A stretch of 64,000 bases of DNA, taken from assembly GCA_951406725.2 (NCBI GenBank), contig OX597814.1, positions 166,284,001-166,348,000 of the forward strand, given 5' to 3'. The notes under the pieces were generated by a model, which ran no database searches, was not told where the DNA came from, and saw only the letters and a program-made list of their open reading frames with translations. The position numbers were made by a program, and so were the translations under genes. Positions 1 to 64,000 of the stretch are shown one piece after another. Positions within the stretch are counted from its first letter, which is position 1, and each line of letters begins with the position of its first letter. The stretch is from Octopus vulgaris (lineage: Eukaryota).

Positions 1-546
1 GGCATGAATGCCAAGCAGTGCACCATGTTGTTTCCAAATTTCTGGCAGTTTGAATTGTGTCATGGTGCTGTTTTTCTCACAGGACAGTGCCCAACTGACC
101 CTCCTATACTGTGTAGTCAACAAAATCAAAAACAAACAATGTGCATGTGTGAAATTAAAAATATAAAAGGGCGACAATTTACCCATCGCACCCTGTATAT
201 ATGTGTGTGTGCATTTTCATTAATATTTAGCAGAAGCGACAGAGTAACTCAAGGTTTTGTGTGTTGGCACTTATCAAATTATATATGTATATATCTATAA
301 TTTTTGGTGATTCTGAGGCAAGTTATCTCACCAGGTCTATGACATTCAGGTGTCCTGTAAAACTCAGTGTGTAGGGTGTTTTCCCAAAATGCTATCCTGC
401 AGCAAATTCGGCATATCACTTCACTGTGTATGTTTGATTGATAAAGTTTACATCACTTGAGCAGCTTTTAATTCATAATTTAATTTTCTTTCACATGTGC
501 TATGCCACAGCACACTAGCAAATAGATTTCATTTTGTTTGCACATA

Positions 547-1056
547 CCATAAATCCTCGAGTATAGTCCACCCTTGAGTATAATACACAGGGGATTTTTA
601 GGGGGCTATACCTCTGAAAAACCTAAACCTTGTGTATAATGCACCCCTTCTATAACTTGAGTCAAGGAGGTCTATATAACGTCCTTGGTTTGTAAAACTG
701 TATACAGTAACATCCTTTATTATTATTGTATATATAACATAATGCAAATGTGTAGCTTTTTTGTGCATATTGTTTGCAGAAAATAAAGAAATAACAGTAA
801 TAACGTTTAATAAATGTTGCTTACTGCAAGTTATGGATGATTCTTTTATGACTTCACTGCTTTCAGGCTTAGCTTAAGGTATTATCGCGCCTGACATCAC
901 AAAATGCGTCTGAATAAAAATTGCCGGACAGCAAATAGAGACTCGGACATTGCTTAGAAGATATTTTTCATTTTTAACCTCATATATAGTACACACAAGG
1001 GGTTTTGACCATTAAATTTTGGAAAAAAAATGTGGATTATACTCGAGGATCTATGG
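547..1056. mobile_element. Non-autonomous Tc1/mariner-pogo-type MITE (~510 bp)
   Basis: Terminal inverted repeats ccataaatcctcgagtatagtccac / gtggattatactcgaggatctatgg, each flanked by TA; no ORF. Confidence 0.7.
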
Positions 1057-1261
1057 TAAGTCACAGACCAGAGATTAAATTTGTTTTGAGATGGTCAGAG
1101 GACATGATATTGATAAGCCACAATAATAGCAAAATATTGATATGTCAATCTCAGTGATTCTGAGCCAAGTTGTCTCACCTGGTCTGTGACAAATAGGTGT
1201 TCATGGATGCTTTCCCACAGCAAATATAAACAACACACATACGCTGTGTATGTGTGATAAT

Positions 1262-1301
<40 letters not shown>

Positions 1302-1784
1302 GTATACACACACACACACACATATAGTTGAAATATATAGAAAAACAAAAGATGAAGATGGGTGTATGAACAGCAAGCAAGTGTATTAGTTTGATGCTTG
1401 AGAAAATGAAAAAGTCTTTTATGTTTCGGGCCTATGCTTTTCAACAAAAAGGAATAAGGGAAAATAAACAGAGAGAGAATGAAAAATCTTATATATATAC
1501 ATATACACATTTATGTATTTGTTTTGCAAAGATTCTTGATGTGAAGATGTATATTGAAACAGATATTGTTATCGTTGGGGATGGTAATTTACTTATTTTT
1601 CTTTTGCTAGTTAAAAACATGCAAAAGAACATTGATAGACGTATGAACTGAAAATAATATGAATAAAAACTAAAGTGAAGATGAAATAAATAGTGTGTGT
1701 GTGTTTAATTGGCAATAAATAAATAAATAAATAAAATAACTATCTCCAAGTACAACAATATATAAATATATATATAAATGTACA

Positions 1785-1828
<44 letters not shown>

Positions 1829-1925
1829 ATAATAATAATAATAATAATAAAAAGAATTTTACAACTTATTCACCAACAGGTGAGTATAATGAAAGCAATA
1901 TTAACAGAAATGTAAAAAATAATAC

Positions 1926-2083
1926 CTGGCTTTCTATGGCACTTCGGATTTTTGAAGCAAAACTGCCTTTAAATCTATTTATAATAAAAGCAGCTCCTCC
2001 GTGAAAGTCTATACTGGGCTTTGGAACTGAAGCAGAACAAGCACCCATCTGAGCAGATATTTTTTTAGTTTTTATATTCTCAC
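1926..2083 (-). CDS. LBP/BPI-family gene, coding exon 5 (gene continues beyond position 1)
   Basis: Acceptor ttactttag, donor CAG|gtatt, 158 bp, phase 1 to 0. Encodes ENIKTKKISAQMGACSASVPKPSIDFHGGAAFIINRFKGSFASKIRSAIESQ, including the first Cys of the conserved BPI disulfide and the FHGG-x-x-W/F-I-x-N-x-F motif. Confidence 0.9.
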
Positions 2084-3026
2084 CTAAAGTAATAAAAAAA
2101 AAAATTTAATATGTCTATAAGAAAAACAATGATTACAATACATTAGCAGTAAGTACAAAATTTCAAAGATATTATCGAAACTTCTATGTTTCTATGTGGA
2201 TTTATAACTGGGAAATTCCTTGCCAACATTCAGACTTGGACAACATTTTTCTTGGAAGTCCAGCTGTTGCTCTTCTATATGCTACCAATGTTATCTGAGA
2301 AAAATTCAGGACCAATACACCTTGGCATCAATATTGTTACTGGTTTGCCTTCAGAATGCAAAAAGTCTGCACAAATTTTGCAAAAGATCTCATCCAACAC
2401 TAACTATTTTGCTAATCCATACCATGGACTAATATTTCATTTCCATCTTAAATAAAACATGGAAGCCAGAGTTAACCGTAGCAGAATTTGAATAAAGAAT
2501 GCAGTGAGCTAGAAAATTAAAAGTCATTTTATCCAACGCTTTAATCCGATTGAATTAACCCTTGTAGAGGGCTAAAACATATCTATTGACTCCAGAATTA
2601 GAATACACCAGGTGGCTAGAGTGTTGGGCTCACAGTCATAAGATTGTAGGTTCAATTCATACACTGGCCAGCATTTCATTTCCTATTCAACTTATCTGAA
2701 ATGAATACCAACCAAATACTAATACAACACTCTCACTTTCAAGCTGTCTGAGTCAACTGTGGGCAAGCTGAGAGAATGTTTAGAGATGCTTACAACAACA
2801 TAAGCGCCTAAAACAACAACAGTTTTTAATTATCCTTTACAAAATAAATACCATATATTAAACAGTTGACCTATACCTATAGTAGGCGCAGGCAATCATT
2901 GTTTTTAGAAAAGGAGGCCATGAGACATGGCTCATCATCAAGTTTTACTGCGCCACTAAAAATTTTGATGTAGGCCACAGTTTGCCTATGACTGATCAAT
3001 AAGTTATTGAAAATCTATGTTCCTTT

Positions 3027-3408
3027 ATTCTTTTACTTGTTTCAGTCATTTGACTGCAGCCATGCTGGGGCACCACCTTTACTTGAGAAAATCAACCCAA
3101 GGACTTATTCTTTGTAAGCCTAGTACTTATTCTATTGGTCTCTTTTGCCGAACTGCCAAGTTACAGGGTCGTAAACAAACCAGCATCGGTTGTCATGTGA
3201 TGTTGGGGACACAAATACAGACACACAAACACATACAAATATACAACGGGCGTCTTTCAGTTTCTGTCTTTCAAATATGCTCACAAAGCTTTGGTCAGCC
3301 TGAGGCTATAATAGAAGACACTTGCCTAAGGTGTCATGCAGTGGAATTTGAAGCTGTAACCATGTGGTTTGTAAGCAAGATACTTACCACACAGCCACTC
3401 ATGTGCCT
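3027..3408 (-). mobile_element. tRNA-derived SINE, family A
   Basis: Reverse complement of the repeat at 9630-10025 (head gtggctgtgtggtaag, tail tgactgaaacaagtaaaagaata). Confidence 0.8.
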
Positions 3409-3515
3409 ATGGGGTAAATAAAATTTAAGGTTGCAAGGGAAATATTTCCTTAGATTTGTACTACAACCATTTAGAAAAATAATATTATTCTAAATTGACA
3501 CATGAGCAAACTCAC

Positions 3516-3586
3516 CATAGAAGACAGTAAAATCAACTCCGATTCCGGGAGCATTCAGGTTAAATGATGATGATGTATGAAAGAAC
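3516..3586 (-). CDS. LBP/BPI-family gene, coding exon 4
   Basis: Acceptor ttttcttgcag, donor G|gtgag, 71 bp, phase 2 to 1. Encodes [23 protein letters not shown](G) and keeps frame between exons 3 and 5. Confidence 0.85.
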
Positions 3587-3605
3587 CTGCAAGAAAAGAA
3601 AAATT

Positions 3606-4395
<790 letters not shown>

Positions 4396-4630
4396 ATCTA
4401 TATGTATATAAATGTATATATATATAGAAGTATACATATCTAATCTTATATTTTTGTATTTCATTAAGTCACTTGACTGTGGCCATGCTGGAGCACGGGC
4501 TTTAGAAAATGAAAACATTTAGTAAGACCACCATGTAAATAAATCTTGGCAGAGATTTGAAACCTCTGCTTGTATGCTATGTTACTATTTCTAAACACCC
4601 TTACCTACTGAGCCACCAAATCAGCTTTCA

Positions 4631-5271
4631 TCACCGGTGATGACCTTTGAAAAAGTTCTGGATCAACTTCCAAGTGTTTTTCAGTTCACGACATGCATTC
4701 AGTTGTGACTGCTTTTGATCCTCCATGATCAGACAAGGCACAACTTTTGCTGCAACTCTTTTCATTTGCAATCTCTCACTCAAAATTCGTTGGTGGGAGC
4801 TCCAGGATACACCAGTCATATCAACAAGTTCGTCAACTGTTTGGTCATAGTCCTCCAAGATCAGTTCATTTGGAAGGTCAACGTTTGCCCTGAATGAGGT
4901 TGGTCTTCAAACAACAAATGACCATTCCTAAAGCATGGAAACCAGACATAAACTGGTGTTTTGTTCATGGCAGCTTCCTTATAAGCTGTTAGAAGCATGA
5001 CAACTGTTTCAGCCATCATTTTCCCCAGCAGAAAATAGAATTTCATGGAAGCACACTTTTCCTTCATTTCAGCCATCGCAAAAATCGATAAACAGGGGAA
5101 AATCACTGCAAAACAAAGACACACTATATGGCAGTACGACTCCACACACTGTTGCTGGTCGGCAGACTGATGCCTGAGGGTCACATCAAGTGCCTTCTAG
5201 CAGTGGAAGCCTGAACTACAATGCGCTTGTCCCACAGAGGACATTTCCAGTTACTTTTGGGCACCTCCTCG
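4631..5271 (-). mobile_element. Degenerate, truncated mariner (5' end and HTH region)
   Basis: Broken frames KFYFLLGKMMAETVVMLLTAYKEAAMNKTPVYVWF..EDQPHSG and QRILSERLQMKRVAAKVVP; TIR-like end ta-cgaggaggtgcccaaaagtaac at 5271. Confidence 0.75.
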
Positions 5272-5534
5272 TATATACACAAACATGAGTTTCCATATAG
5301 TTCCCATGTGTCAAATTCATTTACAAGGCAGCAATCAGCTCTGGATTATAGTAGCAGATACCTGCCCAAGGTGCCACACAGTGGGACTGAACCAGAAACT
5401 ATGTGGTTGCAAAACCAACTTCTTAACCTCACCACCATAAATAAAGTTGCAAAGTAATATAAAAAATATCCTGTATGCTTTTATATCTGTGTTTACTGGT
5501 GTGTGCTGGTAAAATATATTCAAAATTAGCTTAC

Positions 5535-5657
5535 GCATAACTTAGTTGGATGTGTCCCTGAAGTTTGATGTGAAAATTAGACAGTTTGAAATTGGTTCCT
5601 TTACCAGGGACGAAATTCACCGAAGGGCTGCCATATGAGAATTGTGTTATTTTCATC
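5535..5657 (-). CDS. LBP/BPI-family gene, coding exon 3
   Basis: Acceptor tttctttcag, donor GC|gtaag, 123 bp, phase 2 to 2. Encodes MKITQFSYGSPSVNFVPGKGTNFKLSNFHIKLQGHIQLSY, resembling the BPI segment [34 protein letters not shown]. Confidence 0.9.
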
Positions 5658-6689
5658 CTGAAAGAAATAAAAATATGTACATATTTAACAATTGCCTTGT
5701 CAAAGAGTAATTTCAGCCATTGAAGAACATACAAAAATATTATATTCGCTTTTATTTATTTCTTTATAAGCATTGCTTATGGGCAATGTTGTTAGTTTAG
5801 CTTGTTTCTTTGAGTATTTCTTCCATATCTCTGTCTCTTTTGAGGTTAACTTCACCATTTATCCTTTTGAGCTGAAGTAAAAGTACCACCCCAGTGCAGT
5901 GCAGTGGCATTTGGTGGAACTGTTGGAGGGTTCGGCAAAATGTTTTGCACTATCTTTTCTGGCTCTTTGCTTTCTGATAGCAGTGCCTGTGATGACAATA
6001 GTGCCTGACTGCATTGTTCCAAGTTGGCAGTCTCTCTGTTCAATAGCCATTGGTAGCATGGAGAGAAGAGAGACATGCATGCATGAACAACTGCCAGTCC
6101 TTCTCAAAAAAACTTGCCCTGGCCTGCACATATACATGCAGTTGTATGGACAAAGATATTTTGATGTTAATTATGGTGAGTTACAGATCAGAGGAAAGAT
6201 ATTTCAATCCTGGTTCATCTTATCTTTTTACAGACATACAGTTATCCCATGAGTCCTGCAGTTTTTTTTTTAAACTCTTAATATCAACCTGACTTGCATC
6301 AGCTGTACTAAAGTGTTAATATTTAAATTAAAATCTTGATAGAAAAAATTCTCTTAATATGAATGACATTGAGAGATTTCAGGTTAATGTAGCAAAACTA
6401 AGTAATTAATTAATTCATTCATTCATTAATATATGCATACATATTTCATACACACATACACATGTACATATGTATATACATAAATACATGCAAACATACA
6501 CATATACTTACTTACAGACATATAAAGTTACAGATGTTTCACTAAAACTTTCTTAAGTTTTAAAATATTGTCATAAAATGGTTAAGACAGTAGGGTATAA
6601 TTTGAGAAAAATTTCTAGCAAGTCAAGCATCTGTACAGATCTTCCTCCTCTAAGTAGGTAATAAGTTATATGTAAATCTACAGGGGTAT

Positions 6690-7140
6690 CATCATCATCA
6701 TCGTTTAACGTTCGCTTTCCATGCTAGCATGGGTTGGACGATTTGACTGAGGTCTGGTGAACCAGATGGCTGCACCAGACTCCAATCTGATCAGATTCTA
6801 CAGCTGGATGCCCTTCCTAATGCCAACCACTCTGAGAGTGTAGTAGGTGCATTTATGTGCCACCGGCATGAGGGCCAGTTAGGTGGTACTGACAACGGCC
6901 ACACTCAAATGGTACTTTTTATGTGCCACCTGCACAGGAGCCAGTCCAGTGGCACTGGCAATGACTTCGCCCGAATGTTTTCTTTCACGTGCCACTAGCT
7001 CAAGTGCTAGTAAGGCAACACAGGTAACGATCACGCTCGAATGGTGTTTTTAATGTGCCATCGGCACAGAGGCCAGCTTGTTGCTCTGGCAACGATCTCA
7101 CTCATATGGTACTCTTAGCGCTCCACTAGCAACAGATGCC
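6690..7140 (-). mobile_element. 3' UTR fragment of an RTE-like LINE with (GAT)n tail
   Basis: Reverse-complement match to 19900-20322, which follows an RTE-like ORF end. Confidence 0.65.
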
Positions 7141-8152
7141 ACCACCACCACCACCACTGCAGTCACCACCAGCACCATCATCGCCACCATCATCATCTTT
7201 TATACTGGTATAGGTTGAATTATTTGACAAGATCCAATGAGCCAAGTACTGTGTCAAGCTCCAGTGTCTGCTTTAACATGATTTCTATTGTTGGATACCC
7301 TTCCCAATGCCAATCACTCTACAGAGTGTAGTGTGTGCTTTTTTATGATACTGGAACTTGTGAAGTTACCAAGTAAATTGCAAGATGAAAAAAAATCTCC
7401 CTTGACTAAGTGGAGGCATAGCAGGGAGAGAGAGATGGCTTTATATTAGATGTTGGGAGTTCATAGCTACCCCACATTGTATGGTAGTACATGGCTACCC
7501 CATATTGTTTAAAGGTGAGTGAGAATAGCTAGAAGGAGAAAGATGATGATGACAAAGTCTCAGGGAATACCTCAAGGTACAAAAAGATGAGTAGAAGAGA
7601 AAATAGGGAGAGAGGAAGAGGGTAAGTTCACAAGAGTCTGAGAGGTGAGTGATAGATTGTTAGAAATGGGGGTATGTAGAGAATGTTGACAAGAGTGGAG
7701 GTATAACTGAGGGGAAAGGTGAAAGAATTAGTTGGTCATGAAGGAGGAGGTGATAAGCAGCAGTACAGAAAGGGTGAAGAGCAGTAGTATTAAAGTGTAG
7801 ATAGATAGATGTGAATAGGGAGATGATGAGGGGGTGGGGTGGGGCCGTTTGGAAAAAGTGGAGTGCTGGAAGAGAGAGGGGGTGGGGTATTGTGATAGAG
7901 ATAGTTGTCAGGGGTGTGTAAAGGTGGATACAGTGAGTGGCAAATGAAGGTGGTAGGGCAGTCAACGGCAGATATAAGAGGGTGTTACGAATGAGGTATG
8001 GTAGCCAAAAGATATAGCTAAGGAGAAAGGTAGATGTAGGGTGATCAGTGGAAAATATAGTGGGAATGGAGAATATTGAGAAGGAGGGATGGATGTTGAA
8101 CAGAAGCAGTTTCAGGGAGAGAGATGAGGGATAATGTAGTACAAAAGTGGGT

Positions 8153-8450
8153 GTACATACATAACTACGTAGGTATTAGCTGATTTCGAATTTGGTGTAT
8201 TGATGAGTTTTGTATGCTAATTATTGATATAAAATTCATTTTTGCCATAAATCAATAAATAAGTGGTTAATAGCTTTTAAAGTTTGCAAATTTTGGGCAG
8301 TTTTAGCCAATCGAAAGCCACAGACATATAGATGCCTGTTTCCATTGTGACAAGCCAAGCATTGGAACTCTTGTTTACAAACTGATAGTTTATGCTGTGT
8401 TTTTCTGCTTGTACCCATTTGTTGTTGCTTTTGGATCTTTTACATTGCAC
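8153..8450. repeat. ~300-bp dispersed repeat, copy 1 (copy 2 at ~10415-10710)
   Basis: Near-identical direct copies; they give duplicate ORFs 8236..8418 and 10478..10678. Confidence 0.85.
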
Positions 8451-8776
8451 TTTGTATAGTACTACTCTCATATAATTACAGCAGCTGAATAGCGTCATAA
8501 TTAGAAGAGTGATGGAGGGAAGGGTGTTAGGAAGATAAAGATATGGGGAAGGCTTGAGTAAGACAAAGCAAGAAGAAAGGCAGGTCCCAGTTGTGTGTAT
8601 AGATATAAAAATAATGTTTTTAGGCCCTCACTTTTGTTGAGATTGGTAGGTCTTCTCAAGCACAGTGCACCACCAATTACAGGCATGAAAGAAGTGGATT
8701 GGAAAACGTTAGAATTGGCAAAGTTGGTTATTGGTGACATACAAGTAAATGCAGAAACACTTAAAGCTTATCTTAC

Positions 8777-8876
8777 CCATTAACATTATATCTGATATGA
8801 CCACTTCGCCCACTTTGATCTGGGATATGTTTGCTGAGGATAGTTTTCTTTGCTATCACCAAAGCAGCATCAGTTG
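8777..8876 (-). CDS. LBP/BPI-family gene, coding exon 2
   Basis: Acceptor ttttcttag, donor GG|gtaag, 100 bp, phase 1 to 2. Encodes (A)TDAALVIAKKTILSKHIPDQSGRSGHIRYNVN(G), with the IPD-x-SG...Y pattern of BPI/LBP. Confidence 0.9.
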
Positions 8877-9629
8877 CTAAGAAAAAGGGAAAATAAAAAA
8901 TTGAAAACAAAACAAATGTGATACATACAATTGTGGGCAAAAGTTTGGAACGCTCTTTTTTAAATTAAAATTGTTATGCCCAAGAACAATTCTATTCAAA
9001 TATATACAATGTATATATCTGGGCATTTAATACAAAAAATTCTAATTTTCAGACCTATGTTCCAAACTTTTGGCCATGACTTAACATCAATCCAATATAT
9101 TAAATGTGAATGACAGTGAGTCACACTTTTTCAACTTTATTCCTAGACATTGTAGCCCAACATATCATACCATTTTGGAATCAGGCAGAGTAAATTAAAA
9201 ACATTATGTGCTGAATAAGGACCCACAATCCTGAAATTTGGATTCCCAAGTTTTCATTACTGTGATTGTTTTTGGTGATATTTTTACATAATTTTTTGCG
9301 ATTAATTTTCTTGCACGATAACAATTTTTACTAGTTGGACCCATGAAAACATCATGGAAAACATAAAAAAATGTAAGCATCTGTAAATAGTGACTTCATT
9401 TAATAACTATCAAATAATTACGGGCATAACTACAGATGTATACCCCCACTGCCTCATAAATTCCATAAATAATCGCTTGGATCCTGTTGATTGAGTGTAT
9501 GTTAAGATTTGTGGGAAAAAGTTTTTCTGAAGGGCTAGGGGGAGGAGTTTCAGAAATTCACATAACCTGACATTTTCTGCCACATAACTTTCAGGAAAAT
9601 TCGTATTTTTCAATGAAATTCTATACAAA

Positions 9630-10025
9630 TAGGCACAAGAGTGGCTGTGTGGTAAGTAGCTTGTTTACTAACCACATGGTTCCGGGTTCAGTCCCACTGC
9701 GTGGCACCTTGGGCAAGTGTCTTCTACTATAGCCTCTGGCCGACCAAAGCCTTGTGAGTGGATTTGGTAGACGGAAACTGAAAGAAGCCCGTCGTATATA
9801 TGTATGTGCGTGTATGTTTGTGTGTCTGTGTTTGTCCCCCCAGCATTGCTTGACAACCGATGCTGGTGTGTTTATGTCCCCGTCACTTAGTGGTTCGGCA
9901 AAAGAGGCCGATAGAATAAGTACTGGGCTCACAAAGAATAAGTCCCGGGGTCGAGTTGCTCAATTAAAGGTGGTGCACCAGCATGGCTGCAGTTAAAATG
10001 ACTGAAACAAGTAAAAAGAGAAAAA
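9630..10025 (+). mobile_element. tRNA-derived SINE, family A (full length). Other copies: ~5285-5430(-), 22480-22875(-), 35595-35930(+), 36742-36950(-), 55078-55425(+), 62190-62575(+), 63928-64000(+)
   Basis: Pol III A-box-like TGGCTGTGTGG and B-box-like GGTTCAGTCCC, internal (TA/TG)n, common tail; many similar copies in the window. Confidence 0.85.
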
Positions 10026-11288
10026 GAGAGAAAGAGAAATACCTTCCAAACAATGGCTTTATCATATATCATTCAAAACAAAAAGTTTTCCAGTGTTTTC
10101 TCTCTGAGAATAGCTTCATTCTCTATCCATTCCTTTTGTTCACTCAATCTATCTCTTTAAATATCTTTCTCTTCCTCCTCTATGTCTCCTTGCCTCTAAC
10201 CATTCTCCTGCATTTAATGCAATATATTTCTCTTGTCTCTCAGAGCTATCAATGTCCTCTCTCTTTCTTTCTCTCTTTCTCAGTCCCTCCCTCTTAGTCC
10301 CTATTCTTTGCTGCTTTGCCTCTTCAACTATACTTCTTCTGCTTAACAAGTTTCCTTTCTCTCTTTTTACCTCTTCCTTTCAACTAAATGTGACACACAC
10401 CACATGTACGTATGTACATACATAACTACGTTGGTATTAGCTGATTTCGAATTTGGTGTATTGATGAGTTTTGTATGCTAATTATTGACATAAAATTCAT
10501 TTTTGCCATAATCAATAAATAAGTGGTTAATAGCTTTTAAAGTTTGCAAATTTTGGGCAGTTTTAGCCAATCGAAAGCCACAGACATATAGGTGCCTGTT
10601 TCCATTGTGACAAGCCAAGCATTGGAACTCTTGTTTACAAACTGATAGTTTATGCTTTGTTTTCCTGCTTGTACCCATTTGTTGTTGCTTTTGGATCTTT
10701 TACATTGCCCTTTTGGTACCCACCTCTTGACTGTTTAAAACTACAAAAATATGTGTTGTCTACTCATTTTTTCACATTAAATGCATATTGAATGCTTAAA
10801 AGTACAAAATATGTGTTGTTTACTCATTTTGGGGGTCATTCTTTGCTTATCAAATGCTTTAAACATGTGCTATCATTGCAATGTTGACATTATTGTTTTG
10901 TCATCTTACGATTTCAGTCACGCACAAAATGACAGTTTCCAAATCTTGTTTTCTAACTGGGTAAAAAATTATCAAACTTTAAACCTCTCTAACATTAAAA
11001 AAAAATTTTTCTGGAACAATTGAATTAGGCCCTGAGATTCAATATGAAAAATTACAGCAATATTCCAAATTTGAATATTTTCACTTAATTTAAAAATTTC
11101 AAAAAGTGTAGCCAAATAGAGAAGATACACAAAAGCCCCAATGATGTTTAATTCCTTAATGAGAAAGAGAATCTGATAAGTAATAATAAGGAGATTTGCC
11201 ACACCAGACTGATTTTGCTACCATTCCGTGGTGTTCAAATAGTCTTTTGTCCCTTTTGACTAAATATACTCAAGTACAATCAGTAAGT

Positions 11289-11535
11289 GGAGGTGCGTGG
11301 CTTAGTGGTTAGGGTGTCAGCATCACGATCGTAAGATTGTGGTTTCGATTCCTGGACTGAGTGACGCGTTGTGTTCTTGAGTAAAACACTTCATTTCACA
11401 TTGCTCCAGTCCACTCAGCTGGCATAAATGAATAATGCTATGAAGGACTGGCGTCCTGTCCAGCTGGGGAACACATATGCCATTGAAACCAGGAAACCGG
11501 GCCCATGAGCCTGGCTAGGCTTTAAAAGGGTGCAT
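11289..11535 (+). mobile_element. tRNA-derived SINE, family C (related head at ~54600-54896 on the minus strand)
   Basis: Head gtggcttagtggttag...ggtttcgattcc with A and B boxes; no intact tRNA acceptor stem. Confidence 0.7.
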
Positions 11536-12308
11536 TTATTATTACTTATTACAATCAGTAAATGTAATATTTTGTTCATTTGATGCTTAAACACAAAAAG
11601 AGAGAGTGTCATCTTAATAAATAGTCAGTTTAAATCTTTTCCACAAACATTTTAAACAGTATGAAATTATGGCTTGGATACATATATAATTAATATATAA
11701 ATAAGTAAATAAATAACATAATGCCAGATGAAAATTTACAATGGATGCCTGTCATATCTTAATACTTATTTTTGGGACAGTAAAACAAAATCTTGCCTGG
11801 AAGCAAGGTGAGTCAGAGCTGTGTAGGTTATCACAAACATTCAGGACTCTTGACAGGAGTTTCTTTGCAATAATTCAAAGGGATAATTGGCTGGGTCACA
11901 TCAAAGCAATGCAAAAAAAACCAAAAAAAAAACAGAGGCCACAGAAAGGTTTTACATTATCTTGAGAACAATAGAAATAGCAAAGCAGCTGTTAACATCA
12001 ACAATCACATTGTTTAAAGACAAAAAAGGAGCAACGGGGAAAGGAAAGTACATGTGGAAGATACACACATGCACGCATACGTGCACACACACACACACAC
12101 ACGCACACACATGTACATGTGTGAATGTGTATTTGTGTATATGTGCATGTAGACCACACATACATTCTTTTATTAAGTTTCAGCCCTAAATCTGTGGTCA
12201 TGCTGGGGCACTGCTATATATATGATCAATTCACTTTTCATATAATATATATATGATCAATTCACTTCTCATGCAAAATATATATGAACACTTTCACTTT
12301 TCATACAA

Positions 12309-12704
12309 TCTATATATATAAAGCTGAAGTTGTCTGTGTATAGCAGGTTTTGGTAGCCTTCAACTAACACTATCTCCTCCGAGACTCTGCAGCGCAAGTT
12401 GACCAAAATTGAGAGTATGATAGAAGAAGGCTTGCTCTTCCTTCCGTAGAAGAAAAAATTCAAATTGGACCATGTTAACACCAAAAAATTATTTACATCA
12501 AAAAGGTGCTTTTTTTCTATGAAAATCCCTATTTTTTACGATTTTTTTTACTGGTGTCACCATTTTTTGGTGTATTTCAACCAGAAAGATGTTCACTTAA
12601 AGAGAATAACAAGCTACATAATGCAAAATTTTTACTTTTCAAAAGTTCCAATTCTAAGAGTCAAATAGAAAACAAGCCGAAGCAATGCTGGGCTATACTG
12701 CTAG
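12309..12704 (+). mobile_element. Non-autonomous Helitron-like element (~396 bp)
   Basis: Starts TC(tatatatataaag), ends with an imperfect GC hairpin gccgaagcaatgctgggc then CTAG; inserted between A and T, no target duplication. Confidence 0.65.
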
Positions 12705-13479
12705 TATATGTATATGATCAATTCACGTTTCATATAAAATCACTTTCTTATTGCAGACTTATGTTTGTAACAGGTTTAACAGCATTTCTACCAAGGACCT
12801 TCAGATGACTATTTAGCCCTAATTTTCTTTGAAATTTTTGGTGACAAATGTAACACAAAGTTCAATCAAGAATCACATGATCTGTAACTTCATGAGACAC
12901 AGCATTTTCAGATCAGTCTTCACTGTTTCATCTTGGGTCCTTTTATTTTACTTCTGTTGTGTTGGTGCACTGAAAAACACACCCAGTATATTCCATAAAG
13001 TGTTGGGTGACAAAAAAAACCATCCAGCCTCAGAAATCAATCAGAGTATCAGTCTATGTAAACAGCAGCCCCCCAATAAGATAAGACCATGGCAATATGT
13101 TCAAACTATGCCAACATGGAAAGTGGATGTAAAAACATTGTTGATGATGATGATGGTGATGATGTTGTATCTAGGGAGAGTTTTTATTATTAACACATGC
13201 CTGGTGAAAACAATCCGACTCCACTCCTGCAACATTCAGCCGACACAATTTGAACACTTTGCTCAGAACCGGCAAATCTGGTGCTCCTTTTGTGAGGAAG
13301 GAGCTGCACACTTAGAGCTAATCCAATGTGAGAAACTTGAGGAAAAGAGACATCAGTGTCATCTCAGACTCTCCAGACTCTCCGACAACATAACCGGCCA
13401 CTTCCCTTGTCATCTGTATTCAAGGACATGCCATTTCAGGATTGGATTGTTTTCACATCTATCAACTCAACAAAATGTA

Positions 13480-14772
13480 CGAGGGGCGTTCAATAAGTAA
13501 TGCCCCTGACCCACTTCCCATAGCAGTAGAGCAACGAAACTTGGCACAGTTATTAGTCTTTTTCTACATAGGAACCACCCAGAGTTACGCATTTCTCCCA
13601 TCGTTTGATGCAGCTCTGGAGACCGTTTTTGTAGAAGACCCCAGCTTGGTCCTCCAACCACGACGTGACTTCAGAAATCAAGGCTGCATCATCTGGGAAA
13701 CGCTTTCCTTTCAAAAACAACTTCATGGCTGGGAAGAGGTGAAAATCAGAGGGTGCAAGGTCAGGAGAGTAGAAGGGATGGGGGAGGAGTTCATAGCCGC
13801 ACGCCTGTGCTTCTGATCTGGCGACACGCAAGTTGTGGACCGGAGCGTTGTCCTGCAAGAGGAGGATGCCTTTGCTGATCTTGCCCCGCCTCTTGATTTT
13901 AATAGCTTCTCTTAATTTCATCAAAAGTGAAGCATAATAGGCTCCTGTAATTGTGGTACCCTTTGCCAGGAAATCTGTCATCACTACTCCGTCCTGGTCC
14001 CAGAAGACTGTGAGCATGACCTTGCCAGCGGAGGGTTGCACCCTTGCCTTCTTTGGAGGAGGTGAGTCACAGTGCTTCCACTGCATTGACTGGGCTTTGG
14101 TCTCTGGATCATAGTGATGGACCCAGGTTTCATCCTGTGTAATCAGTCTTTTGAAAAATTTTGACTCATCTTCTTGGTACATCTCCAAATTCATCCTCGA
14201 GCACTCGACGCGTTCTTGCTTCTGGAAAGGTGTGAGCAACCTGGGAATCCATCTGACAGACACCTTTTGCATATGCAAATGGTCATAAATGATAGTTTCC
14301 ACAGACCCGGTACTAATCTTGACCTCATGGGCTATTTGGCGAATAGTTATGCATCGATCTTCCAAAATGGCAGCCTCAACTTGACGGATAGATGCCTCAT
14401 CAATGGCAAAAGGGGGATGACCAGATCTGGGAGCTGTTTCCACAGAGTTCCGACCATGTTTGAATTCACGATGCCAGCGTTTTACAAGGTCATATGATGG
14501 GGCATCATCACCATAAGTTACTTTCATTTCATCAAAAGTCTCCCGTGGTGTGCGTCCTTTCAAATACAAAAACCGGATCACTGCTCGACACTCAACAGGC
14601 TCCATTTCACACTTGACTCAGTTCAAACACCTGTAAATCAGAAACCACAATTAGTTCAGAGCTGTCATTTTCCACTTAATCTATAGAGATATAAATAATT
14701 GCACATGCAAACTTTCAGCTAGATCAAACAACTGCAAGTGGGTCAGAGGCATTACTTATTGAACGCCCCTTG
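13480..14772 (-). mobile_element. Full-length mariner transposon (1293 bp)
   Basis: 37-bp TIRs (cgaggggcgttcaataagtaatgcccctgacccactt; 2 mismatches between ends); TA duplications at 13478-79 and 14773-74. Confidence 0.95.
13553..14605 (-). CDS. Mariner DD34D transposase, intact 350-aa ORF (resembles the irritans/Himar1 group)
   Basis: Motifs WIPRLL, ITQDETW, SAGKVMLTVFWD, LLQDNAP and HPFYSPDLAPSD; 34 residues between the second and third Asp. Confidence 0.93.
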   Translation of the reverse strand: MEPVECRAVIRFLYLKGRTPRETFDEMKVTYGDDAPSYDLVKRWHREFKHGRNSVETAPRSGHPPFAIDEASIRQVEAAILEDRCITIRQIAHEVKISTGSVETIIYDHLHMQKVSVRWIPRLLTPFQKQERVECSRMNLEMYQEDESKFFKRLITQDETWVHHYDPETKAQSMQWKHCDSPPPKKARVQPSAGKVMLTVFWDQDGVVMTDFLAKGTTITGAYYASLLMKLREAIKIKRRGKISKGILLLQDNAPVHNLRVARSEAQACGYELLPHPFYSPDLAPSDFHLFPAMKLFLKGKRFPDDAALISEVTSWLEDQAGVFYKNGLQSCIKRWEKCVTLGGSYVEKD

Positions 14773-14837
14773 TAGGATAAGGTTCCTAGAGGACAACATC
14801 ATCATCAACACTGATGGACAGTTATAAGCAAAGTAAG

Positions 14838-15074
14838 TATTACTCAATTGGTTAAATGTCTAATTAACTAACTGTTTGTTTGCTTAACTTGAATGAACAG
14901 TAAGACTTTTTTTTTTTTGTCAAAGCTCTTTTGTGGCTGTTTGCAATGGAAAGTTTGCATATAGCCACAAAAGAACTTTGACAAAAAAAAAAAAAAGAAA
15001 AGAAAAACGACTTATTGTTTAACCAAGTTAAACAAATGATCAGTTAGTTGAATATTTAAACAATTGACTAATAA
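14838..15074. repeat. Imperfect foldback or MITE-like inverted repeat
   Basis: Arms include ttgtcaaagctcttttgtggctgtttgcaa / ttgcatatagccacaaaagaactttgacaa and extend about 100 bp each side. Confidence 0.65.
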
Positions 15075-15205
15075 TAAAGGAGTGGAACTGAACCAGTGCA
15101 TGTATTAATAATATTGGCACAATGACTATCCCTAAGCAACAAAATTTCTTTCAATACAGAAATTCACATAAAGAATCTTGTTAGCCAGATACAAAAACAA
15201 TGGTG

Positions 15206-15265
<60 letters not shown>

Positions 15266-15443
15266 CATATATAATATATATAAATTAGAGATTAAATCGA
15301 AAAACAATTCAATTTAAAATATAATATATTTATGATATATTTTATTTTCTCTAATTTATATATATATTATATATTTTTATTGTGAAATTTGATTTAATAC
15401 TAAATTGAATTTTTCCCTGTAAGTTTGGAGTTATACTCCCTAA

Positions 15444-15521
<78 letters not shown>

Positions 15522-15621
15522 TATACATACATATATATATATATATACATACATGCATGCATGCATACATATATACATACATGCATGCATGCATAGATAC
15601 ATACATACATACATACATACA

Positions 15622-15652
<31 letters not shown>

Positions 15653-17228
15653 GGACAAAGATACAAGAAAAAAAAGACATCTATTGACCATTAATAAAGA
15701 GTTCACAAATCCAGTACTCAAGATATGCATTCAGCTTCAAGATACATACCGATGTGTCGGTAACAAAATATGGCTGAAGTTTGGTTCTTGGGGAGAGATC
15801 GTAAATCCTTAATTTATACACTACAAATGATCATGATATCTGGGACAATAAAAATCTGCAAGACCTTCTTAAGATTTAAAGGATGGTGAACAAAACAAGA
15901 TGCTTCCTTTTGCAACCTTGCTACCAAGTAGGTGGTTGGTCATAATTTATTCTAAATTAAAAAGAGAAAGAGAACACACACACACACACATACATACATA
16001 CATACATACACACACACATACACATACATACATGCATACATAGATACATACATACATACAATCATACATACATACATACATACATACATACATACATACA
16101 TACATACATACATACATACATACATACATACATACATACATACATACATACATACATACATACATACATACATACATACATACATACATGAGATAGCTGG
16201 AAGTTTATAGTAATTGTGGCTTATATAATTTTTTTTGAAATTGTAATTTTTCTGAAATGTTTGATTCTTAAGATGGTGTAGCGTCCACATCCATACAGAT
16301 ACAACTTAAGCTGCTGTCTTAGAAAAGAACACTTTTGGAAACTATATTCTTGTCACCACCACTATCATGAAAGTTATAATCTGTTATTTTTATCTTTAAC
16401 TCAGGACAGGAAAACAGTTTAGAAAAGAATTAAATAGAGTTGTCTATAAGAAAATTTTTGTTCATCAAAAAAATAATGAAACTTTCTGCAGTATTTAATC
16501 TTGAGACTTGTTTATTGTTTGGGAAAATGATAAACTTATTGTAAACTGAATTTTTATTTTTAAACTAATAGTAAATGGCATCACTTGTGTAGAGTTTTAT
16601 CCACAGAATTAGAACCTTTGACCTTGATCTTGTAATATTATCAACTCTAAGGCAGTGAGCTAGCAGAATCATTAACACATTGGATAAAATGTTTAAATTA
16701 GCCATATCCAACCTCTCACACCCACCCTACAATGTTAGTCTAAAAAATATACAGTTGCACAATTGAAATCTCAAAAGCTACAAGATAATGCTGGATAAAT
16801 TCAAAGCAATGTGGGTAAATAAGTGTTATATTTGATACGATAATCTGAATGCTAAACGGTTATGAACCTTTCTTCTGGCTCTTTACATTCCATGTTCAAA
16901 TTCCACCAAGGATGACTTTGTCTTTTGTATTTTTGGTACAGTTTGAGGGAAAGTGAGCTGTTATTTTCCAACAGGTCAAGTGACTACATAAAGCTTTCCA
17001 CATGGGCTTGTTTTATTAAGAAACTGTGCAAAGTTAGAAGCATTGCTGCTGCATAGAAACAGTATTAGATTAAGGCCAACTGTTGCCTGAACCACATCAC
17101 AACAGTAGGAAGCCCCATTGACATTTCTATTGTCTACTTGACAAGACATTAAGGCATAAGTGCTGAATGTGAAATAATACACAGAAAATTCAATTTTCTT
17201 TCAAGTTGGGTCTCACAACTATATTAAA

Positions 17229-17589
17229 AACAAGAGCATTCAGAGAGCGCAAACCTCTGCCAAAGCAACACCAATGTCCTCTCAATGATTAACCAGAGAT
17301 TATTTTTACAATGAGAATATCTGAAATAAACCTGACTGCTCTCACAAATGAGAATTACTAAAAATGAACCTAACTGCTCTCAAAGATTAAGTAAAAAAAT
17401 AATCCAGAATCCTTGTCTGGTACCAGATCTATTCCAAAATTTAATCAGTTCATGCCAGTCACGAGGCCAAACATACCTGAAAGTTTCATCCAAATCCATC
17501 CAGCCATTCTTGAGACATCTTGTTCAAGGACTAACAAACAAACACAACTGAAAACAATACCTCTGCCTTCGCTAAGGCAGAGGTAATAA
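17229..17589 (-). mobile_element. Helentron-associated (HINE/DINE-like) non-autonomous element
   Basis: Minus strand begins ttattacctctgccttagcgaaggcagaggt (hairpin) and ends ggcagaggtttgcgctctctgaatgctcttgtt (subterminal repeat plus short hairpin), in a TT context. Confidence 0.55.
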
Positions 17590-18147
17590 GATAAAATCAG
17601 GAATTCAAGGAAATTGCATTTGATAGAAAATAGAGTATAACTATTTGTGAAGGGGACTGAAATATGGAAAACAATACAAGATCCTAATCATTCTTGATCT
17701 GCCTCTTCTCTCCTTCATTTCTTGATGTTCATTAATTTTCTTAACTCACAACTCATTCTTTTCATTTGATCTGGTACTTGCTTCTAATTTTTACCCCCTT
17801 ATTGCTTACTTTTTATTGCTCTATTAATCTCTCCTGCACTGTTCTCCTATTTTACTTTCACTTTAGCAACTGTGCTGGTCGAATACAAATATGTTTTTTT
17901 CCTCTCCAGAGAAGTATATGTATCTGAAAGGTTAGAGATTTCACTCATCATAGCAAACTTTATATTTTTGTATGAACTTTTACATATTAAAAATAATTCG
18001 CATCCCACCCCCCAAACCAAAACAAAACTATATTTGGTTATTTGACTGGAAACTTCTGCTGCATATAGTTGCTTATGGAGTGAGTGAGAGAGAGAGATAG
18101 AGAGAGAGAGAGAAAGAGAGAAAGCGAAAAAGAGAGTGAAAGAGAGA

Positions 18148-18388
18148 TTTCTTTATTTCTTTATTGCCCACGAGGGGCTAAACATAGAGGGGCCAAACAA
18201 GGACAGACAAACAGATTAAGTCGATTACATCGACCCCAGTGCATAACTGGTACTTATTTAATCAACCCCGAAAGGATGAAAGGCAAAGTCGACCTCGGCG
18301 GAATTTGAACTCAGAACGTAGTGGCAGACGAAATACCGCTAAGCATTTTGCCCAGTGTGCTAATGTTTCTGCCAGCTCACCGCCTTTA
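18148..18388 (-). mobile_element. SINE family B. Other copies: 24420-24812(-, partly duplicated), 30595-30800(+), 31097-31320(-), 31425-31520(-)
   Basis: Repeated core gaaaggatgaaaggcaaagtcgacctcggcggaatttgaactcagaacgta containing a B box (GAGTTCAAATTC on the sense strand). Confidence 0.8.
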
Positions 18389-19257
18389 GTGAAAGAGAGA
18401 TTTCTGTGAGATGAAAGAGAGGGAGAGAGCTACTTCATGTTCTTTTAAATGTGCTTTTGCCTTATGTTAAGAGATCATTTACCTGAGTAAAAAGAGGGAA
18501 AGATCGTATAATATTTCCCAATTTCCAAATAACTTATTTATTAGATATTCCAGTAGTTGTGGCTATTACTATTTCATCCTTGTTCTGGGCTACTGTAATT
18601 ATTTAGCACAAAATACCAGTAAGCAATATCAGTAAATTATAACTTATAAATAGGGAAACAGAAAAAAAAAACCCTTTAAACTTTCAATATTTGTTAGTTC
18701 ATTTTTTAAAAAACTGTTGTAATATACTATTTGCACAATGATAAATCTAACACTAAGGGCCCTAAGCATATACTTATTTTGCTTAACAGTTCAACCAGCC
18801 CTAAACAGGATAGATCACTGTCTCTATAGATAACTATTTCACTTCATTTCATCTGTAGTTTCTTTCAGTAGGTATAAGACTTGGTTTATGAATGGGATTG
18901 AATTGCCTCCCATATTTTATTCACATTTTATGACTTCTGTTTGACAAAGGGTTTTAAAGTAAGAAAAGAGGGGTTATAGCCTGGGTGTCATTAAGTATTT
19001 AATTTTGTTGTACTCTACTCTTTACATTATTGAAATTGTTGTTGTCGTCATTGTCATTGTCGATGTTGCCATTGTTCTCCTCCTCATCATCATCATCCCC
19101 CCCCCCAACACCATCAACGTCATTATCAATTACAGTCCATTTTTATCCCTTGTGGTTAATTAAAAGTCAAAGTATTAAGAATGTAATTTTATAAGGATAC
19201 CTTTTCTGATGAAGGGGATGTTGTTCACATGGTTTGTAAGATTTATTCATTTTTCTA

Positions 19258-20322
19258 CGAGGAGAAGCGCCCTGAGAGAAAAGTTGGATTTAAGAAGCAT
19301 CAGATGTGGTGTGCAAGAGAGATGGCTGTGCTGGTATGGTCATGTGTTGCAAATGAATGAGCACAGCTGTGTGAAAAAATGTCACACCCTAGCAGTTGAG
19401 GGAACTTGTGGAAGAGGTAGACCCAGGAAAACCTAGGATGAGGTGGTGAAGCATGACCTTCAAACATTGGGCCTTACCGAGGCAATGACTAGTGACCGAA
19501 ACCTTTGGAGATATGCTGTGCTTGAGAAGACCCAACAAGCTAAGTGAGACCATAGCTTGTGGCCTATGCCAGTGGGTGTAACCAGCCCACTTATGAATAC
19601 CCCTCATTCATTGGATAATAAACTTTGCTTGCAATGACCTATTGAGGCAAGTGAAATCATAATCAAAATCACTGATGTGGCTGATGACAGTACCGCTTGA
19701 TTGGCACTTGTGCCAGTGTAATGTTAAAAGCACATCCAAACATGGGGTGTAACCAGCCCACTTATGAGTATCCCTCATTCATTGGACAATAAACTTTGCT
19801 TGCGAAGACCTATTGAGGCAAGTGAAATCAAATCAAAATCACTGATGTGGCTGATGACAGAACCGCCTGATTGGCACTCGTGCCAGTGGAATGTTAAAAG
19901 CACATCTGAGCATGATTGTTGCCAGGGTCACAGACTGGCTCCTGTGCCGGTGGCATGTAAAAGGCACCATTCGACAGTGATTGTTGCCAACATCGCTTTA
20001 CTGGTACGTGCCGGTGGCAAGTGAAAAACTACATTCAAGCGTGGTCATTGCCAGTGCTGCTGGACTGGCTCCTGTGCAGGTAGCACGTAAAAAACACCTT
20101 TTGAGCATGGTTATTGCCAGAACCGCCTGACTGGCCTTCATGCCAGTGGAATGTAAAAGCACTCACTACACTCTCGGAGTGGTTGGCATTAGGAAGAGCA
20201 TCCAGCTGTAGATACTTTGCCAGATCAGATTGAGCCTGGTGCAACCTTTTGGCTCACCAGTCCTCAATCAAACCGTCCAAACCATGCCAGCATGGAAAGT
20301 GGACATTAAATGACGATGATGA
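19258..20322 (+). mobile_element. 5'-truncated RTE-clade LINE (ORF end plus repetitive 3' UTR)
   Basis: Translates to ERWLCWYGHVLQM...VEGTCGRGRPRKT, the RLRWxGHVxRM / GxRxRGRPRK end of RTE ORFs; (GAT)n tail. Confidence 0.75.
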
Positions 20323-20585
20323 TAAAATGCAGGATGTATGTCTGTCTGTGTGTTTGTCATCTTAAAACTCAAGATTCACCCAACTGATTTTAATGATAAT
20401 AATGATGATGATGATGATAACGATGATAATGATAATAATAAATGATAATGATAATAATAATGATGATAATAATAATAATAATAATAAATAATAAATAATA
20501 ATAATAATAATAATTATAATTATTATTATAATTATAATTATTATTATTATTATCATTATCATTATTATCATTATCATTATTATCA

Positions 20586-20616
<31 letters not shown>

Positions 20617-20638
20617 TATTATTATCATTATTATCATT

Positions 20639-20673
<35 letters not shown>

Positions 20674-20682
20674 CATTATTAT

Positions 20683-20940
20683 CGAGTGAGAGAGCAGTGC
20701 ATGCCATCAAAGTGACACTGGGTTAAAATATACAAAGCCCAACATACACATCATGACTACCCGTCTGATAAGGGTACACCAGGCACATGCATCACAACCA
20801 TATGTGTGCGGCATGGTGATCTCATATCAAGATACACAGCACATGACCTTGTAGGTGGGGCCGTTAGAATTTTCTTCTGGTCGAGTAGCCCATCCCACTC
20901 AAAAGGTCCCTGAATAAGGTTTGTTTAAGGATGCTGAATG
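20683..20940 (-). mobile_element. 3' part of a (TAA)n-tailed non-coding element (longer copy at 27180-27676)
   Basis: Reverse-complement similarity to 27470-27676 and 22195-22427; adjoins the (TTA/TCA)n tract at ~20500-20682. Confidence 0.7.
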
Positions 20941-22427
20941 AACCACTATAAAATAACAATGAACTACTATAAAATAACAACAGTTGGACTAGCAAAATAC
21001 TTAGAAACAAAGAGTGGAAGACTACTGCATGTTGTCAAGCAATGCAAGAAAAAGAAAACACTTTTCTCAATACACAAGTGGGCGACAAAATACAAAAAAG
21101 AAACAAACTACACTGACACATTGATCTCAGATGACAACATAGCAGAAATGGTCAGAGAGACAAAAAACAACCTGAAAACTGAATTACAAAAGATACTGTA
21201 GAAGAAATAAAGAGACACACTACTACATGACCAATACCTTGTAAGGCTAAACAGAGCAGAAGTGAGCCTAAGTAAAAGCCAACAATGGCTCAAAAGCTCT
21301 GGCCTAAAAGCCAAAATGGAAGAACTGATTATCATTGTGCATGACCAATTATAAAAACAGAATAATGAAAACAGGCCTCAATGCCAAATGCGGAATGTGT
21401 AGCTTGTATAATGAGACAGTTGACCACATCGTCTCAGGTTGTCCAGTCCTTGCCAAGTCTGAATATGTATAGAGACATGACAAAGTAAGCAGTTATATCC
21501 ACTGGACAATATGCCAACATTATAACATCAAAACTGACAAGTGGTATAAGCATGTGCCAAGCAAGATGCAAGACAATGACCTAGCCACAATCATCTGGGA
21601 TATGCCAGTTCAAACCAACAAAGAAATAAAAGTTAATCACTCAGACATAATAGTCAAGGGTTGGGTAAAAAACACCTGTTTACTGATAAACATTGCAGCC
21701 CCTTCTGATCAAAATATTGTCAAAAAAGAAGTGGAGAAATTGTCGAAGTACAAAGACCTTGAAATTGAAGTATTCAAAATGTGGGGTATGAAGGTAAATA
21801 CAATACCAATAATAATTGGAGCATTGGGCAAGATAAAAAATAATATGAACAAAATTGTAGAAGTTATACCTGGATCCTCAACACTACACACTATCCAAAA
21901 AACAGCCCTACTAGGAACAGCTCACATCCTATGCAAGACACCTTCAATCCAATAGTACAAACTAAACAAAACAACCCACAAATACATGACACACTCTACA
22001 CATCATTTATCCAGTGAAATAAACTCCCATCAGCAAGGTAGAAAACCAATGTATTACACACTCAACACACAAGGCAAGCAGTAACACAACAAGACAGCAC
22101 TACACCTCAAGGGGAAAAAAAACTAACACAGTACAGTGCTGGGAAGAGTTTGCACACTCCCAACAGCGAAAAAGAATACACAATGTTGCATACATCAGGG
22201 ACCTTTTGAATGAGACAGGCTACTCGATCTGAAGAAAATTCTAACTGGGCCCCACCTGTAAGTTCATGCACTGTTTATCTTGATATGAAATCACCATGTC
22301 TTGCACATATGGTTGCAATGCATGTACCTGGTGTACCCTTATCAGATGGGTAGTCATGATTAGTGTACTGGGCTTTGTATACTTTACTCCAGTGTCACTT
22401 TCATGGCATGCACTGCACTCTCACTCA
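20941..22427 (+). mobile_element. Degenerate 5'-truncated Dong/R4-like LINE, diverged subfamily
   Basis: Broken frames with a CRMC..ETVDHIVSGC zinc knuckle, RHD, IIWD..SDIIV and EKLSKYKDL..IPIIIGALG (restriction-like endonuclease); stop at 21955, then a putative 3' UTR ending in aataataa. Confidence 0.8.
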
Positions 22428-23799
22428 ATAATAAATGTTTTGGGGCATTTTGACCCACCCTGTAAACATTCTTTTATTCTTTTATCCCTTTACTTGTTTC
22501 TGCCATTTGATTACAGCCATTCTACAGCACCACCTTAAAGGGTTTTAGTCAAAGAAATTGACCCCCACAATTTATTCGTTGTAAGTCTAGTACTTATTCT
22601 ATCAGTCTTTTTTGTCGAACTGCTAAGTTACGAGGATATAAACACAGCAGCTTCGGTTGTCAAGCGATGGTGGGGTGACAAACACAGACACACACACACA
22701 AATCATACATACAGGCATATATATATATATATATATATACGATGGGCTTCTTCCAGTTTCCGTCTACCAAATCCACTTACAAGTCTTCGGTTAGCCCAAG
22801 GCTACAGTAGAAGACACTTGTCCAAGGTGCCAAATAGTGGAACTGAATCCCAAACCATGTGGTTGGGAAGCAAGCGATCTTAGGGAATGAAAGCTGTACC
22901 AAACTTGCAACTGGATGCTAATGCATAGTACCAAAGACCTGCCTTATCTGTCAAGACTAAAGACTTAATGCTGTATCAACTCAGAATACAAGGACCCACA
23001 GAATTTCAATAAATTTCGGAGAAACATCAGAAAAATTACAAGTTTTATGTAGTTAGTGTGCTCTAAAATGCACTTGGACAAATTTCATTTGAAATACTAG
23101 ATGAACTCAAAAATATGGTAAGAAATGCAAAAAAAAAAAAAAGAAAAAATTAGAGTCGTGCAAATTTCTCATTCACAAAAATTAAACATGGAGAGAGAGC
23201 CATGAAATGAAATACAAGAAATGATTGATCACATCAACGACAGTGCTCCACCATGGCCACAGACTGGCTGAAATAGGCAAAAGTGTATGAGTATGTGTGT
23301 GTGTGTGTGTGCGTATCTGTGTGTGTGTGTGTGTCTGTCCATCCAACCATCTAACATTAGAAAATGTGTTATGTCTTTATTTGACATAGTCCTCAATATC
23401 GTCAAGGACTATATTATTTTATGGAAGTTGTAAAACTTTCAAAACTTGTGAAAAATTACGAGATTTCTTCCATTTCGACACCAGTTTGTTGAAACTGCGA
23501 TGTTGCACCAACCGTTTCTTTAGTTTTGCAGCTGATGTAACACAACCAATACATCAATCTTTAACCAAGCTCGGTTTGTTTAGATAAAACATGTCAACCA
23601 AAACAGAGACTCATCCAAATACGATGTGAAGAGGGGGAAAACAAAAGATAAAAGTAAAAACGGTTCTACCAAAATTTTCCAAGGTGGTGCCCCAGCATGG
23701 CCGAAGTCTAATGACTGAAACAAGTTAAAGATAAACGGTGAAGATTTCTGCACTTAAGGGTTCAATGATAAGTTTTGTTTAAAGTTTTCGGTTTACTCC

Positions 23800-24294
23800 G
23801 AGACTGCTTTCTATTGCCGCAATATCTGTATATCCTGGAACCTCTGACAATTGTTTGAAAGTTGAAGGATTTATTAATTGATGCAATGCTTTGTCAAAAC
23901 CCAAAGATTTTAGCCGGTGGGTATAAAAAATTCATTGCACATAAAAATACTGTGAAACGGCAGAGCTAACTATTAATCAGAATTTGTCAACAGTAGTGAA
24001 TAAAGTTCAACCAAAAAGAAAAAAAAGTATCGTTGTTATTTACGATCTGTTGCGAAAGTGATTCGGTTTTTGTTTATTAATAAATTAGCACCTTCGCGAT
24101 GTTTCTAATGAAAATGTCGCGTATCATGATAGCAGTAATTACAATAAGGTTTCTGAACTTTTCTGCGATATTTTGAATACACTTTTAGCAAAGTCTCAAG
24201 ATTAAAAGAAGTATTTTCAATACCCAAAATTGTGTCGTTATGAAAGTTGTTTTGCATCAACTGAATAATAAACTTTCGACAATTGGATATCCAT

Positions 24295-24340
<46 letters not shown>

Positions 24341-25320
24341 CGTGTGCGTGTGCGTGTATGTGTTTCCTACTATTAAATGTGATGGAATTTGTGAGCCAAC
24401 AGATAACTGAAATACAAACCTATTTCTTTACTGCCCACAAGGGGCTAAACACAGAGAGGACAAACAAGGACAGACAAATGGCTTAAGTCGATTATATCGA
24501 CCCCAGTGCGTAACTGGTACTTATTTAATCGACTCCGAAAGGATGAAAGACAAAGTCGACCTCGGCGGAATTTGAACTCAGAACGTAGCGGCAGACAAAA
24601 TACCTATTTCTTTACTGCTCACAAGGGGCTAAACACAGAGAGGACAAACGGATTAAGTCAATTATATCGACCCCAGTGCGTAACTGGTACTTAATTTATC
24701 CACCCCGAAAGGATGAAAGGCAAAGTCGACCTCGGCGGAATTTGAACTCAGAACGTAACGGCAGACGAAATACGGCTACGCATTTCGCCCGGCGTGCTAA
24801 CGTTTCTGCCAGCAGTGTAGGATTTATAAAAGCAGGAGTCGAACCAGAATGCTTGATCGCCTTAATTGTAACCAAAGACTAGAAGGTTGAAACTCTGACT
24901 AATAGCACTATTCAATGTGTTGAAAAGCATTTTATCCGAGAATTGTGATGATGCCTCAATAATGTCTGGTGGTAACAGAGGCGTTCAGAAAACAATGCAA
25001 TTTACAAAAAAGGATGAGCGGGGTAGAAATTCTGCATGTATACTATTTCAATCATCAGTTACATTTAGTGATTGTTCACGCGACTGAAGATAATGAAATT
25101 GACTTATTTTTCAGGAACTATAAATAACAACTTCCTACATAAATCAAACTTGTTTACAACACAAAGGTACAAATTTGAAGCGTTTACTGGAATAATTGTT
25201 ACCAGGACATCTAGCAGTTGTCACTACCATTCTTTCCAATCATGAATACATCATGCAAGTGTATGAGGATGAAAGTTCTGGCATAAACATCAAAACTGGT
25301 ATCTTGAAACATTACTAGCC
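23800..25320 (+). mobile_element. Highly decayed hAT transposase relic interrupted by SINE family B
   Basis: Near 24945-25080 translates to CDDASIMSGGNRGVQK and HVYYFNHQLHLVIVH, matching hAT motifs YDGAxxMSG..GVQ and HCxxHxLxL. Boundaries are approximate. Confidence 0.55.
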
Positions 25321-25390
25321 TCTAGTAAAAGCATTAAGATCTTTTCCCTTTGAACGGCTATTCTTCTTGAAGATATTCCTGGTAAATTGC

Positions 25391-25803
25391 GGATCTTTTC
25401 GGTTTGAACGGCAGTTTTTAACATAATTTCTAGGTAACTAAAAATTTTAAAACTTCGTATACTGGTAGAATGTGTTTATAAAACATCTTTTTCTCTTGGC
25501 TTTATTGAGAAAATTCTATAGTTTGTAAGATATTTGTTGTTGTTTTTTTCTTCAATTTCTGCAATTTCAACCAATCACTGACGTCTATTGAGGTAAAATA
25601 CATTCTGTGCCGTATGAATATGTCCCTCGTTTAAGAAACAGATTAGGTTTATTTACATTTGTGAAGAAAAAAAGATACCCTTCTCCCCACCCCTAACCCT
25701 AAAACAGATTGAAATGCAATAGATCGATATTAGGGTCATAATTATGGGTGACAATTTCATATGACACCGCTAGAAAAAACTGCCGTTCAAACCGAAAAGA
25801 TCC
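25391..25803. mobile_element. MITE with 8-bp target duplication and GG termini (Merlin-like), 413 bp
   Basis: Perfect 29-bp TIR ggatcttttcggtttgaacggcagttttt; duplication taaattgc at 25383-90 and 25804-11. A partial relative lies at ~31521-31615. Confidence 0.85.
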
Positions 25804-25834
25804 TAAATTGCTACAACGGTAAGACCGTAATATG

Positions 25835-27077
25835 TCTGAAATGAACTGACCAAAATAGATAGGAAAACAAGAAAAATAATGACAGGATCTAGGATGCATC
25901 ACCCAAAATCTGACATAGAAAGACTATATATACAACGTATAGAAGGTGGTAGAGGCCTTATACAACTGGAAAACTACTATAAAATAACCACCATAGGACT
26001 GCAAAAATATCTACTTCAGAAGGAAGGAAAACTGATACAAATAGCGGCAAAACACGAGTAAAACAAAAAACTGTTCTCAGTATTAAAGGAAGCTGACAAA
26101 TACAAACAAGAAATCATACCACCTAATAAATATGAAAAAGAAGAAGAAGAAGATGAAGAAACAACAAAAGCTATAAAACAAATGAAATCCAAACTAAAAA
26201 TAGAACAGCAACGAACCATGATAAAACGATGGCAAGAAAAGCCCCTTCATGGTAAATACTGGACTAAACTAAACGCAAAAGAAATAGACAAAGAAAAATC
26301 CCAGCAATGGTTGAGAAGCTCAGGACTCAAAGCAGAGACAGAGGGATTTTTAATTGCAGCACAAGACCAAAGCCTCCCCACCAGAAATTACCAAAAACAT
26401 GTAATGAAAAGAAATATTACAAGTAACTGCAGAATATGTGGAGATGGACAAGAAACAATAAATCATATTATCTCTAGCTGCCCAGTCCTGGCTAAGAAGG
26501 AATATATTCACAGACATGACAGAGTTGGAACCTATGCCAATATTATGGAATAACAACAGAAAAAAGATGGTATAGGCACACACCAGAAAAGGTCACAGAA
26601 AACGAGAAAGCAACCATACTCTGGGATATGCCGATACACACAGATAGAGAAATTAAAGCCAACAGACCAGATATAGTTGTCAGAGATCATGAAGAAAAAA
26701 AAAATGCTTTCTAATTGATGTATCAATACCGGCAGATGACAACGCGTCTCTAAAAGAAATGGAGAAACTCTCAAAATACAAAGACCTGGAAATAGATGTA
26801 ACCAGAATGTGGAATCTAAAAACAGAAACAATTCCTATCATAGTAGGTGCATTAGGCATGATAAAAAAATATTCAGACAAATACATAACAAAAACACCAG
26901 GACTTACAAACACATATAACATACAGAAAATTGCACTACTAGGCACTGCACACATCCTACGCAGAACACTTTCCATACAATAACCATCAGAGCATCACAA
27001 CAAACCACAGCACATACCCAAGGCACACAGAGCTGCGCTCGGCAGTGAAGTGAAAGCACGCTATAAAAATAAAACTA

Positions 27078-27080
<3 letters not shown>
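25835..27080 (+). mobile_element. 5'-truncated Dong/R4-like LINE with (TAA)n tail
   Basis: Motifs HHPKSDIERLYIQRIEGGRGL, ETEGFLIAAQDQSL, CRICG..ETINHIISSC..RHD, ANRPDIVV and EKLSKYKDL; tail at 27081-27179. Confidence 0.9.
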
Positions 27081-27135
<55 letters not shown>

Positions 27136-27179
27136 GTAGTAGTAGTAGTAGTAATAATAATAATAATAATAATAATAAA

Positions 27180-27676
27180 TGCCCTGATGCAGTACCAGAC
27201 AGTGGCACTCGTGGCTTCTGATCTTAACTGATTGAAAGTGTTATCATGTACATTGTTTTGTCTTGGTAGAAAAGATGGGCTGTAGGCAAATATTCTGCTC
27301 AATACCACAGATTTGCTTGTCAGTTGTTTGACCATAACCAGTTGAGCATGTCCCTTAGTGACTGACGATATGTGCATCTCTGATCACGAGCAGAAGTAGT
27401 GGTGGAGTATTATAGCCATGTGTTGAGAGGGATTCTTTGGGGTTTGAATAATTCACCTCTGGAATGATGGGTGTTTCGTTCAACATCCTTAAACAACTCT
27501 TATTCAGGGACCTTTTGAGCGGGATGGGTTACTCGACCAGAAGAAAATTCTAACTGGGCCCCACCTGCAAAGGCATGTGCTATTTATCTTGATATAAGAT
27601 CACCATGTCGCACACATATGGTTGTGATGCATGTGCCTGGTGTGCCCTTATCAGACGGGTAGTCATGATGGGTATA
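27180..27676 (+). mobile_element. Non-coding element between two (TAA)n tracts
   Basis: (TAA)n on both sides; shares its 3' ~200 bp with 20683-20940 and 22195-22427. Confidence 0.65.
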
Positions 27677-27678
27677 TG

Positions 27679-27733
<55 letters not shown>

Positions 27734-27783
27734 CATCGAAAAATACCTTAGGAACGAGAACCTAGGTTCAAAATTTTCCCCAA

Positions 27784-27829
27784 AACACCTGATGACGGCT
27801 GGAGGGTATATCAGCTGAAATGTTGTGCT
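27784..27829 (+). ncRNA. Degenerate minimal type I hammerhead-like motif
   Basis: aacac CTGATGA cggctg-gagggtatat-cagct GAAA tgtt gtgct; stem III is defective (GAAAT instead of GAAAC). Confidence 0.45.
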
Positions 27830-29446
27830 AACAACAAAGAAGATGAGGACAAATATCCGTCAAATGTAAATGATGTAAGTAATGCTATTGTAAAATTGAA
27901 AGGTAATACAAATACGGATGGATAGTTCAGTTCGATCAAATGAATTATCGGCTCACTGAATTAACTTGTATGCAGTTGAGCACTCCACAAGCACCTGTAA
28001 CATAATTTTCAGGTAGAATCAACGTGACACTTTGTAACGGCTTCTATGTCTCATAAGGTATAGGTCGATAGGAGACAACAGAAAATGATAGTTGTTCATG
28101 ATGCCACGCAATGGTATCGAACCTAGGACCTCGTTGTTACGAAGCAAACTTCTCAACCATTCGGCCAAACATACAAATAAATAAATTACTATGCAAAGTT
28201 TGAGAATTAGTCCGAATTAGAGTGATCACTGATAAAGTCTTGAAGCCCACTCCTACCTCAGCGCCTAAACCTTACGACGGGCCTGGAGGCATCAGACGAC
28301 CCTGCATAAAATGCTAATCTTATTGTAATTTTTTTTCTTTTTCTAACCGGAGACATATAAGAGCTCAAAAGCCATGCGCTATCCTTTAGGCACATCGAAA
28401 ATCAAATGAATAAACTTGTTACGCTGCACTCGAGCCGTACTACAATTCACCTTTTGTATTTTATTTATATTTTTGTATAAATCAAACCAGGAAGAAACGC
28501 GCTCGAACAGGACTCATTAGAGCTGGTTACCCGGTTTCCATATCGTATAGGTGACCGAAATCACAACAATCCCCATAAACGTGACGCTAGTCTGTCGCAG
28601 AATTTTCGTTTACAGCTGAATAGAGTAGAGTAACCTCAAGTGTTTTGCCCAAGAACACGTTTTACACGGTCAGGTAATCGAATCCGATCATGCAGACATG
28701 CGTGCAACACCATGACCACCAGGCCATGCACTTTTACGATGAAAAGAAGGGAGAAAGTTTTATTAGACAGGGAGAACCTAACCAAAATGCTTACAGGTTG
28801 TCGATTCCGCAAAAAAAACAGTTATGCATTAAACAGAGCGACAGATTGAGTATATCACATGAGAACAGGAATGTTTGTCTGCTAAATTCAAGACATGAAT
28901 AATTGAATATACAGTTAATGTTTTCCTACACATTGATCTACACCCATTCCATTTTTTTTTATTTTGGTTTTTCATTTCCAGGCCAAGATGTAAACATTAA
29001 CCGAATATACTTGTTCGGATGCCTTGCAATAAGATCGAACCCCGGAATCATGAGAATGCGAAGTGAACAACTGAACCACATAGCCTCATCTGCGCCCCAT
29101 ACTTGTTTCCAAACACTTATTTTATCGAATTTTTATAAATGAAAGATAAATTCGATCTCAGTGATTTCTGTATGAGGCTTCGAAGATTCTTCTGTTCATC
29201 GCATTCCTTTTAAATACTAATATAAAGGCTCTGAAACAGTCACAATGACAAAATACTATAGAGGAAGGAGAGGGTGGTTTAACTTATATAACCAGCGTAG
29301 TGCTTGATTAGTATATTTGGCAATGTTTCGTTTGTAGTAGCACACGTTTCCGTAACATTGCCGTATATTTTATATTATTTTATCGCTGAAAGACAAATGT
29401 GATGACATCAAAATTGGAATTGGTTAAAGGGTACCGCGCGCTTGTG

Positions 29447-29498
<52 letters not shown>

Positions 29499-29611
29499 AC
29501 TGGGCGTGGGTATGCGTGTAGATATGTATGTGAATAACGGTAGGTAAATTCACTGACAAAATTCCGTACAGTCACGGAAAAGAAAGTAAACAAAGTTACA
29601 TATTTCCTTAC

Positions 29612-29738
29612 CAGAAAGAAATGCTTTATCTGACAATCGAACTTTCAAGCCTGGATTTTCTGCATTTGTAAAAACAGCATTGTAAAATACCGTACTAGTA
29701 AGTAAAAGTACAGTTTTAAGTAGCATGCCGGATAACAT
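29612..29738 (-). CDS. LBP/BPI-family gene, coding exon 1 (signal peptide and start of the N-terminal BPI domain)
   Basis: ATG at 29738 gives MLSGMLLKTVLLLTSTVFYNAVFTNA-ENPGLKVRLSDKAFLS: a hydrophobic leader, then the NPG-x-x-x-R-x-S/T-x-K motif that opens BPI/LBP proteins. Ends at phase-1 donor G|GTAAG. Confidence 0.9.
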
Positions 29739-29803
29739 TGTGAAAGTTTGTGTGAGTAGACGAGGTGACAATAATAAACTAAGCTCGTGATGAGTGTAGA
29801 CAA

Positions 29804-29858
29804 ATTATATATAAAAGCTGAGTGGGTCAAACAGGATTTAAACTATTGTCACGTGACA
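29804..29858 (-). promoter_or_regulatory. Putative core promoter of the LBP/BPI gene: TATA box plus palindromic E-box (CLEAR/USF type)
   Basis: Minus-strand TATATAAT about 70 bp upstream of the ATG; perfect 12-bp palindrome TGTCACGTGACA at 29847-29858. Confidence 0.6.
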
Positions 29859-31695
29859 TCTTGTGACGCCCTACCTCGAATGCATGCACTATTATATAGT
29901 CACTCACACAAAAAAAAAAAAAAATAATAATAAAAAGGAATATAAACTATTAAGCACATATCTAATCAATTACATAGATTGTTGCTAGAAATCGAAGTAT
30001 TTTGTTTGATAAGAACACTTAAAATTTATACATCTTGATAAATGTATACAAGGAAAGAAAATTAGAGATAGAAAATTTATTCATACACATCCGCAAATAA
30101 CATCCTAGAGTGGAACACTAAATGCTATTATGATTTTCCTTCTTTTTCTTTCTTTCCTATTTAAAATTTTATTTGATTTTGAAACCTTTTTACTCACAAG
30201 TTGTCGATTCAATCACACGAAACAAAAGGAAAAACATTTGATTGCTCGATCTCCTAGAAAAGGTGACCGAATTTCACCGAAACCCTGCCATCTTAAAAAC
30301 AGCAAGGATATCGTTTAGATGATAATTTTGATGAATTTCCTGGCAATAAGATGATTAGAACGTTTTGATCACAGGTTTACTTAATCAGAGTTACCCCGTG
30401 CCTACACAACATCTTGTGAAAGCCACAACATCTTGTGAAAGGGACACAGATAGTATGGTGAAGGACTAGAATACTTTTTCATATTTGCCATCTTAAAGCA
30501 TGGGCACTCTGTAGTTGCCCAGGGACCTTGTGAGTCTTGGGAATCAATGATGGTTTATGCATGTTATGCCTTGTCGTCAATAAGGAAATACTGTATGGTA
30601 GCGAGCTTGCAGAATCGTTAGCATCCCGGACAAAATGCTGAGCAGCATTTCGTCCGTCTCTACATTCTAAGTTCAAATTCCGCTGAGATCGACTTTGCTT
30701 TTCATCTTTCCGGGGCTGATAAAATAAGTACCAGTTCAGTATTGGGGTTGATGTAATAGACTTACCTCGTTCCCCGAAACTGTTGACCTTGTATCAAAAT
30801 GTGAAACCGTTAAGTAATTACTATAGGGCTCAGTGTAGTAATTTGCTCGGGGCCTACAATGCTACCAAGATAGCTTTGCCTCCGAGTTCGAGTCCCACCA
30901 GCTTGATGTTTGTCTCTTATCTGTTCTGGGTCAGCTAGTTAAGGGCGTGTATGGATTTTATTTCATTATATTTTGTTTTATATTGTCCCTGAGACCTTTT
31001 CACTATTTGTTATTAGTTTGATGTTGGTTGTTGAATCAGTCACGCGCAAAGCCAATTAGGCGGGTGTTTTAAGTAGTCTCTCTACATGCAAAATATATTT
31101 CTTTACTACCCACAAGGGGCTACACAGAGGAGACAAACAAGGACAGACAAACGGATTAAGTCGATTACATCGACCCCAATGAACTGGTACTTAATTTATC
31201 GACCCCGAAAAGATGAAAGGCAAAGTCAACCTCAGCGGAATTTGAACTCACAACGTAGCGGCAGACGAAATACGGCTAGGCATTTCGCCCGGTGTGCTAA
31301 CGTTTCTGCCAGCTCGCCGCCAGGCGACCAAATTCACCCCTCAAACTATACCATCTTAAAAATGGCAAGGATGATAATTCTGATGTATCTGTTGAAAAGA
31401 AAAAAAAAAGATGGGTTACATATATATTTCTTTACTGCTCACAAGGGGCTAAGCATAGAGGGGATAAACAAGTACAGACACACGGATTAAGTCGATTACA
31501 TCGATCCCAGTGCGTAACTGGGATCTTTTCTTTTTGATGGACGGAATTTTCTAGTTAACTAAACAATTTGAAACTTCGTATACTGGTAGAATGTGTCAAA
31601 AGAAAACACACTTACATGAATATCTGTACAAATGAGAGCAAGAAAGCACTCAATACCTTCTATAGAGTTTATGTATGTGTGAATGTGTGTGTGTG

Positions 31696-31759
<64 letters not shown>

Positions 31760-31810
31760 GTAGGATAAAATTTTTTCGGAAAAAAATTCTATCAAAGGTT
31801 AAATTATAAA

Positions 31811-32183
<373 letters not shown>

Positions 32184-32368
32184 AGTATATGAAAGAATGG
32201 AGTTGAACGACTAGTTAACAAATATCCTTTATTCTCGACATATTTATGTAGAAGAGGTTTGCTCGAAACGGAAAATCCTCTTTCTTTCCTTTCCTGAGTG
32301 TCTGATAATGCAGTATTTGTACCATGTCCTCGCGTTGTTGTTTTTGCTTGCTTGTTCTTTGTTTGGAT

Positions 32369-32447
<79 letters not shown>

Positions 32448-32461
32448 CATACATACATACA

Positions 32462-32497
<36 letters not shown>

Positions 32498-32701
32498 CAT
32501 AATTGAATGAATTATCTTATTAAGGATTATTCGAAAGATAACCGATACCTGGGTAGCAAATTCACATCAGAAAGAACACGGTTGAAGCTACGTCCCTAGG
32601 GCATAGACTACGTGTCTTCGTGCGGAAATTTGTAGGTTTATTTTAAAATTATAAGTATATGAAAGAATGGAGTTGAACGACTAGTTCACAAATATCCTTT
32701 A

Positions 32702-32784
32702 TTCTCGACATATGTTTCGAAGGCTGCATATTCCTAATTCCAAAGGAATAAGGAGTACATTATGCAGATTTCTCATCAGGAAAA
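32702..32784 (-). ncRNA. Type I hammerhead ribozyme (mirror of 32940-33022)
   Basis: Reverse complement of the plus-strand motif with all core nucleotides intact. Confidence 0.8.
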
Positions 32785-32939
32785 TCAAGGAACTTAATTA
32801 GACATCAAAATGCACAAAAAACTTTTAGCTGACCGCTCTCAAGGAGCCCATGGCGATAGACTCATTATCGGCATGGGCTCCTTGAGAGTGGTCAGCTAAA
32901 AGTTTTTTGTGCATTTTGATGTCGACATAAGTTCCTTGA

Positions 32940-33022
32940 TTTTCCTGATGAGAAATCTGCATAATGTACTCCTTATTCCTTCGGAATTAGGAATATGCAG
33001 CCTTCGAAACATATGTCGAGAA
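32940..33022 (+). ncRNA. Type I hammerhead ribozyme
   Basis: Stem I ttttc/gagaa; core CTGATGA 32945-51; long stem II (ctgcata/tatgcag with an inner hairpin); GAAAC 33006-10; palindromic stem III ACATATGT; cleavage triplet GTC 33015-17. Confidence 0.8.
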
Positions 33023-33226
33023 TAAAGGATATTTGTGAACTAGTCGTTCAACTCCATTCTTTCATATACTTATAATTTTAAAATAAACCTACAAATTTCC
33101 GCACGAAGACACGTAGTCTATGCCCTAGGGACGTAGCTTCAACCGTGTTCTTTCTGATGTGAATTTGCTACCCAGGTATCGGTTATCTTTCGAATTATCC
33201 TTAATAAGATAATTCATTCAATTATG

Positions 33227-33262
<36 letters not shown>

Positions 33263-33308
33263 TGTATGTATGTATGTATGTATGTATGTATGTATGTATG
33301 TATGTATG

Positions 33309-33380
<72 letters not shown>

Positions 33381-33582
33381 ATCCAAACAAAGAACAAGCA
33401 AGCAAAAACAACAACGCGAGGACATGGTACAAATACTGCATTATCAGACACTCAGGAAAGGAAAGAAAGAGGATTTTCCGTTTCGAGCAAACCTCTTCTA
33501 CAGAAATAGAGCAAAGTCCAAAAGAAGGGAAGACGGAGGAAGAAAATCGTCAACGATATGCACGTGGTTACATCTTGAAATA

Positions 33583-33640
<58 letters not shown>

Positions 33641-33790
33641 AACAGGTTGCTTGACCGCATACCGAAAAAATAGAAATAGCAGTCAAGAATGCTTATTTCT
33701 ATCAAAGTTGGACTCCGGGCATGACAGACCCTGTAATTCACATATGCAAAACAGAAGGAATAGATAACGAATACGAAGTCTGGCGGTTAT

Positions 33791-33901
33791 CTGTGAACAT
33801 CATGTTTCTGGATTATAAACATATTGAATATATATTCCATATATTTTTAGTATATATTTCATATATATTGCATATATATTTCACATCCTTCTTCAGCACA
33901 G
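33791..33901 (-). ncRNA. Type I hammerhead ribozyme (inverted copy)
   Basis: Reverse complement of 34073-34183. Confidence 0.7.
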
Positions 33902-34072
33902 CTTTCCATTGAAAAAGATTTATCATAGATTTATGGGAAGATTTATGAATTCAAACGTCTATGTAGGTTTAGCCTTTGCTCACTTTCTTCAAATATTTTG
34001 ATGTCGCATGGTCAGAAGGTTTGAGGTACGTAGCATTTGATAAATCTATGATAAATCTTTTTCAATGGAAAG

Positions 34073-34183
34073 CTGTGCTGAAGAAGGATGTGAAATATAT
34101 ATGCAATATATATGAAATATATACCAAAAATATATGGAATATATATTCAATATGTTTATAATCCAGAAACATGATGTTCACAG
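34073..34183 (+). ncRNA. Type I hammerhead ribozyme with a long AT-rich stem II
   Basis: Stem I ctgtg/cacag; CTGAAGA 34078-84; stem II base ggat/atcc enclosing ~70 nt; GAAAC 34166-70; stem III aca-tga-tgt; triplet GTT 34176-78. Confidence 0.7.
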
Positions 34184-34714
34184 ATAACCGCCAAACTTCG
34201 TATTCGTTATCTATTCCTTCTGTTTTGCATATGTGAATTACAGGGTCTGTCATGCCCGGAGTCCAACTTTGATAGAAATAAGCATTCTTGACTGCTATTT
34301 CTATTTTTTCGGTATGCGGTCAAGCAACCTGTTTTGCCTGTCCCTTTTTCTTATACACAATATATATACTGAACTTTACAGAAGTTCCTGCCGGTAATCG
34401 GCTATATTTACATACCGAATTCTACCAGTAAATAATTGAGGTTTTTTTAAAAGCCTTTATAGAAATTATTTACTCTTATCATTATATTACTATTTGGATT
34501 TTTCACTCCATTTGACAACCTAATTGTTCCCCATCTTACGGAACTATTTTTGTAATGCGCATGGCAAAATTTTGGAGGGAAGATTTATGAATTCAAACGT
34601 CTATGTAGGTTTAGCCTTTGCTCACTTTCTTCAAATATTTTGATGTCGCATGGTCAGAAGGTTTGAGGTACGTAGCATTTGATAAATCTATGATAAATCT
34701 TTTTCAATGGAAAG

Positions 34715-34825
34715 CTGTGCTGAAGAAGGATGTGAAATATATATGCAATATATATGAAATATATACCAAAAATATATGGAATATATATTCAATATGTTTA
34801 TAATCCAGAAACATGATGTTCACAG
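34715..34825 (+). ncRNA. Type I hammerhead ribozyme, second tandem copy
   Basis: Same motif 642 bp downstream of 34073-34183. Confidence 0.7.
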
Positions 34826-35122
34826 ATAACCGCCAGACTTCGTATTCGTTATCTATTCCTTCTGTTTTGCATATGTGAATTACAGGGTCTGTCATGCCCG
34901 GAGTCCAACTTTGATAGAAATAAGCATTCTTGACTGCTATTTCTATTTTTTCGGTATGCGGTCAAGCAACCTGTTTTGCCTGTCCCTTTTTCTTATACAC
35001 AATATATATACTGAACTTTACAGAAGTTCCTGCCGGTAATCGGCTATATTTACATACCGAATTCTACCAGTAAATAATTGAGGTTTTTTTAAAAGCCTTT
35101 ATAGAAATTATTTACTCTTATC

Positions 35123-35196
<74 letters not shown>

Positions 35197-35197
<1 letters not shown>

Positions 35198-35518
35198 CAA
35201 GGAAAAATTGTAAAAATGCAGAATGCTAAATTGAAAGAAAATTTTAATGAAATGAGAAATTGATAAAATACATAAATATATATTTATTCAAACCGGTTTT
35301 CGTCATAATGTGACTTATCAAGAATAGTTAGGTAAATTTTTTTTAAAGTGAGAAAGGGGAAAAAAGAAAGTTGCATAACTTCCTTTAACTATTCTTGATA
35401 AGTCACATTATGACGAAAACCGGTTTGAATAAATATATATTTATATATTTTATCAATTTCTCATTTCATTAAATTTTCTTTCAATTTAGCATTCTGCATT
35501 TTTACAATTTTTCCTTGC
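35197..35518. repeat. Inverted repeat (~134-bp arms) between (TA)n tracts, with a hammerhead-like motif in each arm
   Basis: Arms 35197-35330 and 35386-35518. Plus-strand motif 35390-35431: tattc TTGATAA gtca-catta-tgac GAAA accggt tt gaata; mirror at 35285-35326. Confidence 0.75.
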
Positions 35519-35934
35519 TTATCATTTCTCCACGTGCGGTCAACACAACCCCACCATTTATTGATCTATATATATATATATATATATATATATGCTTACG
35601 AACAACATAGTTCCGGGTTCAGTCCCACTGCGTGGCACCTTTGGGCAAGTGTCTTCTACTATGGCCTCGGGCTGACCAAAGCCTTGTGAGTAGATTTGGT
35701 AGACGGAAACTGAAAGAAGCCCGTCGCATATATGCATATATATATATATGTTTGTGTGTCTGTGTTTGTCGCCCCCTAACATCGCCTGACAACCGATGTT
35801 GGTGTGCTTATGTCCCCGTAACTTAGGCGGTTCGGCAAAAGAGACCGATAGAATAAGTACTAGGCTTACAAAGAATAAGTCCTGGGGTCGATTTGCTCGA
35901 CTAAAGGAGGTGCTCCAGCATGGCCACAGTCACA

Positions 35935-36742
35935 TGGGGTACCAAAAACGTAACAAATATTTAGCCATGTATGGACATGATCCAAAAAGTTCAGTTCTTG
36001 AATTTAGACATGTAGCGGTATCTAAGCTGCTTTTCCAGATGAGCCATCTTTCCATATCACAAAGACCGCACTTTCCACGGCCGATGGTGTAAGGCTTTTA
36101 CTTGGCTAAGATCTTCCAGTGGATGTTGTAATTGATACCTTTATCTTTTAAGGACCATATATGACTGGATAATTTTGTCGTTTTCTTTTGTCCCAGTGCC
36201 TGAAGCTCAAGGTGTGATTGTTGAACCTGGCCTTAAAACTTCCCTCTGAAAGGTCCACATATTTCTTTGTCGAAACTGTGTTCTTAGTGGTTGTAGAGCC
36301 TACGGTGGCTTCATAAATGATGGTCTCGAACATGCAAGCTCCATTTAGCGGGAATAAATTTTTGTCCTTGCATGAACAGCTGGTTTCATTTTGTGGTTTT
36401 TGAACGTTGCGTGCGATTATATATTTTAAAATTAGTAGTTGAGCTGAAGCTGATTTTTAAGTTATGTCTATTGAGGAGCTTTCTGTAAGTATGATTGACT
36501 GGAAAATGTCTATCTATCAGTGCTAAGAAATACTTACCTACATTAAAGGTCACTTCGGGAAAGTAGAGGGGTGTGAACCAGATAGTTTTCCTATTCCTAT
36601 GTTTTCTTTTCTTTATTACTGGACTGGTGACAGGTGTATAGGTTATTTCCTCGCTAAATCCACTATCTTTTAGAGCATTATTTTATACTGGGGCAACGCA
36701 ATTAAAAATGTCCCTATCGGAGGAGAGGCTAGAAATTCTTTT
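35935..36742 (-). mobile_element. Degenerate Penelope-like element (RT thumb to GIY-YIG), a different family from the 45-kb copy
   Basis: Broken frames RISSLSSDRDIFN..ALKDSGF, RKTIWFTPLY..NVGKYFLALIDRHFP, CSCKDKNLFPLNGAC..IIYEATV..YVDLSEGSFKARFNNH. Confidence 0.75.
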
Positions 36743-37011
36743 ACTCTTTTACTTGTTTCAGTCATTTGACTGCGGCCATGCTGGAGCACCGCCTTTAGTC
36801 GAACAAATCGACCCCAGGACTTATTCTTTGTAAGCCTCGTACTTATTCTATCGGTCGCTTTTGCCGAACCGCTAAGTTACGGGGACGTAAACGCACCAGC
36901 ATCGGTTGTCAAGCGATGTTAGGGGGTACAAACACAGACACACAAACATATACACACACATACATACATACATACATACATACATACATACATACATACA
37001 TACATACGTAC

Positions 37012-37159
<148 letters not shown>

Positions 37160-37834
37160 TAGCAGAGATACCCGGAGTTGTCCGCTTACATTCAATTCAA
37201 GAATTAGACTTTTCTGTTATATTTTCTGTAATGAAGTGGAATATCTATGTTTCGAATTTCCTCAAAATTGCAGATGAGGGTTATTTCCCTCTTTACACAC
37301 CCTAAAAAAATTGTAATCGTGCCACATGTATCCCATACTACTGATTTTTATGCGCATATTCCAAAATTCCAGTCTTATTGAACCTGTTAAAAATATTTTG
37401 CTTTTGAAAAATGAAGGTCATGGAGCTCTAAAATGTGAGAGTTAAGGCCCCTGTTGGGGGTGGGCATCTTAATATCAACCAGAGAAGTTGAATTGTTGAA
37501 AATCTTTTTAACTTGGGTCTTATATCTATTGTTTGAATTTCTTTGAAATAGGAAATATATGTTCACTGGGTTTGTAAAAGAGAGCAAAGCTACAGGAAGC
37601 CAAAAGACGAATGATCACAATAAGCAGTCAGTTACCCTACTCTAGTCGTTACCACTCCCAATGTAGGATTCCTCACCATCCAGGTGACAGGCACAGTTGT
37701 AAGATGCATTACGAATCTATAGCAATTGGAAGGGCGTAACCCAACTGAAATCAACATTAACAACTGTGTGACGTGAGGGCTAACGAGAAATGAAAGTTGG
37801 AGTTTGCAAATGACCACTATACTGATACTGATAA

Positions 37835-38110
37835 TAAGTGCATACAAATCTTGTATTTTGAGCACAGTTTTGTATGGGACTGAAACAAGACATATAAAGA
37901 AACTTGAAACCTTTCACATGTGCCGTCTGCGCAATACCTTCAACATAAAAATGGTAAGATAAGATATCAAACGTCAAAATCTTAGAAAAATGTGATATCT
38001 CCAGTATCAAAAGCATGCTACTGAGAATTCAATGCAGATGGGTAGGACATGTCATTTGTATGAAAGATGACTGCATTCCAAAAAATTCCTTTGTATGGCC
38101 AACGAGTTGT
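37835..38110 (+). mobile_element. Decayed RTE/BovB-like LINE fragment
   Basis: Translates to YKSCILSTVLYGTET..KLETFHMCRLR..IKW*DKISN..QCRWVGHVICMKDDCIPKK. Confidence 0.7.
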
Positions 38111-38412
38111 GTGATACTGCGGTAAAGGAAAAACCCGTCCTTGTGTATAAGTATAAATTGAAGCAATCACTGAAGTCCCTCCTACTTAAATTACATTCTG
38201 CTGTCAGCAGACACATATGCCCAGTCTCAGGCGATTTCATAGCAATGGACTCAAATTACATTTACACATCCATCGCAAATAGATGCATCTTCTTTTTTTC
38301 TTTTATTTTTAAAGTTGTTTTCTCTTTTCCTCACATTTAAAAATGTATTTTCTTACTTTTTTCATTATATCCTCTCCTTCAAATACTCATACATCGAAAT
38401 CGACGGGAGTGA

Positions 38413-38458
<46 letters not shown>

Positions 38459-38716
38459 GAATGGTTTACACCTGGTGGCTTACTGGTAAAGCACGGTCAC
38501 TTTTCACTGTGATCGTTATGTATATGGTAAATGAAAGCTGATGCTAGATGTATATGGCAAATGAGGAATCGATGCTAGATGTGTCGAAACAATTGTCATG
38601 ATTTATAATAAATGATTGTATATTCTATCTTCCGTCTTTCATTTGCCATATTTGTTTTCAATATGGTGTGAATAACATCTTTCTTTATTGAATTGTTTAA
38701 TAGAGGTTTTCTCTCT

Positions 38717-38775
<59 letters not shown>

Positions 38776-38951
38776 ATAAATATTAGGGAATAAATCCAAA
38801 ATTACAGGGAAAAAAATCAGATTTAGGATTAAATCCAATTTTATAGTAAAATATTATAAAATATTATTAGAGACAAAACCACTATTTTGCAAAACAAACA
38901 AGGAAAGACTTAATCAATACATAAAATTTTAATAAATAGTCAAAAAAACCG

Positions 38952-38994
38952 CCACTACAATCGTTTCTTGTCTTGATCGACAATCTTCAGGTGG
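38952..38994 (-). ncRNA. Minimal type I hammerhead ribozyme, left terminus
   Basis: Reverse complement of 53598-53640. Confidence 0.8.
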
Positions 38995-39590
38995 ACTTCA
39001 ATCTAAAATATCAATATTTTAAAATATACAAATAATAATTTTAAAATAATTAAAGTATGAATGAAAAAATATAAATATATAATCCATATATAACCTATAT
39101 ATAATCCATATATAATCAATATATAAACAATATATAAACTAAAATAAACCTATCAACAATTAAATATAAAATATAAAATATAAAATATAAAATATAAAAC
39201 AAAACAAAAAAATAATAATAATATAATAATAAACTATATATACACCCATACACATATACCTAATTATATATAACCATATCTAACTACATACACTAAACCA
39301 CACACCTATATATATATCCCTATACATACACATAAAAACGTCTAGGCAACTATAAATAAATAAAATAGCTAAATACTTCAACACAATACTTATTCATACT
39401 CCCACACACACACACATACAACCCACATTCACGCTCTAGAAAACGGACATCACTCAAAATTATGAACGGAGAAATGGAATAAATGGAATTAAAAATTATA
39501 TTCACTTGGTAAAACGAACACTACTTAAAAATTATGAATGAAACAATGCAATAAAACAACAGACATCGCAAATATACACAAATTACTACG

Positions 39591-42500
39591 AATTCCTTAA
39601 CAAACCTACCATGATAAACCAAAACTCACAAAAACATATAATGATAAAATCTCCCTTTACTAAACTCTATAACATACCTATATAGCAATCCCCCTAACCT
39701 AAACATTCACACACAAATACACACACGTAAACCACACACCCACGACATATACAAATACCCACACCACTTACACATACCAATACATACATATAAACCTCAA
39801 CATATACTCCAAAAACCCACTCAACCCCACACAGACAAATAAACACAAAAATTATGAATGGATTCTTTTATAAAACTACCATGATAAGCTAAAACTCACA
39901 AAACAGAAATGATAAAACCTCCCTTTACTAAACACTATAACATACTTATATAGCAATCCCTTTAACCTATACATTCACACACAAAAACACACATGTAAAC
40001 CACACACCCATAACAAATACAAACACCCACCCCACTCACACACACCCACAAGTACATATAAGCCTCAACATATACACGAACAAAATTACTTTACCAAGGA
40101 ACTTAACATATGTATAAAAAGTATAACCGCTCTGGAAACGAACATCTCTAAATTAATGAATGGAGAAATGGAATAAATGGAATTAAAAATAATATTCACG
40201 TGGCAAAACGAACACCACTCAAAAATTATGAATTAAACAATGCAATAAAACAACCAACATCGAAAATAGACAAATTACCACGAATTCCCTAAAAAAACCC
40301 ATGATAAACCAAAACTCTTAAAAACATATAACGATAAAATCTCCCTTTGCTAAACTCTATAACAAACCTATATAGCAATCCCCCTAACCTAAACATTCAC
40401 ACACAAATACACACACGTAAACCACAGACCCACGACTTATACACATACCTATACTAACTTATAAACCTCAATATACACCAAAATCCACTCCCTCCACACA
40501 CAGACAAATTAACACATACATCCCAAAACCTAAATAACAAACCCATATACACATTCACACACAAACACACACACACGCAAAACACACACACACAACAGAT
40601 ACATATACTCCCTCACATATACGCATATACATACTCACTAAACTCGATATATACAACAATATTTACACACCCACACTCATACAGATAAATAAATTATACA
40701 ACTAAAAACTCACACACAATCTCATATACATAAACACTCCTATGAAAACAACATTAAATACATCGTAATTAACCAGAATATCAAAAATAACAATATGACA
40801 TAAGGATAAATAAAATACATACTTACAAGTCAGTTTCAAATTATAAAGTGAAATTAAATTCTTAGCCGTTAAAAAAATCAAACCAAAATTACGTTACCAT
40901 AGAAATAACTTATGTAAAAAAAGAATACGCGTCATGGAAAGTAAACGTCATTTAAAATTATGAATGGAGAAAAAGAATAAATGGAACTAAAAACTATATC
41001 CACGTGGCAAACCAACACTACTTAAAAAAATTTATTATGAATGGATTCTTTAAAAAACTACCATGAAAAATCATTATATACATTTATGAGCTTTAGCTCA
41101 CCTTAGCAGCTCTAACAAACAACTTGCAGCAACCCAAACCTATTCTCGATGCCTACCTCACTACTACACTATTCCACTCACAATTCCAAGCAACGCTAGT
41201 CCACCACCCGGTTACAATTCCCAACTCCACCCATTCATTCACAATTTCAACGACGTTCGCCTCCACAGCGCTACATATAAGCCTCAACATATACACCGGA
41301 GATTCACATCCGTGCGAATGGGTGAGAGTAATTCCTTAACAAACCTACCAAGATAAACCAAAACTCACAAAACATATAATGATAAAATCTCCCTTTACTA
41401 AACTCTATAACATACCTATATAGCAATCCCCCTAACCTAAACATTCACACACAAATACACACACGTAAACCACACACCCACGACATATACAGATACCCAC
41501 ACCACTTACACATACCAATACATACATATAAACCTCAACATATACTCCAAAACCCACTCAACCCCACACATACAAATAAACACAAAAATTATGAATGGAT
41601 TCTTTTATAAAACTACCATGATAAGCTAAAACTCACAAAACAGAAATAATAAAACCTCCCTTACTAAACACTATAACATACTTATATAGCAATCCCTTTA
41701 ACCTATACATTCACACACAAAAAAAACACACTCGTAAACCACACACCCATAACAAATACAAACACCCACCCCACTCACACACACCCACAAGTACATATAA
41801 GCCTCAACATATACACGAACAAAATTACTTTACCAAGGAACTTAACATATGTATAAAAAGTATAACCGCTCTGGAAACGAACATCTCTAAATTAATGAAT
41901 GGAGAAATGGAATAAATGGAATTAAAAATAATATTCACGTGGCAAAACGAACACCACTCAAAAATTATGAATTAAACAATGCAATAAAACAACCAACATC
42001 GAAAATAGACAAATTACCACGAATTCCCTAAAAAAACCCATGATAAACCAAAACTCTTAAAAACATATAACGATAAAATCTCCCTTTGCTAAACTCTATA
42101 ACAAACCTATATAGCAATCCCCCTAACCTAAACATTCACACACAAATACACACACGTAAACCACAGACCCACGACTTATACACATACCTATACTAACTTA
42201 TAAACCTCAATATACACCAAAATCCACTCCCTCCACACACAGACAAATTAACACATACATCCCAAAACCTAAATAACAAACCCATATACACATTCACACA
42301 CAAACACACACACACGCAAAACACACACACACAACAGATACATATACTCCCTCACATATACGCATATACATACTCACTAAACTCGATATATACAACAATA
42401 TTTACACACCCACACTCATACAGATAAATAAATTATACAACTAAAAACTCACACACAATCTCATATACATAAACACTCCTATGAAAACAACATTAAATAC

Positions 42501-44812
42501 ATCGTAATTAACCAGAATATCAAAAATAACAATATGACATAAGGATAAATAAAATACATACTTACAAGTCAGTTTCAAATTATAAAGTGAAATTAAATTC
42601 TTAGCCGTTAAAAAAATCAAACCAAAATTACGTTACCATAGAAATAACTTATGTAAAAAAAGAATACGCGTCATGGAAAGTAAACGTCATTTAAAATTAT
42701 GAATGGAGAAAAAGAATAAATGGAACTAAAAACTATATCCACGTGGCAAACCAACACTACTTAAAAAAATTTATTATGAATGGATTCTTTAAAAAACTAC
42801 CATGAAAAATCATTATATACATTTATGAGCTTTAGCTCACCTTAGCAGCTCTAACAAACAACTTGCAGCAACCCAAACCTATTCTCGATGCCTACCTCAC
42901 TACTACACTATTCCACTCACAATTCCAAGCAACGCTAGTCCACCACCCGGTTACAATTCCCAACTCCACCCATTCATTCACAATTTCAACGACGTTCGCC
43001 TCCACAGCGCTACATATAAGCCTCAACATATACACCGGAGATTCACATCCGTGCGAATGGGTGAGAGTAATTCCTTAACAAACCTACCAAGATAAACCAA
43101 AACTCACAAAACATATAATGATAAAATCTCCCTTTACTAAACTCTATAACATACCTATATAGCAATCCCCCTAACCTAAACATTCACACACAAATACACA
43201 CACGTAAACCACACACCCACGACATATACAGATACCCACACCACTTACACATACCAATACATACATATAAACCTCAACATATACTCCAAAACCCACTCAA
43301 CCCCACACATACAAATAAACACAAAAATTATGAATGGATTCTTTTATAAAACTACCATGATAAGCTAAAACTCACAAAACAGAAATAATAAAACCTCCCT
43401 TACTAAACACTATAACATACTTATATAGCAATCCCTTTAACCTATACATTCACACACAAAAAAAACACACTCGTAAACCACACACCCATAACAAATACAA
43501 ACACCCACCCCACTCACACACACCCACAAGTACAAATAAGCCTCAACATATACACCAAACAAAATTACTTTACCAAGGAACTTAACATATGTATAAAAAA
43601 TATAACCGCTCTGGAAACGAACATCTCTAAATTAATGAATGGAGAAATGGAATAAATGGAATTAAAAATAATATTCACGTGGCAAAACGAACACCACTCA
43701 AAAATTATGAATGAAACAATGTAATAAAACAACCAACATCTAAAATAGACAAATTACCACGAATTCCCTAAAAAAACCATGATAAACCAAATCTCTTAAA
43801 ACCTATAACGATAAAATCTCCCTTTGCTAAACTCTATAACAAACCTATATAGCAATCCCCCTAACCTAAACATTCACACACAAATACACACACTTAAACC
43901 ACAGACCCACGACTTATACACATACCTATACTAACTTATAAACCTCAATATACACCAAAACCCACTCCCTCACCACACAGACAAATTAACACATACATCC
44001 CAAAACCTAAATAACAAACCCATATACACATTCACACACAAACACACACACACGCAAAACACACACACACAACAGATACATATACTCCCTCACATATACG
44101 CATATACATACTCACTAAACTCGATATATACAACAATATTTACACACCCACACTCATACAGATAAATAAATTATACAACTAAAAACTCACACACAATCTC
44201 ATATACATAAACACTCCTATGAAAACAACATTAAATACATCGTAATTAACCAGAATATCAAAAATAACAATATGACATAAGGATAAATAAAAAACATACT
44301 TACAAGTCAGTTTCAAATTATGAAGTGAAATTAAATTCTTAGCCGTTAAAAAAAACCAAACCAAAATTACGTTACCATAGAAATAACTTATGTAAAAAAA
44401 GAATACGCGCCATAGAAAGTAAACGTCATTTAAAATTATGAATGGAGAAAAAGAATAAATGGAACTAAAAACTACATCCACGTGGCAAACCAACACTACT
44501 TAAAAAAATTTATTATGAATGGATTCTTTAAAAAAACTACCATGAAAAATCATTATATACATTTATGAGCTTTAGCTCACCTTAGCAGCTCTAACAAACA
44601 ACTTGCAGCAACCCAACCCATACTCGATGCCTACCTCACTACTACACTATTCCACTCACAATTCCAAGCAACGCTAGTCCACCACCCGGTTACAATTCCC
44701 AACTCCACCCATTCATTCACAATTTCAACGACGTTCGCCTCCACAGCGCTACATATAAGCCTCAACATATACACCGGAGATTCACTTTCACATCCGTGCG
44801 GATGGGTGAGAG
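39591..44812. repeat. Three ~1739-bp tandem units of C/A-rich sequence with internal ~0.3-0.4-kb subrepeats (two mirrored units at ~49519-53000)
   Basis: Unit starts aattccttaacaaacctacc at 39591, 41330 and 43069; identical ORFs at 41124 and 42863. Confidence 0.9.
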
Positions 44813-45309
44813 TATACATTGAGTGTAGTGATAGGGCTCTCATTACTATACACATTTGTACCTGTGTGGTAGTCTCCATGTGTATATTCACGCACGGGTA
44901 TAAATACAGGGGGTACACGCGCACGTCATTAGAGTGTACCCCCTCACATGTACATATGCATGCTATTTGGGCTCGATATATGCAACAATGTAATCGCGCC
45001 CGCATACATGCATATGGGCGAGTTGCACAATCAAAAAACGCACACATGTGTGTGTGCGTTCCCTGGTTGTGCAATTCACCCATCTTGGTGTGAGTGGGTG
45101 TAAACGTATCTCTGTGGATGTCAAGCTTGATACGTATGTATATGAGTGTGTATTGGGGGGTTGTACGTATTTATTGTATGCATGTGCTTCACGCACGTGC
45201 GTCCATGTATGGATGAATATATTGGGATTGCTATGTGGGTGTAAATTGGGTATGGAGTGGGGAGTTTTGTCATTGTATGGGTGTAGGTTTCATATGTGAT
45301 GGTGGTTAG

Positions 45310-47648
45310 TTGGTAATTTTTGGTATGTTCTGTATATTTGGGTTAGTTATGTATTATTCTAGTAAAGAATTACAATTACTTGAAGATAGTATATGGAAGG
45401 TGGTAAAAAATATTGAATTCCATAAATACCCTAATAGAAATAATGAATATTTAAGGAATTTAGCAATTAAAATTAAAGATATGAGAAATATGGATGGTAT
45501 TATAGTACAATCTGATAAAACAAGGAACTTATATAAATTAGATGTTAAATTATATGATAAACTATTAGGGAAAGAAATAATTAAAAAATATAAAATTGTT
45601 CCAGATGATATTCTTTATAATATTAATAAGGCCTCTAAAGTAGTAATGTTAAAATATGAGTTGGATAATAAAACTGAACCTTATGTACCTTTGCACCCCA
45701 GAATTACTCTTAAAGACCATAAAGATAATTTTTATTCAGACCCTAAAGTTAGATTAATTTGCCCATGTAAATCGGACCTAGGTAAATTAAGTAAATTTAT
45801 TTTAGATAAATATATTGATAAGTTAAATAAACTTAATTATTTAAAATTATGGTTTAGTAATAATAATACATTGAAATGGTTTAATAATATTAAAGATAAA
45901 AATCGTTATAAATTTATTCAAATAGATATAGATAATTATTATTCTTCTATTAATGAAATTGTGTTTAATAAAGCGCTTATTTTCGCAATGAATAAAGTGG
46001 GTATGTCACGGGAAGAAGTTAATGTAATTAAAATGGCTAGGAAATCGCTAATTAAATATAAAAATAAATTATGGGCTAGGAATGATACTAGAGATTGTTT
46101 TGATATACTTATGGGAGCACCAGATTCTGCACAGGCTACTGATTTAGTAGGTATTTTTCTTTTATCTGAACTCCAATTAGAAAATCTTAAGATAGAGGGT
46201 GGTTTATATAGAGACGATCTTCTACTAGTTACAAAGAATTGTACTAATAGGAATCTAGAAGTATATAAGAAAAAATTATATAGTTTCTTTAAAAGATATG
46301 GTTTAAGTATTACTATATATAAGGAGAATTATAATGTTAATTATTTAGATGTTAATTTTAATCTTATTACAGGTAAAACACAACCATATCATAAACTTAA
46401 TGAGAACCTTAGATATATAAATGTTAATAGTAATCACCCATTTTCTATTAAAAAATCGTTGATTAATAATATAAGTAAACGTATTTCATTACTCTCTTAT
46501 GATATAGAGATTTTTAATAAACATGCTAAATATTATAATGAGGCCCTTAGAGGGGCAGGTTATAATAGGAATATTAAATTTTATAATATTAGTGATAAAG
46601 ATTTAATTGTTAATTTTCGAGATACTTCTAATAATAATTATAATTTTGTTAGGTTTAGTGGTAAAAATAATAGATATTATAAAAAAAATAATAAAAATGA
46701 TAAAAATATAAATAAGAATAATAATAATAATAATAAATATAATAATAATAATATAAATAAGAATAATAAAAATAAAAATAAATTTAATAATTATTATAAT
46801 TATATTGATAAATTTAATAATATTAATAATTCCTTAAATGCTGTACATAGATATAATTCTGATAATAATTTTAATAAAATAAAGAATTATAAATATATTT
46901 ATAATAATGATAATAATAATAAGGTTAATAAGAATAAAATTTGGTTAATAGTTCCTTATGGAGATCAAGTAAAAACGAATATTATTAAAGAGATCTTAGA
47001 TGTTATAGAACTATTTATTAGAGATAATCGTAAATATAGAAACATTTTCTCTTTTAATAATTTTGGAGTTGGTTACTCTACCACTAATAATGTTGGTAAC
47101 ATTATTTCTTCATTTAATAAATATAAACTGAATAATTTTTATAAAAAAAGAAATTATTTGATAATAATATTAATAATGATAAGACTTATATTAATTGTAC
47201 ATGTAGAGATAAATCTAATTGTATATTAAACAATAATTGTGATATTAACGATGTAGTGTATAAATGTATAGTTAAATTACATGATAATAACTTTAAGAAT
47301 AATAATTACACAAAAGCGGTTTATATAGGTTCTACTTCCTCAAAAATAAAACTAAGAATCGCACAACATATGAATTCTTTTAAAAATAAAAACTTAATCA
47401 ACTCAACCGGACTTAGTAAGTACATTTGGAGTCTTAAATCACTAAATATTAATTATAGTTTAATTTGGGAAATAATTTGTAAAACTAAATCATATACTAT
47501 AGGAGCTAATTGTTGTTATTTATGCTCTAATGAGTTTAAAGAAATTTTATTTTATAAGTATGATAATTTACTTAATACTGGTGAAGAGCGCAAAATAAAA
47601 TGCAGACATAAGTTACTTTACCTATATAATAAGTTTCATGATAAATAG
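45310..47648 (+). CDS. Penelope-like RT plus C-terminal GIY-YIG endonuclease, split by one frameshift at ~47143-47149 (likely start ATG 45349)
   Basis: RT motifs SDKTRNLY, ITLKDHK..KVRLICPCKSDLGKLSK, FIQIDIDNYYSSI, MGAPDSAQ, GLYRDD, VNYLDVNF, YINVNSNHP. The -1 frame continues CTCRDKSNCILNNNC..VVYKC..VYIGST..RIAQH..CYLC..LLN..CRH. Confidence 0.9.
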
Positions 47649-48291
47649 CAATAATAGTTCCCTTTTAGGTTACTTTAGTTTAGTTTAAATTAGTTTAGAT
47701 AATATATTTTAGGTTATGTTGTCTAGGATTTATTTATAGTTAGTCTTTATTGATATTTCTTTGTTTTAATTAGTTCATTTTTAATGTATATTATTTTAAC
47801 AGTATATGGTATGTTAAAACTTTAATAATTTATATTAGATTTTTTATTTTCTTTCTTTATATATTTTTTTATTTTTTTATTTTTATTTTATTTTATTATG
47901 TATTTTTATAATGCATTTGCTATATGTATTTTGGAGGATATATTTATATGTTGATGGGTGTTATTTAGTGGTGTTTTTATTGAGTTTTGTATGTATGTGT
48001 GAATGTTTATGATCCCTTTGTTTTTTGTTTTTTTATTTGGTATGTTGAATGGCAGATTTTTGGGTATTGTCTGTTATAATAAAGTACACACACCCATAAC
48101 AAATATAAGTGCCCACTTCATTCGTTGTACCAGGAATTGCATGTGAGCCTCAACATATACACCTAACGGCCACTCCCGCCCCATATGGATAAATAAACAC
48201 ATACATCCCCAATAATGGGTAATCCCACTCACACAAATCATATGTATACAATTATACACACTAGAATAATACATAACTAACCCAAATATAC

Positions 48292-49021
48292 AGCCATTTT
48301 AATTACATTAACTTCTTCCCGTGACATACCCACTTTATTCATTGCGAAAATAAGCGCTTTATTAAACACAATTTCATTTAATAGAAGAATAATAATTATC
48401 TATATCTATTTGAATAAATTTATAACGATTTTTATCTTTAATATTATTAAACCATTTCAATGTATTATTATTACTAAACCATAATTTTAAATAATTAAGT
48501 TTATTTAACTTATCAATATATTTATCTAAAATAAATTTACTTAATTTACCTAGGTCCGATTTACATGGGCAAATTAATCTAACTTTAGGGTCTGAATAAA
48601 AATTATCTTTATGGTCTTTAAGAGTAATTCTGGGGTGCAAAGGTACATAAGGTTCAGTTTTATTATCCAACTCATATTTTAACATTACTACTTTAGAGGC
48701 CTTATTAATATTATAAAGAATATCATCTGGAACAATTTTATATTTTTTAATTATTTCTTTCCCTAATAGTTTATCATATAATTTAACATCTAATTTATAT
48801 AAGTTCCTTGTTTTATCAGATTGTACTATAATACCATCCATATTTCTCATATCTTTAATTTTAATTGCTAAATTCCTTAAATATTCATTATTTCTATTAG
48901 GGTATTTATGGAATTCAATATTTTTTACCACCTTCCATATACTATCTTCAAGTAATTGTAATTCTTTACTAGAATAATACATAACTAACCCAAATATACA
49001 GAACATACCAAAAATTACCAA
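48292..49021 (-). pseudogene. Inverted, truncated copy of the 5' part of the Penelope-like ORF
   Basis: Matches the N-terminus of the 45310 ORF until a 1-bp insertion near 48376; truncated at 48292. Confidence 0.85.
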
Positions 49022-52000
49022 CTAACCACCATCACATATGAAACCTACACCCATACAATGACAAAACTCCCCACTCCATACCCAATTTACACCCACATAG
49101 CAATCCCAATATATTCATCCATACATGGACGCACGTGCGTGAAGCACATGCATACAATAAATACGTACAACCCCCCAATACACACTCATATACATACGTA
49201 TCAAGCTTGACATCCACAGAGATACGTTTACACCCACTCACACCAAGATGGGTGAATTGCACAACCAGGGAACGCACACACACATGTGTGCGTTTTTTGA
49301 TTGTGCAACTCGCCCATATGCATGTATGCGGGCGCGATTACATTGTTGCATATATCGAGCCCAAATAGCATGCATATGTACATGTGAGGGGGTACACTCT
49401 AATGACGTGCGCGTGTACCCCCTGTATTTATACCCGTGCGTGAATATACACATGGAGACTACCACACAGGTACAAATGTGTATAGTAATGAGAGCCCTAT
49501 CACTACACTCAATGTATACTCTCACCCATCCGCACGGATGTGAAAGTGAATCTCCGGTGTATATGTTGAGGCTTATATGTAGCGCTGTGGAGGCGAACGT
49601 CGTTGAAATTGTGAATGAATGGGTGGAGTTGGGAATTGTAACCGGGTGGTGGACTAGCGTTGCTTGGAATTGTGAGTGGAATAGTGTAGTAGTGAGGTAG
49701 GCATCGAGTATGGGTTGGGTTGCTGCAAGTTGTTTGTTAGAGCTGCTAAGGTGAGCTAAAGCTCATAAATGTATATAATGATTTTTCATGGTAGTTTTTT
49801 TAAAGAATCCATTCATAATAAATTTTTTTAAGTAGTGTTGGTTTGCCACGTGGATGTAGTTTTTAGTTCCATTTATTCTTTTTCTCCATTCATAATTTTA
49901 AATGACGTTTACTTTCTATGGCGCGTATTCTTTTTTTACATAAGTTATTTCTATGGTAACGTAATTTTGGTTTGGTTTTTTTTAACGGCTAAGAATTTAA
50001 TTTCACTTCATAATTTGAAACTGACTTGTAAGTATGTTTTTTATTTATCCTTATGTCATATTGTTATTTTTGATATTCTGGTTAATTACGATGTATTTAA
50101 TGTTGTTTTCATAGGAGTGTTTATGTATATGAGATTGTGTGTGAGTTTTTAGTTGTATAATTTATTTATCTGTATGAGTGTGGGTGTGTAAATATTGTTG
50201 TATATATCGAGTTTAGTGAGTATGTATATGCGTATATGTGAGGGAGTATATGTATCTGTTGTGTGTGTGTGTTTTGCGTGTGTGTGTGTTTGTGTGTGAA
50301 TGTGTATATGGGTTTGTTATTTAGGTTTTGGGATGTATGTGTTAATTTGTCTGTGTGGTGAGGGAGTGGGTTTTGGTGTATATTGAGGTTTATAAGTTAG
50401 TATAGGTATGTGTATAAGTCGTGGGTCTGTGGTTTAAGTGTGTGTATTTGTGTGTGAATGTTTAGGTTAGGGGGATTGCTATATAGGTTTGTTATAGAGT
50501 TTAGCAAAGGGAGATTTTATCGTTATAGGTTTTAAGAGATTTGGTTTATCATGGTTTTTTTAGGGAATTCGTGGTAATTTGTCTATTTTAGATGTTGGTT
50601 GTTTTATTACATTGTTTCATTCATAATTTTTGAGTGGTGTTCGTTTTGCCACGTGAATATTATTTTTAATTCCATTTATTCCATTTCTCCATTCATTAAT
50701 TTAGAGATGTTCGTTTCCAGAGCGGTTATATTTTTTATACATATGTTAAGTTCCTTGGTAAAGTAATTTTGTTTGGTGTATATGTTGAGGCTTATTTGTA
50801 CTTGTGGGTGTGTGTGAGTGGGGTGGGTGTTTGTATTTGTTATGGGTGTGTGGTTTACGAGTGTGTTTTTTTTGTGTGTGAATGTATAGGTTAAAGGGAT
50901 TGCTATATAAGTATGTTATAGTGTTTAGTAAGGGAGGTTTTATTATTTCTGTTTTGTGAGTTTTAGCTTATCATGGTAGTTTTATAAAAGAATCCATTCA
51001 TAATTTTTGTGTTTATTTGTATGTGTGGGGTTGAGTGGGTTTTGGAGTATATGTTGAGGTTTATATGTATGTATTGGTATGTGTAAGTGGTGTGGGTATC
51101 TGTATATGTCGTGGGTGTGTGGTTTACGTGTGTGTATTTGTGTGTGAATGTTTAGGTTAGGGGGATTGCTATATAGGTATGTTATAGAGTTTAGTAAAGG
51201 GAGATTTTATCATTATATGTTTTGTGAGTTTTGGTTTATCTTGGTAGGTTTGTTAAGGAATTACTCTCACCCATTCGCACGGATGTGAATCTCCGGTGTA
51301 TATGTTGAGGCTTATATGTAGCGCTGTGGAGGCGAACGTCGTTGAAATTGTGAATGAATGGGTGGAGTTGGGAATTGTAACCGGGTGGTGGACTAGCGTT
51401 GCTTGGAATTGTGAGTGGAATAGTGTAGTAGTGAGGTAGGCATCGAGAATAGGTTTGGGTTGCTGCAAGTTGTTTGTTAGAGCTGCTAAGGTGAGCTAAA
51501 GCTCATAAATGTATATAATGATTTTTCATGGTAGTTTTTTAAAGAATCCATTCATAATAAATTTTTTTAAGTAGTGTTGGTTTGCCACGTGGATATAGTT
51601 TTTAGTTCCATTTATTCTTTTTCTCCATTCATAATTTTAAATGACGTTTACTTTCCATGACGCGTATTCTTTTTTTACATAAGTTATTTCTATGGTAACG
51701 TAATTTTGGTTTGATTTTTTTAACGGCTAAGAATTTAATTTCACTTTATAATTTGAAACTGACTTGTAAGTATGTATTTTATTTATCCTTATGTCATATT
51801 GTTATTTTTGATATTCTGGTTAATTACGATGTATTTAATGTTGTTTTCATAGGAGTGTTTATGTATATGAGATTGTGTGTGAGTTTTTAGTTGTATAATT
51901 TATTTATCTGTATGAGTGTGGGTGTGTAAATATTGTTGTATATATCGAGTTTAGTGAGTATGTATATGCGTATATGTGAGGGAGTATATGTATCTGTTGT

Positions 52001-53597
52001 GTGTGTGTGTTTTGCGTGTGTGTGTGTTTGTGTGTGAATGTGTATATGGGTTTGTTATTTAGGTTTTGGGATGTATGTGTTAATTTGTCTGTGTGTGGAG
52101 GGAGTGGATTTTGGTGTATATTGAGGTTTATAAGTTAGTATAGGTATGTGTATAAGTCGTGGGTCTGTGGTTTACGTGTGTGTATTTGTGTGTGAATGTT
52201 TAGGTTAGGGGGATTGCTATATAGGTTTGTTATAGAGTTTAGCAAAGGGAGATTTTATCGTTATATGTTTTTAAGAGTTTTGGTTTATCATGGGTTTTTT
52301 TAGGGAATTCGTGGTAATTTGTCTATTTTCGATGTTGGTTGTTTTATTGCATTGTTTAATTCATAATTTTTGAGTGGTGTTCGTTTTGCCACGTGAATAT
52401 TATTTTTAATTCCATTTATTCCATTTCTCCATTCATTAATTTAGAGATGTTCGTTTCCAGAGCGGTTATACTTTTTATACATATGTTAAGTTCCTTGGTA
52501 AAGTAATTTTGTTCGTGTATATGTTGAGGCTTATATGTACTTGTGGGTGTGTGTGAGTGGGGTGGGTGTTTGTATTTGTTATGGGTGTGTGGTTTACATG
52601 TGTGTTTTTGTGTGTGAATGTATAGGTTAAAGGGATTGCTATATAAGTATGTTATAGTGTTTAGTAAAGGGAGGTTTTATCATTTCTGTTTTGTGAGTTT
52701 TAGCTTATCATGGTAGTTTTATAAAAGAATCCATTCATAATTTTTGTGTTTATTTGTCTGTGTGGGGTTGAGTGGGTTTTTGGAGTATATGTTGAGGTTT
52801 ATATGTATGTATTGGTATGTGTAAGTGGTGTGGGTATTTGTATATGTCGTGGGTGTGTGGTTTACGTGTGTGTATTTGTGTGTGAATGTTTAGGTTAGGG
52901 GGATTGCTATATAGGTATGTTATAGAGTTTAGTAAAGGGAGATTTTATCATTATATGTTTTTGTGAGTTTTGGTTTATCATGGTAGGTTTGTTAAGGAAT
53001 TCGTAGTAATTTGTGTATATTTGCGATGTCTGTTGTTTTATTGCATTGTTTCATTCATAATTTTTAAGTAGTGTTCGTTTTACCAAGTGAATATAATTTT
53101 TAATTCCATTTATTCCATTTCTCCGTTCATAATTTTGAGTGATGTCCGTTTTCTAGAGCGTGAATGTGGGTTGTATGTGTGTGTGTGTGGGAGTATGAAT
53201 AAGTATTGTGTTGAAGTATTTAGCTATTTTATTTATTTATAGTTGCCTAGACGTTTTTATGTGTATGTATAGGGATATATATATAGGTGTGTGGTTTAGT
53301 GTATGTAGTTAGATATGGTTATATATAATTAGGTATATGTGTATGGGTGTATATATAGTTTATTATTATATTATTATTATTTTTTTGTTTTGTTTTATAT
53401 TTTATATTTTATATTTTATATTTTATATTTAATTGTTGATAGGTTTATTTTAGTTTATATATTGTTTATATATTGATTATATATGGATTATATATAGGTT
53501 ATATATGGATTATATATTTATATTTTTTCATTCATACTTTAATTATTTTAAAATTATTATTTGTATATTTTAAAATATTGATATTTTAGATTGAAGT

Positions 53598-53640
53598 CCA
53601 CCTGAAGATTGTCGATCAAGACAAGAAACGATTGTAGTGG
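53598..53640 (+). ncRNA. Minimal type I hammerhead ribozyme, right terminus
   Basis: CCAC CTGAAGA TTGTC-gatcaa-GACAA GAAAC gatt GTA GTGG: 4-bp stem I, 5-bp stem II, short near-palindromic stem III, GUA cleavage triplet, ~95 bp from (TA)n. Confidence 0.82.
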
Positions 53641-53727
53641 CGGTTTTTTTGACTATTTATTAAAATTTTATGTATTGATTAAGTCTTTCCTTGTTTGTTT
53701 TGCAAAATAGTGGTTTTGTCTCTAATA

Positions 53728-53789
<62 letters not shown>

Positions 53790-53791
<2 letters not shown>

Positions 53792-53957
53792 AGAGTTCAC
53801 GAAAAAACAACAAAAGACGAAGACAGGTGGTGTAGAAAACAAACAGCTGTATTAGTATAACGTTCAGGAATAGAAAAAGTCTTTTACGTTTCGAGCCTAC
53901 GCTCTTCTACAGAAAGGGACACAGAAAACTAACAAAGAGAGAAACAAGGCAAGAAAT
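53790..53957 (-). mobile_element. Short (TA)n-flanked element with a non-canonical hammerhead-like motif (related to 33376-33580)
   Basis: Minus strand ctgtagaa GAGC-gtag-GCTC GAAAC GTA; the same gtagaagag..ctcgaaac arrangement occurs at 32248-32270 and 33478-33503. Confidence 0.5.
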
Positions 53958-54539
53958 ATATATATACATACATACATACATACATACATACATACATACA
54001 TACATCCAATTGAATTTGTTTTATTGTTATTTGAGCTTATCTGTTTACTTCCTGTAAAATTTTTCCAATTTTATTTTCATGAATCATCATATCATTTTGC
54101 ATTTAATCTTAAAATATTGCTTTATATCACTTTCTTGGCTACAATGATAATTTTAATTTATTTTTAGTTGGCCTAAATAGCTAGCTACCTACATGTGCAG
54201 AGGTGACCTTCTTGCATTTTATTAATTTGTTTATTTCTTCACTGTCTACTTTTCTTTCTCCTTGATTTCATCCATTATCCTGAATTGTTAAAAAAAATAT
54301 TCAGTTCTCATTAAACTCGCACCTGTACAAGTTGCCTTGAAAGCATTATGTTTTGCATAAGTTTTGGATATATTTGATTTCACAATCGATCCAATATGGA
54401 CCGATTTGTATATTGTACCATTTGATATATCTAGAAATGCTTACGCAAAAGAAACGTGTCGGTGCATTTGTATAGTGTAATCTTCAATTAAAGATAATAT
54501 TCTTACTTTTTATTGGCTTTATATATGTATGCGTGTGCT

Positions 54540-54572
<33 letters not shown>

Positions 54573-54893
54573 ATATATTCTGAGACCCAGACCATGGGAT
54601 TGCCCCTAGAAAGTTACCCTCCCAGGCCCAAGTCCGAGCAAGGTTGTTTTATGAAAGACCAGCAGTCGCCTATGCATACCGGCCTCCCCTCTCCATGCCA
54701 CCAGTGTTATCCAAGGGAAAGGCAAACGCCGATACAGATTGGCACCTGTGACGTCGCAACTCATTTCTACAGCTGAGTGAACTAGAACAACGTGAAATAA
54801 AGTGTCTTGCTCAAGAACACCACACGCAGCCCGGTCCGGGATTCGAGCTCACAACCTCACGATCGTAAGCTCGACGCTCTAACCACTGAGCCA

Positions 54894-54982
<89 letters not shown>

Positions 54983-55001
54983 ATATGTATGTATGTATAT
55001 A

Positions 55002-55081
<80 letters not shown>

Positions 55082-55662
55082 TGTAGCTGTGTGGTAAGTA
55101 GCTTGCTTGCCAACCACATGGTTCCGGGTTCAGTCTCACTGCGTGGCACTTTGGGCAAGTGTCTTCTACTATAGCCTCGAGCCGACCAAAGCCTTGTGAG
55201 TGGATTTGGTAGACGGAAACTGAAAGAAGCCTGTCGTGTATATGTATATGTCCTCCCAACACCGCTTGACAACCGATGCTGGTGTGTTGATGTCGCCGTA
55301 TCTTAGCGGTTTGGCAAAAGAGACCGATAGAATAAGTACTAGGCTTACAAAGAATAAGTCGACGAAAGGCGGTGCTCCAGCATGGCCGCAGTCAAATGAC
55401 TGAAACAAATAAAAGAGTAAAAGAGTATATATATACACACGAGTGAGTAGACAAACCAAAGAAGGGCACTCAACACATTTATTGAGAGTTACATGTATGG
55501 ATCAAAATAGTTTGATCCAAATTCTTTGGTACTCCGAGTTTCAAGCGTGTCGCTAGTCTTCGGGCATCGGAGTCTGATGCCGAAGACTAGAAGTAACATT
55601 GAACAGTCACTTTGATGTGGCGATTGACTTGACTGATCTCTTCTTGAGATTTTATAATTAGC

Positions 55663-55720
<58 letters not shown>

Positions 55721-55723
<3 letters not shown>

Positions 55724-55825
55724 CTAATTTAGAGGCGAACCACCATTCTACAGTTCAGTCACTGAAGAACGCGTCCAAAACCATTGACTGAATTGTGGAA
55801 TGGTGGTTCCTCTCTAAATTAGTTA
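55721..55825. repeat. ~105-bp hairpin next to (TA)n
   Basis: Arms tagctaatttagaggcgaaccaccattctacagttcagtca / tgactgaattgtggaatggtggttcctctctaaattagtta. Confidence 0.75.
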
Positions 55826-55881
55826 TATACATATATTATATATTACGAAATTCGGTCTAATATTATTAATTCATTCCGTAA

Positions 55882-55936
<55 letters not shown>

Positions 55937-55939
<3 letters not shown>

Positions 55940-57656
55940 TAGTTTTATTTTTATAGTGTGCTTTCACTTTACTACCGAGCGCAGCTCTGTGTGCCTTGGG
56001 TATGTGCTGTGTTTTGTTGTGATGCTCTGATGGTTACTGTATTGAAAGTGTTTTGCGTAGGATGTGGGCAGTGCCCAATAGTGCAATTTTCTGTATGTTA
56101 TATGTGTTTGTAAGTCCCGGTATTTTTGTTATGTATTTGTATGAATTTTTTTTATCATGCCTAAGGCACCTACTATGATAGGAATTGTTTCTGTTTTTAG
56201 ACTCCACGTTCGAGTTACCTCTATTTCCAGGTCTTTGTATTTTGAGAGTTTCTCAATTTCTTTTAGAGACACGTTGTCATCTGCTGGTATTGATACATCA
56301 ATTAGAAAGCATTTTCTTCTTCATGATCTCTGACAACTATATCTGGTCTGTTGGCTTTAATTTCTCTATCTGTGTGTATCGGCATATCCCAGAGTATGGT
56401 TGCTTTCTCGTTTTCTGTGACCTTTTCTGGTGTGTGCCTATACCATCTTTTTTCTGTTGTTATTCCATAATATTGGCATAGGTTCCAACTCTGTCATGTC
56501 TGTGAATATATTCCTTCTTAGCCAGGACTGGGCAGCTAGAGATAATATGATTTATTGTTTCTTGTCCATCTCCACATATTCTGCAGTTACTTGTTATATT
56601 TCTTTTCATTATATGTTTTTGGTAATTTCTGGTGGGGAGGCTTTGGTCTTGTGCTGCAATTAAAAATCCCTCTGTCTCTGCTTTGAGTCCTGAGCTTATC
56701 AACCATTGCTGGGATTTTTCTTTGTCTATTTCTTTTGCGTTTAGTTTAGTCCCGTATTTGCCATGAAAGGGCTTTTCTTGCCATCGTTTTATCATGGTCC
56801 GTTGCTGTTCTAGTTTTAGTTTGGATTTCATTTGTTTTATAGCTTTTGTTTCTTCTTCTTCTTCTTCTTCTTCTTCTTCTTCTTCTTCTTCTTCTTCTTC
56901 TTCTTCTTCTTCTTCTTCTTCTTCTTCTTCTTCTTCTTCTTCTTCTTCTTCTTCTTCTTCTTCTTTGTTTGGTGGTATGATTTCTTGTTTGTATTTGTCA
57001 GCTTTCTTAATTACTGAGAACATTTTTTTTGCTCGTGTTTTGCCGCTATTTGTATCAGTTTCCCTTGCTTCTGAAGTAGATATTTTTGCAGTCATATGGT
57101 GGTTATTTTATAATAGTTTTCCAGCTGTATAAGGCCTCTACCACCTTCTTCTATACGTTGTATAAATAGCCTTTCTATATCAGATTTTGGGTGATGCATC
57201 CTAGATCCTGTCATTATTTATCTTGTTTTCCTATTTATTTTGGTTAGTTCATTTAGTGTCCAGTTAAGGATATTGTAGCTGTAACTTATAACTGGGACGG
57301 CTAAAGTGTTAATACCTATTATCTTGTTTTTAGCATTGAGTTCTGTTTTTAGTATTGATCTAACTCGTCTATAATATTATTTTTTTTATTTTCTCTTTCA
57401 TTTGTGTGTGTTGTGTCTTATCTAGTTCATGGATTCCTAAGTATTTGTAAGTTTGGCTTTGGTCTAATTCTTTTATTTCATTGGTTTTATCTAGTGTGAT
57501 GTTGCTACTCTTAACTAGTTTTCCTCTTTTCATGGTTACTTTGGCGCATTTTTCTAATCCAAATTTCATATATATTTCTTTGGTAAATCCATGAATTGTC
57601 TTTGGCAGTGCTTCCAGCTGTTTGTCATTTGTAGCGTACAGTTTTAGGTCATCCAT
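55937..57656 (-). mobile_element. 5'-truncated Dong/R4-like LINE inside a (TAA)n microsatellite
   Basis: Begins at RT motif MDDLKLYA..MKFGLEKCAK..YKYLGI, continues through the zinc knuckle and endonuclease; close match to 25835-27080; (ATT)n on both sides. Confidence 0.9.
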
Positions 57657-57660
57657 ATTA

Positions 57661-57739
<79 letters not shown>

Positions 57740-57929
57740 GATTTTTTTGCGTAATAAGACAAAAAAACCAAGGCTGTATAAATATTAGAGCATTTATAGA
57801 TAGGTCTTACAGCTGTTTCTATGATATTTATTAATTGTATCCCTTCATTGGAGACGGTGTGAGAGGATAGTTATGTCATAGTTACTTTAGATGTGATACA
57901 AAATAGAATGTGAGGTGTATGCATACATA

Positions 57930-57965
<36 letters not shown>

Positions 57966-58152
57966 TGTATGTATGTATGTATGTATGTATGTATGCATGT
58001 ATGTATGTATATTATGCACAATTTATGGATATAACTAATCTGATGGTGCTCATAATTGATGTTGGCTACGAGCTGATCGTAACCTTATGTATATCAACTG
58101 GTGAAATAAATATATTCATCTCATATCTCCTGACTTTCTTTATAGTTTATAT

Positions 58153-58207
<55 letters not shown>

Positions 58208-58284
58208 GCGTGTTCGTATATATGTATGCATATGTGTAGAGGGAGAGAGAGAGAGTGAGAGAGAAATAAATACAACAAGCGGGC

Positions 58285-59655
58285 AGTTACGCTGCGGTGA
58301 CTGGTAAAGGTCTAACAGCAGATATACTGCAAGTTAGAGGAATTGAATTGGAAGAAACAGACTTCAAGGAGCATAACAAACTATTGAGAAAGGAGGGAGA
58401 CAGCCTGGGGTTGACGCCTCCTAAGGAAGTCATAGAAAAAACAGAGATAAGAACCATAATATATAAAACGCTGAATATTGCAACGAAAAAGTGCAAATAG
58501 CAGCAGTGGAGGTGGTTGAGGTGTGTTTGAGAGACGTTAAGGATTCAACGACGTACTATACCAGAGGAAAGAAATACGGCACAGAGGAGGTGCGCGTCGT
58601 GAGTGAGGAAGAAGCGAGAAAGTACTCCGCTGTCCCTTTGAGATCGGCTGAGTGGGCGCTACTACCGACTTACTGTGGCAAACGTGCGGCCAGGGTAAGA
58701 ATAGGTAGAGTGCCCCCAGAAATTGATGAGGCGTGGCTGGTGGCAGCCATCCTCTATAATACAGAGGAGGACACCCAAATATTGAAAATGACGAGAACTA
58801 CGGAGGTGAATTAATGGAGTTATCGGTTCATTTAAGCTTGGCAGACTTCCACAAGATTGCGGAAGAACTGGTACTGCCAGACGAGACGAGGTTGAAAATT
58901 GTTGTGGAAGGAAGACCGCCTGTGTGTTTTCTATGTGGAGTAAGGGGACACATGAAAGCTAAGTGTCCCCAGGAACACGAAGAGGAGGAGACAGAGAAGG
59001 AATATCAGGAAGAAGAGGGTGCAACCGTAGAGGAGGAAAAAATGGAAGACCAGTACTCAGTGGTAAAAAGGAAAAAAAGTAATACAGACTCACCACCAAA
59101 AAGTCCTAGGAAGAAAAGAAAGGCAAGTGGAGAGGAGAGGCAGAGTGAAAAACAAGAGAATACGAATGAGAAGAGAAAAAAAAATGAAAGGTCAACAAAA
59201 GTATGTGAGGAACGAACGCAGAGACCATCAAGTAGCAAGGAGGAAAGAGTACACAAGGGAAAGGAAAATGAAAGAGTGATGAGAGCAACACAGAATGAGA
59301 GACAGACAGAGATAGAAATGCCAGCGGCAGAGGAGGGGATTGTTGAGGAGAGAAGGAGAGTGACACCAAAAAGGAAAAATGGTGCAATACACAAAAAGTG
59401 TAGAGATAGAGAAAAAGTTTGCGAAGATGAAGAACGTTATCAGAGTGAAATTAGCGGCCAACGAAAATAATGGTTTGAAAGCTGTTTTGCTGGAAAAAGA
59501 AAGAGGAGACAGATTGAAGGAGTTGTTTGGTGAAAGAATAGAGATGACAGGGATACAAATTTGTTACGACGAATTGCCGCTGGTAGTGAGTGGCCTTCGA
59601 AGATTTATTGGGGTATATTTTGTAAATAGTGATTTTGTGTGAATTAAAAAAAAAG
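58285..59655 (+). mobile_element. Degenerate ORF1/gag-like zinc-knuckle element, copy 1
   Basis: Frames with RVRIGRVPPEIDEAWL and KIVVEGRPPVCFLCGVRGHMKAKC (CX2CX4HX4C), an E/K-rich tract, then an A-rich end; no RT follows. Confidence 0.65.
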
Positions 59656-60039
59656 GAAACCAACAGAAACAAGACTGATATTGAACTGTTCATTTAAAAA
59701 CAGTAAAATGGAACTACCTGCTTATGGGGGTAGGTAAGCCATTCCATCCTCATTTTTCATTATATCCATAATTCATTCGATATATGTTTTTACGTACCTC
59801 ATGGTATTGTTTTGTCTGTTTTTGTGTTGTCCCTTCTCTATTGAGGCCTTGTGCCTAATTAAAGAAATAAGGACGTTGGTGTTGCCTTTGTTTGAGTTAG
59901 TCTTTTTGAGACTGTCTGTTGAATACAGCGTTTTTATTGCTGTTACGTTTATTGAAGCGACTTGCGCGTGGTTGTTTTTTGCAGTTTTTCCCCGTTGTTG
60001 GGATGAGAAAATTAGCTTTTCATCATGGAGGGCTGTGCG

Positions 60040-61330
60040 AGGACCGCTGCAATGGGAGTGGCTGCGCTGTTGGAGGCAAAGCAGTTGAAGATTGATATGG
60101 AGGAATTTGTAGAAGGCGAGCAGTTTTACAAGGAGAGGGAGGTGCAGGTGGGCTGGTCCCCCCTGAGGAAACGGTGAAGAACAAGAGTAGTGGGACGGTG
60201 GTGTGCCACATGCGGGTGGCCGCCACCAACAAGGTGGAAAAATTATCAGAGGACGATGTTGAAGAGTCTGGGATCCATAATGAGGAGGGCTGCATTTATT
60301 AGCGGAGGGGAAAGGTGCGGCGCGGTGGAGGTGGGGTTTTCCACCAAGGAGGAGTCGGCCTCACATTCCACCACTGTTCTGCGGTCGGACAGGGTAGCGC
60401 TGCTACCCGCGTGTGGGGGCGGGCGCAGTGTTCGAGTTCGAGTGGGGAGGGTGCCACCTGAAGTGGAAACAGAATGGGGCACTGGCTGCCGCTGAGGACG
60501 ATCCAGAGTTGGGACCAGTGGGAGGAACAAACAAGTTAAACTGGTGGGGATGCGGTGTTGAGATGTGGCTTTTTGCCACTTTTGAAGACATCGAGAGGGT
60601 CCCCTACCAGATGGAGATTGCAGAAGAGGGTTCGATTGAAGTTATTGTGGAGGGTCGTCGATCCAGTTGTTACATATGTGGAGTAGGAGGTCATATAAAG
60701 ACACAGTGCCCCGAGTACAAACATGCTCAGCTCAGAGTGAGAAGGTGGTGGAGAAGTGGACCAGGAAATGGAGATGGAAGGGGAAGCTAAGGCAGAGAAT
60801 GGCAGAGAGGACAGAAGCGATGCAAAGTGCGAAGAAGGGACTAGGGAGGACAGAACGAAGGGGGCAGGGGACGGGAGTGACGGGTTTGTCGGCCCCAAAA
60901 GGAGAAGGAAGGCAAGGTCAAGGGAACACTCACAGGGACCAGCAACAGAAACCGAGAGGACGCCCCAAAAAGGTGGGGAGCCGCCTAAACTTGAGCATAT
61001 GCATGAAGAGAAGACGAAATCAGGAGAGAAGGAAAGTCATAGGAAGTTCTTGATAATCTGCGAGAGAAGTGTGGAGGTGGAAGGAAGAGTATCAAGGTGG
61101 AAGGGACTGATGGGGGTGAGGCTGCTCAGAGAGGGATTCAATGAAAGTGAAAGGGGTGTTCTAGTGAATGAAGAGAGATGTGATGTGTTCATGGATTCAT
61201 ATGGTGAATTGGTGAATGTGATTGACGGGCTGTGGTTGCGTGACACTCCCTCGCCCGTAGTGGAATGTGAAGAGTTGGGAAGATTGGAGATGTGAGATAT
61301 GATATGAACAATATATAAAAAAAAGCATCA
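60040..61330 (+). mobile_element. Degenerate ORF1/gag-like zinc-knuckle element, copy 2 (diverged paralog)
   Basis: Frames with RVRVGRVPPEVETEW and EVIVEGRRSSCYICGVGGHIKTQC; same domain order as copy 1. Confidence 0.65.
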
Positions 61331-63209
61331 GTATGAAAATGTGAATGTATTGTTTTTTTCTTTTAAAAAGGTAAAAAAGAGGAAACTGTCCAAAACCGTG
61401 TCTGAATGTAACCACTCGACCTCGGAGGTCGAGTGGACGTTGCGCCTCGTTTTATCCTTATTCATAATTTCATTCGTTTCTTTTTCTTATTTCTTCCTTG
61501 CTCGATTTCCTTTTTATATTTTTGTTTCCCCGATTTTATGTTTTGTTCAACCGTCTCAACAGAGGCTCGAATGTTAATGTAATATGAATGAGATCTCGTA
61601 TTTTGCTACATACGAATTTCAAATATTTTAACCATGGTTCGTTCATGTGCGCAATCGAGATTTTATCCAATTAACGGTTGCTGTTCATGTCACCGGTCTG
61701 TAGCCCATCTGGAACTTTCCATGAACAAAGCCTATATTACTGTCAATAAAGCTACCAATTTCGCTGACGCCAGAGCCGGTACGACATTCTCCACTCACTC
61801 CAGTTTTTAGAGTCGAGCTTAGAATTGAACACTATAACTGTTTTAATGTTTGCATATTCAATCGGGTATATCGAAGAAGACATCACATGGCACTTAAATA
61901 TTTGTTCAATATGTTAAAAACCAGCCCAAGTGTTAAATTTCGAACAGACATTTTCCTTGCATGTCACATTGTTATTTCTACCTTACTATTTCTATATAGA
62001 TTGTCCGCAATGCGTGAAGATCTTTTCATACTTATACAACACAATAGATTGTGGTCAAACGTTTGCGTGGTGTTGTGAAATCACTACAAGACATTTTCTG
62101 TTAACTTGGTTTTACACGGGAACAACAAGCAGCCTAAACATATCTCAATTCCGCCATCAAATCTCGTTAAACTAAAAAAAAGAAAAAAATAGGCGCAGAA
62201 GTGGCTGTGTGGTAAGTAGCTTGCCTACCAACCACATGGTTCTGGGTTCAGTCCCACTGCGTGGCATCTTGGGCAAATGCCTTCTGCTATAGCCTCGGGC
62301 CGACCAATGCCTTGTGAGTGGATTTGGTAGACGGAAACTGAAAGAAGCCTGTCGTATATATGTATGCATATGTTTGTGTGTCAGTGTTTGTCCCTCTAGC
62401 ATTGCTTGACAACCGATGCTGGTGTGTTTACGTCCCCGTCACTTAGCGGTTCGGCAAAAGAGACCGATAGAATAAGTACTGGGCTTACAAAGAATAAGTC
62501 CCGGGGTCGATTTGCTCGACTAAAGGCGGTGCTCCAGCATGGCCGCAGTCAAATGACTGAAACAAGTAAAGAGAGTAGTGTGAAAGGACACTCTTCATAA
62601 ACTGAGACCACTAGACTCCGTGTTATTGTAATAACAAAGGCTCTCGTTGTTATTTTGATACGGGTTGGATATCTTCGCGTGTTCAGTTTCCAAGTTGTGA
62701 TGGTAACTTTTCCCACGAATATCATTGTTAAGTGATTCTCTATCTTATCATTTCTATATCATATGTAAATGCTATTTATGTCAACTTAACATGTTTTTTT
62801 GTTTCTGAATTGTTGAGGGAAAAACTTAATTCTAATTCCTGGTTTAGTATGAGAGTGTGTAGCGATTTACAGATAGTTGACTGCATAGTACAATTTAGAT
62901 TATCAGTTCTTCTCACATTCACTCCTTTCTTGTACCATACTCATATCTTTTGGGAAGTATATATCTATTTCATGTAATTGCACACCACACGCCTATACTG
63001 AAAATGATATATATAATGTTATTGCATCTGGAATAACATTTTCCCTAGAAGGTTGAGTCTGCAACCAAGGTTCGATTCCCGGCAAGAGCTCATTCTTTTA
63101 TTCAACGAAGCACAAAAATGATATATAATCCAGCAAGTGAATCTTTTTGCAGTTACTCGACCTCCTCGAAATAGAAGCTGGACTTTCTTTAAACCACGCC
63201 CCAGCCAGT

Positions 63210-63762
63210 GGTGAAACTACAATTGGTGCTACTTTGGCGTGTGATCTACAACTTAGAGGGTGATTACTTTAGGTTACTTTTTAGTTTACTTTTCAATTTC
63301 TAAAATCCCTTAAGATGTCGGCTAAAGATTTTTACAATGTGGTCAGCGACGAGACGAAGGTAGTTGCATTTTTACGAAGAAATGGCCTTTTAGATAATGA
63401 AGAAAATGCTGCACCGTGTCATCGTTGCGGTGGAGAAATAAAAGAAGCTCAAGGAAAAGGGGGAAACGGTGAAATTTTGCCAACTTATCAGTCTAACCGC
63501 ACCGGAAATGTTTTTTCTATTATATTGATTCAAATAACAAAATCCATTGCAATCTTTCTCTGTGTCAAATTTTCGAATTAATTATTTTCATTTTATTCAA
63601 GATGTCTCTTATGACAAGTTGCATCAGTTAACTGGTAGAAGTACTGAATCAAAATTTCGCGATTTTTCTTTTAGAAATTTAAAACTAAACTAAAAAGTAA
63701 CCTAAAGTAATCGCCCTTTAAATTGTAGACCACACGCCAAAGTAGCACTCTAGAGTTTTACC
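63210..63762 (+). mobile_element. Internally deleted DNA transposon, Merlin/IS1595-like
   Basis: ~80-bp imperfect TIRs starting GG (ggtgaaact..gtgctactttggcgtgtg..gattactttaggttactttttagttt and its mirror); remnant ORF FLRRNGLL..PCHRCGG resembles a transposase N-terminal zinc ribbon. No clear target duplication. Confidence 0.55.
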
Positions 63763-64000
63763 ATCCAAGCACCTACTTGGATGGGAAAACTCCTCCGAAA
63801 AGCACAACATAATGCGCTTGAAACATATCTGAACAAAAAGAAAAAGCGGTACATAAAGAAAAATACGTGATGGAAATTGGGATGTCCTATTAATTTATAA
63901 ACTGAAAACAAATAATATACAATATTAAGCGCAGGAGTGGGTGTGTGGTAAGTAGCTTGCTAACCAACCACATGGTTCCGGGTTCAGTCCCACTGCGTGG

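Follow-up and report, generated by a model that had tools for sequence, protein, structure and literature searches.

A young non-LTR retrozyme family of Octopus vulgaris with Penelope-type insertion anatomy and an A·A hammerhead variant

Non-LTR retrozymes and Penelope-like elements (PLEs) are the described systems closest to the locus considered here. As far as the available text of PMC8557442 goes, PLE insertions consist of partial tandem copies plus an inverted copy truncated at its 5' end and favor microsatellites, and the PLE repeats retain introns. According to the sections of PMC11167929 at hand, the purified protein of an anole PLE cleaves as well as extends both strands and has two internal priming sites; this PLE can do without ribozyme cleavage, and in vitro its main template is uncut RNA. 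For the hammerheads of such elements, portions of PMC4209133 and PMC7229834 set out a double-hammerhead model that needs stem III pairs across two ribozymes, and the former also proposes that a circle is read repeatedly. Among predicted retrozyme dimers from Xenopus, one of nine cleaved in vitro according to the accessible part of bioRxiv 10.64898/2026.07.22.740005. At positions 10.1/11.1 of the hammerhead, U·U is the best-tolerated mismatch reported (PMC3088659), and U·U at this position is known from what is available of PMC3088659 and PMC7229834.

The locus lies in a 64,000-nt stretch of contig OX597814.1, referred to as the window, within the microsatellite-rich, 2.8-Gb genome of Octopus vulgaris. 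It is one copy of a young, dispersed, non-coding retrozyme family with hundreds of genomic copies. A first-pass annotation had classed it as a tandem non-LTR retrozyme, which its tandem type I hammerhead units, non-coding character, and dispersed multicopy occurrence bear out; the family itself is new, and its kind, the non-LTR retrozyme as a non-autonomous PLE, is already known from the accessible part of bioRxiv 10.64898/2026.07.22.740005. With a probability of about 0.72, we read it as a young non-LTR retrozyme insertion with Penelope-type anatomy, made by a borrowed PLE reverse transcriptase-endonuclease that reread a probable unit-length RNA circle. We hold the identity of the element with high confidence and lean toward a circle as the template, while production of the 642-nt circle by this particular locus is doubtful. 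The features below are given by window position, and unit positions (q) are numbered from window position 33935.

33580 to 33638, no strand: (TA)n target microsatellite, left
33641 to 33934, minus strand: inverted arm, unit positions 106-399, 294 nt
33791 to 33901, minus strand: third complete hammerhead, in the inverted arm, predicted cut between 33796 and 33795
33935 to 34576, plus strand: full 642-nt unit, without ORF
33957 to 33967, plus strand: degenerate TATA-like box; a related family has TATATAAAT at the same place
34026 to 34243, plus strand: predicted retained intron around the ribozyme, from motifs (GAG/GTACGT ... pyrimidine tract TTACAG/G, slashes marking the splice boundaries)
34073 to 34183, plus strand: type I hammerhead 1, from motif and folding, predicted cut after 34178
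34091 to 34153, plus strand: TA-rich duplication with an 11-nt period, lengthening stem II
34272 to 34420, plus strand: 3' module common to related families, AGAAATA/TATTTCT hairpin, TTCGGTATG ... CATACCGAA
34350 to 34368, plus strand: preferred 3' end B of arms (unit 425-443)
34577 to 35129, plus strand: second, partial unit (1-553), stopping at preferred 3' end A
34715 to 34825, plus strand: type I hammerhead 2, identical to hammerhead 1, predicted cut after 34820
35125 to 35196, no strand: (TA)n target microsatellite, right

From left to right, the insertion runs from (TA)n through the inverted arm (33641-33934), the unit (33935-34576), and the partial unit (34577-35129) into (TA)n again, both outer ends passing into the microsatellite. 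Two head-to-tail units had been annotated; the tandem repeat is there, but 33935-34487 and 34577-35129 match at offset 642 (552 of 553 positions identical, the tandem copies differing at 1 of 553 sites) over 553 positions only, so the array comprises 1.86 units rather than two full ones. The inverted partial unit reported upstream was recovered as the arm 33641-33934, which matches unit positions 106-399 and whose outer end continues as CTTATATA, that is, start site B with a 16-nt slip. Comparable slips occur in other copies of the family, and with site A on the right and a slipped site B on the left the locus is typical of it. Stops are frequent in the 642-nt unit and no PLE domain is recognizable in its six-frame translation; an ORF remnant within the unit was considered and rejected, no frame being convincing.

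Other elements are found in the same window. A near-perfect palindrome at 32241-33508 holds two canonical-core hammerheads of another family, with G10.1-C11.1, a 54-nt domain II, and a CATATG stem III. At 35132-35593 and 35960-36740, a small inverted repeat with a U3-A8 hammerhead-like motif sits beside a minus-strand, frameshifted PLE endonuclease fragment interrupted by SINE-like repeats. The large PLE insertion at 38851-53742 has 4.2-kb inverted arms (99%), a 1739-nt tandem unit, a GIY-YIG ORF piece on the plus strand (47145-47645), and an RT piece on the minus strand (48377-49021); elsewhere there is a young family whose open frames measure about 840 aa. At 13556-14617 on the minus strand lies an open frame of 354 aa for a mariner-type transposase (Pfam Transposase_1 and HTH_48).

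Both plus-strand hammerheads have the same sequence, the second being the first displaced by 642, exactly the spacing that had been annotated, and the GUU position of the predicted cuts after 34178 and 34820 was confirmed in both copies. Class, spacing, and cut sites in the first-pass annotation therefore stand, while the third, minus-strand hammerhead (33901-33791), the A·A at 10.1/11.1, the dimer requirement, and the Penelope-type insertion footprint were absent from it. In hammerhead 1, stem I pairs 34073-77 with 34179-83 (5 bp, CUGUG), the core consists of CUGAAGA (34078-84), GAAA (34166-69), and GUU before the cut, domain II spans 81 nt (34085-34165), and stem III is the palindromic ACAUGAUGU. 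The canonical type I features, a CUGANGA, GAAA, and NUH core with three stems, are all present; the G10.1-C11.1 pair between A9 and G12 is absent, with A34085·A34165 in its place. Because of this A·A, a strict motif scan missed all three ribozymes. Rfam returned no hammerhead at the gathering score across the whole window or at E ≤ 10 in 32200-35600, its hits being microsatellite and hairpin noise only. The isolated 126-nt ribozyme folds into the structure described (-25.6 kcal/mol, z of -2.9, 0 of 200 shuffles as stable).

The unusually large stem II singled out by the annotation is indeed large and (TA)-rich, and comparison with the 38-nt domain II of a sister family makes it look like a tolerated local duplication. 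In the alignment, the long stem II equals the short one of the sister family plus two insertions of the TA-rich repeat. Shorter versions occur within the 642-nt family itself, no other part of the unit varies as much as the distal stem, and sequence comparison makes a neutral expansion of a local 11-nt duplication likely. Across families the length of domain II varies between 10 and 83 nt, an argument against any fixed tertiary contact between loops I and II.

A·A at 10.1/11.1 is the norm of the family, found in 46 of 56 distinct ribozyme-like strings from its loci; several of the other 10 match ribozymes of neighboring elements. The sister family, 70 to 78% identical along the unit and mostly with a 38-nt domain II, has A·A in 17 of 21 strings. 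It recurs (7 of 9) in a 560- to 562-nt family with a 30-nt domain II, which is homologous to the unit over about 350 nt (score of 91, shuffle maximum of 45) and contributes most of 244 pattern matches, and also in an old family with a 14-nt domain II and no other detected similarity to the unit. In a family of about 555 nt, which has a U3 core, the A preceding GAAA is retained but the 5' A is often missing. The A·A ribozyme also occurs in 29 of 30 copies of a young autonomous PLE with a 727-aa open frame, a 3.36-kb unit, and two fixed 3' ends at (TA)n (150 of 150 scored matches 98 to 100% identical); a pattern for its ribozyme form gave 4098 matches (none for the control), and that PLE accounts for 98 of the first 100 listed. 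The pair adjoining A·A varies across families (G-C, A-U, or C-G), stem I differs in sequence yet pairs, and every stem III is palindromic, in some cases with a central mismatch (ACAUGAUGU, ACGCGU, ACAGGCUGU, ACUCAGAGU). A·A is kept in four repeat families, related or look-alike, and in a young PLE that codes for protein, while neighboring pairs covary. The variant may be undescribed: the literature searched, including that on octopus, Penelope, and hammerhead, does not describe an A·A or extra-A form, and supplements and Lunse et al. (short-stem-III PLE hammerheads) may contain it. A natural A·A at a highly conserved position, in >4,000 genomic copies with unrelated flanks, would widen the hammerhead consensus, and such hammerheads may be missed by standard descriptors, as Rfam found nothing here.

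Many ribozyme pairs of the autonomous PLE (L284-L288; pairs on contig C1 of G000 such as 4679295-4679376; approximately 4000 ribozyme matches) stand back to back only 9 to 31 nt apart, often 24, so its 5' ends accumulate immediately upstream of the core, where a TTCTAG/C palindrome or an acceptor-like site lies.

Stem III of the 642-nt monomer has only 3 pairs, so cleavage would need a dimer, and the palindrome is predicted to favor cleavage as a double hammerhead. Folding of a two-unit RNA gives cross-ribozyme stem III pair probabilities of 0.76 to 0.98. Stem I is predicted to be unformed in context (P ≤ 0.01), the active double-hammerhead fold lies 5.3 kcal/mol above the predicted minimum, and in the predicted fold of a transcript that includes the inverted arm the second ribozyme would be buried. 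The circular monomer folds at -154.9 kcal/mol (z of -4.3 against 30 shuffles), partly owing to the TA hairpin.

A DNA search with the unit produced 197 matches from 40 of 1,210 candidates, the full-length ones 94 to 100% identical. As for the count of genomic copies proposed in the first-pass annotation, the 18-nt 3' half of the ribozyme has 463 exact matches in the genome and its reversed control 0, so the motif is not a product of chance. From 67 of the first 92 loci (the others overlapped the same places) we assembled 64 insertions in 247 pieces, a sample biased to long, well-matching copies and to contigs C1-C2. Unit variants of approximately 617, 642, and 644 nt occur in arrays of up to 13 units, the 642-nt unit spreads by itself with its own subfamilies, and whole-unit homologues of 555 to 584 nt exist. 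None of 32 lineage variants within the family falls in constrained sites (40 of 539 sites, P of about 0.085), and variant density is 1.0% at constrained sites, 1.6% elsewhere, and 2.6% in distal stem II, which is suggestive of selection on the ribozyme core. At one locus (L031, G000:C28:25292572-25299250), two insertions 3.3 kb apart have unit-level variants in common, suggesting gene conversion or local re-insertion.

Across the sample, two arms stand back to back, joined at their 5' ends, in 45 of 64 insertions, and (TA)5 is present at both ends in 50 of 64. The 3' ends of 111 arms fall mainly at q545-564 (site A, 54 arms) and q425-443 (site B, 25); 4 lie at q399-401, a slipped form of the latter, 11 at q350-381, and 17 elsewhere, for 83 of 111 ending at site A or B. 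Exactly one arm ends at site A in 41 of the 45 two-armed insertions, and two arms do so in none. The inverted 5'-truncated copy, partial tandem, (TA)n bias, and two preferred 3' ends of this footprint match PLE anatomy and the behavior of the anole protein, from which we strongly infer that a PLE enzyme mobilized and inserted the retrozyme. An ORF with RT and GIY-YIG was absent from family members in 41 loci scanned for ORFs. No autonomous partner with the 3' module came up when shared motifs and sister families were followed or in two protein searches for PLEs; the module is absent from both young autonomous PLE families examined, and the A·A-bearing autonomous PLE shows no similarity to the unit outside the ribozyme (score of 46, shuffle maximum of 54). 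The PLE proteins had no Pfam match above cut-off and are called RT and GIY-YIG proteins from their motifs.

The arms also bear on the template. Their inner ends are scattered, with 2 of 111 within 10 nt of the cut where 3.6 are expected (eight inner-end values at q1 are partly due to the splitting of pieces), and a pile-up of 5' ends at the cut site was rejected on this count. These scattered ends, and the 39 of 111 arms with two or more intact cut sites, show that cut linear monomers read once were not the template. Divergence is 0.58% between copies in the same arm and 0.60% between opposite arms of an insertion, and 1.97% between insertions. Among 46 multi-copy insertions, 16 have a private variant, meaning one in no other sampled insertion, in every overlapping copy, and in 7 of these 16 it is on both arms; 120 private variants are confined to single copies. 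At the locus itself, q190C is in all three copies; it is seen in 3 of 64 insertions. Homogeneity within insertions and shared private variants agree with one unit, in the simplest case a circle, having been read repeatedly; the private-variant pattern could also arise from gene conversion or from a homogeneous donor outside the sample. Long arrays were rejected as proof of a rolling circle: multi-unit variant blocks repeat in them (insertions 11 and 24), which means that later duplication accounts for at least part of their growth or that their templates were multimeric.

Upstream of the ribozyme, related families have in common the TATA-like box, which may act as a promoter, a short stretch, and a donor-like motif. 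The latter (GTACGT, GTAAGT, GTATGT) is conserved in three to four families, and an acceptor-like motif after the ribozyme is found in the 642-nt and sister families. Spliced copies had 0 matches in the genome, and a matching splice joint had 0 in four public runs, so the intron is a prediction. The related family of about 555 nt (L224-L253, L136-L157) has a clear TATATAAAT box, a GAG/GTAAGT donor-like site, and a U3/A8 ribozyme core. Downstream, the 3' motif common to the families has 1943 matches (control, 2), both preferred 3' ends lie beyond it, and the module would be a region recognized by the enzyme. A consensus fold of eight sequences supports the AGAAATA hairpin; with only 1 of 16 pairs compensated and a second helix split by the aligner, it does not demonstrate covariation.

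Public runs were compared over 34160-34715 in 4 of 24 runs, with no run labeled as RNA, 14 runs only guessed to be RNA, and contigs that carry no end, strand, or level information. Runs X1 and X5, from two studies and RNA only by guess, each yielded one contig wrapping the unit (613 and 651 nt), with 86 letters outside the compared span exactly at the expected place of the ribozyme; the two ends of the X5 contig overlap by 30 nt. Only fragments came from run X6, and 550 short pieces from the large run X15. The long X1 and X5 contigs carry haplotypes other than this locus and are compatible alike with a circle, a tandem transcript, or DNA. At 34260-34281, a low-depth X6 contig has five A>G changes in 22 nt, an editing-like cluster that is possibly another genomic copy.

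Under the reading that we prefer, RNA polymerase II would transcribe from the TATA-like box in every unit with the intron retained, and two ribozymes with a common 8-bp stem III would cleave slowly, probably assisted by protein. The cleaved unit would then be ligated into a 642-nt circle. A PLE reverse transcriptase-endonuclease would cut both target strands at (TA)n and prime at two internal TA-like sites (unit approximately 553 and 434); the circle would probably be read more than once, and two cDNAs would be joined at their 5' ends. A more elaborate proposal, which we think unlikely, is a PLE/retrozyme lineage with a dimer-only A·A hammerhead in a retained intron, such that only unspliced RNA gives the 642-nt circle and a PLE dimer copies it from both cut DNA ends at two fixed sites; splicing and self-cleavage would then compete in the 642-nt family.

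The same element and PLE enzyme could instead have used uncut multimeric read-through RNA, or seamless jumps between linear monomers, with a slow or vestigial ribozyme and no accumulating circle. The A·A mismatch, the unfavorable stem I, and the ordered variant blocks of long arrays all point this way, as do the eight of nine Xenopus dimers that did not cleave (accessible part of bioRxiv 10.64898/2026.07.22.740005) and the anole element, for which the available text of PMC11167929 gives uncut RNA as the main substrate and no RNA-seq reads starting or ending at the cut site. We nevertheless judge it quite improbable: private variants in all units and on both arms need one-unit rereading or strong gene conversion, and diverged families have retained the core, the pairing of stem I, and the palindrome of stem III.

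We regard it as very unlikely that an autonomous PLE left the unit behind as a terminal repeat (pLTR) or as a remnant of internal deletion, with the tandems as passive by-products or local satellites. A promoter, a retained intron, and a ribozyme, all predicted here, are among the traits of pLTRs in the portions at hand of PMC8557442 and PMC4209133, and an autonomous PLE has the same ribozyme variant, but in the 41 loci scanned none of the family copies runs on into a long PLE ORF, and neighboring elements account for the few PLE protein matches in fetched loci. The independent spread of the unit, with its own subfamilies, and its whole-unit homologues of 555 to 584 nt likewise speak against a remnant. 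Terminal inverted arms and TA targets would suit a DNA-level element (foldback, MITE-like, or rolling-circle DNA transposon) with an incidental hammerhead, yet the arms vary in length, inner junctions are scattered, and outer ends are fixed at two unit positions; this arm anatomy largely refutes such an origin, and the ribozyme stems also covary across families.

The favored retrozyme insertion by a PLE enzyme has counterparts on both sides. Like the metazoan non-LTR retrozymes covered by the available parts of PMC7229834 and bioRxiv 10.64898/2026.07.22.740005, the family has non-coding tandem units with one type I hammerhead each, dispersed copies, co-occurrence with PLEs, and a dimer-type stem III as in the axolotl. 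At 642 nt, the unit falls within the 51- to 972-nt range given in the preprint and exceeds the 170- to 400-nt invertebrate units given in PMC7229834; it has A·A at the base of helix II, where axolotl HHR_Amex2 has U·U, and an 81-nt domain II. The text at hand of these two sources does not describe a two-armed footprint for non-LTR retrozymes, and the 642-nt family is known from genome sequence, with the circle a prediction. With the EN+ PLEs of the Neptune/Hydra-like type (portions of PMC8557442 and PMC11167929), the family has in common partial tandems, an inverted 5'-truncated copy, (TA)n bias, two internal start sites, a hammerhead, and probably an intron in the repeat. In contrast to these PLEs, its unit has no ORF and its two 3' ends are approximately 119 nt apart rather than 30 to 40; each is situated at a TA-like spot, unlike in the anole element, which is described as priming without target homology. 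The PLE minimal hammerheads described in the accessible sections of PMC4209133 likewise have a short helix I, a long helix II, a palindromic helix III, a purine after A9, and low expected activity. Those hammerheads keep G10.1-C11.1, whereas every family examined here has an extra A before G12 and, across families, a first Watson-Crick pair that varies among G-C, A-U, and C-G.

Follow-up and report, generated by a model that had tools for sequence, protein, structure and literature searches.

Layout of the palindrome at the locus

The analysed window, a stretch of 64,000 nucleotides of the Octopus vulgaris genome, presents in the assembly a 15-kb palindrome flanked by (TA)n, as had been proposed from the letters alone. 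Self-BLAST of the window gave two inverted matches, 41330-46038 with 48292-53001 (99.7% identity) and 38851-43069 with 49517-53742 (99.2%), and the predicted 2.25-kb spacer was recovered at 46039-48291. Aligned unit by unit across ~5,450 bp, the arms differ by 0 substitutions and a single interior 1-bp indel, in addition to end effects, which bears out their near-identity. The claim of a very young Penelope-like insertion is supported. The arms differ in length, 7.2 vs 5.4 kb, because the left one has one more 1,739-bp tandem unit than the right (3 units vs 2).

In correction of the original prediction, the left border of the element lies 78 bp farther left, at 38773. The arms, described there as non-coding, contain 0.68 kb of the ORF. 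This ORF is Penelope-like, as expected, but its frame is not intact, with the first codons missing and a +2 frameshift (Table 1). The frameshift site is a homopolymer, with 7 A in the window copy vs 5 A in 31 of the 32 other copies. Inspection by eye of the window ORFs of at least 100 aa revealed no host exon, and the locus is a dead copy that gives no indication of a function for the host. The pair 45330-45363/48260-48293 is not an inverted repeat internal to the element, a reading that was considered and rejected, but UTR sequence of the inverted copy.

Table 1 Coordinates of the features of the palindromic locus, in positions of the window
Feature	Position	Strand	Remarks
(TA)n target, left	38721..38772	.	
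78-bp tail (long end)	38773..38850	-	
Left arm	38851-46038		assembly
3'-terminal module, left arm	38851..39590	-	
Type I hammerhead motif, left, outward	38952..38994	-	predicted, pattern match
Unit L1 (equals R1), 1.74 kb	39591..41329	-	
G-quadruplex-like motif	40007..40047	-	unit positions 417-457; sole such motif found in unit
Additional unit L2	41330..43068	-	mosaic: L3 for first ~404 nt, L1 from ~467
Unit L3 (equals R2), 1.74 kb	43069..44814	-	
Inner 3' UTR of inverted, 5'-truncated left copy	44815..45363	-	last 34 bp equal 48260-48293
J1	45360..45363	.	4-nt microhomology; inverted 3' UTR joined to truncated ORF
Hydra-clade RT + GIY-YIG ORF (by motifs)	45361..47648	+	without first ~77 aa; Asn-rich insert ~46580-46940; +2 frameshift 47143-47149
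3' UTR start	47649..48293	+	from 48081, block inverted relative to older subfamily
Right arm	48292-53742		assembly
J2 (central)	48292..48293	.	2-nt microhomology; 34 nt into would-be right arm
Inverted copy of ORF segment 45360-46038	48292..48971	-	ends in second J1 copy
J1, second copy	48968-48971	.	
Sense 3' UTR, inner part and units R2, R1	48968..53001	+	
3'-terminal module, right arm, without tail (short end)	53002..53742	+	
Type I hammerhead motif, right, outward	53598..53640	+	predicted cleavage after 53636
(TA)28 target, right	53734..53789	.	

Probable assignment of the ORF to the Hydra clade

Intact ORFs of 838 aa are present elsewhere in the genome, at loci L018 and L024. In the intact copies, RT and GIY-YIG lie in one ORF with the endonuclease at the C-terminus, an arrangement that is broken in the window copy, and the VY..YIG motif aligns with homologs. 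Foldseek comparison of the predicted model of the intact ORF gave telomerase RTs (TERTs) for all of the best 8 PDB matches. The PDB sequence search returned no significant match, and Pfam searches of the window ORFs and of the intact ORF P0001 yielded no RT or GIY-YIG match and a sub-threshold clathrin-link match only.

The hallmarks of the Hydra clade are the change of DKG to DKT, RWK, a CxCX5C linker, CxxC/CxH by the conserved E and N, and the absence of CCHH (Craig et al. 2021, PMC8557442). P0001 contains SDKT, KWK in the RWK column, the linker CTCRDKSNC (CxCX5C), and CYLC (CxxC) and CRH (CxH) next to the conserved E and N, with no CCHH. It shares 36% identity (E 5e-79) with P0006, a sequence that, judged by eye, hardly differs from the published Hydra-2_Amil. 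These motifs, together with the hammerhead and the (TA)n target, point to the Hydra clade of C-terminal EN+ Penelope-like elements. Naiad/Chlamys elements, with an N-terminal endonuclease and no canonical hammerhead, were excluded by the C-terminal endonuclease and the hammerhead motif; non-LTR retrozymes, which consist of short non-coding tandem units with a hammerhead in each, were excluded since the 1.74-kb units hold none.

Ends of the element

The predicted outward-reading hammerheads, one per arm near each end and followed by (TA)n, were confirmed as motifs (Table 1). Their core, defined by pattern, consists of CUGAAGA, a 5-bp stem II, GAAAC, GUA and a 4-bp stem I, and 464 exact matches are found genome-wide; in four older copies the core and stems are conserved and the loops altered. 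At the gathering score, Rfam gave 0 families within the window, hammerhead included, and in single-strand folding the hammerhead monomer presented no hammerhead fold by itself (z 0.1-0.8). The right end lacks the 78-bp tail present at the left one, and in full tandem copies this tail is directly followed by the 5' UTR of the next unit and the beginning of its ORF.

The long 3' UTR and its 1.74-kb units

The 3' UTR of the family measures 3.7-5.5 kb and is composed of 1.74-kb units, whose number among copies is 1-4, the element length going from 6.3 kb (one unit) to ~8 kb (two units). Full-length copies at many loci run uninterrupted from ORF to UTR, hammerhead and tail, and short-read contigs of other runs extend beyond 48293 into the same UTR. 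The young subfamily carries a heritable inverted UTR block that is missing from the four older copies.

The window locus is the only one seen with an unequal unit number between its arms. By sequence, the unit L2 may represent a one-unit duplication, or else the right arm may have lost one unit. The 4-unit locus L066 contains two mosaics, also with switches in unit interval 404-466, matching the alleles of its own locus. The G-quadruplex-like motif falls inside this interval, which is the switch interval of mosaic units at two loci; the association comprises only 3 junctions at these 2 loci. Ordinary truncation points are not enriched at the G-quadruplex site, positions 1300-1399 holding 3 of the 55 breaks within units.

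Census of two-ended loci

The census used a locus sample biased toward long, window-like copies, in which L066 and L070 were counted as extended stretches and L185-L190 lie partly beyond the stretch edge. One end is tailed and the other tail-less (long and short) in 76 of 78 two-ended loci, and the same was found in 19/19 loci chosen through the ORF-end search alone. The ORF-bearing arm is the long one in 9 loci and the short one in 9 (hand count, one locus with ORFs in both arms being excluded). This asymmetry of the ends agrees with the priming of two cDNAs on a single RNA. A 270-nt deletion derivative forms ~410-bp palindromes that obey the same end rule (long and short in 15/15), so that arm length tracks template length.

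Arm lengths are continuous among copies, from 33 bp to 5.5 kb; in this biased sample the arms reach at least 1 kb in 29 of 63 two-ended loci, and the window locus is the largest seen. The claim that its arms far exceed published inverted pLTRs stands, and their length follows from the 3.7-5.5 kb of the family 3' UTR combined with normal two-armed insertion. Repeated template switching, originally put forward as the origin of the palindrome, is not supported as the main cause, as a single strand switch is found in 61 of the 63 loci and long arms are common among them, but further events are needed for the additional 1.74-kb unit and for the second junction. The family carries an unusually long non-coding tail, by which its ordinary two-armed insertions become kilobase palindromes.

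Nested junctions

Genome-wide, J1 occurs at this locus only, in two copies, one per arm, and J2 occurs once. The unusual trait of the window locus is an inversion junction shared by both arms together with a central junction, a combination seen in 2 of 63 loci, this one and L130. The latter has the same three-switch layout, and its arms enter the far arm for 27 and 41 nt before they stop; its two shared-junction copies differ by 5 nt, although the arm concerned contains many small deletions. At the window locus, the presence of J1 in both arms with the central J2 may be the record of a palindromic copy that was recopied.

A parent locus was found elsewhere in the assembly neither for J1 nor for the L130 junction. 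No contig across J1 or J2 was among those listed from 8 of 24 runs, all of them represented by short contigs and, where checked, lacking the alleles of the window copy, and no RNA runs were among the matching runs listed. The rare variants of 466 aligned pieces gave no ADAR signature (A>G 132 vs T>C 146, with a maximum of 4 in any piece), and neither the window copy nor its relatives showed A-to-G hyper-editing.

Proposed mechanism and alternative explanations

We interpret the locus as a young insertion, not coding-competent, of a Hydra-clade Penelope-like retrotransposon, produced by the two steps that follow (probability of about 0.8 for the whole). The RT/endonuclease of the element would cut (TA)n and start reverse transcription from two fixed positions close to the RNA 3' end, separated by 78 nt. 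The two cDNAs, one primed on each side of the (TA)n cut, would grow inward and be joined by 1-4 nt of microhomology, so that arm length would be set by the run of the shorter cDNA along the long UTR. A biochemical basis for this step is given by Poseidon PAc of Anolis, which has two RT start sites separated by the length of the tail, cuts and extends both DNA strands and is predicted to be a dimer (Frangieh et al. 2024, PMC11167929). The additional left unit would then come from a one-unit slip at unit position 404-466.

For the nested junctions, the simplest reading, and the least certain part of the model with close to an even chance, is a second-generation insertion. Its template would be an antisense-strand transcript of an earlier palindromic copy already carrying J1; the left cDNA would have passed the arm and loop and halted after 34 nt of the far arm, the right one would have halted at 46038 inside the loop, and the join of both would be J2. 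We count against it that the assembly holds no J1 parent locus (nor one for L130), that no A-to-G excess is seen although a multi-kb RNA hairpin might attract editing, and that the L130 junction copies differ by 5 nt. The absent parent and the absent ADAR marks are accounted for if the nesting took place at the DNA level: after an ordinary J1 insertion, the self-complementary top strand, either during second-strand synthesis or in later replication or repair of the palindrome, would have folded back to 46038 from 34 nt inside the right arm and recopied the left arm. This would equally yield J1 in duplicate, zero arm substitutions and the stop just within the far arm, but it requires a 2.25-kb intrastrand jump guided by 2 nt of homology, followed by a switch back to the original right end, the one without a tail, and L130 would require the same two additional steps. 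Moreover, J2 resembles the ordinary 1-4 nt joins of other loci, and we regard DNA fold-back as possible but doubtful.

It is improbable that the insertion is real while the duplicated ORF piece (J2), the third unit, or both, are a long-read fold-back chimera or a misassembly. J1, J2 and the third unit are known from the assembly alone, at the sole locus seen with arms unequal in unit number, and a one-base homopolymer difference between the arms at ~48377, like the homopolymer frameshift, resembles a consensus error. However, the two flanks are not alike, and the tail, which a fold-back read would have carried over to the right end, is missing there; the mosaic interval recurs in L066, the topology recurs in L130, and an inverted block of similar topology is fixed in the subfamily. 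The very long perfect arms, and the siRNAs that in Drosophila map to the inverted parts of copies of Penelope (PMC3681739), could also suggest a purpose-built or selected dsRNA or regulatory device, or a distinct terminal-inverted-repeat element moving as a 15-kb unit. Since J1 and J2 are absent elsewhere in the genome, the 15-kb unit has not moved as such, and the continuous arm lengths and the lack of any host exon recognised by eye among the larger ORFs also make this reading very improbable. Long dsRNA or hairpin instability as such is plausible, rearranged Drosophila Penelope copies being a precedent for dsRNA from long inverted repeats (PMC3681739).

Returning to second-generation insertion, both strands of a two-armed copy would have a priming module at their end, and a hairpin transcript could thus be twin-primed again. 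Palindromic insertions might in this way be templates themselves, and nested palindromes (with cDNA halts 27-41 nt into the far arm) together with slips at the G-quadruplex-like site might ratchet the 3' UTR upward, one such event having made the inverted block now fixed in the active subfamily. By this ratchet, a clade of 2.5-kb elements might have given rise to a 6-8 kb element that generates kilobase hairpins. We give this extension somewhat less than even odds.

Comparison with known systems

The Hydra clade (PMC8557442) shares with the present family DKT, an RWK-like motif, the CxCX5C linker, CxxC/CxH, the absence of CCHH, the 3' hammerhead and the (TA)n target. The clade listing contains an octopus member, Hydra-1_Obim, which by eye is distinct from the present family, and a 966-nt 5' inverted copy, Penelope-13_HM (PMC8557442). 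The 27 families listed there measure 1.08-3.05 kb, with a short UTR and the hammerhead close to its end, and the clade is described as generally below 3 kb, a descriptive trait, whereas the present family reaches 6.3-8 kb, its hammerhead lies at least 3.5 kb past the stop codon and its tail measures 78 bp vs 30-40 bp. It additionally contains the Asn-rich insert and the variable 1.74-kb tandem unit. The literature covered, mostly open access, reports no 6-8 kb Hydra element and no nested second-generation palindrome of a Penelope-like element.

The partial tandems (pLTR), inverted 5'-truncated copy and tail at one end of EN+ Penelope-like elements are all found in the present family. Poseidon PAc differs in that it belongs to another clade and starts inside the ORF 5' end, and the sections of that report considered here describe no genome-wide rule of long and short ends and no nested palindromes (PMC11167929). 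The Penelope elements of Adineta vaga (Arkhipova et al. 2013, PMC3846280) likewise have inverted pLTRs with a tail that may be present at one end, ORFs with long Asn-rich inserts and long tandem or inverted structures that trouble assembly, but their pLTRs are of ~180-220 bp, the tail is of 31 bp, the copy number is very low and they belong to the Penelope/Poseidon clade (PMC3846280). In Drosophila, rearranged Penelope copies with long inverted repeats give dsRNA-derived siRNA, the element being of 2.8 kb (PMC3681739).

The origin of tandem and inverted structures has been named as an open problem for Penelope-like elements (PMC8557442). In a young family, a long variant-rich UTR records cDNA starts, stops and slips, so that models can be tested by census and in vitro with the intact ORF. 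Within an animal genome, the family steadily yields near-perfect kilobase palindromes, and may thus give rise to dsRNA, to fragile sites and to errors of assembly.

Structure of the palindrome and of its family

The window palindrome is a real two-armed Penelope insertion, ordinary in kind, and the extreme case within its Hydra family. Self-comparison of the window recovered the predicted long palindrome, with two arms around a 2.25-kb spacer (Table). Of the 1.74-kb tandem units of the 3′ UTR, the left arm contains three (L1-L3) and the right arm two (R1, R2); L1 is identical to R1, L3 is identical to R2, and L2 is a mosaic of L3 and L1. Without L2, the arms differ by 0 substitutions and 1 interior base over ~5,450 bp. 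With the octopus repeat calibration given in PMC13282606 (JC 0.09 at 25 My), the lack of substitutions puts the age of the insertion below about 75,000 years (95% upper bound), valid if the arms were not homogenised by polishing or gene conversion, in keeping with the young age originally proposed. Each arm carries one outward-reading hammerhead motif, ~100-140 bp from the arm end, and (TA)n surrounds both ends, an arrangement that the original prediction had described. Helix III of the motif is short and self-complementary, as in the metazoan type I motifs acting as dimers described in PMC4209133.

The window copy is unable to encode the whole protein, because the first ~77 codons of its ORF are missing and because a run of 7 A stands at a site that has 5 A in 31 of 32 other copies; the remaining copy has a substitution there and the same length as the 31. 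Of the two defects, only the frameshift could stem from a consensus error.

The terminal 298 bp yielded 2,062 genomic candidates (40 scored, all 99-100% identical), the 36-nt hammerhead core 464 exact matches, and the ORF pieces about 700 candidates. In the mapped loci, the full unit consists of a ~50-nt 5′ UTR, an 838-aa ORF and a long 3′ UTR whose last parts are the hammerhead module and a 78-bp tail; in tandem copies this tail leads directly into the start of the next unit. The 3′ UTR measures 3,732 nt in one-unit copies and about 5.5 kb in two-unit copies.

Arm length and end types

We mapped 126 loci, window included, picked by likeness to the window, hammerhead pairs or unit junctions and not forming a random sample. 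Both outer ends are the element 3′ end in 78 of them, of which 76 combine a tailed (long) and a tail-less (short) end; of the other two, one carries a tail at each end and the second is truncated by the edge of its stretch. For arm lengths, 15 mini-palindromes fetched on purpose were left out, giving 63 two-ended loci of 111; arms are at least 1 kb in 29, at least 2 kb in 15 and at least 3 kb in 7, and the window copy has both the longest arm and the longest insertion among these mapped loci. Among the first 100 matches listed, hand counting gives 26 hammerhead pairs in head-to-head arrangement, the widest of them that of the window copy; the ORF-bearing arm, also counted by hand, is tailed or tail-less at 9:9. 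This split, together with the unlike ends, fits a pair of cDNAs that would start on opposite strands, each at its own fixed site, and whose 3′ ends would join via microhomology. Such a reading agrees with in vitro results for PAc, the Poseidon element of Anolis, which showed two start sites and cutting of both strands (PMC11167929).

A 270-nt deletion derivative shows one long and one short end in 15/15 loci, with arms of ~140-170 bp and a centre that is different each time or nearly so. As these short arms obey the same end rule, arm length follows template length. In this non-autonomous derivative, a small part of the 1.74-kb unit directly precedes the hammerhead module, to which it is fused. 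The derivative supplies 15 of the 26 pairs among those first 100 matches.

The extra 1.74-kb unit

Genome-wide, the unit-to-unit junction is found 37 times, and array size ranges from one to four units. The mosaic switch point lies between unit positions 404 and 466 in L2 and in both mosaic units of the four-unit array L066, and each mosaic unit carries alleles of its own locus. This shared interval and the match to local alleles point to independent slips at one site. The only G-quadruplex-like motif of the unit spans positions 417-457. Ordinary truncations show no enrichment there and only three junctions in two loci are concerned, so a link of the motif to the slips is a lead only.

Nested junctions

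The insertion had been proposed to be built by repeated template switching. As the main cause of the long arms this is not supported, as 61 of the 63 two-ended loci have one strand switch; the window itself does have three, as does L130, a second nested palindrome of the family. In a genome search, J1 (inverted UTR/truncated ORF) has two copies, both in the window locus, and the central junction J2 has one. A sense/antisense junction is common to both arms in the window locus and in L130. Of the four inward runs in these two loci, three stop 27, 34 and 41 nt after becoming self-complementary. A specialist's interest would lie in the nested junction and in this repeated halt shortly after entry into the far arm.

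The nested part is most economically read as the product of ordinary twin priming, with the transcript of a pre-existing palindromic copy as template, since a single new join is needed. Against this reading, the assembly contains no parent locus for the window or L130 junction, and no A-to-G excess was found. Fold-back at the DNA level also accounts for the nested part, at the cost of two extra steps. Misassembly of the nested part is unlikely: a fold-back chimera is expected to copy both the tail and the left flank, and the right end has neither. Short contigs from eight public runs break at 48292-48293 and then continue as the canonical element; they therefore independently support the long UTR, and are no test of the window locus.

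In four older copies, identity over the common UTR parts is ~77-88%. Their UTR is 3.0 kb long and departs precisely at 48081, the point from which the young subfamily shows a ~0.7-kb block in inverted orientation. The active subfamily thus carries a fixed inversion that matches J2 in topology. This suggests that such events are real and able to found new masters. Any transcript spanning the window locus would form a perfect stem of 5.4 kb; in Drosophila, siRNAs arise from Penelope copies that contain long inverted repeats (PMC3681739).

Classification of the encoded protein

P0001, the intact 838-aa family ORF, was scored against 7,996 candidates, of which 17 are homologs at E<=0.001; its only named protein match is from Octopus bimaculoides. 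It bears the Hydra-clade hallmarks set out in section 11 of PMC8557442, and its homolog P0006 is nearly identical, by eye, to Hydra-2_Amil in the supplement of that paper. The predicted structure (mean pLDDT 78) finds telomerase RTs as its best matches (top 8, E 1e-9 to 1e-8, low TM-scores). Between RT and endonuclease lies an Asn-rich insert of ~110 aa, of low model confidence; Asn-rich ORF inserts are common to the octopus family and the Adineta elements of PMC3846280. Compared with the 27 Hydra families of 1.08-3.05 kb published in PMC8557442, the octopus family has two to three times the length, the whole excess lying in the UTR. This giant UTR is unreported in the literature surveyed.

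Neighbouring features

The window ORFs outside the palindrome resemble repeats and transposons by eye, and several further insertions are present (Table).

Table. Positions of the palindrome, its junctions, related loci and neighbouring features (window coordinates unless a contig is named)
Feature	Position	Observation
Left arm	38851-46038	
Right arm	48292-53742	
J1	45360..45363; 48968-48971	
J2	48292..48293	
Four-unit array, L066/L091	G000:C6, from 82986088	two mosaic units; switches in the same interval as L2
Nested palindrome, L130	G000:C5:50481001-50491000, 1652-8117	right arm with many 1-3 bp deletions vs left arm
Deletion derivative, L111-L125	e.g. G000:C1:21224700-21225600	~410-bp palindromes, all long+short
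Older subfamily, L169-L176		no inverted block; hammerhead stems kept, loops altered
(TA)n-flanked two-armed repeat	33638-35129	resembles a retrozyme-type insertion from a different family; tandem ~640-bp unit; CTGAAGA cores, then long AT-rich 11-mer repeats
(TA)n-flanked palindromes	32122-33638; 31757-32002; 35196-35520	cluster of nested insertions
Putative end of a related family	15345-15452	78% match to the family's tail region, between TA/TAT repeats
Flanks beyond (TA)n	53790-53950; 38455-38720	resemble ends of other TA-targeting repeats; right flank with hammerhead-like CTGTAGA...GAAAC motif, minus strand
354-aa open frame	13553-14617 (-)	mariner-transposase-like motifs by eye
1-kb inverted pair, 96%	26134-27138 / 55879-56879	ORF-bearing retroelement fragment; 29 kb apart, encloses the palindrome
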